DNA from: Acholeplasma laidlawii PG-8A
GTDB taxonomy: Bacteria > Bacillota_I > Bacilli_A > Acholeplasmatales > Acholeplasmataceae
Length of the DNA: 32,000 bases
Direction: 5' to 3'
NCBI RefSeq assembly: GCF_000018785.1
Contig: NC_010163.1
Coordinates: 750,001 to 782,000, forward strand
Shown here: positions 1 to 32,000 of the stretch, piece after piece
Numbering within the stretch: the stretch's first letter is position 1
Layout of the letters: the number at the start of each line of letters is the position of its first letter
Notes under the pieces: generated by a model
What the model was told of the DNA's origin: nothing
What the model saw: the letters and a program-made list of their open reading frames with translations, nothing else
Databases searched by the model: none
Made by a program: the position numbers and the translations under genes

Positions 1-553
1 TGATAAGTCCTATCGAAGGGGAAAAGTTCATATTCATGCCTGTTTGACCCATCTCATAGGCAGTGATCATACCAATTTCTTTCATTAATTCTTTATTGTT
101 AGCAGCAGCTAGACCAATATTATGAGGAAATATGGTGGCACCATAAAGATTATTATGACCATGAACTGCGTCCACACCATAGATAATTGGTATTTTTGAT
201 GAACTTTCTAAGGATGCATTGAGCATATTTTCATACATGGATACCCAACCAAAAGTTGTGTTTGACGATGGCCTGTTACCACCACCATTTAATACGGAGC
301 CAAGATTTAAGTTTCTTACATCTGTAGGTTTAACACCGGATGCACCATTGTTATTAGAGCGCTCTCCTTGAACCATTTGACCTGCTTTTTCAGCAATCGT
401 TAATTTATCTAACCACCAGTTTATTTTTTCATTCATAGTTAAATTTGAATCAGGATAATCATTATCATGAATGACTGGTGGTGTGTTATCACAGGATACA
501 ATCATTACAACAAAGCATATGATGATTGCAATCGTTATTAGTTTATTTTTCAT
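1..553 (-). CDS. GH3 beta-glucosidase / exo-beta-glucanase, lipoprotein (N-terminal part only; gene continues past the left edge)
   Basis: Absent from the ORF track because it is truncated. My reverse-strand translation from the ATG at 553 gives MKNKLITIAIIICFVVMIVSCDNTPPVIHDN...LTIAEKAGQMVQGER...IPIIYGVDAVHGHNNLYGATIFPHNIGLAAANN. The GVDAVHGHNN and TIFPHNIGL blocks are the conserved GH3 barrel-domain signature. A hydrophobic h-region followed by IVSC is a lipobox. Confidence 0.85.
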   Translation of the reverse strand, partial: MKNKLITIAIIICFVVMIVSCDNTPPVIHDNDYPDSNLTMNEKINWWLDKLTIAEKAGQMVQGERSNNNGASGVKPTDVRNLNLGSVLNGGGNRPSSNTTFGWVSMYENMLNASLESSSKIPIIYGVDAVHGHNNLYGATIFPHNIGLAAANNKELMKEIGMITAYEMGQTGMNMNFSPSIGLI

Positions 554-557
554 ACAT

Positions 558-3500
558 TTAACCTAAATATGCATCTATATGACTATATTTTAGATTTCTA
601 ATATCATCAGCATGTTCACCCAGAATACTATCGCCTTGAATTTTAATACGCTCATTTTGATTGGATAGTGTGTAATGTGTTACATTTAAGTTAAATGTGT
701 CAACATGATGTGGGTTATGGATAGTAATCGTGATATGAGAAAGGAATTTAAAGGATAACCTACCTTCTTTAAAGAAATCCTTTATAACTTTTGGATTCAC
801 TTTAAAAGTTAATTTATTTTCTTTATAACTAAAAGGTTGTTTACCTAGAAACATTAAATACATTAAAGTCATAGCTTCTGATGTCGTACCTGTGAGTCTG
901 GCAACAAAACCCTGACCATGTACTTTTGGATTTGGATTGTTGGATGTAGCAATAAAACTTACATTTTCTAAAGTACTTCTACCATAAACTAAAGGATCCA
1001 TAAAAGGTGGCATACTTGTTTTAATATCTTTGTAAAACTCATCATAAAGACCTGATTTAAACATGCCTATTAAATATTTATAACTCATATGTACAAAAGA
1101 AGACTCACGTTCAAGCCAGCCTTTTGTAAAAGCACGTGCTCGACCAATTTCTAAAGTCTCATCCTCTAAAGATGCAGATGTTTTATATACACCTAAAGTT
1201 TCATCATAAATACCTGATGCTTTTACATGTTGATGTACACTATGAGCATCTATTACATTGAGCATTGATTTTAGATAGTGCGCGGGTGCTTCTAAATAAT
1301 GAGGTAGTGGTCTAACCTTCCAGTTCGTCACATCAATACACTCTAAATTCAAATGAGGATGTCTTAAACCATTTTTTTGATAAGTGGTAGCTTCAAATGT
1401 TAAATAAGTAGGAATTAATCCTTTACCTAGTTCAAATGCATTTTTAATACCCCTATGAATATAGTCATTTAATCGTTCAATCAATGGGATTAATTGGGCT
1501 ATTGTAATATCCACAAATGCATCAGACAGATAGAGGTTTGTTTTTGCATCAAAACTTTCTCTAATGTCTTGTATCTTATCAAATCCATCATCAATATGAT
1601 GAGTTAAGTTCGTAAAAAAATCATATATATCTGATTGAATAGATACAGTTTTAGATTTAAATAGATGACTAAACTCAATTAAGTATTTAAATAATCGAGC
1701 TAAATTTATAGTTTCAGTCGTACCTGATCCAAAAATGGCAGGTAAACCGTTCATTGCATCATTCCAACCAGGTTTTTCGCTATCCATCATTACACCCATA
1801 CCCATTGGGTCTAAACTTGCTGTTTTGATCGTTGCTAAATGTAATAATTTTGAATATAAATTGACTGATACAGTTTTACCGTTTGTAAATTTATGAAAGT
1901 TTGAACCTTGTTTTAAATCTAAAGATTTTACTTTTTCTTTATCTTCATAAAGTCCACCTAATTGACGTGGAAAACCTTCTTTGTTAAGAACATACTTATA
2001 TTTTCTTGGATAAACACTCATTTTTGACTGATAGAATTTAATAGGTTGGTCAAAAAGCATAAAATCTATTTTATCAGGAAAAATTGCTAGATATTGTTCA
2101 ATTAAATCTAGATTATAAATCCAGTGATCTGACCAATAACCTGTTCCAAAGCTACTTTGAGTCGTTTGATCAGTATAATACATGATTAAGTCTAATAATG
2201 TTTGAGGTGAAATGTTAGTTTCTATATTGTTTTCAATAAACATCAATAAAGAGCCTGGAGTAAAAGGCTTTTTAAGATAATCTATGAGTTTATTCTCACC
2301 CTTAACAACATGTTCTAATAATTTATTTTGATACTTTTGATTAAACGTAAATCTTGAGCCTTCAATGGTCAATGGATTGTGTCCATCTAGTTGAATTAAT
2401 TCTAAAAACTGTACTATATTAAAAATACCAGCTTCTTTTACAAAATACACATCATTTCTTCTATTTTGATTTACATCTCTATAACTACCATTACCATGAG
2501 AGTAATATCTTGGTTCTATATAAAAATTATTGTATTCTCTTTCCATATCACCGTGAATTCTAGAATATGTATGGTAAACATGATCTTTATTTAACCCCTT
2601 AAATATATATGGAAAACCACCTCTTAGTAAATTATCTAAGAACGATTGTTTCATATATTGATCAAATAAAGGATAATTCGTCTGTGTATCCATAGGAGCA
2701 ACGAGTTCTTCAATAAATGATTCACTTAACGCTTCAAGTGACTCAAAATAATTAAAATCCCAATGACGTGCAGATTCATTCAATGAATCTAAATTGCTAT
2801 AAGACCCTAGTAATGTATAAAATGTATAAGTTTCATCTTTTCTTAAATGAACCTCATGTGTTGAAAATCCGGAAAGTAGCTGGTTTGTTGATGCTTGATT
2901 TTGACGTATAAACTCATCATATGGCATCTGATTAAATACATGTGGTACTGCAAGTTCATTTTGGTATCCAAAGATGATAGATGAGTCATAAATTGGTTTT
3001 AATCGCTTATGATGTTGGTCCACACTTACATAGAAATTACCTGCTTCTAATGCACTAATTTCTTCTGTATCTTCCGTTGTAGAGCGATTTTTCATAAATG
3101 GAATGTGGTTTTCTTGATTAAATACATCAAACCATGCTACAGCTAAATTTGACATGTTTTTTTGTGCATATAAACCAGTTCCATAGGGCCAGAATGTTGC
3201 TAACCCATCGATGAAGCTTAACTTCATATCTTTAAGTGCTTTAAACTGAACTTTCCTTACTAATCCAGGATACTTTTTCTCAGTTACGTGAAAGTATTTA
3301 ACAGTAGTTTGAACATCATTGTTCGTTTCTTCAATAGATACTTTATTTCTTCCAATGAATAATTTTCTATTGCTATCTGTTGTACCAAAGGGTTCAAAAC
3401 ATTGATCATTAACCTTTAAAAAAGTCCTAAAACCATTTACTGAAGTATTTCTATAACTTAAATTTGCAGGTGTGAAATCTAATATAGCGTGGTCTTTATT

Positions 3501-3662
3501 CTCAATACCAAAAGATGCAATTAATTGACCTCTATTGACATAATAAGTCCACATAGGTACGCCATTTTTACCTGCAATACCTGGTAAAAATGAAGCAAAA
3601 GGTTTTAACTTATGATAGTTTTCAAATATAAATTCTTTTGTTTCCTCATTAAAATATGTCAT
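558..3662 (-). CDS. Large cytoplasmic GH94-clan (GH94/GH149/GH161-like) glycoside phosphorylase-like protein; candidate beta-1,3-oligoglucan phosphorylase
   Basis: The ORF track gives 558..3671, but codon 1 there is TTG. The ATG at 3662 (MTYFNEE...) lies 1 nt after the upstream TAA, so I prefer it. There is no signal peptide. The N-terminus YFNEETKEFIFENY...FLPGIAGKNGVPMWTYYVNRGQ, the internal SYRDVNQN and PGWNDAMNGL motifs, and the C-terminal KLTFKVNPKV parallel the RDxxQD, ADWND and C-terminal-domain motifs of GH94 enzymes and of the 830-aa paralog in this window. Exact family and substrate are not determined. Confidence 0.55.
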   Translation of the reverse strand: MTYFNEETKEFIFENYHKLKPFASFLPGIAGKNGVPMWTYYVNRGQLIASFGIENKDHAILDFTPANLSYRNTSVNGFRTFLKVNDQCFEPFGTTDSNRKLFIGRNKVSIEETNNDVQTTVKYFHVTEKKYPGLVRKVQFKALKDMKLSFIDGLATFWPYGTGLYAQKNMSNLAVAWFDVFNQENHIPFMKNRSTTEDTEEISALEAGNFYVSVDQHHKRLKPIYDSSIIFGYQNELAVPHVFNQMPYDEFIRQNQASTNQLLSGFSTHEVHLRKDETYTFYTLLGSYSNLDSLNESARHWDFNYFESLEALSESFIEELVAPMDTQTNYPLFDQYMKQSFLDNLLRGGFPYIFKGLNKDHVYHTYSRIHGDMEREYNNFYIEPRYYSHGNGSYRDVNQNRRNDVYFVKEAGIFNIVQFLELIQLDGHNPLTIEGSRFTFNQKYQNKLLEHVVKGENKLIDYLKKPFTPGSLLMFIENNIETNISPQTLLDLIMYYTDQTTQSSFGTGYWSDHWIYNLDLIEQYLAIFPDKIDFMLFDQPIKFYQSKMSVYPRKYKYVLNKEGFPRQLGGLYEDKEKVKSLDLKQGSNFHKFTNGKTVSVNLYSKLLHLATIKTASLDPMGMGVMMDSEKPGWNDAMNGLPAIFGSGTTETINLARLFKYLIEFSHLFKSKTVSIQSDIYDFFTNLTHHIDDGFDKIQDIRESFDAKTNLYLSDAFVDITIAQLIPLIERLNDYIHRGIKNAFELGKGLIPTYLTFEATTYQKNGLRHPHLNLECIDVTNWKVRPLPHYLEAPAHYLKSMLNVIDAHSVHQHVKASGIYDETLGVYKTSASLEDETLEIGRARAFTKGWLERESSFVHMSYKYLIGMFKSGLYDEFYKDIKTSMPPFMDPLVYGRSTLENVSFIATSNNPNPKVHGQGFVARLTGTTSEAMTLMYLMFLGKQPFSYKENKLTFKVNPKVIKDFFKEGRLSFKFLSHITITIHNPHHVDTFNLNVTHYTLSNQNERIKIQGDSILGEHADDIRNLKYSHIDAYLG

Positions 3663-3663
3663 A

Positions 3664-4557
3664 TTAATCAATTTCCCTTACTAAATTTTGAATTGTTGGT
3701 GATTGATACACTCTAACAAAATCAATTTCCATTTTGGCATAGCTCAATTCAGGATCTATACCTTGAGCTGCACCCCAATCACCACCTATTGCGATATTTA
3801 ATAATAGATGAAAACGTCGATCAAATGGCCAGTGTCTGTTTTTTGGTATATCAACCAAATTAAAAGGATTATAAGTATAATACACTTCGTTATCAATTGA
3901 AAAAATTATCAAATCTGGAAACCATTCAACTGTATAGGTATGAAAAGCTTCACTTGCAGTTGGAATCACTTTAGAACCACCTTTTTGAGTGCCTATTTTG
4001 TGATTATATGCTTGGGTATGGATACTCGCATGAATACGGTTTTGGTCATAACCTACGTGTTCCATGATATCTATTTCACCACTATTTGGCCAACTACCAT
4101 ACTGCCAATCAGTAGGTAACATCCATATTGCAGGCCACGTTCCGCGACCTGTTGGAAGTTTAGCTCTCACTTCAATCTTACCCCACTTCCAATCACCTTT
4201 ATTTCTGGTGACCATACGTGCTGATGTCCAACTTCCTTTTTCATCTTTTATCGCTTCTATGGTGAGTATGCCATCTTTAACAAAGGCGTTTTGATCACTT
4301 GTGTAATTTTGTAGTTCATTATTTCCCCATCCGTGTCCGCCTACATCATAACCCCATTTATCATCATCAGGTAAACCTTCATAATCAAACTCATCAGACC
4401 ACACCAAAGCATAATCAGTAATATTGTCTTTATCATAAGTATAACCTTCAATTTTAGAGCGTTCTACTACAATGGGTGGTTCATCTTCTCTTTTATCACA
4501 AGCAATTAGCAAGGATGTAAACAATAATACACATAATGCAATCACAGTTTTTTTCAT
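3664..4557 (-). CDS. GH16 endo-beta-1,3(4)-glucanase (laminarinase-type), lipoprotein
   Basis: Carries the GH16 catalytic motif GEIDIMEH (E-x-D-x-x-E). The signal peptide has the lipobox LLIAC. The track start at 4566 is GTG; the ATG at 4557 (MKKTVIALC...) has an AGGTGA SD 5 nt upstream and sits 1 nt after the permease stop. Confidence 0.9.
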   Translation of the reverse strand: MKKTVIALCVLLFTSLLIACDKREDEPPIVVERSKIEGYTYDKDNITDYALVWSDEFDYEGLPDDDKWGYDVGGHGWGNNELQNYTSDQNAFVKDGILTIEAIKDEKGSWTSARMVTRNKGDWKWGKIEVRAKLPTGRGTWPAIWMLPTDWQYGSWPNSGEIDIMEHVGYDQNRIHASIHTQAYNHKIGTQKGGSKVIPTASEAFHTYTVEWFPDLIIFSIDNEVYYTYNPFNLVDIPKNRHWPFDRRFHLLLNIAIGGDWGAAQGIDPELSYAKMEIDFVRVYQSPTIQNLVREID

Positions 4558-4558
4558 G

Positions 4559-5686
4559 TTATTCACCTGTCATTCCGGTACGTTCAATACCTGCAATAAA
4601 TTGCTTTTGTGCAACTATATAAATAATAAATAAAGGTAAGATAGACAAGAATGTTGCTGCAGATTTATAACCTTCGTTAATTAAACCGATACCAACATCA
4701 CCTGGTGCACTATTTGCTTGATCTGCAAATATTGAATCAAATAGACTTAATCTCATGACTACAAGCGGATTACCAGATTGATAATAAATAGTTGCTGTAT
4801 AGATATCATTCCAATTCCAAATAAATGAAAATAGAAATACGATTAAAATAATTGGGACAACTAACTTAACATAAATATGCCAAAATACTTGGAATGAAGA
4901 TGCTCCATCAATTCGTGCTGCTTCATCTAATGTAATTGGAATCATTTTAAAGAAATTATAGAAAATTAATATAAGAATAGCTGAGTTGATACCTTGGCCA
5001 AAAAATGAAAATAGTACTTGAGGAATTAGTGTGGAAAATAACGCTCTACTGAAAAATGAACCTAAGAAATTATTAGCAAATAAAGCATCATAAATAGGAA
5101 TCCAAATATTTTCTTGTATACCGCTTATAATCATAATTCTAGGTACTGTGACCATTGGTAGTGGAATAATGAAGGACACTAATAACATCACAAAGAAGAA
5201 TTTCTTAAACTTAAAATTATATCGTGCAAAAGCAAAGCCTGTAAATGCAGCAATAACTGTTTGAATTAGTGCAAGTGTAGTCATGTTAAATAAGCTTTTA
5301 ATCAAGTTACCTGGATTTGTAAATGTACCTAAAAAACGATCGATAAAACTTAAACCTGGTGCAAACCAAGAAGGTGGTAGTAACTGTAGTACATGATTAG
5401 AAACAACAAAGTTACTAAAAGTTAATCCAGTTGGAATCCATGAAACCTCAGGACTTAATAAGTCCTTTCTCGTCATAAATGAGAGTAAAATCATACGAAT
5501 AATTGGAAATAAAAATACATAACTAATACCAATTAATAATACATAGATGACAAGTTTACCGATAACACCACCACTAGCTTTATGCCCAAATAAGTATTTT
5601 CGTATTTTACTTATAGAAATGTGTGAGGTGACTTTTTTAAATAGTAATTTAATTTTACCAAATAGGTCATTCATATATTTAATCAT
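4559..5686 (-). CDS. Carbohydrate ABC transporter permease (pair 1, second subunit), unusually long
   Basis: Polytopic membrane protein with the EAA loop LDEAARIDGASSFQVFWHIY. Its start overlaps the upstream stop (ATGA at 5683-5686). At 375 aa it is longer than typical MalG-like permeases of about 280 aa. Confidence 0.85.
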   Translation of the reverse strand: MIKYMNDLFGKIKLLFKKVTSHISISKIRKYLFGHKASGGVIGKLVIYVLLIGISYVFLFPIIRMILLSFMTRKDLLSPEVSWIPTGLTFSNFVVSNHVLQLLPPSWFAPGLSFIDRFLGTFTNPGNLIKSLFNMTTLALIQTVIAAFTGFAFARYNFKFKKFFFVMLLVSFIIPLPMVTVPRIMIISGIQENIWIPIYDALFANNFLGSFFSRALFSTLIPQVLFSFFGQGINSAILILIFYNFFKMIPITLDEAARIDGASSFQVFWHIYVKLVVPIILIVFLFSFIWNWNDIYTATIYYQSGNPLVVMRLSLFDSIFADQANSAPGDVGIGLINEGYKSAATFLSILPLFIIYIVAQKQFIAGIERTGMTGE

Positions 5687-6690
5687 GACATGTCACCTTT
5701 ATCTTTCTTCTTCTTAAATACACGATCAAACCATTCTTTAAGTGTTTCTTCATCTCTTAATTTCTTCAATTGAACACGATTGATACGTGCGATATGTTTG
5801 AGTTGTTTTTCCTTTAATGTATCTAGATATTTTGTGTCATCTTTAGTTCTTAGAACTAAGAATATAACACCAACAAATGCAAGTACTATCGCAGAATAAA
5901 CAATAACAACTGCAGCAGCAAATCCTAAACCATTCGTATAGTTGGAGTTGATAGTACCGACGACAAATGAGTAAATCGGATTCACTTCAAAGATTGCTAT
6001 TTGTACCACAGTATAAATACCTACAACAAGTCCAGTAGATCTTAAATTTGGTAGCATAATCTTCCATAGCATTTGCCATGAATTAGCACCATCGATTTGT
6101 GCTGCTTCATATAAACTATTATCAATTTTTTGTAAACCATTTAAAAATAATATAATTGGTATCCCTGTAAACCAAAGTATTAATGTAAAATTATCAAAAA
6201 TCGACATTAAAATGTTACTAAAGAAAGGCGAAATATTGTCGATCATCCTAAATATGAGTAATTCTGATATATCCATGAGTTGCATGGTATTAGAACTTCT
6301 TAATTGTGTCATAACAGGTCCACTAATAACAACTACAGGGAAGAAAAATATTAATCTGAAACCCGTTCTAAATTTAATTTTACTATTAAGTAGTATTGCT
6401 AGGATTAAAGATATAACTAAAATCATAGGCACATAAGTAATTTCCATAGAAATAAAGCCTACAACTAACTGGTTAAACTCAGTATTTCTAAAAAATGCTG
6501 TTACATAATTTTCAGTTCCAATAAATGAATATGTCCAACCATAGACGTCTTTAGATACTAAATTAAAACTTAACCAGATTGTATTGATGAATGGATAGAT
6601 AATGAAAAATATCAATCCTATCAACCAAGGAAGTAAAAATAAGTATGCTACATTTTCATTTTTCGGTTTTCTAACCCTTAATTTTGACAT
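5683..6690 (-). CDS. Carbohydrate ABC transporter permease (pair 1, first subunit) with a charged C-terminal tail
   Basis: Has the EAA loop LYEAAQIDGANSWQMLWKIMLP and multiple TM segments, with an AGGAGG SD upstream of the ATG at 6690. About 54 aa of Lys/Glu-rich tail follow the last TM. Confidence 0.85.
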   Translation of the reverse strand: MSKLRVRKPKNENVAYLFLLPWLIGLIFFIIYPFINTIWLSFNLVSKDVYGWTYSFIGTENYVTAFFRNTEFNQLVVGFISMEITYVPMILVISLILAILLNSKIKFRTGFRLIFFFPVVVISGPVMTQLRSSNTMQLMDISELLIFRMIDNISPFFSNILMSIFDNFTLILWFTGIPIILFLNGLQKIDNSLYEAAQIDGANSWQMLWKIMLPNLRSTGLVVGIYTVVQIAIFEVNPIYSFVVGTINSNYTNGLGFAAAVVIVYSAIVLAFVGVIFLVLRTKDDTKYLDTLKEKQLKHIARINRVQLKKLRDEETLKEWFDRVFKKKKDKGDMS

Positions 6691-6702
6691 ACAAATCCTC
6701 CT

Positions 6703-9225
6703 TTAAATAACAAGCTTATAGTTAAGCTTTTCAACGGTTATACCTTTATAGATTACAGTATCTTCTGTGTAGTTAATTACAACTTCATAGCCGTTTGCAT
6801 AGGTATTTACAATAACACCTGGTTGTAGTACGCTTCTACCTACCCACACCTCATTCATCACACTTGCGAGTGCACTGTTGACATCATTATAGATATCTTT
6901 TATCATCTCTTCATATAATGTAAATTCAGTAGAATAATAGTTAGATGAATGTGTTGCAATTAATTTATAGGCAGGATCGTGTGTTAATACAAATGATGGG
7001 AATGTATTGTAGTCTATCATTCTTAATACATCTTTTTGTTGGTAGAATGAGAAGTTTGAATAGGTCGCATAATTCTCCATAGCACCATTCAATACCAATT
7101 GTAAGAATGGTACAGTATCAGTTTCAACAAGGTGTTGAGAACTAAATAGGGGTGTACTTAAATGTCTATCAACGTATGGCCATAAATACATATTAGGCAT
7201 GATGGCATTAATCTTTGTTGATGCATCAATCTTAGTAAAAGTATCTTCATAAAGTTTTATTGTATCTGTAACAGTAGTAATATTTTCATTACTTCTATAA
7301 TGGCTATACAAGAGGTTTGAAATGCCATCATAAGTATAACTTTCAAAGCCCATTTTAGAGGTCTTATTATAAGTATTTAAGACCCATGATGATGCTCTAT
7401 TAGGTGTAGCATAATACTGCTTTTCTACCGGGCCAGTTGTTCTTCTATAGTTATATTCACTATACCAACCTCCGATATGTTTCATCGCATTATCTATTAA
7501 GAACATATTTTCAGAGTAAATTGTTGTATAGTCTTGATGTAAGGATACATCGATACCAAGTTCATTTAGATACTTAACTGTTTGAGTAAATTTAGATTTA
7601 CTACCTATTGAATCACTCCAATTAGGGCTTGATTTTCGACCGAGAGTTACACCACCTTTTTGGTAACCGAGTAACCCTGAATTAATATTATAGACACCTT
7701 CATTTTGTAATGTTTCTAAAATCTTTTTTACTTCATCAATTGTTGTAACAACAACATCTTCTGTTCCGATTAATGCATTTTTTGCATCACTCATTAAGAA
7801 GTCAATTCTCATTGGAATATTTATAAACTGTTCATTTTTATAACTTAATACGCCTGATTCATGTAAATAATCACGATATTTAATTGCCATACCGACATAA
7901 TCTGCGCGATAAGGGTTATCTAGAGTTGTACCATCTCCTGCAAGCATATAAAAATGTTGATGGATGTCAAAGTGATTTCTTTCCTCAAATAAGGACTGAT
8001 AGCTTGCTCCAGACTGATTATAAACTTGAGTATAGACTCGATTATATAGATATCTTGAATGTGCAATCATATAATCAGTTAAGTTATAGGCATCACTTGA
8101 GTTAGATGGTCTAGCATATATTTGCATATACTCATCACCACTACTAGTGTGTGATAAAAATGCTGCTTGAGTTCCATCGCCATAAGAGATACCAAATACT
8201 GGCATAGATGGATCTTTATGAGGTATAAAATTGGGTTCTGTGCGGCTATGTGATGGTAATTGTGCAATATCTTGTCCATATACATGACCAGTATAACCAT
8301 TTAATGAGGATTGGTAATCTGTAAAACGGATTAATGCGCCACTTCCATCTGGAACGAATATGTAGCCTTCATTTCTAGGTTTATTGACTACCGTGTCCCA
8401 CTTTACTTCTTTTTCTGTTATTGTGCCTTCTTCGGATTCAAAGGTTTCAGTATGTACACTTGGTAAAGAAATCTTACCACCGTAAGAACCCATAAAAGGT
8501 GCGATGGAGATTGATCCAATTAAATCTGTGTCATCTCCCTCAATTTCGCTATCTCTAATTTCAATAGAAAATCCATCTAAAGTTAAATGTAGATGTACCT
8601 TAACCTCTACATCAATGGCTTTAAATTTAAAATCAAGTCTAAAATGGTTAGGATCGTTGTTTACATTCTTTAAAACGTCCGTATTCACAGAATTAGATAC
8701 ACGTTCTTGAACTGTTTCTATTTCAGGATTGTTTAAATCTGGTGCAATAATGAAGTTCTTTGTACTACTTCCTGTTTGTGTTAAAGGACGATTTGGACTT
8801 AAGCGATTGAGATATTCAATCATGATTAAAGAGTTTGCAATACCTTCTCTAGAGTTGTTCATTTGTTCCTCTAAAGGTTTTGCAATAGCTAATATGTCTT
8901 CATCTGATGCACCTGGATTATTTTTAATAAATAATTCTACAGTACTTTCAATGTAACCATCATAGTCATGATCAATACCACTTTTCCAAGTAAAACCGTT
9001 TCTTTTATCATAGACAGCAAATATACCATTATGTTTTTTATAATAGTATTCAAAGTTGGCATTTTCTTGAATGAGTGTAAAGCCATCCTTATTTAGTGGT
9101 ACGATTACGACTTCATCAGGTGGCATTTTAGTATCTTTACTAGATTCAATATATACCGCATTCACCGTGAAACCAAGTAATATAACGATACAGATTACTA
9201 GAATAGTTCTTTTAATTGAAAACAT
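6703..9225 (-). CDS. 840-aa membrane-anchored extracytoplasmic protein of unknown function (I suspect a DUF5696-type family; unverified)
   Basis: Has a single N-terminal TM (ILVICIVILLGFTVNAVYI) and then about 810 aa that are predicted to lie outside. I see no catalytic signature I can name. A GGAG SD lies upstream, and the start overlaps the upstream stop by 14 nt. The family assignment comes from memory of similar gene neighbourhoods, not from a search. Confidence 0.6.
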   Translation of the reverse strand: MFSIKRTILVICIVILLGFTVNAVYIESSKDTKMPPDEVVIVPLNKDGFTLIQENANFEYYYKKHNGIFAVYDKRNGFTWKSGIDHDYDGYIESTVELFIKNNPGASDEDILAIAKPLEEQMNNSREGIANSLIMIEYLNRLSPNRPLTQTGSSTKNFIIAPDLNNPEIETVQERVSNSVNTDVLKNVNNDPNHFRLDFKFKAIDVEVKVHLHLTLDGFSIEIRDSEIEGDDTDLIGSISIAPFMGSYGGKISLPSVHTETFESEEGTITEKEVKWDTVVNKPRNEGYIFVPDGSGALIRFTDYQSSLNGYTGHVYGQDIAQLPSHSRTEPNFIPHKDPSMPVFGISYGDGTQAAFLSHTSSGDEYMQIYARPSNSSDAYNLTDYMIAHSRYLYNRVYTQVYNQSGASYQSLFEERNHFDIHQHFYMLAGDGTTLDNPYRADYVGMAIKYRDYLHESGVLSYKNEQFINIPMRIDFLMSDAKNALIGTEDVVVTTIDEVKKILETLQNEGVYNINSGLLGYQKGGVTLGRKSSPNWSDSIGSKSKFTQTVKYLNELGIDVSLHQDYTTIYSENMFLIDNAMKHIGGWYSEYNYRRTTGPVEKQYYATPNRASSWVLNTYNKTSKMGFESYTYDGISNLLYSHYRSNENITTVTDTIKLYEDTFTKIDASTKINAIMPNMYLWPYVDRHLSTPLFSSQHLVETDTVPFLQLVLNGAMENYATYSNFSFYQQKDVLRMIDYNTFPSFVLTHDPAYKLIATHSSNYYSTEFTLYEEMIKDIYNDVNSALASVMNEVWVGRSVLQPGVIVNTYANGYEVVINYTEDTVIYKGITVEKLNYKLVI

Positions 9226-11254
9226 TTCTAATCAACTCCTTAATAATTGCATCTAAGAATAGATAGAGTTGTTGCCACATGGTGATGATGATGATTAAGA
9301 CAACAACAATGATAATTGCAAACAGTAAACTCATAAATATACTTCGTATGGTTTCCTTACCAGAATATTCATGTATTTCACTAATGCCTAGATAAATTAA
9401 TATGAACGACCAAATGGTGCCAAAAGTCATTATAAAATCTAAGAAAAAGACTTCATTATATGTAAGTACGTGTGATAGTAGTGTAACGAGTAATAAAGCT
9501 AAGAATAAAGGTCCTAGAGCATATACAAACATCATAAAGATCTGTTTAAGTTTACCGATACCATCATTAATTGATGTATCTAAATAATTACAGATTACAA
9601 ACAATAAGGTTACTGCTGTAAACCCTAAAACAAGTGCAGTGATATCAATATCTTCTACTAATATGTATTGATAGATGAACCCTTTAGATGTATTAAAGAA
9701 AATAAAGGTGATAAAGATAGCTACATATAAAATGAGTGTGGCTCTAAAAGAACCTTGATGTCCATGTTTTAAGTCTTCAAAACTATCGATTGGTTTTCTC
9801 ATGACTTTAAACATGAAACTTAATTCTCTTAAGATAGGTTTATCAAATGATTTTTTAATCGGTTGTGTGAATTGAGTTACTTTACCTGTTTTTTTATCTA
9901 CTTTATGTAATACTAAATTACTAAAGTAAATAAAGATAAGTGCAATAATAAATATACCTAAATAACTTTGTATCACAAGATTTCTAACTTCCCAGGATGC
10001 TTCTGAATAACCTGTACGATTACCTGCAAGTTCAAAATGATGCATTGCAGATTCATAATCCTGTAACTGTAGATAAGATTTTGCAATGTTATTATGAGCA
10101 ATCACAGACATTTGATTTAAATTAAGTACTTCGCTCCATGCATCAATAGCTTCTTGGTATAATCTGTCTTCATATAGATTAATAGCTCTATATATTTCTT
10201 TTGCATATGCGGTTGGTTCAAAGGATTGTAGAAATGATTTTGCATCATCTAAGGCAAATATAACACCATCATCTCGTACTGCAATCGAAGAAAGTCTTTG
10301 GAAGACACCAGAGATATCTTGATTTGAGGAGATATCAGAGTTACTTGCACCAAAATAGAAAATAAAATCACCGGTTTGATCATATACAAATATAGCACCT
10401 GATTGCATACCGGCATATACGATACCTTCTTTGTCAACATAAATATCTCTTGCATCATCAAAAGATATCATACGTTTGAAAATATTACCGCCTTGTGTGT
10501 TATGTTTTTTAACAGCATTGAAATAAGTACTCATCGTTGTAGTATAAACCATCGAGTTATCGTCGATAAATATGCTTGAGAATGTTTGTGGACTTCTCGC
10601 AAGTAAATTATCAAACTGTTCTGGTGTTAGTATGAGTTTTTGAAATTGTTGAACGACTGAAAGTCTGATTTTATTTGTTGTGAAAAATCCTAAGAATTCA
10701 CCAATGTTAGATAATTGGATAATACCGTTTGAAACACCTTCACCATAGATATATAAATTTCCGCGATTATCCACTGCGATTTTACTTGGTTCAAAACTCG
10801 TTTCACCAAATGATAAGGAATCCGGACGTTCAAATTTTTCAATAAAAGTACCATCAAGATCAAATCTAAAAACTGCTTTAGCTGCACTATCTGCAACATA
10901 TAATCCACGACTGGAAATATATAAACCTTTAGGTGCTAAAAATTCAGGATAGGTCAGTTCGAATAATAACTCATTTGTTACTGAGTCATATTTTAAAATA
11001 CGCATATTTCCAGTATCGGCTATCCATAAAAACCCATCATCATCAAACATCATATCTTCTGGTTTGTTTAAATTTAATTCCATTGTAGTTCTTAGTGGTA
11101 AATACGCATCTTGAGTTCTTACAAACTCGCCCTTCGCATTTAAAGTCAACGTATAACTTGTAGCTGCTGATGCAAATACTGGTGTGGCGTATATGACTAT
11201 GAATGCAACTATGAATAGTAAAATTGTAATTATTCTTTTAGTATTTTTCATCAT
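9212..11254 (-). CDS. Signal peptide - NHL-type beta-propeller - TPR - TM - Yip1-like 5-TM domain fusion protein
   Basis: Signal peptide ending VFASAAT. Repeated blade motifs are present (DGFLWIADTGNMRILKYD, RGLYVADSAAKAVFRFD, RGNLYIYGEGVSNGIIQL, EGIVYAGMQSGAIFVYD, DGVIFALDDAKSFLQSF). A TPR-like segment (YQEAIDAWSEVLNLN...AKSYLQLQDYESAMHHFELAG) follows. Then come one TM, a basic linker and five further TM helices in a Yip1-like arrangement. Confidence 0.7.
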   Translation of the reverse strand: MMKNTKRIITILLFIVAFIVIYATPVFASAATSYTLTLNAKGEFVRTQDAYLPLRTTMELNLNKPEDMMFDDDGFLWIADTGNMRILKYDSVTNELLFELTYPEFLAPKGLYISSRGLYVADSAAKAVFRFDLDGTFIEKFERPDSLSFGETSFEPSKIAVDNRGNLYIYGEGVSNGIIQLSNIGEFLGFFTTNKIRLSVVQQFQKLILTPEQFDNLLARSPQTFSSIFIDDNSMVYTTTMSTYFNAVKKHNTQGGNIFKRMISFDDARDIYVDKEGIVYAGMQSGAIFVYDQTGDFIFYFGASNSDISSNQDISGVFQRLSSIAVRDDGVIFALDDAKSFLQSFEPTAYAKEIYRAINLYEDRLYQEAIDAWSEVLNLNQMSVIAHNNIAKSYLQLQDYESAMHHFELAGNRTGYSEASWEVRNLVIQSYLGIFIIALIFIYFSNLVLHKVDKKTGKVTQFTQPIKKSFDKPILRELSFMFKVMRKPIDSFEDLKHGHQGSFRATLILYVAIFITFIFFNTSKGFIYQYILVEDIDITALVLGFTAVTLLFVICNYLDTSINDGIGKLKQIFMMFVYALGPLFLALLLVTLLSHVLTYNEVFFLDFIMTFGTIWSFILIYLGISEIHEYSGKETIRSIFMSLLFAIIIVVVLIIIITMWQQLYLFLDAIIKELIRNVFN

Positions 11255-11259
11255 ATCAC

Positions 11260-12135
11260 CTACTTAATCCCTGCATGAGCCATAGTGTTCATAACCCTAG
11301 ACTGCATAATGATAAAAATAATTAAATTCGGTAAGAACATTATTAATCCGGCAGCTGCAGCCATACCAACACCTGCTAGTGCAGAACCTGTGTTTGCCAG
11401 TGCTAACGTATTTAAATAAAATGCAAAGGACTTCATAGATTCATCCTGAATGTATAAATTAGATGCTTCAACTGCTCCCCATGTAGCTTGAAAGGTTAAA
11501 ATAGCTACTGTCGCAATCGCATTTTTAGTGAGTGGATAGATTATTTTAAATAGGATCTGAAAGTCATTTGCCCCATCGATTCTTGCAGCTTCAATTAATG
11601 CATCTGGAACTTGATCAATAAACTGTTTCATTAAAAATACATTCACTGGTACTGCTAAATAAGGCAGTATATGAACAAGTGGATTATTATTCAAACCAAC
11701 TTGAACAATAATAAAATAAGTTGGAATCACAACTGCTGTTCTAACAAACATTAGGGCAGTTTGATTTAAACCAAATAACGCCTTTTTAGCTCTGAAGTGT
11801 TTCTTTGATAGCACATAGCCTGTCATGACACTTAAAAATATTGTTAAAAATACAAGAATGATTGTTACTACCAGTGTATTAAATAAGTATCGGATTAAAG
11901 GAACCCCGGTAGATGTAGCTGTTCTAAAGAGTTCAGTAAAATTTCCGAAAGTAGGATTTTGAACAAAGAATCTTGGAGGAAATAAGAATAATTCATCTAA
12001 AGGTTTAAATGCTTGATTAATTATAAATAGTACAGGAAGTAACATAAATATAGCCATCGGAAGCAAGATTAGATAAAAAGGGATTTGTGATTTAGAAAAA
12101 CTCGTTGGATTTATTTTAGTTCCTTGAAAACTCAT
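11260..12135 (-). CDS. Carbohydrate ABC transporter permease (pair 2, MalG-like)
   Basis: EAA loop LIEAARIDGANDFQILFKIIYP, six predicted TM segments, and an AGGAGGGGTGA SD upstream. Confidence 0.9.
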   Translation of the reverse strand: MSFQGTKINPTSFSKSQIPFYLILLPMAIFMLLPVLFIINQAFKPLDELFLFPPRFFVQNPTFGNFTELFRTATSTGVPLIRYLFNTLVVTIILVFLTIFLSVMTGYVLSKKHFRAKKALFGLNQTALMFVRTAVVIPTYFIIVQVGLNNNPLVHILPYLAVPVNVFLMKQFIDQVPDALIEAARIDGANDFQILFKIIYPLTKNAIATVAILTFQATWGAVEASNLYIQDESMKSFAFYLNTLALANTGSALAGVGMAAAAGLIMFLPNLIIFIIMQSRVMNTMAHAGIK

Positions 12136-12150
12136 ATCATCACCCCTCCT

Positions 12151-13080
12151 TTAATCTTTTTCCGCAAATAAGCGGTATGCTATTTTAGAAAATACCCATA
12201 TTAGTAAAAGTAAAACTACTGATAATGCCGCAGCATAGCCCATTTCATAGCGAATAAATCCAAAATCATCAATATGGTTTGTGATTAGCTGTGCTGCATT
12301 TTGAGGTGTTGGATTAGATCCAGATAATGCAACGCCAATATATCCGTTTGTGAAAGTTGCCACGATCGCCATAACAGCTCCGAATAACATTTGAGGTTTC
12401 ATCATTGGTATTGTTACATAGACAACTTCTTGAAATTTATTACGAATCCCTTCAATATAAGCTGCCTCATAAAGTTCTTCATTCCCATTTAATATACCAG
12501 CCAACATTGCTAAAAACCCTACACCCATACTACTCCATAGAGCAACTACGATAATAATTGGCATTAAATATTGTGGTGATTGTAGAAACTGTATCGGTCG
12601 GTCCAATATATTCATATCCATCAAAATAGCATTAATATAACCGGATTCATCACCTGAAAAAAGTGTACGCCAAACAACTGAAATAAATACTCCACCTACC
12701 ATGGAAGGTGAATAAACTGCCAGTGCAATGATCGTTCTTGGTACTACTTGTATTTGTGCGAGCATCCATGCAAGTAGGAAAGATAGCATGTAGCCACCTG
12801 GTCCAACAATTAGTGAAAACATTAATGTATTTGGTAAAATATATTTTAAAAATACTGGGTCTTGTGTAAATATATTAATGAAATTTGTTAATCCCAAGTA
12901 TTGAGGCATTTCAATTACATTAAAGGATGTTAAAGATAGGTAAATTGCAATTGCTACAGGAAATGCTATAAATAAACTAAATAACAAGACATAGGGTAGT
13001 AACATGAAAAATACTGTGAGGCTATCTTTAAACTTTGCATTTTTGAAAAATACATTTTTACGCTTAATCGTTTGATCCAT
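12151..13080 (-). CDS. Carbohydrate ABC transporter permease (pair 2, MalF/LplB-like)
   Basis: EAA-like loop [23 protein letters not shown]. The track start is 13098, but the ATG at 13080 (MDQTIKRK...) is preceded by an AGGAGG SD at 6 nt spacing, so I prefer it. It overlaps the upstream stop (13064) by 17 nt. Confidence 0.85.
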
Positions 13081-16054
13081 GATAGCCTCCTGATGCATCT
13101 AACATTTGATTTCTAACCCATGTAATATCTCTAATTACATATGGTTTTATTAGGTTTCCTTCATTATCAAGAAAACCAAATTCAATCATTTTCTTTCGCA
13201 TTTCTCTGTTTATTAAAATGGTATATCTGTCTACAGCAATACCTGTAGGTGTTCCATCAAACACTGCTGTATTCCATATATCTGAAATCGATCTTTCTAA
13301 CATATATTGACCAGGTGTTCTCGGTACATCTATTAACCATTTAATTTGTTCTAAAATTACTTCTTTATCTTTTTCGGAAAAAGGTGATGCCATAAATGCA
13401 TTAATATTACCAGAAATCCATGCATAAGTAGGTCCATAAGTAGACTGTAAATTAAATGAAAATTGTGATTGAGTTTCAGTTGACATCCACCACTTTAAAA
13501 AATCCCATGCATCATCAGGTTGATCAGTTTCATTCATAATCATACCTGCTGTACCATTAGCAATATAGTGACGGTTCGTACCAGCTGCTTCAGTAGTTAT
13601 ACTAGGATAAGGTGCTATTTCCCACATCCCAGTTAATTCAGGTGCAGCATTTTTAATAAGTTGATAAGTTCCAAAGTCCGCGATTCCAATTGGTAGTGTT
13701 GCATATCTAAATGAATTATAAAATGAAACTACTTGCTCAGGTAAAGCATAGTTTGTAAATAATTGATTTAAGAAAGTTAAACCTTGAACGGCTTCTTTTT
13801 CATTAATACTTGTTCTTAAGCCATCTTCAGAGTAAATATTACCACCAAATTGATATATAAACCCAGAGGTTTGATAAAACCACTTAATTGCAGTTCCACC
13901 TGCAATTGGATGGTAGAAATTCATACCATACTTTTGTAATTCAGGTAGAATTTGAATCACTTCTTCCCATGTATCTGGTACCATAAAATTTAAAGCATCA
14001 AATATATCTTTTCTATACATGACAACATTAAAGTCCAAAGTTTCAGGTAATGCATAAGCTTTATCATTTAAAATATAAGGAACAAATGCGCCTGGTGCAA
14101 ATTGTGATGCGAATTCCCAATAATCATCAAAACTGGTTAAGTCATACGCTGAATTTCTAATTGCTAAGTCAAAAGGCATATAACTTGCTAGTCCTAGTGC
14201 AACATCCGGCTGTTGATTTGCAGCAGATGCCATAACAAGTTTATTTGCATCAGGCATTACTGAAATCTTAACTTGAATACCAGTTTGAGGTGTAAATGTT
14301 TGATCTGCCATCTTTTGCATCATATCTACATAAGTTATGGGTCTGTTTACCCAAACATCTAAAACACCATCTTCTTTAGTTAAGGCATATTTATTCGAAC
14401 TAAAACTTGCGATAAATGATTGTGTTCCAGCATAAAGTGATTCAAAAATATTCGGATTTGCCTTTCTCAATCGCGTGTTATTATATAAATGCAATTGATT
14501 CAAATACATTTGTTGATTATTTAGTGTATCTAAAATATCACCTAAAAATTGATTAATAGAGCCAGTTCCCCCAACAAGATCCTCTAAATATAATGGCAAT
14601 CTATTGTAATCTTTATAGATGTTTTCTGCTCTTGATAATGATTTTTGAAGGTTACTAATTGTTGCTGATTTTGCACCATTTGGTGCAAACAAACTGAGTT
14701 CATCAATACTAGCCTTTAGAAGTAAGATATAACTTTCCAAATATGCCTTAGATTCAGGCATTTGTTCACTAAATCTCCAAGTTCTATTCTTATCAACTTC
14801 TTTACCTGTAATTTTTCTGATTTCCAAAGTAAATGTATTGATATGATCTATAAGCATTTGTATGTTTCTAACAGCTTCTTGAACGGGTTCGCTTTCCGCT
14901 CTTAAAGTAATTGTATTTTTACCTGATTGGAAATAAAAATAGTAATCTGTTTGTTCATTGCCCAATGTTTCTACGCGCCAATTGCCTGCTTTTGTAGATT
15001 TAAACTGGTATGCTCTTACTTCATTAAACGGAATCTGTCCATTAATTTTAATAGATCTAAAAACAGGAAAATCAGCTTTAGGATTAGAATATCTAAATGC
15101 CAGTTTATAAAGGCCTGATTTTTCTACGTTGACTTCATAGGTTAAAGATTGACCTGGACGTTGCCAAGTTCTTCCGTCAATTACATTTAACTTTTTATAA
15201 ACTGGGTCAAAAGGTAAAACACTAGGATTTACCTCACTGTATGCTTGTACATAACTTGAGTTTTTATAACTATAATTGGTTGCATCTATATCAATAATTC
15301 CATCAATAATCTCATAGTTGTTTTGGTTAATATATGTATCGTAGTCGATTTGTAAAACAGGTTTAAATACATCAATATCTCCTATTATAAATTTAGAGGA
15401 GGATGTATTTTCAATGGTTAGTTGATTTAAACCTTGTTTAAAATAAAATAAGAGTGGATCAATAGAAATATAGGTATTATTATATGCAGCTACATACTGC
15501 CAATCATCCATAATTATTTGATTTGGCAACACTTCATCACCATAGCGATCTGTCAGATAATTTTTTGACTCATCTTGCCAAATGATAGGTAGTTCGATAG
15601 TCTGCATTTCTTGATAATAACTTTCATCATTAATTTTTAGTGCAATAGTAATTTGATTCAGTGTAGCATTCGATACTTTATAGTTCATACCTACATGATA
15701 ATAACCAGCTTCTTGTATTTCTATTTCGTAAGTAGCTATTTTATCTTTTGTCATTATCAAACTATATTGCATATTCTCTGAATCTATTAATGCATCAGAG
15801 TTTGTTAAACTTGCTGTAATTGTACTTAAGCCATAATCAACATTTTGTTGATGATCGCTTAAATAATCGACATACGTATATCTTGCATTATTAATGGATG
15901 CATTTAATAGTGTTTTTGTTTCTGAAACTAAATCATTTGTTATAGTTCCATCTGGCTTATAAATTGAAGTACCTCTTGTAAAGTAAATGATAGCAAAAAC
16001 TAATAAAACAGTCGCTAAACCCCAAACAATAGATCGTTTAATTTTACCCATCAT
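13064..16054 (-). CDS. Membrane-anchored tandem CBM-like / helical linker / solute-binding-protein fusion (996 aa)
   Basis: N-terminal TM ([17 protein letters not shown]). Two internally repeated beta-sandwich-like modules follow: aa ~95-230 ([21 protein letters not shown]...[14 protein letters not shown]) and aa ~250-390 ([21 protein letters not shown]...[17 protein letters not shown]). A helical stretch of about 170 aa comes next. From about aa 560 there is a family-1-type sugar SBP domain ([21 protein letters not shown]...). A GGGAGG SD lies upstream. Confidence 0.75.
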
Positions 16055-16083
16055 GATAAAAAACCTCCCTTTTTCATTATGAA

Positions 16084-16107
16084 GGCACCAAACAATTGTC
16101 TAGTGCC
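16084..16107 (-). promoter_or_regulatory. Intercistronic RNA stem-loop between the SBP gene and the downstream transporter genes
   Basis: The minus-strand RNA GGCACUAGACAAUUGUUUGGUGCC folds into a 10-bp stem (8 Watson-Crick pairs plus 2 G-U) with an AAUU loop. On the plus strand the two G-U pairs become C-A mismatches, so the structure is specific to the transcribed strand. There is no U-tract, so it is not a strong terminator. Confidence 0.5.
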
Positions 16108-16133
16108 AACATAATAAAGATTACTAAAATTTA

Positions 16134-17765
16134 TTATTTAAAATCAGCGTCTGTCTTGCCGTAATGTGTTTTAAGTCCGGCTTTCAACTTAGCCCATTCA
16201 TCAGCAAATCTTTGGTTTACCTGTGTATTCCATTCAGGCAACTTAGCTAATACAGCATTTGTAAATCCAGCATCTGTACGACGTGGAGAAGTAGCTTCAG
16301 GGTTACCAGTTAAGACGGTTGGTAAGTTAAAGTTATTCCATTCATATAGAATTTCAGATCTTACACCATCTTTATCGTAATACCAAGGGTAAGCTTTATC
16401 AGAGACGTCAATAACTTTACCTGATGAGAATACTTCCATCATATAGTGGAAACCAGGGAATTGTTCTTTATCTGCAAGCATTGTATGATTTTCTGCAGAG
16501 AACCAAATATCCATTTGACGTTCAAATGCAGCACCAGTTACTAGAGGTACAGAGTCATTCATAGCAGTTTTAACTGTAGCACCATTTGTATACATTTGGT
16601 CAGCTCTTGCTTGCCATGCACGGTCATCACCAATCCAGAATGATGCAAATGTATAAGCAATTTGTAATTTATTAAATTCTTCATCAGATAATTCTGAATT
16701 ATTATCATCTAAAGCATAATTATGAATTGCAAGTGGGTCAAGTACTACACCTACTGTATTATCAACGTAATCTGTACTAGGTCTTGGATAAATATCCCAA
16801 TTGTTTGATTGAACAGCACCCCAATGTAATGGATCAGGGTTTGCAGCATCACCTAACATCCAAGGATCTCCATCAAGTGTTAATAATGCACCATTTTTAA
16901 AGAAGTTGAAACTCCACCAACCATTAGCATCCATAAATGGAGCCATTGGGTCGCCTACTTTATCAAATTGTGGCCATACTGAGTGTTCTGACCATTCAGC
17001 GATATAAGGAATTAATGATCTAACTTGTGCAGAATTAAGATCAATATATGGATCATTTCCAGTATGATTAACAAGTGATTGTGCCATTGTAGTTGATCCT
17101 GTGAATATAAAACTCTTTGGAGTATCCATAGAACCATACCAAGAATTAGCTACAGAATGGCTAACAAAGTCTGTATATTCATCAATTGTCCAATCTGGAT
17201 CAGGAATATCAATATTGTTATCATCTGCTAATTGCTTATTGATATATACGCCCCAAGGTTGTAAGAATTGTGGTAAACCAGCTTGAACTCCATAGTAATT
17301 CATCATGCTCATAATACCTTTATTAAATGATTTATACATAGGGTCATCACTAAATACAGATAAGTCTGATACCATACCACGTTGAACTTCACCAGGTAAA
17401 TCTGTTGATGCCCATATATCAATTGTTTTACCATGTTCTAAAATGAAGTTTTCTCTAAACTGAGACCAACTCACACCATCATCATGTGGACCATTGACTT
17501 TAGTGATAACATTGATCTTAACATTTGGATAATCTTTGTTAAACTCTTTAGCTACTGCATAAATAGTTGCAGCATTTTGAGAGACTAACTGATCAGGTGT
17601 TAGATTTTTCTTACCGATATCTTGGTAGAATTCTCCGTCTCCTGACCACAACATAATTGTAATTTCACCACTAGCCGCTTTATCTAATCCTTTATAACTA
17701 GGACCACAAGCTACTAATAGTAATACTACCATTGCAAGTAAACTTGAAACAAAAATCTTTTTCAT
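16134..17765 (-). CDS. Extracellular sugar-binding lipoprotein (ABC transporter SBP, long ~540-aa class)
   Basis: Signal peptide with the lipobox LLLVAC. The composition is aromatic- and Trp-rich, as in SBPs. It is the first gene after a promoter, with an AGGAGGA SD at 17771-17777. Confidence 0.85.
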   Translation of the reverse strand: MKKIFVSSLLAMVVLLLVACGPSYKGLDKAASGEITIMLWSGDGEFYQDIGKKNLTPDQLVSQNAATIYAVAKEFNKDYPNVKINVITKVNGPHDDGVSWSQFRENFILEHGKTIDIWASTDLPGEVQRGMVSDLSVFSDDPMYKSFNKGIMSMMNYYGVQAGLPQFLQPWGVYINKQLADDNNIDIPDPDWTIDEYTDFVSHSVANSWYGSMDTPKSFIFTGSTTMAQSLVNHTGNDPYIDLNSAQVRSLIPYIAEWSEHSVWPQFDKVGDPMAPFMDANGWWSFNFFKNGALLTLDGDPWMLGDAANPDPLHWGAVQSNNWDIYPRPSTDYVDNTVGVVLDPLAIHNYALDDNNSELSDEEFNKLQIAYTFASFWIGDDRAWQARADQMYTNGATVKTAMNDSVPLVTGAAFERQMDIWFSAENHTMLADKEQFPGFHYMMEVFSSGKVIDVSDKAYPWYYDKDGVRSEILYEWNNFNLPTVLTGNPEATSPRRTDAGFTNAVLAKLPEWNTQVNQRFADEWAKLKAGLKTHYGKTDADFK

Positions 17766-17807
17766 ACTTTTCCTCCTATTTGGAATGTATAATTAATAGA
17801 CATTTTT

Positions 17808-17836
17808 ATTATATCACCTTATGAAAACGATTACAA
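17808..17836 (-). promoter_or_regulatory. Sigma-A-type promoter of the transporter operon
   Basis: In the gene orientation: TTGTAA (17836-17831), a 17-nt spacer, then the extended -10 TGATATAAT (17816-17808). It lies about 40 nt upstream of the SBP ATG. Confidence 0.55.
17822..17835. promoter_or_regulatory. cre-like / LacI-family-type operator overlapping the -35 and spacer
   Basis: TGAAAACGATTACA matches the cre consensus TGWNANCGNTNWCA at every specified position. Its reverse complement contains AATCGTTTTC. Confidence 0.55.
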
Positions 17837-17854
17837 CTATAGTATTCATCATTT

Positions 17855-17890
17855 TACAACGTTTTCGTATTTTACTAAATCGTTTTCTCA
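17855..17890. promoter_or_regulatory. Two further operator-like boxes upstream of the promoter
   Basis: TACAACGTTTTCGTA (17855-17869) and AAATCGTTTTCTCA (17877-17890). The second shares the 12-mer AAATCGTTTTCT with the box at 26087-26098. Confidence 0.4.
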
Positions 17891-17938
17891 AAAATGGTCA
17901 TTTTTCCGCAAAACTGTTAGTTTTTAACTGGATGTTTC

Positions 17939-19420
17939 TTAATTTTCGTTACTAATATTTTCGTTTAAAACAAATGTTGTAGTTGCTTTTGCTGGTAGTT
18001 TATAATTCATTTGGCTACCATTTATATCTAAACTAAACATCATTGAATTAGAAGATTTATTATGTACCACGACTGTAATACTACCATCAGGGTTTAAAAA
18101 TGCTGTGTTTAGTAAATTTGCATTACTTGTTTTACTATCTATTCTATATGCTCCAACCTCTACAAATTTAGAAAAATGTCCGATCATATAGTATTCTTCA
18201 TTTTTAATAACCTCTGAAGTTTCACTATGAATAGTTAAAATGCCACGGCAATTTTGGCACCCACCATTGATAGGTCCATTGTTTTCATTTAAGGCAATGT
18301 TCCACATCAATACACCTTTAGCGCCGCGATTTAGAGAACCCATAAAAATATTTTCCATATTCCACGATATATTGTCTCCAAAATTCGTAGCCCATAAACC
18401 ACCGGATATTTCTGTGAACCAAATACCTTTATCAGGAAATATGTTACCTAATCTTGAAGTTTCTGATACATTTCCACCATAACCATGTAATGCAACCCCT
18501 GCAATATATTGATTTGCTTTACTATTTAGTACAGTTATTGGGTAGTCCATTCGATCCCAATTATGGTCATATGCCATGATTAATGTATCGATATTGGCTT
18601 CATTAAATTGGATGCCCATAGACTCAATTAAATTTATTTGTTGATCTGGCAACATTTTCATTGTAGGATAAGTGTTTGATTCATGAAGTGGTTCATTTTG
18701 CGGTGTAACTGCATATATATCGATGCCTTGAAGCTTCATAGCTTCAATATATTTAACAAAATATTGTGCATAGACATCGATGTACTTATCCAGTAAACTA
18801 CCACCATTAAGGTGTTTATTATCTTTCATCCAAGCTGGTGCACTCCATGGAGATGCCATAATAAATAGGTCGTTATTTCTTATGAGTGCTTCTTTTAAAA
18901 CTGGTATAAGATGTTGCATCTCTCTATCGATAGAAAAGTTATTTAATGCTAAGTCTTCTATGTTACTTGGCGTATCATTATACGTATAATTGTCTAAGGA
19001 AAAGTCAGATGCACCTATAGTAAGTCGCATAAATGACATATTTAACCCTTCTTTGTTAAATAGTTCATCTAATACATTATGTTTATCATTTTCATCCAAA
19101 TTATTAATGACTAAAGCACTAGATTCTGTCATCGCTGCTCCAAAACCATCAATTACTTGGTATTTTATACTAGGATCAATATTGATTTTTGTGTACTCTG
19201 AATCTAAATCTATAGTGGTATTTGAAGCCTCTTCTTTTTTAAGTAATTTGCTTTTATCAGCCCATGTTGTAAAGCTATCCACTGAATAAGTTTTTTTCAC
19301 GATAGGGGGTTCTCCATTATTCGTATTATCACATGCAATAAGCATCATTAAACATATACACACTAAGCATAACAAGAAGATACGCTTATGTATCTGTGTG
19401 CTAGCTTGTAACTTTAACAT
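17939..19420 (-). CDS. GH30 family glycosidase (beta-1,6-glucanase / glucosylceramidase-like), lipoprotein
   Basis: GH30 landmarks are present: IDGFGAAMTESSA near the N-terminus, TPQNEP (acid/base Glu) and GIWFTEISGG (nucleophile Glu). The lipobox is MLIAC. The ATG at 19420 overlaps the upstream gene by 20 nt. Confidence 0.85.
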   Translation of the reverse strand: MLKLQASTQIHKRIFLLCLVCICLMMLIACDNTNNGEPPIVKKTYSVDSFTTWADKSKLLKKEEASNTTIDLDSEYTKINIDPSIKYQVIDGFGAAMTESSALVINNLDENDKHNVLDELFNKEGLNMSFMRLTIGASDFSLDNYTYNDTPSNIEDLALNNFSIDREMQHLIPVLKEALIRNNDLFIMASPWSAPAWMKDNKHLNGGSLLDKYIDVYAQYFVKYIEAMKLQGIDIYAVTPQNEPLHESNTYPTMKMLPDQQINLIESMGIQFNEANIDTLIMAYDHNWDRMDYPITVLNSKANQYIAGVALHGYGGNVSETSRLGNIFPDKGIWFTEISGGLWATNFGDNISWNMENIFMGSLNRGAKGVLMWNIALNENNGPINGGCQNCRGILTIHSETSEVIKNEEYYMIGHFSKFVEVGAYRIDSKTSNANLLNTAFLNPDGSITVVVHNKSSNSMMFSLDINGSQMNYKLPAKATTTFVLNENISNEN

Positions 19421-20111
19421 AATCGATTAAAAATTCTACTGGGAAAATTGAGTCATCTATTTTACCGCCCCAGTTACCACCTATCGCCAAATTAATTATC
19501 ATGAAAAACGGTTCATCAAACGGCCAATTATCTAACCCTTGCTTATCTTCTTTAGGTGCTTTAAATAATAGTTCATTATCTAAATAATAATTAAAACCTT
19601 CTTTGGACCATTCTAGTTTATAGACATGAAAATCATCACTCAAGTTTTTAATTTCTTTTTTTAGATGTAGATTGTTTGATTTTGTATGATTGAAGTTTTT
19701 AGAGTGTAATGAAAAATGTAATGCGTCCGGTTCTTTACCTACATATTCCATCAAATCAATTTCACCACAAGTTGGCCAACCAACTTTATGAATATTATCC
19801 CCCAACAACCAAAATGCTGGCCAAGTTCCTAATCCCTTTGGTAACTTCATACGCACTTCAATTGCTCCGTATTGAATACTCACTTTATTTTTTGTAGTTA
19901 TTTTCGCAGATGTATATTTTCGATGTTCAAAATCTTCTTTACGAGCCACAATATGTAGTAGGCTATCCTCTATATAAATGTTATCTAAGCGGTCTGTGTA
20001 AAACTGATCTTCATTGTTTCCAAAACCACTACCACCAACATCAATATTCCAGTATGTTTGATTAGGTTTTGTTCCTACATCAAAATGATCATAAAAAACT
20101 ATTTTTTTCAT
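19401..20111 (-). CDS. GH16 endo-beta-1,3-glucanase without a signal peptide (predicted cytoplasmic)
   Basis: Carries the catalytic motif GEIDLMEY. The N-terminus MKKIVFYDHFDVGTKPNQTYW has no hydrophobic leader. There is an ATGA overlap with the upstream cupin gene. Confidence 0.85.
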   Translation of the reverse strand: MKKIVFYDHFDVGTKPNQTYWNIDVGGSGFGNNEDQFYTDRLDNIYIEDSLLHIVARKEDFEHRKYTSAKITTKNKVSIQYGAIEVRMKLPKGLGTWPAFWLLGDNIHKVGWPTCGEIDLMEYVGKEPDALHFSLHSKNFNHTKSNNLHLKKEIKNLSDDFHVYKLEWSKEGFNYYLDNELLFKAPKEDKQGLDNWPFDEPFFMIINLAIGGNWGGKIDDSIFPVEFLIDYVKVTS

Positions 20112-20506
20112 AATATCTCCTTTATTTTTGTTCTAAGTTTGGAATCTATATAGTATTTCGTAGAATTCAGATCTCCTGTATTATCTTCTTCTATAATCAG
20201 TAGTTTTGCATCAATAGATAATACTTGTGTATGATATACATCTTTTTTAACATTATAAATTTTATTTTTTTCAAGATGAACTGCTTCAATACTTAATGAT
20301 TTTTCATCATTAACATCTAAAAATAATAAAGTTGCAGAACCATCTAATAGAACAAATACTTCATCCGTTTCATGATGTGCTTCAAAATATATCAAGCCAT
20401 CCAAACTACAGTCATCAATATAATTTAGTATGGCAACACGCCAATTTTGGTAAGTCATTAAACTTTTGTAGCCCTCTTGACTAAATTCAAATAGTTCATA
20501 ATTCAT
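20108..20506 (-). CDS. Small cupin-fold protein of unknown function
   Basis: 132 aa. YFEAHHETDEVFVLLDGSATLLF resembles cupin motif 1 and KDVYHTQV is a possible motif 2. It overlaps both neighbouring genes (11 nt and 4 nt), which suggests translational coupling. Confidence 0.55.
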   Translation of the reverse strand: MNYELFEFSQEGYKSLMTYQNWRVAILNYIDDCSLDGLIYFEAHHETDEVFVLLDGSATLLFLDVNDEKSLSIEAVHLEKNKIYNVKKDVYHTQVLSIDAKLLIIEEDNTGDLNSTKYYIDSKLRTKIKEIL

Positions 20507-22988
20507 CTAGATATACCTCGATGTCTCCCTCAATTTTTGTATGTTCAATGTTGATAGGTTGTCCTTGATATAAAACTTTATCAATTTTATAAGCGCCATA
20601 ATCTAAGTTTTTCAAGTTAATATACGTGATTTTAATTAGTTTTCCATGAATAAAGGTTTGAATGCTTGCTCTATGATTTATAAAATCTTCTCGAACTAAT
20701 TTTGGATTAAGTGTTAATTTTCCGTAATAAAATGTAATTCCGAACACCTGTTCTTGTAAGAGTTTTAATAGCCAACTTGCACTTCCAGTTAAATAAAGAT
20801 ATTTGCCAACACCTTTGTCAGTAAAATACTCTGGAATTCCAAGCACCGTATGTGCATCAGGGTGTATCGCACGCATTATCAGTGATTTATAACCTTCATT
20901 ACCTAGTTGAACTAAATTATAATTATATAACCCATAGACATACATGATGGCCATATGTGAGAATACAGCACCATTTTCTTTGTGATTATAACTAAACCCG
21001 AATGCTCTGCCCATGTCCATCATAATTTTATGATAGTTAGAGTTTAAATGATACCCTCCATTATCTTTATTAAATAATAGTTTTTTTGTTGTATCTGCTA
21101 CGCTTTTAGCCTGAGACATGGTTAGTGTTTCATTTAGAAGTGCCATCGCCTGGCCCGTTAAGTTCATCGTATCTGCAGTATCTAAAAATACATTACTATC
21201 TGTTATATAACTTTGAAGATGTGTATCCTTAATCCAAGCGTTTTCATTTATATGATCAATTCTTTTTTTATAGAGCTCAACGAGTTGATAAGATAACTTA
21301 GTGGCATCCACTTCAACCGTAGTATCTTTAAAATCAGAAACGTTATCAAAGAATGTTTTTAGATCAATTGTTTCAAAGATTAGATCATAGAGTGATTTAA
21401 ATAGGCGAACAGGTCTATTAATTTTTTCAATCACTTCTGCCATCTTCATTAAATTACTTGCATAAAAATGGGTAAATGCTATCGTTTCACCGTTATTTTT
21501 GGCCATATCCAAACCATCATTCCAGTCAGCATTTTCTAATCTTACAAAGCCAAATTTACCGGTGTTAAAATGTGCAACAATATTTTGTAATAGTAAATGT
21601 TCCAAAATAGTGCCTAGATAAGGTTTGTTATGTACTCTTAGAATATGTTCACTTGTTTCTATATCTCTTGTTTTATTCGTATAGTGTGTGAATTGATCAT
21701 GAAAGTAAGTTTGCTGCTTAAATAAGAACTCGATATGCCCAGTACTATGAATGTATGATAATGTAGTAAGTAATGGCCAAGCCCCATGATCAGACCATAC
21801 ACGGACTATTTTATTTCTATCTGCTAGGAACTCTCCAGGTTTATCGCCAATAATTGTTGCGTTAGAACCATCAATTCGTATCCCTTGAAAATTATTAAAT
21901 AATAAGGTTTCGACGGATTCATCATTAATAAGGATTAAACTGAGTAAATCTTGCCAAAGATCACGCCAACCCCTTCCCCCTCTACCATAATCATGATGTG
22001 GTAGGTAGGAATTACCAAAAATTCGTCTTAACACAGGTTGAAATCTTACCCATCTTAGAAGTAATTCAACATCCTTATTTACCATGCTAATAGAGAGTTT
22101 GCTACTTTCTGCTTCAAAATAATTACGCATGTGTTTAAATGCTTCTTCAACAGATTTTTTTGTTTTGTACTTGTTTATAATATGTAATGCATCTTCATTT
22201 TGATTAAAAATACCCATACTTATATTAAATGTTGCTGTTTCTTCAGGTTTTAGTATGAAGGGTTCAAATCCAATCGCGCCAATAACTTCATACCCAGGTT
22301 TGGGTTCGAAATCTTTTCTGTAAATACCTTTAGGAAAATTAAATGAACCACCATCTATAAAATCCTCTAGGCTCGTAATGATTCTATTTACTTTCGTTGT
22401 AGGACTATATGCAGAGACTGTATAAGCCTCATGATTTAAATGATGACCTCTTTCATCAAAACTTAAAGTTGGTTTAACTAATACAGTTTGTTCATTGATT
22501 TCAACTTTATTTAGTAAGGATGTGACATGACGATGATCTCTTATATTATCGGCACTTCTTGCATAAATCGGTATGGCTGTAATTACATCTAGAGTTAGAT
22601 TCTTATTAGATGTGTTTTTAATGGTGACCTCTAATAGTTCTAAATTATCATGTAATGGTATGAAAGAAAGTGATTCAATAGAAAATAAAGTGTTACTTCT
22701 AACAACTCTTTGATAGAGTAAATCATACTCTACTTGCAATTCATCATTCTGCTGTAGATATGTGTTGCCATTTAAAAAATACATTTCATCATCGATTGTA
22801 AAGATGATATTTCTTGACATATGATTGGCATAAAGATCATTTTCAGTCGTTGGTTCAAGTAAGTAATGATGATGATCCGTTTTAATATCTCCACCGAAAA
22901 ATGGTGTAATCGAAGATTTTAATTGTCCTAAATTATATAAAGGCAGATATTGTCCATAATTTTTCTTAATTGATTGCTTTTTTTTCAT
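20496..22988 (-). CDS. GH94-type glycoside phosphorylase (laminaribiose/cellobiose phosphorylase family; laminaribiose is favoured by context)
   Basis: 830 aa with no signal peptide. GH94 hallmark motifs are present: GRGGRGWRDLWQDLLS (RDxxQD), RLENADWNDGLDMA (ADWND) and NGAVFSHMAIMY. The C-terminal GKLTLNPKLV block is also present. It sits among beta-1,3/1,6-glucan enzymes. Confidence 0.75.
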   Translation of the reverse strand: MKKKQSIKKNYGQYLPLYNLGQLKSSITPFFGGDIKTDHHHYLLEPTTENDLYANHMSRNIIFTIDDEMYFLNGNTYLQQNDELQVEYDLLYQRVVRSNTLFSIESLSFIPLHDNLELLEVTIKNTSNKNLTLDVITAIPIYARSADNIRDHRHVTSLLNKVEINEQTVLVKPTLSFDERGHHLNHEAYTVSAYSPTTKVNRIITSLEDFIDGGSFNFPKGIYRKDFEPKPGYEVIGAIGFEPFILKPEETATFNISMGIFNQNEDALHIINKYKTKKSVEEAFKHMRNYFEAESSKLSISMVNKDVELLLRWVRFQPVLRRIFGNSYLPHHDYGRGGRGWRDLWQDLLSLILINDESVETLLFNNFQGIRIDGSNATIIGDKPGEFLADRNKIVRVWSDHGAWPLLTTLSYIHSTGHIEFLFKQQTYFHDQFTHYTNKTRDIETSEHILRVHNKPYLGTILEHLLLQNIVAHFNTGKFGFVRLENADWNDGLDMAKNNGETIAFTHFYASNLMKMAEVIEKINRPVRLFKSLYDLIFETIDLKTFFDNVSDFKDTTVEVDATKLSYQLVELYKKRIDHINENAWIKDTHLQSYITDSNVFLDTADTMNLTGQAMALLNETLTMSQAKSVADTTKKLLFNKDNGGYHLNSNYHKIMMDMGRAFGFSYNHKENGAVFSHMAIMYVYGLYNYNLVQLGNEGYKSLIMRAIHPDAHTVLGIPEYFTDKGVGKYLYLTGSASWLLKLLQEQVFGITFYYGKLTLNPKLVREDFINHRASIQTFIHGKLIKITYINLKNLDYGAYKIDKVLYQGQPINIEHTKIEGDIEVYLDEL

Positions 22989-22993
22989 ATATT

Positions 22994-25900
22994 TTAACCA
23001 TGTCTCATCATTTTGATTTCATAGATATGGATATTTGATTTATTAAATTTTATCGAAAGTACTTGTTTTCCAGGATCAGCTAGCAGACTCGCTCTTGCGT
23101 GGACCTTGTTACCTTCAGTGCCATGTATTGTAATTGTTGTTTTATATTGATTATTCAGGTACAGTGAAAATGGTAATTGCGCTAAACTTTGTACATCACT
23201 TGATAGAGTAAAATCGACCAAGTACTTCCCTGGCATTTCTAGAGCTACAGGAAAATTTAAGATAGCATCTTTTTCTAAAATAGAAAGGACATTATTATCA
23301 AGTGAAACGGATTTTATATGCTTTAGAGCAGCATCAAAAACAAAGTTTAATGGTTCCCATGGTTTCATACCACACTTTGGATATTCCATCTTACTAAACA
23401 GGTTTAAATCGACTATATTTAGGTTACTTGATTCAAAATTTTCAGTGTTAAAATAATAAATATTTGTATCATATTTATTTGATTTTACTGCGATTGCGTG
23501 TTGTTTATTTTTGTGAATATAGACTTTAAGTTTTTTATGCTTTATCGTGTCAATTTTGTCTATTTGATGGTTAAAAATCAACGGATTTATAACGAATTTT
23601 TGACCATTTACCAATAGTTCTTCTATAAGCGGCAATTTTATATCCTTTGCATCATATTTAAACCAATAATTTCTCCTATTTTTTGAGGGTTTAAATTCTA
23701 GTTGATGCATACGACTAAATGCTGGCGTTTTTAGTAAAAAGTTTAGAATATTTTTAGCTACCCTTTGCAAGTGAGACTTTTTAAGTTCGCCATTTAAGTA
23801 ACTTTCTTTTGAATTGTCATGATTTGAATTTGATTTGGCATCACTAATAACCATATATAAATCATTTTGGCTGATGATCATTGCCTTAGTATTCTTAACA
23901 TCACCAGGACCATTAAAATCATTCATTTTAGCCCACCAATCGGTGACTAAAATACCATCAAATCCCCACTCATCCCTTAAAAGGAGTGAGTTAACCTCAA
24001 AATGAGAGGCTGTCCATAAACTATTCACCGGATTATAAGATGTCATGATTGCACGGGCTTTACCCACTTTTATTGCAATTTCAAAGCCTCTTAAATAGAT
24101 TTCTCTTTGAGCACGTTCAGATACTACTGCATCTACATTAAATCGATCTGTTTCTTGATTATTTGCAAATAAATGCTTGAGTGTCCCTGTAACACCTTCT
24201 TTTTGTAAACCAATGACTGCACTTGATGCCATAAGTCCTGTAAGCAGTGGATCTTCTGAATAATATTCAAAATTACGGCCATTTAGAGGATGTCTTAAAA
24301 TATTCATACCTGGACCCAAGATTAAATCAATATGATAAGCTTTCATTTCCTTACCAAGTAGTTGGTAAAGTGTTTCAACCATATTCAAATCAAAACTTGA
24401 GGCTAAGGCTATGCCATTAGGTAAACTTGAAGCATAAAAACCAGAGTCCATACGAATACCACTAGGTCCATCTGCTGCACATGCAATCGGTATACCCTTA
24501 TCAAGTAATTCATCGGTCACACCGCCAAATGCTGATGCAGTTCCTGGTGTCACTTTAGGTGAACTCATACCTTCACCTCGTGTGAGTTCAATGAGTTGAT
24601 CAATTTCAAGTGATCCGATAAATTCATCCATAGTATGTTTATGCTCATAAACATCTAATAATGTAATATCAGATGTATTGCTTGGTATTTCTCTAGGTAT
24701 ATGATCTTTAATTGTTTCATTATAATTGGTAGTTCTTAAAGGTACATCTTCATAGATAATTTGATAGTTTTCATCTGGTTTGATACGTTTAAAAGGCTTA
24801 ACCGGTGCTGATATTTCTCTTGATAAATGTGTAATGATATCATCAATAATTTCAATTTCACCGTATTGTGTGTGGTGTCTTGATGAATTTCCAATATAGA
24901 ATTTATATAAACCTTTTTCTAGCACAAAAGAAGATTTAAATACATGCCCAATATCATCAAAGCTTGCTAGATTATATAAATCAATTTTAATTTCGATGAT
25001 TTGATTTTCTTTTGGTTCAAGTTCTCTGGTTTTAGCAAATGCTGCTAAAACCATTTTAGGTTTACCTAATAATCCTTGAGGTGCATTTAAATAGATTTGG
25101 ACAACTTCTTTTGCTCTATGTCTACCAGTATTCTTAACCTCTATTTTAAAGGTTATAATTTTATCATCCATATCAAAAGATATAGGTTTAATTTTAAATT
25201 CAGAGTAAGTGAGTCCAAAACCAAATGGATATCTCACAGCAGTGTGATTAAATGTCTCAAAATATCTATAACCAACATAAATATCTTCTTCATATATGAC
25301 TTGTGATTTATGTCCGAAATTATGGAATGCGGGCTCTGATGATAAGTCATTAACTAATGTCATAGGTAGTTTACCTGATGGTGACTTATAACCTACCATT
25401 ACATCTTTTAGAGCTAATGCTCCATACTGTCCACCATGCCATGCAAAGATAAGTCCATCAATTTGATAAGTATCCATAAAAGTTAGATCCATAGCATTAC
25501 CAACATTTAATACAACTATTGTTTTCTTAAAATGAGAAGTTACATCTTTAAGTAGACTTAACTCTTCATCTGTTAAATAATAACTTCCTTTTGTCGGTTT
25601 GTTATCTTTATCTTCCCCTGCTGTTCTACCAAATACTACTATCGCAATGTCACTTTCTTTAGAAGCATTTAATACTAAACTAGTGTCTAAAAGCATTTCT
25701 TGTTGATTCCATGGTTCAGATGCCCATTGCCCATTACCGGAATCGAATGGATTTTCTTCTACCCATTTTTTATAAACATCATAAACGTTCATATTTACAG
25801 ATACATTGGGATCATTAATAAACGATTCAATTAATGAAGGTACATGCTTAACATTTACCAAACCTCCAGAGCCAGTACCAGATTTATAGTAATTAAACTG

Positions 25901-26059
25901 AATTCTACCGAAAACAGCAATTTTTTTATCTTTTAGTGGTAACACATCGTTATTTTTAAGTAAGACGATACCTTCACCAGCTGCATACTTTGAAAAAGTT
26001 GCAAGCTCAGCAAGCGGATTCATCCGTTCGATGTTCATATTATTTAAATATTTTTGCAT
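22994..26059 (-). CDS. Cytoplasmic GH3 beta-glucosidase with permuted domain order and a C-terminal extension of about 250 aa
   Basis: The alpha/beta-sandwich and Fn3-like parts come first (EGIVLLKNNDVLPLKDKKIAVFG, SPSGKLPMTL, YPFGFGLTYSEF, VEVKNTGRHRAKEVVQIYL). The barrel follows (GIPIACAADGPSGIRM, GRNFEYYSEDPLLTG, KHLFANNQE, WGFDGILVTDWWA). The track start at 26077 is TTG. The ATG at 26059 (MQKYLNN...) has a GGAG SD 7 nt upstream, so I prefer it. Confidence 0.85.
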   Translation of the reverse strand: MQKYLNNMNIERMNPLAELATFSKYAAGEGIVLLKNNDVLPLKDKKIAVFGRIQFNYYKSGTGSGGLVNVKHVPSLIESFINDPNVSVNMNVYDVYKKWVEENPFDSGNGQWASEPWNQQEMLLDTSLVLNASKESDIAIVVFGRTAGEDKDNKPTKGSYYLTDEELSLLKDVTSHFKKTIVVLNVGNAMDLTFMDTYQIDGLIFAWHGGQYGALALKDVMVGYKSPSGKLPMTLVNDLSSEPAFHNFGHKSQVIYEEDIYVGYRYFETFNHTAVRYPFGFGLTYSEFKIKPISFDMDDKIITFKIEVKNTGRHRAKEVVQIYLNAPQGLLGKPKMVLAAFAKTRELEPKENQIIEIKIDLYNLASFDDIGHVFKSSFVLEKGLYKFYIGNSSRHHTQYGEIEIIDDIITHLSREISAPVKPFKRIKPDENYQIIYEDVPLRTTNYNETIKDHIPREIPSNTSDITLLDVYEHKHTMDEFIGSLEIDQLIELTRGEGMSSPKVTPGTASAFGGVTDELLDKGIPIACAADGPSGIRMDSGFYASSLPNGIALASSFDLNMVETLYQLLGKEMKAYHIDLILGPGMNILRHPLNGRNFEYYSEDPLLTGLMASSAVIGLQKEGVTGTLKHLFANNQETDRFNVDAVVSERAQREIYLRGFEIAIKVGKARAIMTSYNPVNSLWTASHFEVNSLLLRDEWGFDGILVTDWWAKMNDFNGPGDVKNTKAMIISQNDLYMVISDAKSNSNHDNSKESYLNGELKKSHLQRVAKNILNFLLKTPAFSRMHQLEFKPSKNRRNYWFKYDAKDIKLPLIEELLVNGQKFVINPLIFNHQIDKIDTIKHKKLKVYIHKNKQHAIAVKSNKYDTNIYYFNTENFESSNLNIVDLNLFSKMEYPKCGMKPWEPLNFVFDAALKHIKSVSLDNNVLSILEKDAILNFPVALEMPGKYLVDFTLSSDVQSLAQLPFSLYLNNQYKTTITIHGTEGNKVHARASLLADPGKQVLSIKFNKSNIHIYEIKMMRHG

Positions 26060-26082
26060 GTCATATCTCCATATCAATAATT

Positions 26083-26100
26083 TAAGAAATCGTTTTCTTA
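26083..26100. promoter_or_regulatory. 18-bp near-palindromic operator at about +1..+18 of the GH3 operon
   Basis: TAAGAAATCGTTTTCTTA has 8-nt arms around a central CG with one mismatched pair. It contains AAATCGTTTTCT, identical to 17877-17888. Confidence 0.5.
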
Positions 26101-26105
26101 ACTAT

Positions 26106-26133
26106 ATTATATGGTTTTTTTAGAATATTGCAA
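26106..26133 (-). promoter_or_regulatory. Sigma-A-type promoter of the GH3/GH94 operon
   Basis: In the gene orientation: TTGCAA (26133-26128), a 16-nt spacer, then TATAAT (26111-26106). Confidence 0.55.
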
Positions 26134-26142
26134 GCGTTTACA
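26128..26142. promoter_or_regulatory. cre-like box overlapping the -35
   Basis: TTGCAAGCGTTTACA fits the cre consensus WTGNAANCGNWNNCW at all specified positions. Confidence 0.5.
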
Positions 26143-26145
26143 AAA

Positions 26146-26178
26146 GAAAAAGAGTTTTCGTTAAGAAAACCCTTTTTC
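26146..26178 (-). terminator. Rho-independent terminator after the DsbA-like gene (A-tract/U-tract; possibly bidirectional)
   Basis: The minus-strand RNA is AAAAAGGGUUUUC-UUAAC-GAAAACUCUUUUU followed by CUUUUG. The single imperfect pair is G-U on the minus-strand RNA and A-C on the plus strand. Confidence 0.65.
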
Positions 26179-26211
26179 GTTAATATATTTACTTAAATAA
26201 AATGAAAGTAA

Positions 26212-26913
26212 TTAAATTGCACAACCATCCGGACCACATATATCATCATCTGATCCGATAGTTTGGAATGGATTTGCTTCTTTGTATGCTTGTTCAATTG
26301 CTTGATTAAACATTTCTATGGGTTGAGCACCACTTACTGCATATTTTCTATCTAATACAAAGAATGGTACACCACGCACGCCAATGCTTTGAGCTTCTTC
26401 AATTTCTTTAGCTACTTCATCATGAAATTGGTTAGATTCAAGTACTACTTTTGCTTCATGAACGTCAAGTCCTAATGTGTTAACAATATCTAATAAGACT
26501 TTATCATCATGAATGTTTAAACCCTTAGTAAAATAAGCATCAAAAAGTTTTGTTGAAAGTACTGATTCTTTACCAAAAGTTCTAGCCCATTTTGCTAGTC
26601 TATGTGCTTTAAAAGTGTTTGTCATCTTCATGTTGTCATAATCATAAACGAGACCTACTTGTTTTGCACGCTCTACAGTCTGCATAAACATTTGTTTTGT
26701 TTGATTCAAACTAACACCTTTCATTCTAGAAAAAATAGTATAACTATCTTCTGTTGTTTCAAAAGGTGCATCTGGACTTAACTGATAAGCCTTATAAATG
26801 ACTTCGATTTTATCTTTATCTTTAAAATTGTTTAGTGCTTGTTCAAATATTGTTTTACCAATATAACAAAACGGACATGAAAAGTCACTCCATACTTCAA
26901 TTTTCATCTTCAT
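26212..26913 (-). CDS. DsbA/FrnE-like thiol:disulfide oxidoreductase
   Basis: N-terminal VWSDFSCPFCYIGK (CPFC active site). The overall layout is DSBA-like, with a C-terminal Cys pair in CGPDGCAI as in FrnE-type proteins. Confidence 0.8.
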   Translation of the reverse strand: MKMKIEVWSDFSCPFCYIGKTIFEQALNNFKDKDKIEVIYKAYQLSPDAPFETTEDSYTIFSRMKGVSLNQTKQMFMQTVERAKQVGLVYDYDNMKMTNTFKAHRLAKWARTFGKESVLSTKLFDAYFTKGLNIHDDKVLLDIVNTLGLDVHEAKVVLESNQFHDEVAKEIEEAQSIGVRGVPFFVLDRKYAVSGAQPIEMFNQAIEQAYKEANPFQTIGSDDDICGPDGCAI

Positions 26914-26955
26914 ACCTCTACTTTCTTATAGTATTCATTTTAACATGACCTACAT

Positions 26956-26984
26956 AATAAAAAGTTGCCTAGGCTTAGGCAACT
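26956..26984 (-). terminator. Rho-independent terminator after the 70-aa membrane protein gene
   Basis: Perfect 9-bp stem AGUUGCCUA / UAGGCAACU with a 4-nt loop, followed on the minus strand by UUUUAUUAU. Confidence 0.7.
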
Positions 26985-26998
26985 CTGATTATGTGAAT

Positions 26999-27211
26999 TT
27001 ACTTACCTTCTAAGGCAATTAAACTCACGATAAGTAATAATAAAGGTTGATAGACGGTGTTCCAAATAACTGCTACAACTGCTTGTACTTGAGTCCATAA
27101 ATCACTGCTTGATTCCCATGCATCCATGTATGCTTGGAAAGAACCTAAAAACAATGATGCAAAAACAACACCTGCTACTACTAAACCTACTAATCCAATA
27201 AGTCTTCTCAT
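26999..27211 (-). CDS. Small two-TM membrane protein, hypothetical
   Basis: 70 aa with two hydrophobic helices. A GGAGGTG SD lies upstream and a terminator follows immediately. Confidence 0.55.
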   Translation of the reverse strand: MRRLIGLVGLVVAGVVFASLFLGSFQAYMDAWESSSDLWTQVQAVVAVIWNTVYQPLLLLIVSLIALEGK

Positions 27212-27276
27212 TTATTAAACACCTCCATGTTTAATTCATTTTACAATATTATAAACTAGATGTTTTAAAAAATACT

Positions 27277-29073
27277 TTACTTTTTGTCGTAGGCAATAAT
27301 TTCATCAATAGTTTGACTAATAAATTTAATAGCTTCTTTTAATGGTTTACTTGTTTTTAAATCTACATCAACCATGAGTGCTAAATCTAATGGCTTTTTA
27401 GTAGCTCCAGCTTTTAAGACTTCAATCCAATCTTTTGGATCTAATGTTTTTTCAAAAATTCTTTGTGAAACAACAGTACCTAATGTTAACCCTGCTGAGT
27501 AAGTATAAGGATATAGACCCATAAAGTAGTGTGGTTGACGCATCCAAGTTAAGCCTGCATAATCAGGAATAACGACTGCATCACCCCAAAATTGTCTTAA
27601 TACATCTAATTTAATATTATTTAAGACACTTGCAGAGATTGGTTCATAATTATCAATCTTTTCATAAACTTTTCTTTGGAATGCTGCTTCTAGTAAGTGT
27701 GTAACAAAGTTATGATAATACGTTCTAGAAATCATTACGGATTGAATCCAACGTTTTGTGCGTGCATCTGTTGCATGTTTCATTAAATGACGTGCCATAA
27801 TCAACTCGTTTGTTGTAGATGGTGCCTCAATGAAATATAAAGAAGGTCTTGTATTAAAAATGTTTTGATATTTATTTGCATATTGGAAATGACCTGCATG
27901 CCCAATTTCATGGGCAAGTACCATTACTTCATCCATTTGACCATTCCAGTTAATTAAAATGAATGAATTTTGACCATAAGGTGATGAGCAAAAACCACCT
28001 GTAGATTTACCAACGTTTTGAGGAAAATCAATCCATCTTTCATCAAATGAACGTCTAACAATCTCTAAATAGTCTTCACCTAATATAGATAGACCATCCA
28101 TTAATAACTCTTTAGAAGACTCAATTGTAACTTTAGGCTCAAAAGAATCATCTACAGCAATCTTTAAATCTGCATAAGTTACTTGGTCAAGACCATGTAA
28201 TTTGCCTAAATGTTTAGCATATTTGCGCATTGCAGGTGCTAAATCTTTCATAATGACATCGATTTGACGATCCATAAATGATTTAGGTACTTTTTGACTA
28301 TATAAAAGATAGTCAAAAACGGATTTAAAACCTCTTGCATCAGCAAGTGCTTTTTCTTTTTGAAGTTGAGCATAATACTGACTAGCAAAACCGTGTTGAT
28401 ATTCACTTAACTTGCTATAGAAGGCTTCATATGATTTTCTACGCACCTTTGTGTTTCCATCATATTCATATTCATTTTCAAATAAAGTAAATGAATTCGG
28501 GTATGTTTGACCATCTACTTCAAAATCACTAAACTTCATATCGACTAACTTGAAGCGGTTGTAACTTCCATAAGGTGCATTTAATACAGGAGATAATGCA
28601 TTAAGAAGTTTTTCAGCTTCAGGTTTTAGTGTATGTTTTTTATACTCTAAAACATCTTCTAAATAGAGTTTATTAGATTCATCTATCCTCATCGCATCCA
28701 TCAGTACTTTCTTAGTGACTTTATTGAGTTCACTATGAAAGAAATTGAGTTGTTTGGATACTTTTTGTAGTCTTATAGAAGTTTTACCACTTCTCATTTG
28801 GTTTGCCTCATCCACACCATCCACAGAGGATTGTAAGGATGCATAAGCACTTAAACTGGTAATCATTTCATTAATGACTTTTAGATCGTTTAAACTGCTT
28901 GTAATAATATGAGCATCTGTTAATCTTTTTTCATATTTAACGACGAACTCTTTAACCAAACCTTCTAAAGTATCAAATGTTTGATTAAATGCTTGGTCAT
29001 CTTTATAAATTGAATGAACATCCCATGTATGCTTAATATCAATCTCAGATCGTTTTGGTAATTGTTTTTTCAT
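27277..29073 (-). CDS. pepF: Oligoendopeptidase F (M3B metallopeptidase)
   Basis: 598 aa with the zinc motif VLAHEIGHAGH (HEXXH). Length and N-terminal region (KRSEIDIKHTWD) are typical of PepF. Confidence 0.9.
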   Translation of the reverse strand: MKKQLPKRSEIDIKHTWDVHSIYKDDQAFNQTFDTLEGLVKEFVVKYEKRLTDAHIITSSLNDLKVINEMITSLSAYASLQSSVDGVDEANQMRSGKTSIRLQKVSKQLNFFHSELNKVTKKVLMDAMRIDESNKLYLEDVLEYKKHTLKPEAEKLLNALSPVLNAPYGSYNRFKLVDMKFSDFEVDGQTYPNSFTLFENEYEYDGNTKVRRKSYEAFYSKLSEYQHGFASQYYAQLQKEKALADARGFKSVFDYLLYSQKVPKSFMDRQIDVIMKDLAPAMRKYAKHLGKLHGLDQVTYADLKIAVDDSFEPKVTIESSKELLMDGLSILGEDYLEIVRRSFDERWIDFPQNVGKSTGGFCSSPYGQNSFILINWNGQMDEVMVLAHEIGHAGHFQYANKYQNIFNTRPSLYFIEAPSTTNELIMARHLMKHATDARTKRWIQSVMISRTYYHNFVTHLLEAAFQRKVYEKIDNYEPISASVLNNIKLDVLRQFWGDAVVIPDYAGLTWMRQPHYFMGLYPYTYSAGLTLGTVVSQRIFEKTLDPKDWIEVLKAGATKKPLDLALMVDVDLKTSKPLKEAIKFISQTIDEIIAYDKK

Positions 29074-29088
29074 ATTTATCCTTCTTTC

Positions 29089-29463
29089 TTAACGCTTTCG
29101 TATATAAATCACATATAACATAAATAGTATAAATAAATAGATGGGTAGGATGATGATATATACCCAATAATTATATATATCACCAATTAAAAGTGTAATG
29201 CTTAAAGCTAGAGACCATTGAAACAATGTAAAGTATAAGAATATGTACTTGATTTGCCTCCAAAAGAAGAAAAACCAGAGTAATACTAAACTAGAAACAG
29301 GTATAGCATATATAAGCACATGCCAAGCAGGATAATCAACTTTTAAAATAGATAATATACCAAAAGTAGTACCTGCAATTAACCATGCTATGGATGCATA
29401 AAAGTAGGCTAAAAGATAACGATGTTTAAATAAAGAAAATCGTTGTTTTCTTTTGGATATCAA
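29089..29463 (-). CDS. Hypothetical 4-TM membrane protein
   Basis: 124 aa and highly hydrophobic. It has a TTG start and lies directly downstream of the XRE gene. Coding status is moderately supported. Confidence 0.45.
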   Translation of the reverse strand: MISKRKQRFSLFKHRYLLAYFYASIAWLIAGTTFGILSILKVDYPAWHVLIYAIPVSSLVLLWFFFFWRQIKYIFLYFTLFQWSLALSITLLIGDIYNYWVYIIILPIYLFILFMLYVIYIRKR

Positions 29464-29468
29464 CTGAT

Positions 29469-29672
29469 CTACACTAATTCCAAGAACACAGATAATTCTT
29501 TTATCACAAAGATATCAGGAACCCCTTCTCCTCTTTCCCATTTAGATATCGATTTATCTGAGTAGTTTAGTTTATCCGCTAACTCTAGCTGTGTAAGTGC
29601 CATTTTTTTTCTATAATATACAATGTTATCAGCTAAATATTTAGTTATTAAGTCTTTATTATTATTTTCCAT
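29469..29672 (-). CDS. XRE-family helix-turn-helix transcriptional regulator (short)
   Basis: Carries the HTH_3-type motif MALTQLELADKLNYSDKSISKWERGEGVPD. Confidence 0.8.
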   Translation of the reverse strand: MENNNKDLITKYLADNIVYYRKKMALTQLELADKLNYSDKSISKWERGEGVPDIFVIKELSVFLELV

Positions 29673-29696
29673 GTCTATATTGTATCATAAAGTATC

Positions 29697-29715
29697 ATTC
29701 TACTCCCAGTAGAAT
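29697..29715. promoter_or_regulatory. Perfect 8-bp inverted repeat in the XRE/degV divergent region (candidate XRE operator)
   Basis: ATTCTACT-ccc-AGTAGAAT lies 25 bp upstream of the XRE ATG. A direct repeat GTATCAT-aaa-GTATCAT (29682-29698) is adjacent. Confidence 0.35.
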
Positions 29716-29754
29716 CTTGAAAATTAACTCTATTGTGTGAAAATAATTAGTAGG

Positions 29755-29783
29755 TTTACCTATTAGCGAAGCGGATTTATAAT
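29755..29783 (+). promoter_or_regulatory. Candidate sigma-A promoter for the DegV-family gene
   Basis: TTTACC, a 17-nt spacer, then TATAAT. An AAGGAG SD lies at about 29809-29814, ahead of the ATG at 29823. Confidence 0.45.
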
Positions 29784-29822
29784 AAATAGTAGTAAATAGA
29801 CACTATAAAGGAGTAATTTGAC

Positions 29823-30662
29823 ATGATAAAAATAATTGTAGATTCAACCTGCGACTTAAGTGAAGCTTTTATCGAAAAATATCAAATTGATATCGTACCA
29901 CTTCAAGTCATCATCAATGACAAAAACTATAAAGATAAGTTTGAAGTAGATATCAATCAACTATACGAGCACATTAGACAAAAAGATGACATCAAAACTT
30001 CATTACCAAGTTATGACGATATCTTCCCAATCTTTGAAAAATACGCAAAAGCAAATCAACCATTTATATTCTTCTCATTTTCTAAAGCACTGTCTGGTAC
30101 ATTTAACTTTGCAAATTTATTAATCAAAGATCTAAAAGATACCTACAACACACAAATGAGCGTTGTAGACTTTAAAAATGGTGGTCTTGCAAGTGCAGTA
30201 ATGATGGAAGAAATTGTAGCTTTCATGGAAACTAATAATAACATTGATGATGTAGTTAAGTTTAGTGAGCATTTAGTCAATCGCATGCATCACGCAGTGA
30301 TGCTTGAAGACTTATCTCAATTAAGAAAAGGTGGCAGAATCTCTGCTGTCAAATCCATCATATCAAGCGCATTATCAATTAAACCTATCTTAGAACTTGT
30401 TGATGGACATATTGCATCCTATAAAAACGCAATCGGTTCTAAACGTGCACTAAATGATCTCATGCATTATGTAACTTCAAAAGCACCAGACAAAGAAACT
30501 AAAATCGGTGTACTTTATTCAGCAAATGAGGATTTATTAAATCAGATGCTAACAAGACTTGATAAGCATGGTTATAAAAACATTGTTGTTGGTAGAATCG
30601 CAAGTGTAATGACAGCACATATTGGCTTAGACGCTGTATCAGTTTGTTTCTTAAGTAATTAA
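29823..30662 (+). CDS. DegV-family fatty-acid-binding protein
   Basis: 279 aa. The N-terminus IKIIVDSTCDL and the overall length are typical of DegV/EDD-fold proteins. Confidence 0.85.
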   Translation: MIKIIVDSTCDLSEAFIEKYQIDIVPLQVIINDKNYKDKFEVDINQLYEHIRQKDDIKTSLPSYDDIFPIFEKYAKANQPFIFFSFSKALSGTFNFANLLIKDLKDTYNTQMSVVDFKNGGLASAVMMEEIVAFMETNNNIDDVVKFSEHLVNRMHHAVMLEDLSQLRKGGRISAVKSIISSALSIKPILELVDGHIASYKNAIGSKRALNDLMHYVTSKAPDKETKIGVLYSANEDLLNQMLTRLDKHGYKNIVVGRIASVMTAHIGLDAVSVCFLSN

Positions 30663-30665
30663 TTT

Positions 30666-30709
30666 AAAACACTTCAAACCTAAATCAATGTTTGAAGTGT
30701 TTTTTTTTT
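30666..30709 (+). terminator. Rho-independent terminator after the DegV-family gene
   Basis: AAAACACTTCAAAC - 10-nt loop - GTTTGAAGTGTTTT forms a 14-bp stem that runs into a T-tract. Confidence 0.85.
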
Positions 30710-30815
30710 ATTCATATTATATGTTTTTTAATTGAATTCTCCCATAGAATATTAGAATTAATGTATAATATGTATATATTAAGTATTTTTGCACGAAATT
30801 AGAGGGTAAGTACAT

Positions 30816-32000
30816 ATGACACATACAAATGATTCTGATTATATGAGTCTTCATCAACCTTTAGATAGTTATAAAGCTATTTATAAGGATTTACACAACA
30901 AACATGTTAACGATAAGTTAGATAGTTTGGTCTTAGAATCAAAAATTGATATCCAAGCAAACAAATCGACTGTTAAAGACATAAGACTCAATGAAAAAAA
31001 TAGAGATAATTTAGCAAAAACAATCCGCAATAATCGAAGTTTACGTTCTTTTTTAATTTTCTTAATTGTTGTTTTAGTAGGTGTAATTATTTATGCTATC
31101 TATCAGCTGACATTAGCACCGAACACTTTAAGTTATATACTTATACCAACTTCTATTCTGTTATCCATACTATTTATATTTTTGATATCTAAAAAGATTA
31201 ATCCTAAAATTAGAATACTTGTTAAAGATAAAGAAGCTATCATTAAAAAACTAGAAGGACTCTTTAAGGAAGCTTGGACACAAATGCAACCATTAAATGA
31301 CTTATTTTATGAGGGTATGAGTCAAGAATTATTCCAAAAGACAGTACCGTTAATTAAGATGGATCAAATGTTTGATTCTAAGCGTTTAGATTATTTAGTC
31401 AATAAATTCGGCCTTGATGATCTTAATGTTTTAGATAGGTCAACACTTTATGTTCAATCTGGTGAAATTAAGGGTAATCCATTTTATATCGCAGAAGATT
31501 TAGTACATAAAATGGGTACTAAGACGTATTCTGGTTCAATTACAATCACTTATACTTCTACTTCTAGAGTGAATGGTCGTACCGTAACAACCACCCATAC
31601 TCAAGTACTTACTGCATCAGTTAATAAACCTTACCCATTATATACAGAACAATCTTATCTCGTTTATGGAAACGAAGCTGCTCCAGATTTAATGTTTTCT
31701 AGAATAGACTCAGATGCGGAGCATATGAGTGAAAAGCAAATAGATAAACATGTTAATAAGACCATTAAGAAGTTAGAAAAGAAATCTAGAAAAAGCGTTA
31801 ATCAAGGAACCAATTATACGGTATTTGGTAACTCAGAGTTTGAAGTCTTATTTGGTGCAACCAATAGAAATCATGAAGTGCAGTTTAGGTTATTATTTAC
31901 ACCACTTGCACAAACAGAACTCCTAAAACTTATGAAAGAAACAACACTAGGGTTTGGTGATGATTTCGACTTTATCAAACATAAAAAGATAAATATTATC
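30816..32000 (+). CDS. Hypothetical membrane protein (two TM plus a large C-terminal domain), truncated at the right edge
   Basis: Not in the ORF track. I translated 395 codons from the ATG at 30816 with no stop, and an AGAGGG SD lies upstream. The product begins MTHTNDSDYMSLHQ..., has TM segments LRSFLIFLIVVLVGVIIYAIY and YILIPTSILLSILFIFLI, and then a soluble region I cannot assign to a family. Confidence 0.6.
   Translation, partial: MTHTNDSDYMSLHQPLDSYKAIYKDLHNKHVNDKLDSLVLESKIDIQANKSTVKDIRLNEKNRDNLAKTIRNNRSLRSFLIFLIVVLVGVIIYAIYQLTLAPNTLSYILIPTSILLSILFIFLISKKINPKIRILVKDKEAIIKKLEGLFKEAWTQMQPLNDLFYEGMSQELFQKTVPLIKMDQMFDSKRLDYLVNKFGLDDLNVLDRSTLYVQSGEIKGNPFYIAEDLVHKMGTKTYSGSITITYTSTSRVNGRTVTTTHTQVLTASVNKPYPLYTEQSYLVYGNEAAPDLMFSRIDSDAEHMSEKQIDKHVNKTIKKLEKKSRKSVNQGTNYTVFGNSEFEVLFGATNRNHEVQFRLLFTPLAQTELLKLMKETTLGFGDDFDFIKHKKINII

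Follow-up and report, generated by a model that had tools for sequence, protein, structure and literature searches.

The 32,000-nt window of Acholeplasma laidlawii DNA analyzed here carries, between positions 4559 and 17765, eight tightly packed open reading frames (ORFs) on the minus strand, the coordinates of which were all verified. The first two encode a lipoprotein solute-binding protein (SBP1) and a 996-amino acid (aa) tethered SBP (the big SBP), and the next two permeases A and B. They are followed by genes for an NHL/TPR/Yip1 protein of 680 aa and a DUF5696 protein of 840 aa, and permeases C and D complete the series. Pfam profile searches with each protein showed that the domain calls of an earlier, sequence-only reading were correct overall. 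Successive genes are separated by gaps of 15 nt (permease A to B), 5 nt (permease B to the Yip1 protein), and 12 nt (DUF5696 to permease C), or overlap by 17 nt (big SBP to permease A), 14 nt (Yip1 protein to DUF5696), and 4 nt (permease C to D). The spacing of 5–15 nt or outright overlap described by that reading therefore holds for six junctions, but SBP1 and the big SBP lie 79 nt apart. Its three specific overlaps (13064/13080, 9212/9225, and 5683/5686) agree with the ORF coordinates, and 13080, the start it gave for permease A, is the true one, with AGGAGG 7 nt 5′ of the start. The eight packed genes stand as proposed; the transcription unit, however, is probably larger, since 15 complete genes between 26077 and 558 share this orientation, as does a sixteenth (1–553) that leaves the window at its left edge.

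Table 1. Features of the window, listed in the direction of the minus strand
Feature	Position	Strand	Evidence
Terminator of gene preceding cytoplasmic GH3	26178-26146		Sequence scan
Promoter-like site 5′ of cytoplasmic GH3	26133-26106	-	Sequence scan
Cytoplasmic GH3, first gene of locus	22994..26077	-	Pfam
GH94 laminaribiose phosphorylase	20496..22988	-	Pfam GH94; sequence identical to PG-8A ABX81345
GH16 without signal peptide	19401..20111	-	Pfam and topology prediction
GH30 lipoprotein, probable β-1,6-glucanase/glucosidase	17939..19420	-	Pfam GH30 E 2e-44; lipobox
Promoter-like site	17808..17836	-	TTGTAA-17-TATAAT with TG, in 173-nt gap 5′ of SBP1; consensus scan only
SBP1, 543-aa lipoprotein	16134..17765	-	Pfam SBP_bac_1 26.5 bits, just over cut-off; lipobox LLVAC
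Big SBP, 996 aa	13064..16054	-	Pfam SBP_bac_1/8
Permease A, MalF/LplB-like position	12151..13080	-	BPD_transp_1 24.5 bits, below cut-off; EAA loop; 6 TM
Permease B, MalG/UgpE-like	11260..12135	-	BPD_transp_1 E 3e-13; NCBIfam UgpE/MalG-like
Accessory protein 1, NHL/TPR/Yip1, 680 aa	9212..11254	-	Pfam Yip1 54 bits, NHL 38 bits, TPR
Accessory protein 2, DUF5696, 840 aa	6703..9225	-	Pfam PF18952 E 2e-150
Permease C, MalF/UgpA-like	5683..6690	-	BPD_transp_1 25.6 bits; UgpA/GlcT-like; EAA loop
Permease D, MalG/GlcU-like	4559..5686	-	BPD_transp_1 32.9 bits; GlcU/MalG-like
GH16 laminarinase-type lipoprotein	3664..4557	-	Pfam GH16 E 5e-23; lipobox
Cytoplasmic GH161 β-1,3-glucan phosphorylase	558..3671	-	E 2e-213 vs solved GH161 9qqk
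GH3 lipoprotein gene, 5′ part, leaves window	1..553	-	Lipobox and GH3 N-domain motif in translation

The cassette is the transport core of the A. laidlawii laminarin-utilization, or β-1,3-glucan, locus, which includes GH3, GH94, GH16, GH30, and GH161 genes. These neighbors, together with the flanks of related loci (see below), bear out the β-glucan catabolism that had been suggested, and the host is indeed wall-less, an option that had been offered.

SBP1 combines a signal sequence and lipobox cysteine with weak PDB matches to sugar SBPs. The big SBP has one N-terminal transmembrane (TM) anchor (residues 2–26), and its AF2 model (pLDDT 80) comprises two β sandwiches (79–230 and 252–387), a helical bundle (389–512), and a MalE-type SBP domain (517–990); the best Foldseek match is the Listeria β-1,2-glucooligosaccharide SBP 5ysb (E = 5e-16). 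This protein had been read as a CBM-CBM-SBP fusion. Two CBM35-like β sandwiches and the SBP domain are present in the model, but the CBM_35 match is weak and below the Pfam threshold (a match is found in 6 of 30 homologs), and the helical bundle had been missed. Assignment of the SBPs to permease pairs by co-evolution was not significant.

All four permeases match BPD_transp_1 (permease A below cut-off), each with an EAA-type loop, and permease C ends in a charged cytoplasmic tail of ∼55 aa. The lack of an ATPase gene in the cassette is ordinary; MalK/UgpC-type ATPases are well known to be shared between importers, and one adjoins permease D in 5 of 80 related loci (regex scan; four confirmed with NCBIfam).

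The first of the two accessory proteins has an N-terminal signal or anchor and six further TM segments. A propeller of the NHL six-blade type (∼30–345) is followed by TPRs (∼350–420), a TM helix, a cytoplasmic loop, and a five-TM Yip1 domain (∼500–660), an architecture kept in 120 homologs among the matches listed. The closest solved propeller is the sensor domain of PknD (1rwi).

The second accessory protein, for which no motif had been named, is a DUF5696 protein. Its AF2 model (pLDDT 84, pTM 0.85) has one N-terminal TM helix, a β sandwich, a (β/α)8 barrel, and a C-terminal β sandwich, and its Foldseek matches are GH129 5opq (E = 4e-25), GH129 NagBb, and GH101, followed by GH36 and GH31. The model thus suggests a GH129/GH101-like fold. 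At the sequence level, HMM and sequence searches matched DUF5696 to none of the GH families and to no protein of solved structure. In all 77 sequences compared, positions D293, D480, D703, and D738 carry an acidic residue and N724 does not vary. The barrel segment 560–676 is poorly conserved; the corresponding segment often bears catalytic residues in enzymes of this type. The nearest folds all belong to α-glycosidases, whereas the locus targets β-glucans, which counts against a catalytic reading. In Izemoplasma-type loci, a CBM_4_9 is inserted in the DUF5696 protein. ACL_0720, the DUF5696 protein by accession order, is among the proteins identified by proteomics of A. laidlawii vesicles (PMC4947986).

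Gene order is identical in all 80 loci reached through DUF5696 relatives (26–46% identity), 65 of them complete and 15 cut by contig ends or with fused genes; permeases C and D are fused in locus L055. The loci span Mollicutes-like lineages, Erysipelotrichia, Clostridia, Bacillaceae, Treponema, Thermotogota, and Anaerolinea. With this order in every one, the eight-gene arrangement is far from anything that chance would produce. Six further look-ups, made from the Yip1 side and with four more DUF5696 representatives, all led to the same cassette, and the accessory genes were linked to permease pairs and a giant SBP, as the sequence-only reading had suspected, in every locus examined. Sampling followed DUF5696 similarity down to 368 bits in a family of ∼4600 clusters at 50% identity, and deeper members may have other gene contexts. 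Median junctions inside the cassette range from −14 to +12 nt, with overlapping stop/start codons the rule at the Yip1/DUF5696 and DUF5696/permease C junctions. Of the 59 loci that could be evaluated, 58 have a second SBP in addition to the big SBP. Homologs of GH16, GH161, GH3, GH30, or GH94 flank 54 of the 80 loci; a GH16 gene adjoins the cassette in 42, and GH161 is present in 26. Distant cassettes occur in β-1,2-glucan loci, flanked by a GH144-like β-1,2-glucanase, an SOGP phosphorylase, GH3, and a LacI regulator. Internal order is therefore strict across phyla, whereas the flanking enzymes change completely. The papers of the searched library contained no mention of DUF5696 or of this cassette, and no functional characterization of such neighborhoods was found in the literature searched, in line with the earlier expectation.

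We compared distance matrices across the cassette proteins by rank partial correlation. DUF5696 correlates with permease C (0.64), permease D (0.57), and the Yip1 protein (0.54), and the Yip1 protein with permease C (0.42); the positive controls gave 0.65 (permeases C and D) and 0.50 (permeases A and B). The partial correlation of DUF5696 with permeases A/B is about −0.3, and bootstrapping of the difference (C/D minus A/B) gives an interval of 0.56–1.06. DUF5696 and the Yip1 protein thus appear to co-evolve with permeases C/D rather than A/B, but the slower evolution of permeases A/B relative to the other six proteins may inflate this signal.

Considered together, these data make it reasonably probable that eight genes, conserved vertically and horizontally as one cassette, form the uptake core of this β-glucan locus and encode two CUT1-like importers and an accessory module; a physical complex of the cassette proteins and catalysis by DUF5696 are both inferences. 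A defined stoichiometry, threading of the glycan, and long oligosaccharides as cargo, all put forward by the sequence-only reading, would be further, hypothetical traits of the system. Enzyme families and lipoboxes suggest that the surface lipoproteins GH16, GH30, and the window-edge GH3 cut laminarin outside the cell. The tethered SBP would keep the glycan near the membrane via its two β sandwiches, and its MalE-type domain would hand oligosaccharides to one of the permease pairs, in the simplest case A/B, encoded directly 3′. SBP1 would act as a second receptor, and in A. laidlawii both permease pairs would be powered by a common MalK/MsmX/UgpC-type ATPase encoded elsewhere. Fold, gene coupling, and co-evolution are consistent with DUF5696 being a glycan-processing ectoenzyme that acts as a unit with the NHL/TPR/Yip1 protein and permeases C/D. 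The Yip1 domain may form a membrane platform that holds both DUF5696 and the propeller next to the C/D translocator, and we propose that products are therefore captured at the transporter mouth. Cytoplasmic GH161 and GH94 phosphorylases, GH3, and GH16 would then degrade the imported oligosaccharides.

The same genes could instead be neighbors only: two ordinary, independent ABC importers, each with its own SBP, with DUF5696 as a separate surface enzyme and the NHL/TPR/Yip1 protein as a separate surface lectin or anchor, all directed at one glycan and co-regulated but forming no complex. Two SBPs and two permease pairs suffice for two complete importers, each of the components has a Shine-Dalgarno sequence of its own, and utilization loci commonly interleave enzymes and transporters. 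We nevertheless consider this rather unlikely, as it does not account for an internal order kept while the flanks change, for the stop/start overlaps on either side of DUF5696, or for apparent co-evolution of DUF5696 and the Yip1 protein with C/D as strong as that of C with D.

It is more doubtful that permeases C/D use DUF5696 in place of an SBP, as a glycosidase-like receptor devoid of catalytic activity that would bind glycan and dock on the translocator. The DUF5696 gene occupies the usual SBP position, directly 5′ of the genes for a MalF-like permease and, after it, a MalG-like one, the original annotation described the protein as a substrate-binding component, its central barrel region is poorly conserved, and locus L070 is without a second SBP. 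That SBP is, however, otherwise near-universal in the evaluable loci, the four carboxylate positions and N724 are kept as expected for an active site, and we know of no type-I importer with a receptor other than an SBP. A role outside uptake, in export or remodeling of cell-surface glucan or mainly as a sensor, would suit a propeller nearest to an extracellular sensor domain and the exporter partnership of the Yip1-family protein YknW (PMC4887032). Against it, the genes on either side encode catabolic enzymes and LacI regulators, and the Yip1 protein has no cytoplasmic signaling domain, its cytoplasmic loop being the least conserved part in the conservation profile. BPD_transp_1 permeases with EAA loops and SBPs, here four permeases and two SBPs matching SBP_bac_1, are importer parts, and such a role seems very improbable.

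The locus is identical to the A. laidlawii “GH161” and “GH94” clusters of Kuhaudomlarp et al., 2019 (PMC6484121), the retrieved passages of which note GH161, GH16, GH3, and GH94 genes, permeases, and an SBP, report a GH3 adjoining GH161, and cite the characterization of the GH94 enzyme by others. The paper handles the region as two adjacent clusters, and the retrieved passages make no mention of the DUF5696 and Yip1 genes; the cross-phylum conservation of eight genes as one cassette, which the paper does not report, is added here.

The DUF5696 model shares a three-domain architecture with the GH129/GH101 retaining α-glycosidases (ZgGH129, NagBb, EngBF, and SpGH101), with target-normalized TM-scores of 0.68–0.70 but 9–12% identity in structural alignments and no HMM match. 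D703 and D738 are 35 residues apart, compared with 32 for D764/E796, mutated in GH101 PDB entries, a likeness in sequence spacing. Unlike these enzymes, DUF5696 is membrane anchored, and its setting is β-glucan use rather than α-GalNAc or carrageenan. The Yip1 protein has a precedent in YknW, a polytopic Yip1-domain protein encoded with an ABC transporter, the B. subtilis YknXYZ system, of which it is an accessory subunit proposed to act in transporter assembly (PMC4887032). In contrast, the YknYZ exporter is of the MacB type and has a membrane-fusion protein, the A. laidlawii partner would be a type-I importer, and YknW is without a propeller or TPR ectodomain.

As in CUT1 importers (MalEFGK2/MsmEFGK/LplABC-type and the Listeria innocua β-1,2-glucooligosaccharide transporter), MalF-like and MalG-like permeases with EAA loops are paired, the SBP domain is MalE-type, with a CUT1-like protein (the Listeria Sop-binding protein) as its best structural match, the ATPase would be shared and is often unlinked, and GH and phosphorylase genes lie around. 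The cassette differs in that it holds two permease pairs and two SBPs in a fixed unit, one SBP is TM-tethered with two β sandwiches and a helical bundle, and the conserved ectoproteins DUF5696 and NHL/TPR/Yip1 sit between the permease pairs. No SusC/SusD-type genes are present at the locus, which relies on ABC importers with no outer membrane and no TonB dependence, so the likeness to the Sus-like systems of Bacteroidota drawn by the sequence-only reading is a functional analogy only: in both, surface binding and endo-enzymes, oligosaccharide import, and intracellular breakdown are brought together in one locus.

The core of this β-1,3-glucan (laminarin) locus is an eight-gene cassette whose order is the same in all 80 related loci compared: SBP, 996-aa SBP (big SBP), permeases A and B (permA, permB), the 680-aa NHL/TPR/Yip1 protein (Yip1 protein), the 840-aa DUF5696 protein, and permeases C and D (permC, permD). 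These are the best 80 of at least 560 loci that the DUF5696 alignment matched when each species was represented by a single genome (26%–46% identity; DUF5696 representatives at ≥368 bits), and in each of them ORFs were called and then searched with the window's proteins. All eight genes were recovered directly in 48 of these best 80 and seven plus a diverged upstream SBP in 17; 15 are cut by a contig end or have fused genes. An iterated SBP profile search, confirmed with Pfam, gave a second SBP in 58 of 59 evaluable loci. In 57 of these it lies just upstream; in L075 it is found downstream of permD, and L070 has none by the same search. Across the best 80 loci, median junctions inside the cassette range from −14 to +12 nt; the two SBP genes are separated by a median of ∼80 nt. 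The loci come from Acholeplasmataceae, Izemoplasmatales, Erysipelotrichia, Lachnospiraceae, Eubacterium, Roseburia, Defluviitaleaceae, Vallitaleaceae, Oscillospiraceae, Bacillaceae (Sutcliffiella, Metabacillus), Treponema, Thermotogota, and Anaerolinea. The same cassette was reached from the Yip1 protein in Anaerotaenia torta and Haloplasma contractile, and from four additional DUF5696 representatives. The sequence-only reading had described a similar neighbourhood in other Bacillota genomes, with the accessory genes beside permeases and a large SBP, and this linkage to paired permeases and a big SBP is indeed present at every locus examined (best 80 of at least 560). At 50% identity the DUF5696 profile itself matches 4601 clusters when E ≤ 0.001 is allowed, and 2614 at E ≤ 1e-30.

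Features of the window, in order of transcription, and permease variants of related loci
Feature	Sequence	Position	Strand	Description
Terminator and promoter-like site	Window	26106–26178	−	Candidate upstream edge
GH3	Window	22994–26077	−	Upstream flank, cytoplasmic
GH94	Window		−	Upstream flank, 830 aa
132-aa ORF	Window	20108–20506	−	Upstream flank, no family
GH16	Window	19401–20111	−	Upstream flank, no signal peptide
GH30	Window		−	Upstream flank, lipoprotein
Second SBP	Window	16134–17765	−	543-aa lipoprotein
Big SBP	Window	13064–16054	−	996 aa
permA	Window	12151–13080	−	Permease A
permB	Window	11260–12135	−	Permease B
Yip1 protein	Window	9212–11254	−	NHL/TPR/Yip1, 680 aa
DUF5696 protein	Window	6703–9225	−	840 aa
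permC	Window	5683–6690	−	Permease C
permC tail	Window	5683–5850	−	∼55 aa, charged, cytoplasmic C terminus
permD	Window	4559–5686	−	Permease D
GH16	Window		−	Downstream flank, lipoprotein
GH161	Window		−	Downstream flank, phosphorylase
GH3	Window	1–553	−	Downstream flank, lipoprotein, partial at window edge
permC, long form	L070	12701–14400		N-terminal extension
permC, long form	L021	12125–13010		N-terminal extension
permC-permD fusion	L055	12867–15494		875 aa

In the window (G+C ∼31%), sixteen co-oriented minus-strand genes occupy positions 1–26077, fifteen of them complete (26077 to 558), and exactly eight fall within 4559–17765. The gene junctions first proposed from the sequence were borne out, and the permA start at 13080 is backed by Shine-Dalgarno motifs. 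In consensus scans, the first GH3 gene is preceded by a strong terminator and then by a promoter-like site, another promoter-like site lies in the 173-nt gap upstream of the second SBP gene, and the cassette contains no convincing terminator. The terminator, with a 14-bp stem, comes after a DsbA-like gene and the promoter-like site for GH3 follows directly; together they would bound the glucan locus on its upstream side. At the left window edge the locus continues beyond the window: the partial GH3 lipoprotein gene starts at ∼553, 4 nt past the GH161 stop, and encodes a lipobox (VSC) and the motif YGVDAVHGHNN. Lipoboxes were also found by hydropathy scan in the 543-aa SBP and the flanking GH16 and GH30.

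The flanking enzymes include a GH161 that matches solved structure 9qqk with E 2e-213 and a GH94 identical to ABX81345 of strain PG-8A, which is ACL_0729 by accession order. Nihira et al., cited in PMC6484121, characterised ACL_0729 as a laminaribiose phosphorylase. In PMC6484121 itself (Kuhaudomlarp et al.) the locus is drawn as a “GH161” cluster with a “GH94” cluster beside it, and the passages there on the locus make no mention of the two accessory genes. The cytoplasmic GH3 has a permuted Pfam order, with the GH3 C-terminal domain at residues 37–270, an Fn3-like domain at 324–399, the N-terminal catalytic domain at 522–779, and a tail of ∼250 aa without family match. The 132-aa ORF shares a few bases with each of its two neighbours, GH94 and the signal-less GH16; it has no Pfam match, and the 80 related loci yielded no homologue. 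The upstream GH16, whose 3′ end runs 20 nt into the start of GH30, lacks a signal peptide or TM segment and is thus presumably a cytoplasmic endo-glucanase.

The transport proteins of the cassette form a doubled set. Four BPD_transp_1 proteins make up two pairs, with an EAA-type loop in all four translations and Pfam scores of 24.5 (permA), 50 (permB), 25.6 (permC), and 33 bits (permD), two of which lie 1–2 bits under the cut-off. By NCBIfam subfamily, permB is UgpE/MalG-like, permC UgpA/GlcT-like, and permD GlcU/MalG-like. Both SBPs are of the MalE-like class, with Pfam matches to SBP_bac_1/8, marginally over the SBP_bac_1 cut-off in the 543-aa SBP and confined to the C-terminal half of the big SBP, which has a single N-terminal TM helix by hydropathy. 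A model of the big SBP (pLDDT 80) comprises this helix, short helices, two β-sandwiches (residues 79–230 and 252–387), a helical bundle (389–512), and the SBP domain, whose top structural match is the β-1,2-glucooligosaccharide-binding protein of Listeria innocua, followed by MalE-type oligosaccharide SBPs. The earlier label “CBM-CBM-SBP” agrees with the two modelled sandwiches and with CBM_35 matches in 6 of 30 homologues (best E 1.8e-6), but the window protein itself stays below the CBM_35 threshold (16.8 bits versus 28). Homologues also match Golvesin_C and GH115_C, likewise β-sandwich modules. The label is therefore reasonable but unproven, with sugar binding putative. Records from some A. 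laidlawii strains (proteins P0532 and P0535) list a big SBP of 719 rather than 996 aa, which could reflect a frameshift, another start call, or a true truncation losing the N-terminal sandwiches.

No MalK/MsmX/UgpC-type ATPase is encoded within the window. One MsmX-type ATPase serving many CUT1 importers is established in Bacillota, so this absence is ordinary. A single UgpC/MalK-type ATPase gene follows permD in 5 of the 80 loci by motif scan (L025, L028, L035, L042, and L045), four of the five being confirmed above the NCBIfam subfamily cut-off; such a lone gene implies that both permease pairs draw on the same ATPase. We infer that each pair is a working importer, with two SBPs feeding the two importers and a single ATPase serving both.

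Permease C varies in form. In the window it ends in a charged tail, and in L070, L021, and L084 it takes a long form. The extensions in L070 and L021 comprise 300–570 N-terminal residues, charged and either coiled-coil-like or acidic and proline-rich, with no family match; a reading of them as fused SBPs, by which an SBP could have been matched to C/D, was rejected, the sequence being charged, low-complexity, and cytoplasmic without SBP signal. In L055, permC and permD are naturally fused into one protein, which supports C and D working as a pair.

We asked which transporter the accessory proteins follow in evolution by aligning the eight proteins from 39 complete loci and the window and comparing their pairwise-distance matrices, with shared phylogenetic signal removed by regression on the mean of the other six proteins and rank-based partial correlations. 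The expected partners scored 0.65 (permC-permD) and 0.50 (permA-permB). DUF5696 reached comparable values with permC (0.64), permD (0.57), and the Yip1 protein (0.54), and about −0.3 with permA and permB; the Yip1 protein scored 0.42 with permC and 0.32 with permD. The preference for C/D over A/B, part of which could be produced by the slower evolution of permA and permB relative to the other six proteins, holds under bootstrap over taxa (0.56–1.06 for DUF5696, 0.08–0.68 for the Yip1 protein). Neither SBP showed a significant preference for either permease pair in this comparison of 39 loci and the window. We take these data as support, short of proof, for DUF5696, the Yip1 protein, and permC/permD acting as one functional unit.

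The 840-aa protein, identical to an Acholeplasma laidlawii protein, matches DUF5696 (PF18952) over model positions 3–612 (502.7 bits versus a cut-off of 25.6, E 2e-150) and has a single N-terminal TM helix by hydropathy. An AlphaFold2 model from 30 homologues (pLDDT 84, pTM 0.85) consists of this helix, a β-rich N-terminal region, a (β/α)8 barrel from ∼residue 440, and a C-terminal β-sandwich. Fold and domain order are shared with GH129/GH101 (Foldseek E 4e-25 to 1e-13, probability 1.0): the PDB matches are ZgGH129 (GH129; E 4e-25, target-normalised TM-score 0.68), NagBb (GH129; E ∼1e-20), GH101 (E ∼1e-14), and GH36 and GH31 (E ∼1e-11 to 1e-10), with a structural-alignment identity of only 8%–12%. 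The likeness does not extend to sequence-family (HMM) membership. A search for a hidden GH signature in Pfam at E ≤ 10 gave only DUF5696 itself, and the family profile matched no PDB sequence at E ≤ 10. Among 77 DUF5696 sequences, positions D293, D480, D703, and D738 are acidic (Asp/Glu) in all and D475 in 75, N724 is invariant, and conservation clusters in GYxxVPDGSG, ADYVGMAxxY, RxDFxxxD, ETDTVPF, and YxNFS; residues 560–676 are weakly conserved. The 35-residue spacing of D703 and D738 resembles the 32 residues between D764 and E796 of GH101, which are mutated in PDB structures, a likeness that may be taken as suggestive only. Izemoplasma-type orthologues have an inserted CBM_4_9, which fits a glycan-contacting protein. 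The PG-8A protein was first annotated “ABC-type transport system, substrate-binding component,” a name since copied to other genomes, e.g., Herbinix. ACL_0720, the DUF5696 protein by accession arithmetic, appears under this name in a vesicle proteome table (PMC4947986), which suggests that the protein is made.

The 680-aa protein matches Yip1 (PF04893) over model positions 1–172 of 173 (54.2 bits versus a cut-off of 28.6), with five hydrophobic segments between residues 502 and 657, as well as NHL (38.3 bits versus 20) and TPR in Pfam. It is predicted to carry an NHL-repeat β-propeller, the closest relative being the extracellular sensor propeller of PknD (1rwi, E 2e-10), with propeller designs at E 2e-14. 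Hydropathy gives a signal or anchor and six TM segments, and from the topologies so obtained the propeller, TPR, DUF5696 body, and both SBPs should face outward. Conservation is highest in the ectodomain and the outer membrane face and lowest in the cytoplasmic loop; conserved polar residues (D564, N600, and E601) lie inside the Yip1 TM region. Database names for the fusion clash (sugar lactone lactonase YvrE, streptogramin lyase, DUF1282, TPR repeat protein, integral membrane protein), and we regard the lactonase and lyase readings as annotation carry-over from the propeller fold. A precedent for Yip1 with an ABC transporter is YknW, a Yip1-family protein of B. subtilis that serves the YknXYZ exporter as an accessory subunit and modulates its assembly (PMC4887032), although the transporter class there differs.

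We infer that DUF5696 is an enzyme and is seated, together with the Yip1 protein, on the C/D translocator. The main rival is that the accessory genes are co-regulated neighbours whose products form no complex. A weaker rival casts DUF5696 as a dead-enzyme receptor in the position of an SBP. A role in export or sensing, for which the YknXYZ exporter and the PknD sensor propeller offer likenesses, is unlikely given the importer-type parts and catabolic flanks. The most far-reaching version of an enzymatic C/D unit is an enzyme-coupled ABC importer, a transport machine of a new kind, in which DUF5696, as a new GH family, and the propeller would be held on C/D by Yip1 so that β-glucan trimming or depolymerisation at the surface is mechanically coupled to import; we put this forward tentatively, as a rather doubtful possibility.

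The flanks of related cassettes bear on the substrate. Homologues of the window's GH16, GH161, GH3, GH30, or GH94 flank 54 of the 80 loci (best 80 of at least 560). The most distant cassettes, from Metabacillus, Sutcliffiella, and Anaerolinea (L072, L074, and L077), are flanked by proteins of PF10091, the family to which GH144 β-1,2-glucanases belong, together with SOGP-type 1,2-β-oligoglucan phosphorylase, GH3, GH35-like, and LacI genes, and apparently sit in β-1,2-glucan loci. L026 is flanked by GH5 and a GtaA-type six-hairpin enzyme; at one further locus the neighbours are GH30 genes and a large surface protein with CBM_4_9. Because the flanking enzymes differ by locus, the cassette is a portable uptake module for β-glucans of varied linkage, not a laminarin-only device.

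Laminarin, the glucans of yeasts and fungi, β-1,2-glucans, and other β-glucans supply much of the carbon available in the sea, soil, and gut, and their capture and import by Gram-positive and wall-less bacteria is far less understood than the Sus paradigm of Bacteroidota. The cassette is widespread, with ∼4600 DUF5696 clusters at 50% identity and loci in gut Lachnospiraceae (Roseburia, Eubacterium), rumen, and marine lineages. It bears on research into ABC transporters, CAZymes, and the use of glycans in gut and sea. An enzymatic DUF5696 would found a new CAZy family; if it and the Yip1 protein are importer subunits, the type-I ABC importer architecture is extended and bacterial Yip1 domains gain a role. 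The presence of the cassette in cultivable Bacillaceae (Sutcliffiella, Metabacillus) makes the question directly testable. A full-text search found no paper on DUF5696, this Yip1 fusion, the cassette, or Yip1 with SBPs or glycoside hydrolases, and nothing covering the cassette genes in transcriptomics of Bacillus weihaiensis, or of Lachnospiraceae or C. phytofermentans on laminarin.

The sequence-only reading had likened the operon to Sus-like systems. The analogy is fair for function, and in function only; it does not amount to membership, as no SusC-type TonB-dependent transporter or SusD-type lipoprotein was matched among the window's proteins. An enzyme-coupled importer, if real, would give Gram-positive and wall-less bacteria a counterpart to “selfish” uptake of the Sus type. 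In kind, the locus is a known one, an ABC-importer-based glycan utilisation locus; what is new is its conserved, unstudied accessory module and its doubled transporter.

Follow-up and report, generated by a model that had tools for sequence, protein, structure and literature searches.

In Bacillus, the Yip1-family protein YknW reportedly modulates how the ABC transporter YknWXYZ assembles (PMC4887032), a real precedent for a Yip1-type accessory protein, as the original prediction had supposed. Here, we analysed a 32,000-nucleotide stretch of the Acholeplasma laidlawii PG-8A genome (the window), which encodes an NHL-TPR-Yip1 membrane protein. Like YknW, this is a polytopic membrane protein with a Yip1 domain encoded in an ABC transporter operon. 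However, the analogy is loose. While YknYZ represent a MacB-type exporter acting with a membrane-fusion protein, the cassette described here comprises two MalFG-type (type I) importer pairs. In addition, YknW, a relative at the level of the Pfam family, has no ectodomain, whereas the NHL-TPR-Yip1 protein carries a propeller and TPR of ~400 aa and an extra TM helix. Eukaryotic Yip1/YIPF proteins share PF04893 and a five-helix bundle after a cytoplasmic N-terminal segment, and they work via contacts with other membrane proteins (PMC5898192). In contrast, they belong to ER-Golgi vesicle traffic and Rab GTPases, a context with no equivalent in the cassette, and lack a propeller/TPR ectodomain.

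The extracellular part resembles other NHL propellers in fold (target TM-score ~0.75), and its best natural solved relative by sequence is the six-bladed propeller that Mycobacterium tuberculosis PknD (1rwi), a membrane-anchored protein, exposes outside the cell. But in PknD the propeller leads through one TM helix into a Ser/Thr kinase, whereas the membrane part here is a Yip1 bundle without an output domain. The surrounding transporter genes resemble CUT1 importers (MalFGK2-MalE, UgpAEC and AlgM1M2SS-AlgQ of Sphingomonas A1) in their MalF/MalG-like permeases with EAA loops and their SBPs. Known CUT1 systems contain one permease pair and only soluble or lipid-anchored SBPs, whereas the cassette has two pairs, an anchored SBP of ~1000 aa, a Yip1 protein and a DUF5696 protein. 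The GH94/GH161 laminarin locus of A. laidlawii was already drawn by Kuhaudomlarp et al. 2019 (PMC6484121), who read it as two neighbouring clusters with a common SBP and left two genes in between unmentioned in the text. In contrast to that reading, the block forms one unit, which counts eight genes here and seven in distant relatives.

Domain architecture and topology

The gene is a complete, single 680-codon ORF (680 aa + stop) on the minus strand, running from 11254 to 9212; all features given below lie on this strand, which the original prediction had left unspecified. The protein is predicted to consist of a signal peptide, a six-bladed NHL propeller, two TPR, a helix running into TM1, a basic linker and a 5-TM Yip1 bundle. 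This order matches the original prediction and was borne out by HMMs and an AlphaFold2 model (pLDDT 84.4, pTM 0.70), from which each of the previously proposed residue boundaries deviates by a few residues at most. Both NHL (PF01436, aa 62-89, E=1e-9, 38.3 bits versus a cut-off of 20) and Yip1 (PF04893, aa 482-653, E=2e-14, 54.2 bits versus 28.6) exceeded their Pfam cut-offs, the latter covering profile positions 1-172 of 173. Single TPR models stayed slightly under theirs (25.9 versus 27), and the TPR were recognized by profile and model instead. Searching the PDB with a family profile built from 40 sequences retrieved the NHL sensor domain of PknD (1rwi, E=5e-25), Pizza proteins and consensus TPR proteins (E 1e-17 to 1e-23). 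Foldseek returned six-bladed NHL domains (TRIM, Brat, Pizza) at E~1e-13 with target TM-scores of 0.72-0.78. The domain architecture is as claimed.

The signal peptide (aa 1-31, 11162..11254) is indicated by hydropathy, by conserved A28/S29/A31 followed by an invariant TSYT, and by a modelled helix (aa 2-21) preceding a low-confidence stretch (aa 22-31). A cleavable peptide ending at aa 29 had been proposed; the peptide stands but more likely ends at A31, the likely SPase I site being A-S-A-A|T (family motif A-S-x-A|TSYT). The extracellular propeller (aa 32-347, 10214..11161; Pfam, PDB profile, AlphaFold2, Foldseek) has its modelled strands within aa 35-347 and a helical insert at aa 200-217. 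Two TPR motifs (aa 348-412, 10019..10213; sub-threshold Pfam, PDB profile, AlphaFold2), modelled as four helices at aa 349-410, are predicted to sit directly on the outer membrane face. A juxtamembrane helix continuous with TM1 (aa 413-449, 9908..10018) is supported by conservation, by hydropathy, which places TM1 at aa 426-444, and by the model, where a single long helix (aa 413-456) includes TM1. The basic cytoplasmic linker (aa 450-501, 9752..9907) contains modelled helices at aa 458-496. Counted over aa 445-501, it has 12 K/R versus 6 D/E; the ectodomain is acidic (53 D/E versus 33 K/R). Thus, the proposed topology fits both hydropathy and charge. The Yip1 bundle (aa 502-658, 9281..9751; Pfam, AlphaFold2, conservation) is modelled with TM helices at aa 503-522, 538-563, 569-594, 599-628 and 632-658. 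An amphipathic C-terminal helix (aa 659-680 + stop, 9212..9280; modelled at aa 660-679) is conserved, with a near-invariant E673, and predicted to lie outside the cell.

A query made of TM1, linker and Yip1 bundle (the C-terminal 256 aa) retrieved 1267 representatives (50% identity level). Among the best 150 of these, 90 were longer than 600 aa and each aligned over most or all of the query length; a few had additional ectodomain insertions. Conservation was computed over 98 sequences with a median identity of 31%. It peaked in two motifs at the outer membrane surface and in one cytoplasmic loop: YSEASWEVR (aa 416-424), the best-conserved motif family-wide, the outer turn LSHVLTYNE (aa 593-601) and the loop DTSINDGIG (aa 559-567), the latter two within the Yip1 bundle. 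The propeller invariants were the structural NHL Gly/Asp/Pro/Phe positions. Such a pattern would be expected of an interface between proteins rather than of an active site.

The cassette and its setting in A. laidlawii

As originally noted, the gene is flanked by two ABC permease pairs, P1/P2 (11260-13098) and P3/P4 (4559-6690). All four permeases have EAA loops: P1 (12151-13098) and P3 (5683-6690) are MalF/UgpA-like, P2 (11260-12135) is MalG/UgpE-like, and P4 (4559-5686) is MalG-like with AlgM2 as best solved relative. Upstream of P1 lies a giant membrane-anchored SBP of 996 aa (13064..16054), whose SBP domain (aa ~579-866) is preceded by an N-terminal extension of ~550 aa and which has full-length orthologs in distant cassettes. 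A lipoprotein SBP of 543 aa (16134..17765) belongs to the eight-gene block of close relatives, outside the universal core.

The NHL-TPR-Yip1 ORF shares its last 14 nt with the beginning of the DUF5696 gene (6703..9225, 840 aa, Pfam E=2e-150), the neighbour of the target gene in every locus examined, and a stop/start overlap of 14-17 nt is conserved in the window and in loci L001, L002, L084 and L085. This translationally coupled downstream partner was absent from the original prediction. Its AlphaFold2 model (pLDDT 85.9, pTM 0.86) predicts an N-terminal TM anchor, a β-sandwich, a (β/α)8 barrel and a C-terminal β-sandwich, and Foldseek aligned it with the GH129 entries 5opq and 5wzn (E=2e-25). 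The DUF5696 protein is thus modelled as glycosidase-like, anchored in the membrane and similar to GH129 and GH101.

If homologues were scattered in unrelated contexts, a link to the importer would be doubtful. We found the gene in one common block in 80 of 80 species-level genomes (50 loci complete, 30 contig-truncated but consistent, no exceptions), and this strict synteny supports the functional tie to an ABC importer that had been suggested. The block reads SBP (~540 aa), giant anchored SBP (~990 aa), MalF-like P1, MalG-like P2, NHL/TPR/Yip1, DUF5696, MalF-like P3 and MalG-like P4, and occurs in Acholeplasmataceae, Haloplasmataceae, Erysipelotrichaceae, Lachnospiraceae, Christensenellales and Oscillospiraceae. 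In relatives at 24-28% identity, the seven genes from the giant SBP to P4 are retained in one order, each orthologous to its counterpart (22-41% identity), while the flanking enzymes are different or absent. Variants were observed: P3 and P4 are fused into one gene in L084, the two four-gene half-blocks are permuted in another variant, and in Halanaerobiales the genes from NHL-TPR-Yip1 to P4 relocate as one block. In L088 the protein is naturally split within the linker, with an NHL-TPR gene (ending at query aa ~455) and a Yip1 gene (beginning at aa ~476) adjacent in the cassette. In a mirror-tree analysis, the correlations of the NHL-TPR-Yip1 protein were highest for the giant SBP (r=0.94) and P2 (0.93), but once background was removed the method missed P1-P2, a known pair. 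The cassette has no conserved regulator gene; one of LacI type is present in some loci only. We found no literature on the cassette.

In A. laidlawii, gene content places the cassette inside a laminarin (β-1,3/1,6-glucan) operon with GH16, GH30, GH3, GH94 and GH161 genes. The substrate-specific head (17939..26077) encodes GH3 (22994-26077), GH94 of the laminaribiose-phosphorylase type (20496-22988; PMC6484121), a cupin of 132 aa (20108-20506), GH16 (19401-20111) and a GH30 lipoprotein (17939-19420). The likewise substrate-specific tail (558..4566) encodes a GH16 lipoprotein (3664-4566) and a GH161-type protein of 1037 aa (558-3671), a putative β-1,3-glucan phosphorylase (PMC6484121). The importer of A. 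laidlawii is predicted to be dedicated to laminarin-type β-glucan; for some other cassettes, we only infer a glycan cargo because no CAZymes are encoded nearby. The original suggestion that the protein might hold the glycan or the hydrolases needs correcting here: GH16, GH30 and GH3 proteins, or β-glucan as such, are not constant partners, whereas DUF5696, the giant SBP and the two permease pairs accompany the gene throughout. Judged by gene content, holding β-glucan hydrolase lipoproteins cannot be the general function, because cassettes at ~25% identity carry other flanking enzymes or none.

Proposed role and alternatives

With slightly better than even confidence, we propose that the NHL-TPR-Yip1 protein is a dedicated, non-catalytic scaffold or assembly subunit that would be physically associated with a conserved two-translocon ABC glycan importer. 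Its Yip1 bundle would dock sideways in the membrane on one or both permease dimers, like YknW on YknXYZ. The TPR/juxtamembrane surface close to the membrane, the most conserved part, and the propeller might jointly keep the tethered extracellular partners, DUF5696 and/or the giant SBP, positioned above the mouths of the translocons, so that glycan capture and trimming at the surface would be coupled to import. An ATPase gene was not found in the locus, and energy might be supplied by an MsmX-type ATPase that is shared and encoded outside it. The cassette suggests that Gram-positive-type bacteria have a kind of multi-part machine for sugar uptake that has not been described before.

The propeller might instead be lectin-like and, with or without the TPR, bind polysaccharide and present it to anchored enzymes and SBPs, with Yip1 as a mere anchor. 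It is extracellular and part of an acidic ectodomain, its surfaces are less conserved than the juxtamembrane region, as if specificity followed the substrate, some family members gave weak tachylectin-like, SBBP-like or SGL-like propeller matches, and every other extracellular part of the operon handles glycans. However, one TM helix would suffice as an anchor, whereas the 5-TM Yip1 with its conserved cytoplasmic and outer loops is retained throughout, including where it forms a gene of its own; no CBM or lectin family reached its Pfam threshold, and the ~550-aa extension of the giant SBP could already perform capture. We therefore consider such a receptor rather unlikely as the whole explanation. 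It is compatible with a scaffold, which could be an incomplete description if the propeller itself binds glycan. A transient membrane chaperone that inserts or pairs the four permeases and their anchored partners, without becoming a stable subunit, would agree with the strict synteny, with YknW as a modulator of complex assembly (PMC4887032) and with eukaryotic Yip1 proteins acting via other membrane proteins (PMC5898192). But a conserved 400-aa ectodomain is hard to reconcile with a purely intramembrane chaperone, and translational coupling to DUF5696 suggests stoichiometric production, which makes this role distinctly improbable.

We give little credence to a sensor, which had been mentioned as an option and in which the propeller would detect an extracellular ligand and signal through the membrane domain to the transporter or operon. 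By sequence profile, no natural (non-designed) solved structure comes closer than the PknD propeller, and the loop at aa 559-567 is conserved, yet the cytoplasmic parts amount to a 57-aa linker and short loops without kinase, HAMP, GGDEF, DNA-binding or other output domain, and no regulator gene accompanies the cassette throughout. Hardly credible at all is a propeller acting as lactonase or lyase, despite the database names 'sugar lactone lactonase YvrE' and 'streptogramin lyase', sub-threshold Pfam matches to SGL (20.9 bits versus 26.3) and SSL_N, and streptogramin B lyase at rank 46 of the fold matches. Among the 98 sequences, the residues conserved across the propeller are canonical structural NHL positions with no conserved His/Glu/Asn metal-site set, and the top fold matches are NHL domains without enzymatic function.

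Domain architecture of the NHL/TPR/Yip1 protein

The interval 9212-11254 of the window constitutes one open reading frame of 680 codons on the minus strand; its plus-strand translation is riddled with stops. Pfam analysis of the encoded protein (hereafter NHLYip) revealed a Yip1 domain (PF04893, COG2881) at aa 482-653 (E=2e-14, 54.2 bits against a cut-off of 28.6), which covers positions 1-172 of the 173-position profile and is also matched by distant family members. The NHL repeat (PF01436) scored above threshold as well (E=1e-9, 38.3 bits, cut-off 20), and several TPR models fell slightly below their cut-offs on this sequence alone (25.9 versus 27 bits for TPR_2). Searched against the PDB, a family profile built from 40 sequences retrieved the NHL sensor domain of PknD (E=5e-25) and consensus TPR proteins (E values from 1e-17 to 1e-23). 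PknD and Pizza structures together spanned E values from 5e-25 to 1.5e-52, the Pizza propellers being derived from the PknD NHL domain.

The same alignment was fed to AlphaFold2 (pLDDT 84.4, pTM 0.70). The resulting model starts with a signal helix, followed by propeller strands at aa 35-347 that include a small helical insert (pLDDT mostly 84-95) and by four helices at aa 349-410, corresponding to two TPR repeats only. A single unbroken helix (aa 413-456) then runs into TM1 and is succeeded by cytoplasmic helices, the five Yip1 transmembrane helices (aa 503-522, 538-563, 569-594, 599-628 and 632-658) and a C-terminal helix. Using Foldseek, we found the model closest to the six-bladed NHL domains of TRIM2, TRIM71, Brat and Pizza6 (target TM-score 0.72-0.78, E~1e-13), so that model and fold comparison together describe a closed propeller of six blades. 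For the TPR region, the family profile supplied the HMM match and the model the paired antiparallel helices. The five-helix bundle after a cytoplasmic segment, as expected of Yip1 proteins, was recovered by AlphaFold2, hydropathy and the positive-inside rule alike. Hydropathy and charge further suggest that the ectodomain faces outwards and the basic linker inwards, and that the five helices leave the C-terminus outside.

Since Pfam, profile, AlphaFold2, Foldseek and hydropathy concur, the order of signal peptide, NHL blades, TPR, TM1, linker and Yip1 bundle given in the original prediction proved correct to within a few residues, although no strand had been stated there. A signal peptide is indeed present, but its end had been placed at aa 29; cleavage is more likely predicted after A31, where the conserved motif A-S-x-A↓TSYT sits.

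The gene cluster around NHLYip and its counterparts in other genomes

Every gene between 558 and 26077 lies on the minus strand of the window (GC ~31%), densely packed and frequently overlapping. The window is A. laidlawii DNA: strain 8195 of this species shares the locus at 99% identity, and the DUF5696 protein has a 100% identical counterpart in an A. laidlawii entry. Taken in transcriptional order, the genes encode a GH3 protein (22994-26077, 1027 aa), a GH94 protein of the laminaribiose-phosphorylase type (20496-22988), a 132-aa cupin (20108-20506), a GH16 protein (19401-20111), a GH30 lipoprotein (17939-19420), a 543-aa SBP lipoprotein (16134-17765), a TM-anchored solute-binding protein of 996 aa (giant SBP, 13064-16054), the permeases P1 (MalF-like, 12151-13098) and P2 (MalG-like, 11260-12135), NHLYip, a TM-anchored DUF5696 protein (6703-9225, Pfam E=2e-150), the second permease pair P3 (MalF-like, 5683-6690) and P4 (MalG-like, 4559-5686), a GH16 lipoprotein (3664-4566) and a GH161-type protein of 1037 aa (558-3671). 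The GH3 protein has a predicted TTG start codon and a permuted domain order, with the GH3 C-terminal domain at aa 37-270, an Fn3-like domain at aa 324-399 and the N-terminal catalytic domain at aa 522-779. The cupin, encoded between the GH16 and GH94 genes, gave a weak WbuC-type match and is conserved, at 55-85% identity, in A. laidlawii strain 8195 as well as in A. oculi.

All four permeases matched BPD_transp_1, and the EAA motif was legible in each. They resemble UgpA/UgpE/MalG and AlgM2/SugB/MalG proteins and are accompanied by two SBP_bac_1 proteins. That is, MalF/MalG-type transmembrane domains with EAA loops and an SBP, the hallmarks of CUT1 (type I) importers, occur together here. The cassette has no cognate ATPase gene: no ABC_tran domain was detected in those ORFs of the window that have 100 aa or more or in the 15-gene locus 558-26077, and an ABC ATPase gene was absent from every related cassette examined. 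The ATPase for both permease pairs would have to come from another locus. MsmX-type ATPases are shared among CUT1 systems. For the A. laidlawii locus, the shared ATPase was also remarked upon by Kuhaudomlarp et al. (PMC6484121), who drew the locus as two adjoining clusters (GH94 and GH161) possibly sharing an SBP; the two middle genes, encoding NHLYip and DUF5696, go unmentioned in their text. P3 of the window ends in a Lys/Glu-rich, highly charged cytoplasmic tail of ~55 aa (5683-5850, minus strand). Lachnospiraceae P3 orthologs are correspondingly shorter (285-299 aa versus 335), so the tail is seemingly absent there.

At least 681 full-length NHLYip homologs were found in Acholeplasma, Haloplasma and many Clostridia, and nearly all of the best 120 measured 675-690 aa. 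Scanning one genome per species yielded 391 relatives. Among the best 80 loci, 50 contained a complete eight-gene block (SBP of ~540 aa, SBP of ~990 aa, P1, P2, NHLYip, DUF5696, P3, P4) with no difference in gene order or orientation; the remaining 30 were cut by contig ends yet consistent, and none deviated. Within the 50 complete loci, the block was followed by a GH16 gene in 40 and a GH161-type gene in 33. A reverse scan from DUF5696 recovered the same block. Since all 80 loci agree with one another and with the reverse scan, homologs are not scattered over unrelated contexts, and the tie to an ABC importer postulated in the original prediction held. NHLYip is obligatorily co-inherited with two MalFG-type pairs, the giant SBP and the glycoside hydrolase-like anchored protein, and the cassette is phylogenetically deep (at least 391 species genomes).

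For a deep search, the C-terminal 256 aa (TM1, linker and Yip1 bundle) were compared with 1.84 billion cluster representatives, which gave 1267 matches, 767 of them below 1e-10. Ninety of the best 150 exceeded 600 aa, and all of these aligned over most or all of the query; a few carried extra ectodomain insertions, and those sampled showed NHL, TPR and Yip1 signatures. The cassette is represented in hundreds of 50%-identity protein clusters in Mycoplasmatota and Bacillota. Variants of 780-955 aa differ only by an enlarged ectodomain, and among the longer members searched, none had the Yip1 protein joined to a permease, an SBP or DUF5696. Members at 24-28% identity keep the seven-gene core (giant SBP to P4), which by BLAST is orthologous position by position, the giant SBP over its full length and P1 to P1 and P2 to P2. 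One such cassette has NagA/NagB-type, oxidoreductase and GH5 genes on its flanks. On three contigs of spore formers (L087, L089 and L091), the seven genes lie at ~4.7-17.4 kb among housekeeping and SpoVA genes, with neither the small SBP nor CAZyme neighbours.

Partner proteins and natural rearrangements

The DUF5696 gene starts 14-17 nt before the end of the NHLYip stop codon in close relatives and abuts or overlaps P3 at its own end. No relative of this 840-aa protein was found in the PDB by single-sequence or profile search; only fold comparison succeeded. In the AlphaFold2 model (pLDDT 85.9, pTM 0.86), an N-terminal TM anchor leads into a large β-sandwich, which is followed by a (β/α)8 barrel and, at the C-terminus, a second β-sandwich. 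The nearest Foldseek neighbours of the model were the GH129 entries ZgGH129 and NagBb (target TM-score ~0.70 at E=2e-25), ahead of GH101, GH36 and GH31. Residues D293, D319, D/E475, N678 and N724 are kept at ~22% identity, and other acidic positions vary. We found no literature on DUF5696, which on its modelled fold may either represent a new family of glycoside hydrolases or be a pseudo-enzyme.

In the giant SBP, an N-terminal TM anchor and an extension of ~550 aa precede the SBP domain. No PDB relative of this extension was found, and its only domain hints, CBM35 and Golvesin_C, remained below threshold. Orthologs reach 1152 aa, some of them without any Pfam signal.

Three loci display rearranged cassettes. 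In L088 (10001-12147), NHLYip is split within its cytoplasmic linker into adjacent NHL-TPR-TM1 (493 aa) and Yip1 (207 aa) genes occupying the same slot; ectodomain and Yip1 bundle are therefore separable while both stay in the cassette. In L084 (12906-15500), one fused gene encodes P3 and P4 as a permease of 864 aa, and DUF5696 is enlarged to ~950-967 aa in this lineage. On the Halanaerobiales contig L090 (1797-14022), the block NHLYip-DUF5696-P3-P4 precedes the block that begins with SBP, giant SBP and P1. As the half-blocks are permuted as units, the cassette may consist of two functional halves, one made up of giant SBP, P1 and P2 and the other of NHLYip, DUF5696, P3 and P4. In mirror-tree analysis of 49 complete loci, NHLYip showed its strongest correlations with the giant SBP and with P2. 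These are tentative, as background removal brought back P3-P4 but not the positive control P1-P2.

Proposed role and alternatives

Source databases catalogue NHLYip as a 'YIP1 family protein' or misname it a lactonase or lyase. We aligned 98 diverse family members (median identity 31%). The top-conserved segment was the juxtamembrane helix YSEASWEVR (aa 416-424), immediately outside TM1; the outer turn between TM4 and TM5 (LSHVLTYNE, aa 593-601), the cytoplasmic TM3-TM4 loop (DTSINDGIG, aa 559-567) and the canonical NHL blade motifs were also among the best-conserved segments. Propeller positions conserved in at least 95% of the sequences were structural NHL Gly, Asp, Pro and Phe, and the family-wide conserved residues were G110, D122, P156, G177, F187, G295, F301, G316 and D336. 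No catalytic-looking cluster was seen in the propeller across the 98 sequences, and the SGL profile stayed below threshold (20.9 bits against 26.3). Given the conserved membrane-surface segments, the missing catalytic set and the SGL score, the pattern is more readily explained by conserved contacts between proteins at the membrane surface than by enzymatic activity. A lactonase or lyase, as the source names imply, is thus hard to credit and was dropped as the leading reading; neither HMM scores nor residue sets identified an SMP-30/gluconolactonase ('YvrE') or a streptogramin lyase. A sensor is suggested by the likeness of the propeller to PknD, but beyond the ectodomain there is only Yip1, the cytoplasmic parts amount to a 57-aa linker and short loops, and no signalling output domain was present; we consider this role very unlikely.

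On balance, we slightly favour a non-catalytic scaffold or assembly subunit. By analogy with YknW, the Yip1 protein of YknWXYZ that modulates complex assembly (PMC4887032), the Yip1 bundle may dock onto the permease transmembrane domains, and TPR and propeller would hold DUF5696, the giant SBP or both over the translocons. Co-encoding of NHLYip with an ABC transporter is strictly conserved. However, YknW belongs to a MacB-type exporter and not to a type I importer, and is a small Yip1-only protein, whereas NHLYip has 680 aa, an ectodomain of ~400 aa and an extra TM helix; a stand-alone Yip1 protein of the YknW kind occurs only in the split variant L088. The A. laidlawii substrate would be a laminarin-type β-glucan, judging by the flanking GH16, GH30, GH3, GH94 and GH161 genes and the characterised laminaribiose phosphorylase, and energy would presumably come from a shared MsmX-type ATPase. 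A lectin-like glycan receptor is compatible with such a scaffold, yet as the role of NHLYip itself we hold it to be improbable; a merely transient assembly factor appears less probable still. A bolder and doubtful reading is a previously unrecognised class of ABC importer supercomplex, in which the Yip1 bundle would bridge two MalFG translocons, P1P2 being fed by the giant SBP and P3P4 directly by the anchored DUF5696 enzyme held by propeller and TPR, an enzyme-coupled import without classical SBP. It would fit the minimal cassettes, since these contain two permease pairs but a single SBP.

ABC sugar importers count as well understood, each with a single SBP, a pair of permeases and a dimeric ATPase. 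The cassette adds a second pair, an anchored SBP of ~1000 aa, DUF5696 and a propeller-TPR-Yip1 protein. While the single domains are known, we came across no description of the whole cassette in the literature that could be searched, nor of its double permease pair, giant SBP, GH129-like DUF5696 and propeller-TPR-Yip1 protein; literature searches for combinations of Yip1, NHL and ABC or of NHL, laminarin, ABC and GH16 found none. If its parts form a single machine, the Sus surface capture-and-import logic of Bacteroidota would have a counterpart in Gram-positive bacteria. Bacterial Yip1 proteins would gain a defined role, a new glycoside hydrolase family would probably be defined, and the laminaribiose-phosphorylase locus of A. 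laidlawii would have to be re-read as one operon instead of two clusters.

Predicted promoter and terminator sites suggest an operon of ~25 kb with an internal promoter. Site counts in these scans were no higher than in shuffled controls; plausibly placed were only a terminator/promoter pair upstream of GH3 and an extended -10 site upstream of the 543-aa SBP gene. The former (region 26106-26178) consists of a strong terminator-like hairpin with a 14-bp stem on the minus strand, after a DsbA-like gene, and a promoter-like TTGCAA-16-TATAAT site right upstream of the GH3 start; the promoter-like extended -10 site lies at 17808-17836 on the minus strand.

Follow-up and report, generated by a model that had tools for sequence, protein, structure and literature searches.

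The 840-aa protein encoded within a beta-glucan operon of Acholeplasma laidlawii PG-8A is best explained as a member of the GH129/GH101 glycosidase superfamily, in a clade that is large, divergent and embedded in transporter loci. The protein belongs to the family DUF5696, and its gene is one of a cassette of eight genes that encodes two permease pairs and two substrate-binding proteins (SBPs). We propose, giving the idea about an even chance of being right, that, rather than working as a classical retaining glycosidase, it serves a beta-glucan ABC importer with two translocons as an accessory ectodomain subunit. The genes concerned lie as follows in the window (the whole stretch of DNA that was analysed, 32,000 nt):

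558..3671, minus strand: GH161-type beta-1,3-glucan phosphorylase, cytoplasmic, 1037 aa (weak GH94-superfamily match)
3664..4566, minus strand: GH16 lipoprotein, surface endo-beta-1,3-glucanase (Pfam GH16, 5e-23; lipobox LLIAC)
4559..5686, minus strand: permease B2, 375 aa (BPD_transp_1, EAA loop present)
5683..6690, minus strand: permease B1, 335 aa (BPD_transp_1, EAA loop present)
6703..9225, minus strand: DUF5696 gene, ATG-start ORF of 840 aa, GH129/GH101-like, membrane-anchored ectoprotein
9212..11254, minus strand: membrane protein with NHL beta-propeller, TPR and Yip1 parts, 680 aa (Pfam Yip1 2.1e-14, NHL 1.1e-9, TPR)
11260..13098, minus strand: permease pair A, 291 aa and 315 aa
13064..16054, minus strand: giant SBP, 996 aa (Pfam SBP_bac_1, 6.5e-18; AF2 pLDDT 86.1)
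16134..17765, minus strand: lipoprotein SBP, 543 aa, first gene of the cassette (Pfam SBP_bac_1; lipobox LLVAC)

The ORF that the earlier note had claimed at 6703-9225 is present exactly, on the minus strand, with 840 aa, and an AGGAG ribosome-binding site precedes it. The close linkage of the gene to the permeases and to the Yip1 fusion, also claimed there, was found as well: the ATG lies within the 3′ end of the NHL/TPR/Yip1 gene, with an overlap of 14 nt, and the permease gene at 5683..6690 begins 12 nt past the DUF5696 stop. One search returned 858 homologues at E<=1e-5, and 4,601 clusters of 50% identity are related to the protein at E<=1e-3. The gene is confirmed as real, far beyond chance.

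The only hydrophobic segment of the protein in hydropathy scans lies at about residues 5-26, with K5 and R6 before it, and the conserved juxtamembrane residues Y25, T32 and P36 come after the N-terminal helix. To judge from its sequence, this N-terminus is compatible with a signal peptide or with an anchor of N-in, C-out orientation, and in either case most of the protein would be extracellular; the single segment bears out the cell-surface location that had been expected. For the signal-peptide alternative, a possible VNA|VY cleavage site can be seen. The parts of the protein are, from its N-terminus:

9148..9213, minus strand: N-terminal hydrophobic helix, residues 5-26 (hydropathy scans; helix 2-17 in the AF2 model)
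7936..9111, minus strand: beta-rich N-terminal region, residues 39-430, with a helical insert at 89-130 (DSSP of the AF2 model)
8323..8364, minus strand: motif YIFVPDGSGALIRF, residues 288-301, the most conserved segment of DUF5696
6856..7812, minus strand: (beta/alpha)8-like barrel, residues 472-790 (AF2 secondary structure, Foldseek, HHalign to the DagB barrel)
7069..7116, minus strand: motif TVPFLQLVLNGAMENY, residues 704-719, P706 invariant and D703 directly ahead
6709..6846, minus strand: C-terminal beta-sandwich, residues 794-839 (AF2 model)

The DUF5696-type family named in the earlier note proved right. Pfam PF18952 matched at E 2e-150 (502.7 bits, against a cut-off of 25.6) over residues 187-836, and the protein covers positions 3-612 of the 612 in the profile. 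At E<=10, Pfam returned DUF5696 and one spurious match only, the Glyco_hydro_129 and GH101 models giving none; NCBIfam had no match either, and no PDB chain matched the protein or its 44-sequence profile, even at E<=10, with phmmer or hmmsearch. The AF2 model (pLDDT 85.6, pTM 0.86) shows a barrel at residues 472-790, in agreement with the beta/alpha-barrel impression gained by eye from motifs that are all present in the protein (IPMRIDFLMSD is residues 470-480), and has the three-domain architecture of GH129, that is, an N-terminal beta-sandwich, a (beta/alpha)8 barrel and a C-terminal beta-sandwich. The best Foldseek matches were the GH129 structures 8rzk and 5opq (E 7e-25), with target-normalised TM-scores (TMt) of 0.69-0.70 against 5opq, 8rzk and 5wzn, and the barrel matches comprised GH129, GH101, GH36, GH31, GH97 and GH13. 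What had been put forward as a new or unrecognisable fold shows, by both Foldseek and HHalign, a distant yet clear homology to the GH129/GH101 superfamily. As far as sequence allows us to judge, the kinship with GH129 is at superfamily level, not at family level. Type I ABC importers dock SBPs through a bilobal fold; the fold of the DUF5696 protein is GH-like and not bilobal, and no SBP Pfam domain matched it at E<=10.

The best structural match is DagB (ZgGH129) of Zobellia galactanivorans, an alpha-1,3-(3,6-anhydro)-D-galactosidase of the 'GH129-like' clade (PDB 5opq and 8rzk). We located the DagB orthologue in a Zobellia genome via a printed cloning primer; it scores 40.2 bits on PF18952, where the cut-off is 25.6. 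HHalign of DUF5696 (72 sequences) against DagB (25 sequences) gave probabilities of 98.5-99.6% and E-values of 2e-15 to 4e-23 over about 600-640 columns, with residues 39-430 of our protein aligned to the N-terminal beta-sandwich of DagB. Both proteins have the layout of N-terminal beta-sandwich, barrel and C-terminal beta-sandwich described for DagB (PMC5698469), and both carry the motifs YIF-P..G.. and.P.F.LV....A..N[FY], although their sequence identity is only ~12%. The loop of DagB that serves dimer and active site (342-357, with H347) is a gap in the alignment. Moreover, DagB is a soluble, periplasmic, dimeric enzyme from a carrageenan locus of Bacteroidota, whereas the DUF5696 protein is predicted to be membrane-anchored and is encoded in a beta-glucan ABC-transporter operon. 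The same fold is found in the GH129 enzyme NagBb (alpha-N-acetylgalactosaminidase, 5wzn; Foldseek E ~1e-19) and in the GH101 endo-alpha-N-acetylgalactosaminidases (2zxq, 5a59; E ~1e-14), which have the GH13-like, partly broken barrel and flanking beta-domains (PMC8106489) that are also seen in our model. These enzymes act on mucin, are specific for alpha-GalNAc and conserve an Asp/Glu pair, whereas the DUF5696 protein has no sequence-level match to them. The structural relatives matched by Foldseek all act on alpha-linkages. DUF5696 itself is distributed over Firmicutes, Mollicutes and gut, termite and digester metagenomes; literature searches returned no relevant paper on DUF5696 (PF18952), nor on Yip1 with GH16 or laminarin.

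Residue conservation was scored over 213 non-redundant DUF5696 relatives. Mutagenesis has shown that D202, D486, E517 and E531 of DagB are essential (PMC5698469), and none of the four varies within the DagB clade. Near the catalytic sites, three alignments disagree locally on which residues correspond, so that ranges are given. Depending on which alignment is used, the beta4 nucleophile D486 (D435 in NagBb) corresponds to S629, D633 or N637. At 629 and 637, acidic residues are practically never seen in DUF5696 relatives; position 633 is Asp in our protein and acidic in only 53% of the 213, and among GH16+GH161 loci that are identical in other respects it is occupied by K, S, T, G, A, N, F or M. 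E517 falls at ~M676-N678 or in a gap, and E531 at P683 or L689. None of the mapped acid/base positions is a conserved acid in DUF5696, and the neighbouring D686 (74% acidic) is a better counterpart of D528, a non-catalytic residue of DagB. The suspicion, voiced from the sequence alone, that no catalytic signature would be recognisable is upheld, for the catalytic residues of DagB have no conserved counterparts in DUF5696, neither the beta4 nucleophile Asp nor the acid/base carboxylates of GH129 being conserved there. Since both are unconserved, the main DUF5696 clade most likely lacks a classical retaining glycosidase function, and the conventional hydrolase or transglycosylase once considered for this gene is unlikely, its beta4 nucleophile position being unconstrained and its DagB acid/base positions not acidic.

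Two specific catalytic schemes were rejected. A clan GH-A-type mechanism (acid on beta4, nucleophile on beta7) would rely on position 633, which is unconstrained, and on E717, which is 83% acidic with Asp/Glu exchange. The spacing of 70 residues between D633 and D703 resembles the nucleophile-to-acid/base spacing of GH31 and GH36; as a GH31/GH36-like pair, however, these residues were rejected as the mechanism of the family, position 633 being unconstrained across loci.

Conserved residues lie at the C-terminal ends of nearly all barrel strands of the AF2 model. D293 is acidic in 100% of the 213 relatives (212 Asp, 1 Glu), D480 in 98% and D703 in 94%, while N724 is conserved in 100% and N678 in 89%. 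The five residues D293, D475, D480, D703 and E717 range from 83% (E717) to 100% acidic, and Asp and Glu swap freely at D480, E717 and D738. At the YIFVPDGSGALIRF motif, G287, P292 and G296 show little or no variation, and HHalign places this motif on DagB 188-SYIF-PMNGGRFCKW-200, a segment that contains C198 of the active site and runs on to D202 (PMC5698469). The TVPFLQLVLNGAMENY motif aligns to DagB PAPLFNLVYHEAIANF.

The gene neighbourhood was analysed with a locus search that was seeded with alignment A1, because the broad alignment A2 was too divergent; its 80 loci are biased toward close, beta-1,3-type relatives. The cassette order (SBP, giant SBP, two permeases, Yip1, DUF5696, two permeases) is practically invariant over about 85 loci, and the complete eight-gene order was found in 32 of 35, the three exceptions being trivial. 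The Yip1 fusion, the obligate neighbour of DUF5696 in these genomes, lies directly upstream of it and overlaps it in 61 of the 62 loci scored by script, with reading-frame overlaps of 8-47 nt across loci; in the 62nd (L034) the fusion is visible in the gene listing. A permease gene stands directly 3′ of DUF5696 in all loci scored (68/68). Each cassette has two SBPs and two permease pairs, and always adjoins enzymes for beta-1,3-, beta-1,2- or beta-1,6-glucan: the locus types are beta-1,3, beta-1,2 (SOGP, GH144, GH35-like) and GH30/CBM4_9, and a dedicated endo-glucanase (GH16, GH144 or GH30) is already present in each locus. No lipid or cell-wall genes are linked to the cassette in the loci examined. 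The glycan context foreseen for the 840-aa protein is borne out, and the glycan is beta-glucan. Some DUF5696 homologues bear an N-terminal CBM_4_9 domain. One homologue is named 'ABC-type transport system, substrate-binding component' at its source.

In the window, the Yip1 fusion has seven hydrophobic segments by hydropathy. The giant SBP has, besides its TM anchor, a pair of beta-sandwich domains, a stalk of helices and an SBP domain of MalE type, and its top Foldseek match is the beta-1,2-glucooligosaccharide-binding protein 5ysb (TMt 0.81). The statement that the permease pair next to DUF5696 has no adjoining SBP gene is literally true, but the same operon has two SBP genes upstream.

The mechanism that we propose is the following. 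The DUF5696 product would be a single-pass, membrane-anchored extracellular protein, translationally coupled to the NHL-TPR-Yip1 membrane protein, and a fixed component of an eight-gene module that would import non-cellulosic beta-glucan oligosaccharides. In the window the substrate would be a beta-1,3/1,6-glucan, cut outside by the surface GH16 and GH30, its breakdown being completed inside the cell by GH161, GH94, GH3 and a cytoplasmic GH16. The old active-site cleft may have been kept as a conserved surface for a ligand or a partner (D293, D480, N678, D703, E717 and N724), and the ectodomain could capture and position glucan chains, or hold the SBPs together with the propeller of the Yip1 fusion as a scaffold above both translocons. 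That DUF5696 forms a complex, binds glycan and lacks catalysis is in each case what we infer. The conservation of the pocket across loci of different beta-linkages argues against a linkage-specific binding of glycan. A non-catalytic transporter partner, as the earlier note had suggested, is favoured, not proven; the substitution for an SBP that it had attached to this idea is not needed, because the cassette has two SBPs.

GH-like ectodomains are known as transporter subunits in 4F2hc and rBAT, the 'fake glucosidases' that form the heavy chains of heteromeric amino-acid transporters (PMC8537225). Like our protein, 4F2hc (SLC3A2) and rBAT (SLC3A1) combine a single membrane pass with an extracellular GH-type (beta/alpha)8 barrel and a C-terminal beta-sandwich, and their catalytic residues are lacking or not needed; they are ancillary subunits of a membrane transporter. 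The DUF5696 protein has this SLC3-type 'pseudo-glycosidase' layout, with one anchor, a barrel model and unconserved catalytic residues, in the sense of a functional class and not of homology. On the other hand, 4F2hc and rBAT are eukaryotic, of GH13 ancestry and disulfide-linked to an SLC7 secondary transporter, and have no specific homology to our protein, so that the likeness is convergent in logic only; the association of DUF5696 with a transporter is one that we infer from gene linkage. As to its partner, the Yip1-family membrane protein YknW is an accessory subunit that modulates the assembly of the YknWXYZ ABC transporter in Bacillus (PMC4887032), although YknWXYZ is a MacB-type exporter and YknW has neither an NHL/TPR ectodomain nor a DUF5696 partner.

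We tentatively go one step further, in a proposal that we regard as possible though improbable: DUF5696 and NHL-TPR-Yip1 may be obligate extracellular subunits of an unrecognised class of ABC importer that takes up long beta-glucans whole. Such an importer would combine two MalFG-type translocons with two SBPs, one of them giant, anchored and equipped with CBM-like domains. It would be a 'selfish uptake' machine for single-membrane bacteria, with DUF5696 as the bacterial counterpart of 4F2hc/rBAT. If that reading holds, the cytoplasmic endo-GH16 and the long-chain phosphorylases would be present because beta-glucans are imported whole.

The pocket-like set of conserved polar and acidic residues at the strand C-termini of the model would also be expected of an enzyme, which counts against an accessory subunit as the best reading; so does the GH31/GH36-like spacing of D633 and D703 in the A. 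laidlawii protein itself. An active surface glycoside hydrolase or transglycosylase that trims, debranches or re-sizes beta-glucan ahead of the SBPs, its catalytic residues having moved within a GH129-like fold, is doubtful but deserves consideration. The candidate residues would be D703 together with E717, or else D480, joined by D293 from the predicted loop of the N-domain. It is known that catalytic residues shift between strands in related families, for example in GH97. An enzyme would account for the acidic conservation of D293, D475, D480, D703 and E717 and the invariance of N724, for conserved residues on nearly every barrel strand, for the alignment of the YIFVPDGSGALIRF motif with the DagB segment that supplies C198 and D202, and for the N-terminal CBM_4_9 of some homologues, a domain often found in enzymes. 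However, the relatives by structure are all alpha-acting and the locus types all beta-glucan, the free Asp/Glu exchange at D480, E717 and D738 is unusual for catalytic carboxylates, and the canonical nucleophile position is unconstrained. Furthermore, one family would have to serve three linkages in loci that each have their own endo-glucanase.

Distinctly less probable is an assembly, folding or stability factor without contact to glycan, or a protein whose substrate is some other surface molecule, for instance the alpha-glucosyl glycolipids of the cell itself. The universal translational coupling to Yip1, and a pocket that is conserved whatever glucan linkage a locus targets, would be in line with such a factor. 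An alpha-glycosidase ancestry would suit alpha-linked glucolipids of the kind found in Acholeplasma. Yet the association with beta-glucan loci is strict, some homologues are fused to CBMs, and lipid or cell-wall genes are not linked to the cassette in any locus examined. Finally, that DUF5696 replaces an SBP and delivers substrate to permease pair B is very improbable: it is directly upstream of that pair in 68/68 loci, the pair has no adjacent SBP gene (a missing SBP is noted in the accessible text of PMC6484121) and one homologue has an SBP-like source name, but two permease pairs are always matched by two SBPs in the cassette, the MalE-like domain of the 996-aa protein is a genuine one and closest in structure to an SBP for beta-glucooligosaccharides, and DUF5696 has no bilobal SBP fold.

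The GH161/GH94 beta-1,3-glucan cluster published for A. laidlawii PG-8A (Kuhaudomlarp et al. 2019) is the same locus. In its accessible part, that account (PMC6484121) describes the GH161 gene and notes, besides GH161, two permeases, GH16, GH3 and a GH94 laminaribiose phosphorylase; an SBP, in the GH161 sub-cluster, and nucleotide-binding domains are noted as missing. The locus appears in that part as two neighbouring clusters, the DUF5696 and Yip1 genes being left undiscussed, whereas here these genes are the centre of one eight-gene module. Our results correct this picture of two clusters and a missing SBP, as far as it is given there.

For DUF5696 in general, these results tie a large family (~4,600 clusters at 50% identity) to the GH129/GH101 superfamily. 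Its main clade, without canonical catalytic residues, appears locked into an eight-gene, two-translocon transporter for beta-1,3-/1,2-/1,6-glucans. This provides a testable hypothesis of how laminarin-type glucans, which make up a large pool of carbon in the sea and in the diet, are captured and imported by bacteria that lack an outer membrane. It also reveals a likely annotation problem, characterised GH129-like enzymes being labelled 'DUF5696', and calls for caution against the automatic annotation of DUF5696 proteins as glycosidases. As regards transcription of the operon, promoter and terminator scans gave sites that were fewer than, or no more than, those in shuffled sequence; at most they suggest a promoter 5′ of the first SBP gene.

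The 840-aa open reading frame postulated in the earlier note was recovered on the minus strand, with an ATG start codon preceded by an AGGAG ribosome-binding site. The start codon lies 14 nt inside the 3′ end of a 680-aa gene coding for an NHL-TPR-Yip1 membrane protein (the Yip1 fusion), to which the gene is translationally coupled, as had been claimed from the overlap. A permease gene starts 12 nt past its stop codon. All the motifs quoted from the protein were found, and the DUF5696-type family suggested for it proved right: it matches PF18952 (DUF5696) over residues 187-836 (Pfam, E 2e-150). Its sequence is 100% identical to an A. laidlawii entry that NCBI names 'DUF5696 domain-containing protein'; no NCBIfam model matches it, and DUF5696 is unmentioned in the searchable literature. 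Hydropathy reveals one hydrophobic helix, at approximately residues 5-26 with K5 and R6 ahead of it, and no second hydrophobic segment. Most of the protein therefore lies outside the cell, predicted to be either tethered there by a signal anchor or set free from a signal peptide. The earlier observation is thus confirmed, and its interpretation partly supported. The minus strand holds every gene from 26077 down to 558, most of them overlapping or nearly abutting; they are given here in the direction of transcription:

22994-26077, minus, GH3 with permuted domain order
20496-22988, minus, GH94, of the laminaribiose phosphorylase cluster of PMC6484121
20108-20506, minus, 132-aa ORF
19401-20111, minus, GH16 of 236 aa without signal peptide
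17939-19420, minus, GH30 lipoprotein
16134-17765, minus, substrate-binding protein (SBP), lipoprotein of 543 aa
13064-16054, minus, giant SBP, anchored, 996 aa
11260-13098, minus, permease pair A (A1 and A2), 291 aa and 315 aa
9212-11254, minus, Yip1 fusion (NHL + TPR + Yip1), 680 aa
6703-9225, minus, DUF5696 gene, ATG start, 840 aa
4559-6690, minus, permease pair B (B1 and B2), 335 aa and 375 aa
3664-4566, minus, GH16 lipoprotein
558-3671, minus, GH161-type phosphorylase, 1037 aa

Searching the PDB with the DUF5696 protein, by plain sequence or by profile, gave no match. We modelled it with AlphaFold2 from 44 homologues (pLDDT 85.6, pTM 0.86). In this confident model the N-terminal helix is followed by a beta-rich stretch (39-430) that includes a helical insert; a linker helix then leads to a (β/α)8-like barrel (472-790), which bears out the barrel suspected by eye, and to a C-terminal beta-sandwich (794-839). 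Its Foldseek matches in the PDB, at ~10-12% identity, were led by DagB/ZgGH129, a characterised Zobellia alpha-1,3-(3,6-anhydro)-D-galactosidase:

ZgGH129/DagB (8rzk, 5opq), E 7e-25, target-normalised TM-score (TMt) 0.69
GH129 NagBb, E ~1e-19, TMt 0.70
GH101, E ~1e-14, TMt below DagB and NagBb
GH36, GH31, GH97 and GH13, E 1e-9 to 1e-11, TMt below DagB and NagBb

By means of a cloning primer in the supplement of PMC5698469, we retrieved from a Zobellia genome (Z. uliginosa, L006:5904-7988) an orthologue of DagB that is ~96% identical to 5opq chain A and has equal residue numbering. The DagB family clears the Pfam DUF5696 threshold (40.2 bits vs 25.6, E 2e-10). Furthermore, matching a DUF5696 alignment (72 sequences) to a DagB alignment (25 sequences), profile against profile, gave a probability of 98.5% (local) to 99.6% (global), with E 2e-15 to 4e-23 over ~600-640 columns. 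Two motifs quoted in the earlier note find direct equivalents in DagB: YIFVPDGSGALIRF of our protein pairs with SYIF-PMNGGRFCKW of DagB and TVPFLQLVLNGAMENY with PAPLFNLVYHEAIANF. The Foldseek match, the profile-profile match and the DUF5696 score of DagB together place the protein, distantly, in the GH129/GH101 superfamily, carried as an ectodomain on a single membrane anchor; its fold is not new, contrary to the candidate new glycan-processing family proposed earlier. The DUF5696 label hides a known glycosidase clade, that of DagB/ZgGH129, which is characterised both biochemically and structurally; DagB-clade proteins (P0266-P0385) carry the NCBI name 'DUF5696 domain-containing protein', and the Pfam family mixes catalytic members with others that probably have no nucleophile.

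Linkage was surveyed in distant homologues fetched singly and in 80 metagenomic loci, annotated by phmmer with the proteins of the window. The Yip1 fusion lies immediately upstream of DUF5696 in 61 of the 62 script-scored loci (the exception, L034, has a Yip1 fusion in its gene listing), always with overlapping reading frames (8-47 nt), and a permease gene lies 3′ of DUF5696 in all 68 of 68 loci. The order SBP, giant SBP, A1, A2, Yip1, DUF5696, B1, B2 is complete in 32 of the 35 loci with enough flank, the other three departing trivially from it (fused B1-B2; split Yip1 ORF; diverged SBP that is still recognised by Pfam). Enzymes encoded on either side belong for the most part to GH16, GH161, GH30, GH94 and GH3. 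In a distant DUF5696 subgroup of ~740 aa (25-30% identity) the same cassette has other flanking enzymes. In L005, L087 and L089 it adjoins genes for SOGP-type GH94, PF10091 and GH35-like proteins; with PF10091, which we take to be GH144, these are read as beta-1,2-glucan loci. In L088, likely a beta-1,6-glucan locus, it adjoins two genes for GH30 and one for a 1023-aa CBM4_9/Ig-like surface protein rich in CBM4_9. In every case seen the module stands beside beta-glucan genes only. Recurrence of one cassette beside differing beta-glucan enzymes indicates that the module is, on gene context, a putative generic importer of non-cellulosic beta-glucans, with DUF5696 as a fixed part.

The activity of DagB needs four residues: D486, which is mutated in the Michaelis-complex entry 8rzk, and the further catalytic candidates E517, E531 and D202, the last from the other monomer (PMC5698469). 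All four are invariant across the DagB clade in our alignment. We mapped them onto our protein with three alignments, one of a profile to a single sequence, one of profile to profile and one made by hand. D486 falls on S629, D633 or N637 depending on the alignment, E517 on a gap or on M676-N678, E531 on P683 or L689, and D202 on D303; none of these positions is a conserved acid in the DUF5696 family. Among 213 non-redundant (<70% identity) full-length relatives aligned to the HMM, position 633, Asp in A. laidlawii, is acidic in 53%, positions 629 and 637 are acidic in 3% and 10%, and N678 is Asn in 89%. In metagenomic loci that likewise have GH16 and GH161, position 633 can be D, E, K, S, T, G, A, N, F or M. 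Such variation in like loci implies that the beta4 nucleophile is not under selection, which argues against the retaining mechanism common to GH129, GH101, GH31, GH36 and GH13.

A separate polar set is strongly conserved among the same 213 relatives: D293 (212 Asp, 1 Glu), D480 (Asp/Glu in 98%), D475 (acidic in 92%), D703 (acidic in 94%), E717 (acidic in 83%), D738 (Asp/Glu in 100%) and N724 (Asn in 212, gap in one), together with G296, G520 and P292 (100%) and P706 and P743 (212 each, one gap each). D293-R300 pairs with the DagB N-domain segment carrying active-site residues C198 and D202, and N724 adjoins the position of Q566, which contacts substrate in DagB (PMC5698469). Because both map to the DagB active-site region, the former active site seems to have been retained as a distinct functional surface; the free Asp/Glu exchange at 480, 717 and 738 leans towards a binding or structural role for it. 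The hydrolase or transglycosylase imagined earlier is thus unlikely in a conventional form, the canonical catalytic residues not being conserved. An enzyme-like conservation pattern and the CBM fusions of some homologues would suit a non-canonical enzyme, but alpha-glycosidase ancestry sits badly with an exclusively beta-glucan context and the nucleophile site is unconstrained, making this possible yet rather unlikely. D633 and D703 of the A. laidlawii protein are 70 residues apart, a spacing like that of GH31/GH36, which might leave room for residual activity in this protein.

The gene sits between two MalFG-type permease pairs, and its product is best read as a putative ancillary ectodomain subunit of the transporter that, with the Yip1-anchored propeller, would keep beta-glucan chains or SBPs in place, or orient them, over the translocons. 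Precedents for such accessory roles are YknW, which belongs to the Yip1 family and modulates ABC transporter assembly (PMC4887032), and 4F2hc/rBAT, GH13-like 'fake glucosidase' ectodomains serving amino-acid transporters (PMC8537225). That the protein is itself an assembly factor, or acts on an unrelated surface substrate, we hold to be improbable. As for the substitution for an SBP suggested earlier, the cassette has two SBPs (the 996-aa giant and the 543-aa lipoprotein) for two permease pairs, so DUF5696 need not stand in for one, and no SBP fold was found in it, leaving this reading very improbable. The 236-aa GH16, in which neither signal peptide nor hydrophobic segment was found, is apparently a cytoplasmic endo-beta-1,3-glucanase, and the locus also has phosphorylases whose substrates are oligomers from DP 3 upwards (PMC6484121); together these suggest that rather long chains or oligosaccharides reach the cytoplasm. 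Import of such chains may, speculatively, be what so elaborate a machine is for.

In passages of PMC6484121, Kuhaudomlarp et al. present the locus as a GH161 cluster adjoining a GH94 cluster and remark on a 'missing' SBP and missing nucleotide-binding domains; those passages do not discuss the DUF5696 and Yip1 genes. In contrast to two adjoining clusters, the module looks like one composite importer. The DUF annotation and the locus itself were already known. In the searchable literature we found no account of the link to GH129, of the loss of canonical catalytic residues, or of the protein as an invariant core component of an eight-gene, two-translocon beta-glucan importer.

The module (4559-17765, minus; L001-L089) is essentially invariant in Mollicutes, in Firmicutes and in many metagenomes. 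Its permeases form two MalFG-type pairs, with EAA loops in each (4 of 4 permeases of the window, as read from translations), and it includes no ATPase gene; no ABC ATPase gene lies within the 32,000-nt window. The giant SBP was modelled (pLDDT 86.1) as a TM helix, beta-sandwich (CBM-like) domains at ~79-230 and ~252-387, a long helical stalk (~389-512) and a MalE-like domain, whose best structural match is the Listeria beta-1,2-glucooligosaccharide-binding protein 5ysb (TMt 0.81); its N-terminal half has no Pfam assignment. Some DUF5696 proteins are N-terminally extended (~950-967 aa), P0094 with a CBM_4_9 match. The 132-aa ORF (20108-20506), with no Pfam family match at E<=0.001, overlaps the GH94 gene on one side and the cytoplasmic GH16 gene on the other. 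In the 1027-aa GH3 (22994-26077), Glyco_hydro_3_C (37-270) is followed by an Fn3-like domain (324-399), the GH3 N-terminal catalytic domain (522-779) and a ~250-aa C-terminal region beyond the recognised domains. Permease B1 (5683-6690, minus) bears a highly charged, Lys/Glu-rich C-terminal tail of ~50 residues (~285-335; …KYLDTLKEKQLKHIARINRVQLKKLRDEETLKEWFDRVFKKKKDKGDMS), B2 has a ~40-residue N-terminal extension, and in L002 (10001-15500) one 864-aa permease-domain protein occupies the usual place of the two B genes.

Follow-up and report, generated by a model that had tools for sequence, protein, structure and literature searches.

The locus lies within a 32,000-nucleotide stretch of the Acholeplasma laidlawii PG-8A genome (NC_010163.1, positions 750,001 to 782,000), referred to here as the window. 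It includes a gene for a 996-aa binding protein, here called the big SBP, which is identical to A. laidlawii ABX81340.1. This protein had been predicted to combine a membrane anchor, two carbohydrate-binding-module (CBM)-like modules, a helical spacer and a solute-binding protein (SBP) domain, and the coordinates originally given for each part were right to within a few codons. The gene and its features are as follows.

13064..16054 (-), complete gene of the anchored big SBP (996 aa), an ORF with an ATG start, product identical to ABX81340.1
16064..16069 (-), ribosome-binding site GGGAGG, 9 nt 5' of the ATG, read directly in the upstream sequence
15974..16042 (-), N-terminal transmembrane (TM) anchor, aa 5-27, by hydrophobicity and AF2, without a lipobox
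15842..15937 (-), two juxtamembrane helices, aa 40-71, by AF2
15359..15826 (-), CBM35/6-like beta-sandwich module 1, aa 77-232, by AF2, profile and Foldseek
14891..15301 (-), module 2, a CBM35-like beta-sandwich, with its conserved linker, aa 252-388 (core 297-388), by AF2, profile and Foldseek
14399..14890 (-), conserved helical domain, aa 389-552 (~165 aa), by AF2, with one strand at aa 517-525
13085..14368 (-), MalE-type (SBP_bac_1/SBP_bac_8) solute-binding domain, aa 563-990, by Pfam, Foldseek and sequence search

The only hydrophobic stretch of the 996-aa protein spans aa 5-27 (Kyte-Doolittle 2.2) and leaves a cytoplasmic stub of 4 residues; AF2 placed a helix at aa 2-26. Cys is absent from aa 1-50, and the protein therefore lacks the lipobox, with its invariant Cys, of a lipoprotein; the N-terminal TM anchor does look uncleaved, as originally described. 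A hydrophobic N terminus was found in all 75 of the 75 relatives compared, ~5 of which carry a true lipobox instead (P0082, P0104, P0106, P0113 and P0120). There is no BPD_transp_1 match and only one TM helix in the 996-aa protein, which argues against an SBP-permease fusion of the OpuA/GlnPQ type. Sequence features thus indicate that the protein is extracellular and tethered to the outer face of the membrane by a single N-terminal TM helix. A table of vesicle proteins (PMC4947986) lists an "ACL_0720, ABC transporter substrate-binding protein", a tag that could not be matched to the gene at 13064..16054.

The two N-terminal modules had been described as internally repeated beta-sandwiches. We found both halves of the repeat pattern in each module, and AF2 folded aa 77-232 and aa 252-388 as sandwiches. 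The modules matched each other by BLAST on the single sequence (E = 9e-5) and by profile-profile comparison (hhalign with 75 homologs; 98.3% probability, E = 1.5e-14, aa 100-218 against aa 297-388), and the internal repeat is therefore not due to chance. Foldseek matched the modules to CBM35 structures (2w46, 2w1w, 2vzp and 2w3j; TM 0.6-0.68) and CBM6 structures (8j3x, 2cdp and 1uxz), and the beta-jelly-roll fold expected of a CBM (~120-150 aa) was recovered against isolated CBM35/CBM6 domains with E-values of 1e-5 to 1e-4 and target-normalized TM of 0.53-0.68. The family profile also weakly matched the CBM35 of CITase (5x7g, E = 8e-5). Pfam CBM_35 stayed below threshold in the window protein (16.9 bits against a cut-off of 28, E = 0.008), reaching 30.8 bits, above the cut-off, in the relative P0100 and 27.2 bits in P0094. 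On the N-terminal 536 aa Pfam gave sub-threshold CBM_35 and Golvesin_C matches only, and NCBIfam gave no match on the N-terminal block. The best Foldseek matches by E-value were Cry protoxins (9h9a, 8w7n and 4w8j); their TM was just 0.09-0.18, so a shared architecture was rejected and the matches were read as the CBM-like beta-roll domains of these toxins. Tandem malectin-like ectodomains were also among the matches. These results support the CBM-like assignment and name the family: the modules resemble CBM35/CBM6 in fold and, weakly, in profile.

Like CBM35/CBM6 domains (CITase 5x7g, Cellvibrio Abf62 2w46 and CBM6 2cdp), the modules are beta-jelly-rolls that occur in tandem and carry the signatures "TYxVxVxxxGxYxL..RYAN" and "YLxxGxNTIxL". 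CBM35/CBM6 domains are normally appended to enzymes, whereas these modules are appended to a transporter SBP, are too diverged in the window protein for the Pfam threshold and, in module 1, contain a conserved insertion of ~27 residues. Another difference is that no Asn was recognized at the "PN(L/I)D" position, which holds the canonical CBM6/35 ligand Asn on the last strand, when the motifs were read directly in the sequence. In this region module 1 reads IGDIDVF, and module 2 passes straight into a helix after LRAE. Module 1 contains a conserved loop, W159-x-D161...D169-x-YGDE-x-LP-x-Q179. This loop and the motifs of the helical domain, the most conserved N-terminal elements, are kept even in remote members whose loci carry other enzymes, such as a GH144-type gene in locus L089. 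A site specific for glycans explains this pattern no better than a conserved protein partner or a Ca2+ site does.

The region between the modules and the SBP domain had been regarded as a long helical spacer. It is helical and of about the expected length (~165 aa), and it contains the motifs IDHINxF and GKEVDxNRTW. Its pairwise identity is 0.52, against 0.38-0.48 for the modules. In a full-length AF2 model built from 75 sequences (pLDDT 87.8, pTM 0.80), the two beta-sandwiches (aa 77-232 and aa 252-388) are followed by helices (aa 389-552) and the SBP fold (aa 563-990), and the model predicted one compact body in which the N-terminal block packs with the SBP, the rigidity of this body being read from pTM alone. 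Given this higher conservation and the compact body predicted for the full-length protein, the alignments and the model indicate that the helical region is not a spacer. A model of the N-terminal block alone, built from 10 sequences, was poorer (pLDDT 70 overall, 80-90 in the sandwich cores), with confidence dropping at aa 258-296 and 513-560, a loss that could come from the lack of contacts with the SBP or just from too shallow an alignment.

The C-terminal part had been predicted to adopt an SBP fold, and this was confirmed. Pfam SBP_bac_1 matched aa 579-862 (E = 6.5e-18, 66.2 bits against a cut-off of 26) and SBP_bac_8 was also above threshold (52.5 bits, cut-off 27), the SBP_bac matches together spanning aa 579-866. 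Foldseek returned 5ysb (E = 6e-18, TM 0.82) and MalE structures (TM 0.80-0.83 over ~405 columns). NCBIfam scores on this domain were far below threshold (27.4 bits against 291 for the MalE equivalog and 17.7 against 399.65 for NgcE). The nearest solved relatives are Lin1841, the beta-1,2-gluco-oligosaccharide SBP of Listeria innocua (PDB 5ysb-5ysf; sequence E = 1e-17 for 5ysb), a cycloisomalto-oligosaccharide-binding protein and the MalE family. Lin1841 is the best match to aa 562-990 in both sequence and structure, with ~21% identity, and given this low identity its ligand specificity is not transferable to the big SBP. Both proteins are MalE-type and belong to a Gram-positive beta-glucan locus with a GH94-family phosphorylase and without its own ATPase gene (PMC6484121). 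Unlike the big SBP, Lin1841 has chains of 386-397 residues that comprise the SBP fold only, without the 530-aa N-terminal block. These results identify the C-terminal 430 aa, by homology and model, as a complete, genuine sugar-type MalE-like SBP with putative roles in substrate binding and delivery.

A survey of the fusion showed that it is widespread. The N-terminal profile matched 1,948 clusters at 50% identity, and among the best 150 of these nearly all were 940-1,040 aa long and matched at about residues 30-570. More than 120 homologs (45-90% identity), and remote relatives too (24-38%), conserve the full-length architecture, and a misassembly or an accidental gene fusion was therefore rejected. 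Across these sequences the N-terminal block (530 aa, comprising two diverged sandwiches and the helical domain) is always fused to this type of SBP. The fusion had been called unusual: this holds for the searchable literature, where no description of a CBM-SBP fusion was found, but not for nature, where the family is large.

The big SBP gene is the second of eight colinear core genes, in the order SBPL, big SBP, P1, P2, NHL-TPR-Yip1, DUF5696, P3 and P4. The other seven genes and the junction with P1 are as follows.

16134..17765 (-), SBPL, a 543-aa SBP-like lipoprotein with the lipobox LLVAC, core cassette gene 1
13064..13098 (-), 35-nt overlap between the 3' end of the big SBP gene and the start of P1
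12151..13098 (-), P1, a MalF-type permease with an EAA loop
11260..12135 (-), P2, a MalG-type permease with an EAA loop
9212..11254 (-), NHL-TPR-Yip1 membrane protein, uniting a signal sequence with NHL beta-propeller, TPR and multi-TM Yip1 domains
6703..9225 (-), DUF5696 protein with a TM anchor, distantly homologous to GH129 glycosidase
5683..6690 (-), P3, which forms the second permease pair with P4, EAA loop present
4559..5686 (-), P4, the other permease of that pair, EAA loop present

As expected for an SBP of the CUT1 type, the genes of P1 and P2 lie directly downstream and EAA loops are present in P1-P4. The 35-nt overlap suggests translational coupling of the big SBP and P1, and the same tight junction was found in loci L001, L002, L004 and L005. 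Gene listings showed the core cassette in essentially all 54 related loci with enough flanking sequence, 48 of which were counted by a strict script. The hosts include Acholeplasmataceae, Clostridia, gut Eubacterium, termite Treponema, Erysipelotrichaceae and marine and sediment Izemoplasmatales. The DUF5696 protein is GH129-like (E = 5e-8), and one homolog contains a CBM_4_9 insertion. In a promoter and terminator scan, sites were no more frequent than expected by chance, and no terminator was found between the SBPL and big SBP genes.

SBPL is the SBP lipoprotein that had been expected immediately upstream. It has no detectable similarity to the big SBP, which is therefore not a duplicated and extended copy of it. 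The original prediction had also taken the big SBP for a second SBP of one importer, and here it did not hold, as the locus encodes two SBPs, two permease pairs and two further conserved extracytoplasmic or membrane proteins. Gene content and order thus identify the big SBP as one component of a fixed eight-gene cassette and not as a spare SBP for one transporter. Mirror-tree partial correlations (r) were 0.35 between the SBP domain and P2, 0.23 between the N-terminal block and P1 and ~0 with P3/P4, values that, like the gene overlap, favor a pairing of the big SBP with P1/P2; this co-evolution analysis is exploratory only, because shared phylogeny and gene adjacency confound it.

The enzymes of the locus are two GH16 proteins, GH30, GH3, a homolog of GH94 laminaribiose phosphorylase and GH161, which support a beta-1,3/1,6-glucan locus, the substrate context originally proposed. 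The same A. laidlawii locus has been published among GH94/GH161 beta-1,3-glucan gene clusters by Kuhaudomlarp et al. 2019 (PMC6484121). In the accessible text of that paper the SBP genes are marked, two permease genes without an SBP are noted beside GH161, and sharing of an SBP between two neighboring clusters is proposed, where we find one conserved cassette. The same text marks the big SBP just as an SBP, with no mention of its size, TM anchor or CBM-like modules, and does not mention the NHL-Yip1 and DUF5696 genes. Literature searches on DUF5696, the locus tags, Yip1 or CBM-SBP combinations returned nothing relevant. The GH94/GH161 laminarin locus was thus already known, and the fused architecture and the eight-gene cassette appear to be undescribed.

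With moderate confidence, we interpret the gene product as the receptor subunit of an ABC importer of the CUT1 sugar type that takes up beta-gluco-oligosaccharides; the subunit would be tethered to the membrane outside the cell and work as part of the cassette. Surface lipoproteins GH16b and GH30, and probably also the TM-anchored GH129-like DUF5696 protein, would make the oligosaccharides, and the SBP domain would capture laminari-oligosaccharides, probably fairly long ones. The big SBP would dock on the permease pair P1/P2, its gene being putatively coupled to P1 in translation, with energy from an ATPase presumably encoded elsewhere. The N-terminal block would keep glucan polymer or long chains, partner surface proteins, or both, beside the binding cleft. 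In this way a cell lacking a wall that could retain its enzymes would bind, cut and take up the glucan at one site. In its cytoplasm, GH16a, GH3, GH161 and the GH94 laminaribiose phosphorylase would complete the breakdown of the imported chains.

It is possible, although we think it less probable, that the N-terminal block is instead a protein-docking scaffold whose CBM-like folds have lost the ability to bind sugar and, together with the helical domain, lock the SBP into a fixed complex at the surface with the NHL-TPR-Yip1 protein, the DUF5696 enzyme and the permeases, so that the SBP domain alone sees sugar. The big SBP, NHL-Yip1 and DUF5696 genes strictly co-occur and are colinear across related loci, and remote subfamilies retain the helical region and the WxD...DxYGDE loop whatever enzymes are encoded nearby. 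The unrecognized CBM6/35 site residue and the sub-threshold CBM_35 score point the same way. Among the fold matches are the plant CrRLK1L ectodomains ANX1/2 (6fig, 6fih and 5y96), in which two CBM-like sandwiches are rigidly packed in a membrane-anchored ectodomain; the likeness is at the level of the fold only (TM 0.13-0.18), and ANX1/2 are receptors that recognize peptides and proteins. By this analogy, tandem CBM-like folds need not bind glycans. One bacterial membrane protein with a Yip1 domain is already known to work with an ABC transporter, namely YknW, an accessory subunit of YknWXYZ in Bacillus (PMC4887032); YknWXYZ differs from the cassette in that it exports a peptide toxin, YknW lacks an NHL/TPR ectodomain and no SBP is involved. 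Against docking without sugar binding, the modules are homologous by profile to real CBM35s, and the locus handles a soluble polymer, so that polymer capture would pay off. In the exploratory mirror-tree analysis the N-terminal block correlated only weakly with NHL (partial r -0.10), Yip1 (0.15) and DUF5696 (0.18), with the same confounding by phylogeny and adjacency. Docking and glycan binding are not mutually exclusive.

Monoderms and archaea are known to tether SBPs close to the transporter, and the N-terminal block is positioned between the anchor and the SBP. It is nevertheless improbable that the block is a passive stalk, raising or holding the SBP a fixed distance above the membrane with no specific partner. 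A tether would need far less than 530 structured residues that show 38-52% identity between pairs of sequences and include many invariant positions; the Erysipelotrichaceae SBP retains the block even where its anchor type changes, and SBPL of the same operon has no such block. Some two-component and chemotaxis systems use SBP-like domains for sensing, and LacI-type regulators adjoin some related loci, but a sensor that signals glucan availability instead of serving transport is very improbable here, as the domain search found no signalling domain in the 996-aa protein, its one TM helix leaves the 4-residue stub in the cytoplasm, its gene overlaps the first permease gene, and the cytoplasmic LacI-type regulators nearby need no surface sensor.

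The receptor-subunit interpretation can be extended, as a speculation that we think rather unlikely, to a stable surface super-complex, the monoderm equivalent of a Bacteroidota utilisome, in which the CBM-SBP fusion, the GH129-like DUF5696 enzyme and the NHL/TPR/Yip1 scaffold would be physically coupled to two ABC importers. A beta-glucan chain would be captured, cut and imported without release, and the N-terminal block would hand the polymer from the enzyme to the binding cleft. Surface glycan capture is well understood in Bacteroidota (Sus-like systems) and much less in Bacillota and their wall-less relatives, where the usual picture is one of free or wall-bound enzymes and ordinary lipoprotein SBPs. 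The SusCD "utilisome" and surface glycan-binding proteins of Bacteroidota follow a similar logic, with tethered binders and enzymes encoded in one locus with the transporter, so that a polymer such as laminarin can be bound, cut and taken up. There is no homology between the two systems, which differ in transport (TonB-dependent versus ABC) and in cell envelope.

The big SBP permanently joins CBM-like modules to the receptor of a transporter, and the rigidly conserved cassette, with roughly a thousand or more sequence clusters, includes the unstudied GH129-like DUF5696 family and a propeller-Yip1 membrane protein. If these parts work together, they would constitute a common, overlooked route for the turnover of laminarin and other beta-glucans and would provide a testable function for DUF5696 and bacterial Yip1 proteins. 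The 996-aa protein is easy to test, its domains being well delimited and soluble constructs designable from the model.

The 996-codon ORF of the anchored binding protein (big SBP), at 13064-16054 (-), begins with ATG, 9 bases downstream of a GGGAGG ribosome-binding site, and its product is identical to A. laidlawii ABX81340.1, annotated as 'extracellular solute-binding protein'. The protein contains only one hydrophobic stretch (aa 5-27), and the absence of any cysteine near it, and hence of a lipobox, agrees with the uncleaved-looking N-terminal TM anchor of the original prediction. A hydrophobic segment opens all 75 homologs, and in about 5 of them, of the Erysipelotrichaceae type, a genuine lipobox replaces the cysteine-free helix, indicating that the N-terminus is probably an interchangeable membrane tether, with the remainder of the protein extracellular.

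AlphaFold2 modeling of big SBP with a 75-sequence alignment was confident, with a pLDDT of 87.8 and a pTM of 0.80, and the following parts were distinguished:
aa 2-26, TM helix
aa 40-71, two short helices
aa 77-232, beta-sandwich (module 1)
aa 252-388, beta-sandwich (module 2)
aa 389-552, helical region with one strand at aa 517-525
aa 563-990, two-lobe SBP fold
Because this pTM was reached over a 996-residue chain, the domains are predicted to hold fixed mutual positions rather than to be beads on a string. The top PDB match of the full model in Foldseek was Lin1841 (5ysb, E 6e-18, TM 0.82), the beta-1,2-gluco-oligosaccharide-binding protein of Listeria innocua, followed by a cycloisomalto-oligosaccharide-binding protein and then the MalE family. 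A sequence search with the SBP domain agreed with this order, Lin1841 again being first, and Pfam detected SBP_bac_1 at aa 579-862 (E 6.5e-18), where a C-terminal SBP domain had been expected. On every testable criterion, this domain belongs to the MalE-type SBP family. No solved structure spanning the whole architecture was among the Foldseek PDB matches.

Both copies of the sequence pattern proposed to be shared by the two modules were found. The repeat is weak within the single sequence (BLAST E 9e-5) and is unambiguous at the profile-profile level, at which hhalign paired aa 100-218 with aa 297-388 (75 homologs, 98.3% probability, E 1.5e-14). When aa 30-560 were modeled alone, the pLDDT was 70 overall and good in the sandwich cores, and Foldseek matched the model to isolated CBM35 and CBM6 modules in the PDB (target-normalised TM 0.53-0.68), with further fold matches to CBM16, CBM22 and the CBM35 region of cycloisomalto-oligosaccharide glucanotransferases. 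The profile of the N-terminal block (both modules plus the helical region) hit residues 434-513 of 5x7g, in the CBM35 of the Paenibacillus CITase (E 8e-5), and one relative passed the Pfam CBM_35 threshold (30.8 bits). The modules, originally called CBM-like, are therefore CBM35/6-like by fold and profile, but strict family membership fails on the curated score, CBM_35 reaching 16.9 bits in big SBP against a threshold of 28. The canonical CBM binding-site asparagine was not recognisable in the big SBP modules.

Mean pairwise identity per region across the 75 homologs was 0.64 for the SBP domain, 0.52 for the helical region, 0.48 for module 2, 0.44 for the inter-module linker, 0.38 for module 1 and 0.19 for the TM segment. 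The helix-rich stretch predicted downstream of the modules is present, but its supposed role as a spacer did not hold: it is more conserved than either module and contains invariant residues (H404, F408, G417, D421, R424 and W426), which argues that it is a functional domain.

Window proteins were compared with six-frame ORFs of every fetched locus. The same colinear core was found everywhere among the related loci compared, in this order:
16134-17765 (-), SBPL, a 543-aa SBP-like lipoprotein
13064-16054 (-), big SBP
12151-13098 (-), permease P1
11260-12135 (-), permease P2
9212-11254 (-), NHL-TPR-Yip1 protein
6703-9225 (-), DUF5696 protein, TM-anchored and extracellular
5683-6690 (-), permease P3
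4559-5686 (-), permease P4
The big SBP gene overlaps the P1 gene by 35 nt. Of the 54 loci whose downstream flank reached 8.5 kb or more, 48 had the six genes downstream of big SBP in order according to a strict script. Five of the other six failed through a threshold artefact, as P1 does appear in the ORF listing; in the sixth, P4 was not detected. SBPL lies directly upstream of big SBP in 68 of 71 loci, and the core is kept even in remote family members (24-38% identity). In L088, SBPL is missing, and the NHL ectodomain (532 aa) and the Yip1 part (235 aa) are each encoded by a gene of their own. In L089, another remote member, a GH144-type gene stands after the cassette where GH16 would be (21304-22962; PF10091 'Glycoamylase', the domain of GH144 beta-1,2-glucanases), hinting that the cassette serves other beta-glucans too.

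All four window permeases contain EAA loops and form two complete pairs, at 4559-6690 and 11260-13098 (-), so that the window encodes two transporter cores alongside two binding proteins. Big SBP had been regarded as an extra SBP beside the upstream lipoprotein; its context is instead a conserved core of two SBPs and two permease pairs. No ATPase gene was found anywhere within the 32-kb window, and the energising subunit must therefore be encoded outside it; Kuhaudomlarp et al. likewise remark on the missing ATPase in these loci (PMC6484121). The 680-aa NHL-TPR-Yip1 protein, always located between the two permease pairs in related loci, joins a signal sequence and an NHL beta-propeller to TPR repeats and, at the C-terminus, a Yip1 multi-TM domain, and is predicted to have a secreted ectodomain followed by ~5 TM helices. 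YknW offers a precedent for a Yip1-domain protein that serves an ABC transporter as accessory subunit (PMC4887032).

Among 1.84 billion cluster representatives, the N-terminal-block profile matched 1,948 proteins at E <= 1e-3 and 941 at E <= 1e-30, and this survey found the CBM-SBP fusion to be widespread. Nearly all of the best 150 of the 1,948 are 940-1,040 aa long with the match at residues ~30-570, so that the block is obligately joined to this type of SBP; metagenomic fragmentation is the simplest explanation for the shorter proteins among these 150. The fusion has no name, though it is widespread and ancient. Scanning one genome per species yielded 80 loci with big SBP relatives, in Acholeplasmataceae, Mariniplasma, Haloplasmataceae, Izemoplasmatales, Erysipelotrichaceae, Turicibacter, Clostridiaceae, Halanaerobiales, Vallitaleaceae, Defluviitaleaceae, Oscillospiraceae and termite-gut Treponema MAGs. 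One Eubacterium sp. cluster holds 347 near-identical members. The Treponema MAGs, from diderm spirochaetes, carry big SBP at 31-33% identity (L071, L077, L081 and L085); downstream cassette genes are seen in L071, L077 and L085, and L081 stops just past big SBP. The presence of big SBP and cassette in diderms suggests horizontal acquisition from Bacillota.

Its gene content marks this as a beta-1,3/1,6-glucan locus. For the GH94 protein, the match is to a laminaribiose phosphorylase from Paenibacillus (E 5e-176); a second protein, of 1,037 aa, hits the structure of a GH161 phosphorylase (E 2e-213), and Pfam assigns two GH16, one GH30 and one GH3. Neighbouring features are:
22994-26077 (-), GH3 protein (Pfam), 1,027 aa
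20108-20506 (-), 132-aa ORF
19401-20111 (-), GH16a, 236 aa, without signal peptide, predicted cytoplasmic
3664-4566 (-), GH16b, 300 aa, lipoprotein with lipobox LLIAC
Judged from N-termini, GH30, GH16b and SBPL are predicted lipoproteins, big SBP and the DUF5696 protein are predicted to be TM-anchored on the outside, and GH16a, GH3, GH94 and GH161 are predicted to be cytoplasmic. A cytoplasmic endo-glucanase together with an oligosaccharide-acting phosphorylase would mean that the imported chains are fairly long. The DUF5696 profile (14 cassette sequences) matched residues 215-360 of the GH129 alpha-N-acetylgalactosaminidase NagBb (5wzq, 5wzn; E 5e-8), and one homolog (L035) contains an above-threshold CBM_4_9 insertion. 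DUF5696, not mentioned in the literature searched, most likely represents an uncharacterised, GH129-related glycosidase family whose member here is extracellular and membrane-anchored; this would give the cassette its own surface enzyme. The GH3 protein has a permuted Pfam order (GH3 C-terminal, Fn3-like, GH3 N-terminal catalytic). The 132-aa ORF, between GH94 and GH16a, has no Pfam match, and its position is conserved in Acholeplasma-type loci (L006, L008, L012-L015, L017, L075 and L078).

Big SBP, held outside the membrane by its tether, includes a complete SBP of the sugar type and is locked into a conserved cassette within a laminarin-type locus. We consider it somewhat probable that it is a surface-tethered SBP importing beta-gluco-oligosaccharides, with the N-terminal block in a combined role. 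The SBP domain would bind beta-gluco-oligosaccharides and serve P1/P2, and the block would present polymer or long oligosaccharide to the SBP cleft and also keep the SBP in register with surface enzymes. In an exploratory analysis of co-evolution in 42 loci, in which partial correlations are confounded by shared phylogeny and gene adjacency, the SBP domain correlated with P2 (0.35) and the block with P1 (0.23), both parts were at about zero with P3/P4, and DUF5696 correlated with the Yip1 TM domain (0.37), P3 (0.32) and the NHL-TPR ectodomain (0.31). These numbers are consistent with the SBP domain pairing to P1/P2. SBPL tracked neither permease pair in the same analysis; its partial correlation was 0.37 with the SBP domain of big SBP and -0.04 with the block, and the former could stem from a common ligand or from direct contact. 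The main rival, distinctly less probable, is that the block is a purely protein-docking scaffold; in its favour, the key motifs of the block are conserved even in subfamilies adjoining other enzymes, and tandem malectin-like ectodomains occur among its fold matches. That the block is a passive stalk is improbable, and that big SBP is a sensor is more improbable still.

Big SBP itself is an elaborated SBP, and its system would, by analogy, act like a surface glycan-capture apparatus, without homology to Sus systems. No description of the CBM-SBP fusion or the eight-gene cassette was found in the literature searched. The published account describes two adjacent clusters here and proposes SBP sharing between them; in the section concerned, SBP genes are simply marked, and the unusual SBP, Yip1 and DUF5696 genes go unmentioned (PMC6484121). 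Big SBP draws attention to a large and rigidly conserved uptake system, so far unstudied, that lends itself to direct testing.

Other A. laidlawii assemblies contain a 719-aa version (P0121 and P0124) identical to aa 1-719 of big SBP. Its truncation point, inside the SBP domain, falls on an 8-bp inverted repeat without mismatch, AATTGCAG...CTGCAATT, at 13886-13907 (-) (aa ~716-723), and these versions could reflect recurrent inactivation or a sequencing artefact. In two MAG loci, L065 (9851-12901) and L056, big SBP is split into two ORFs, possibly through pseudogene formation, sequencing error or an alternative genetic code; the break in L065 is an in-frame stop at 11249-11251.
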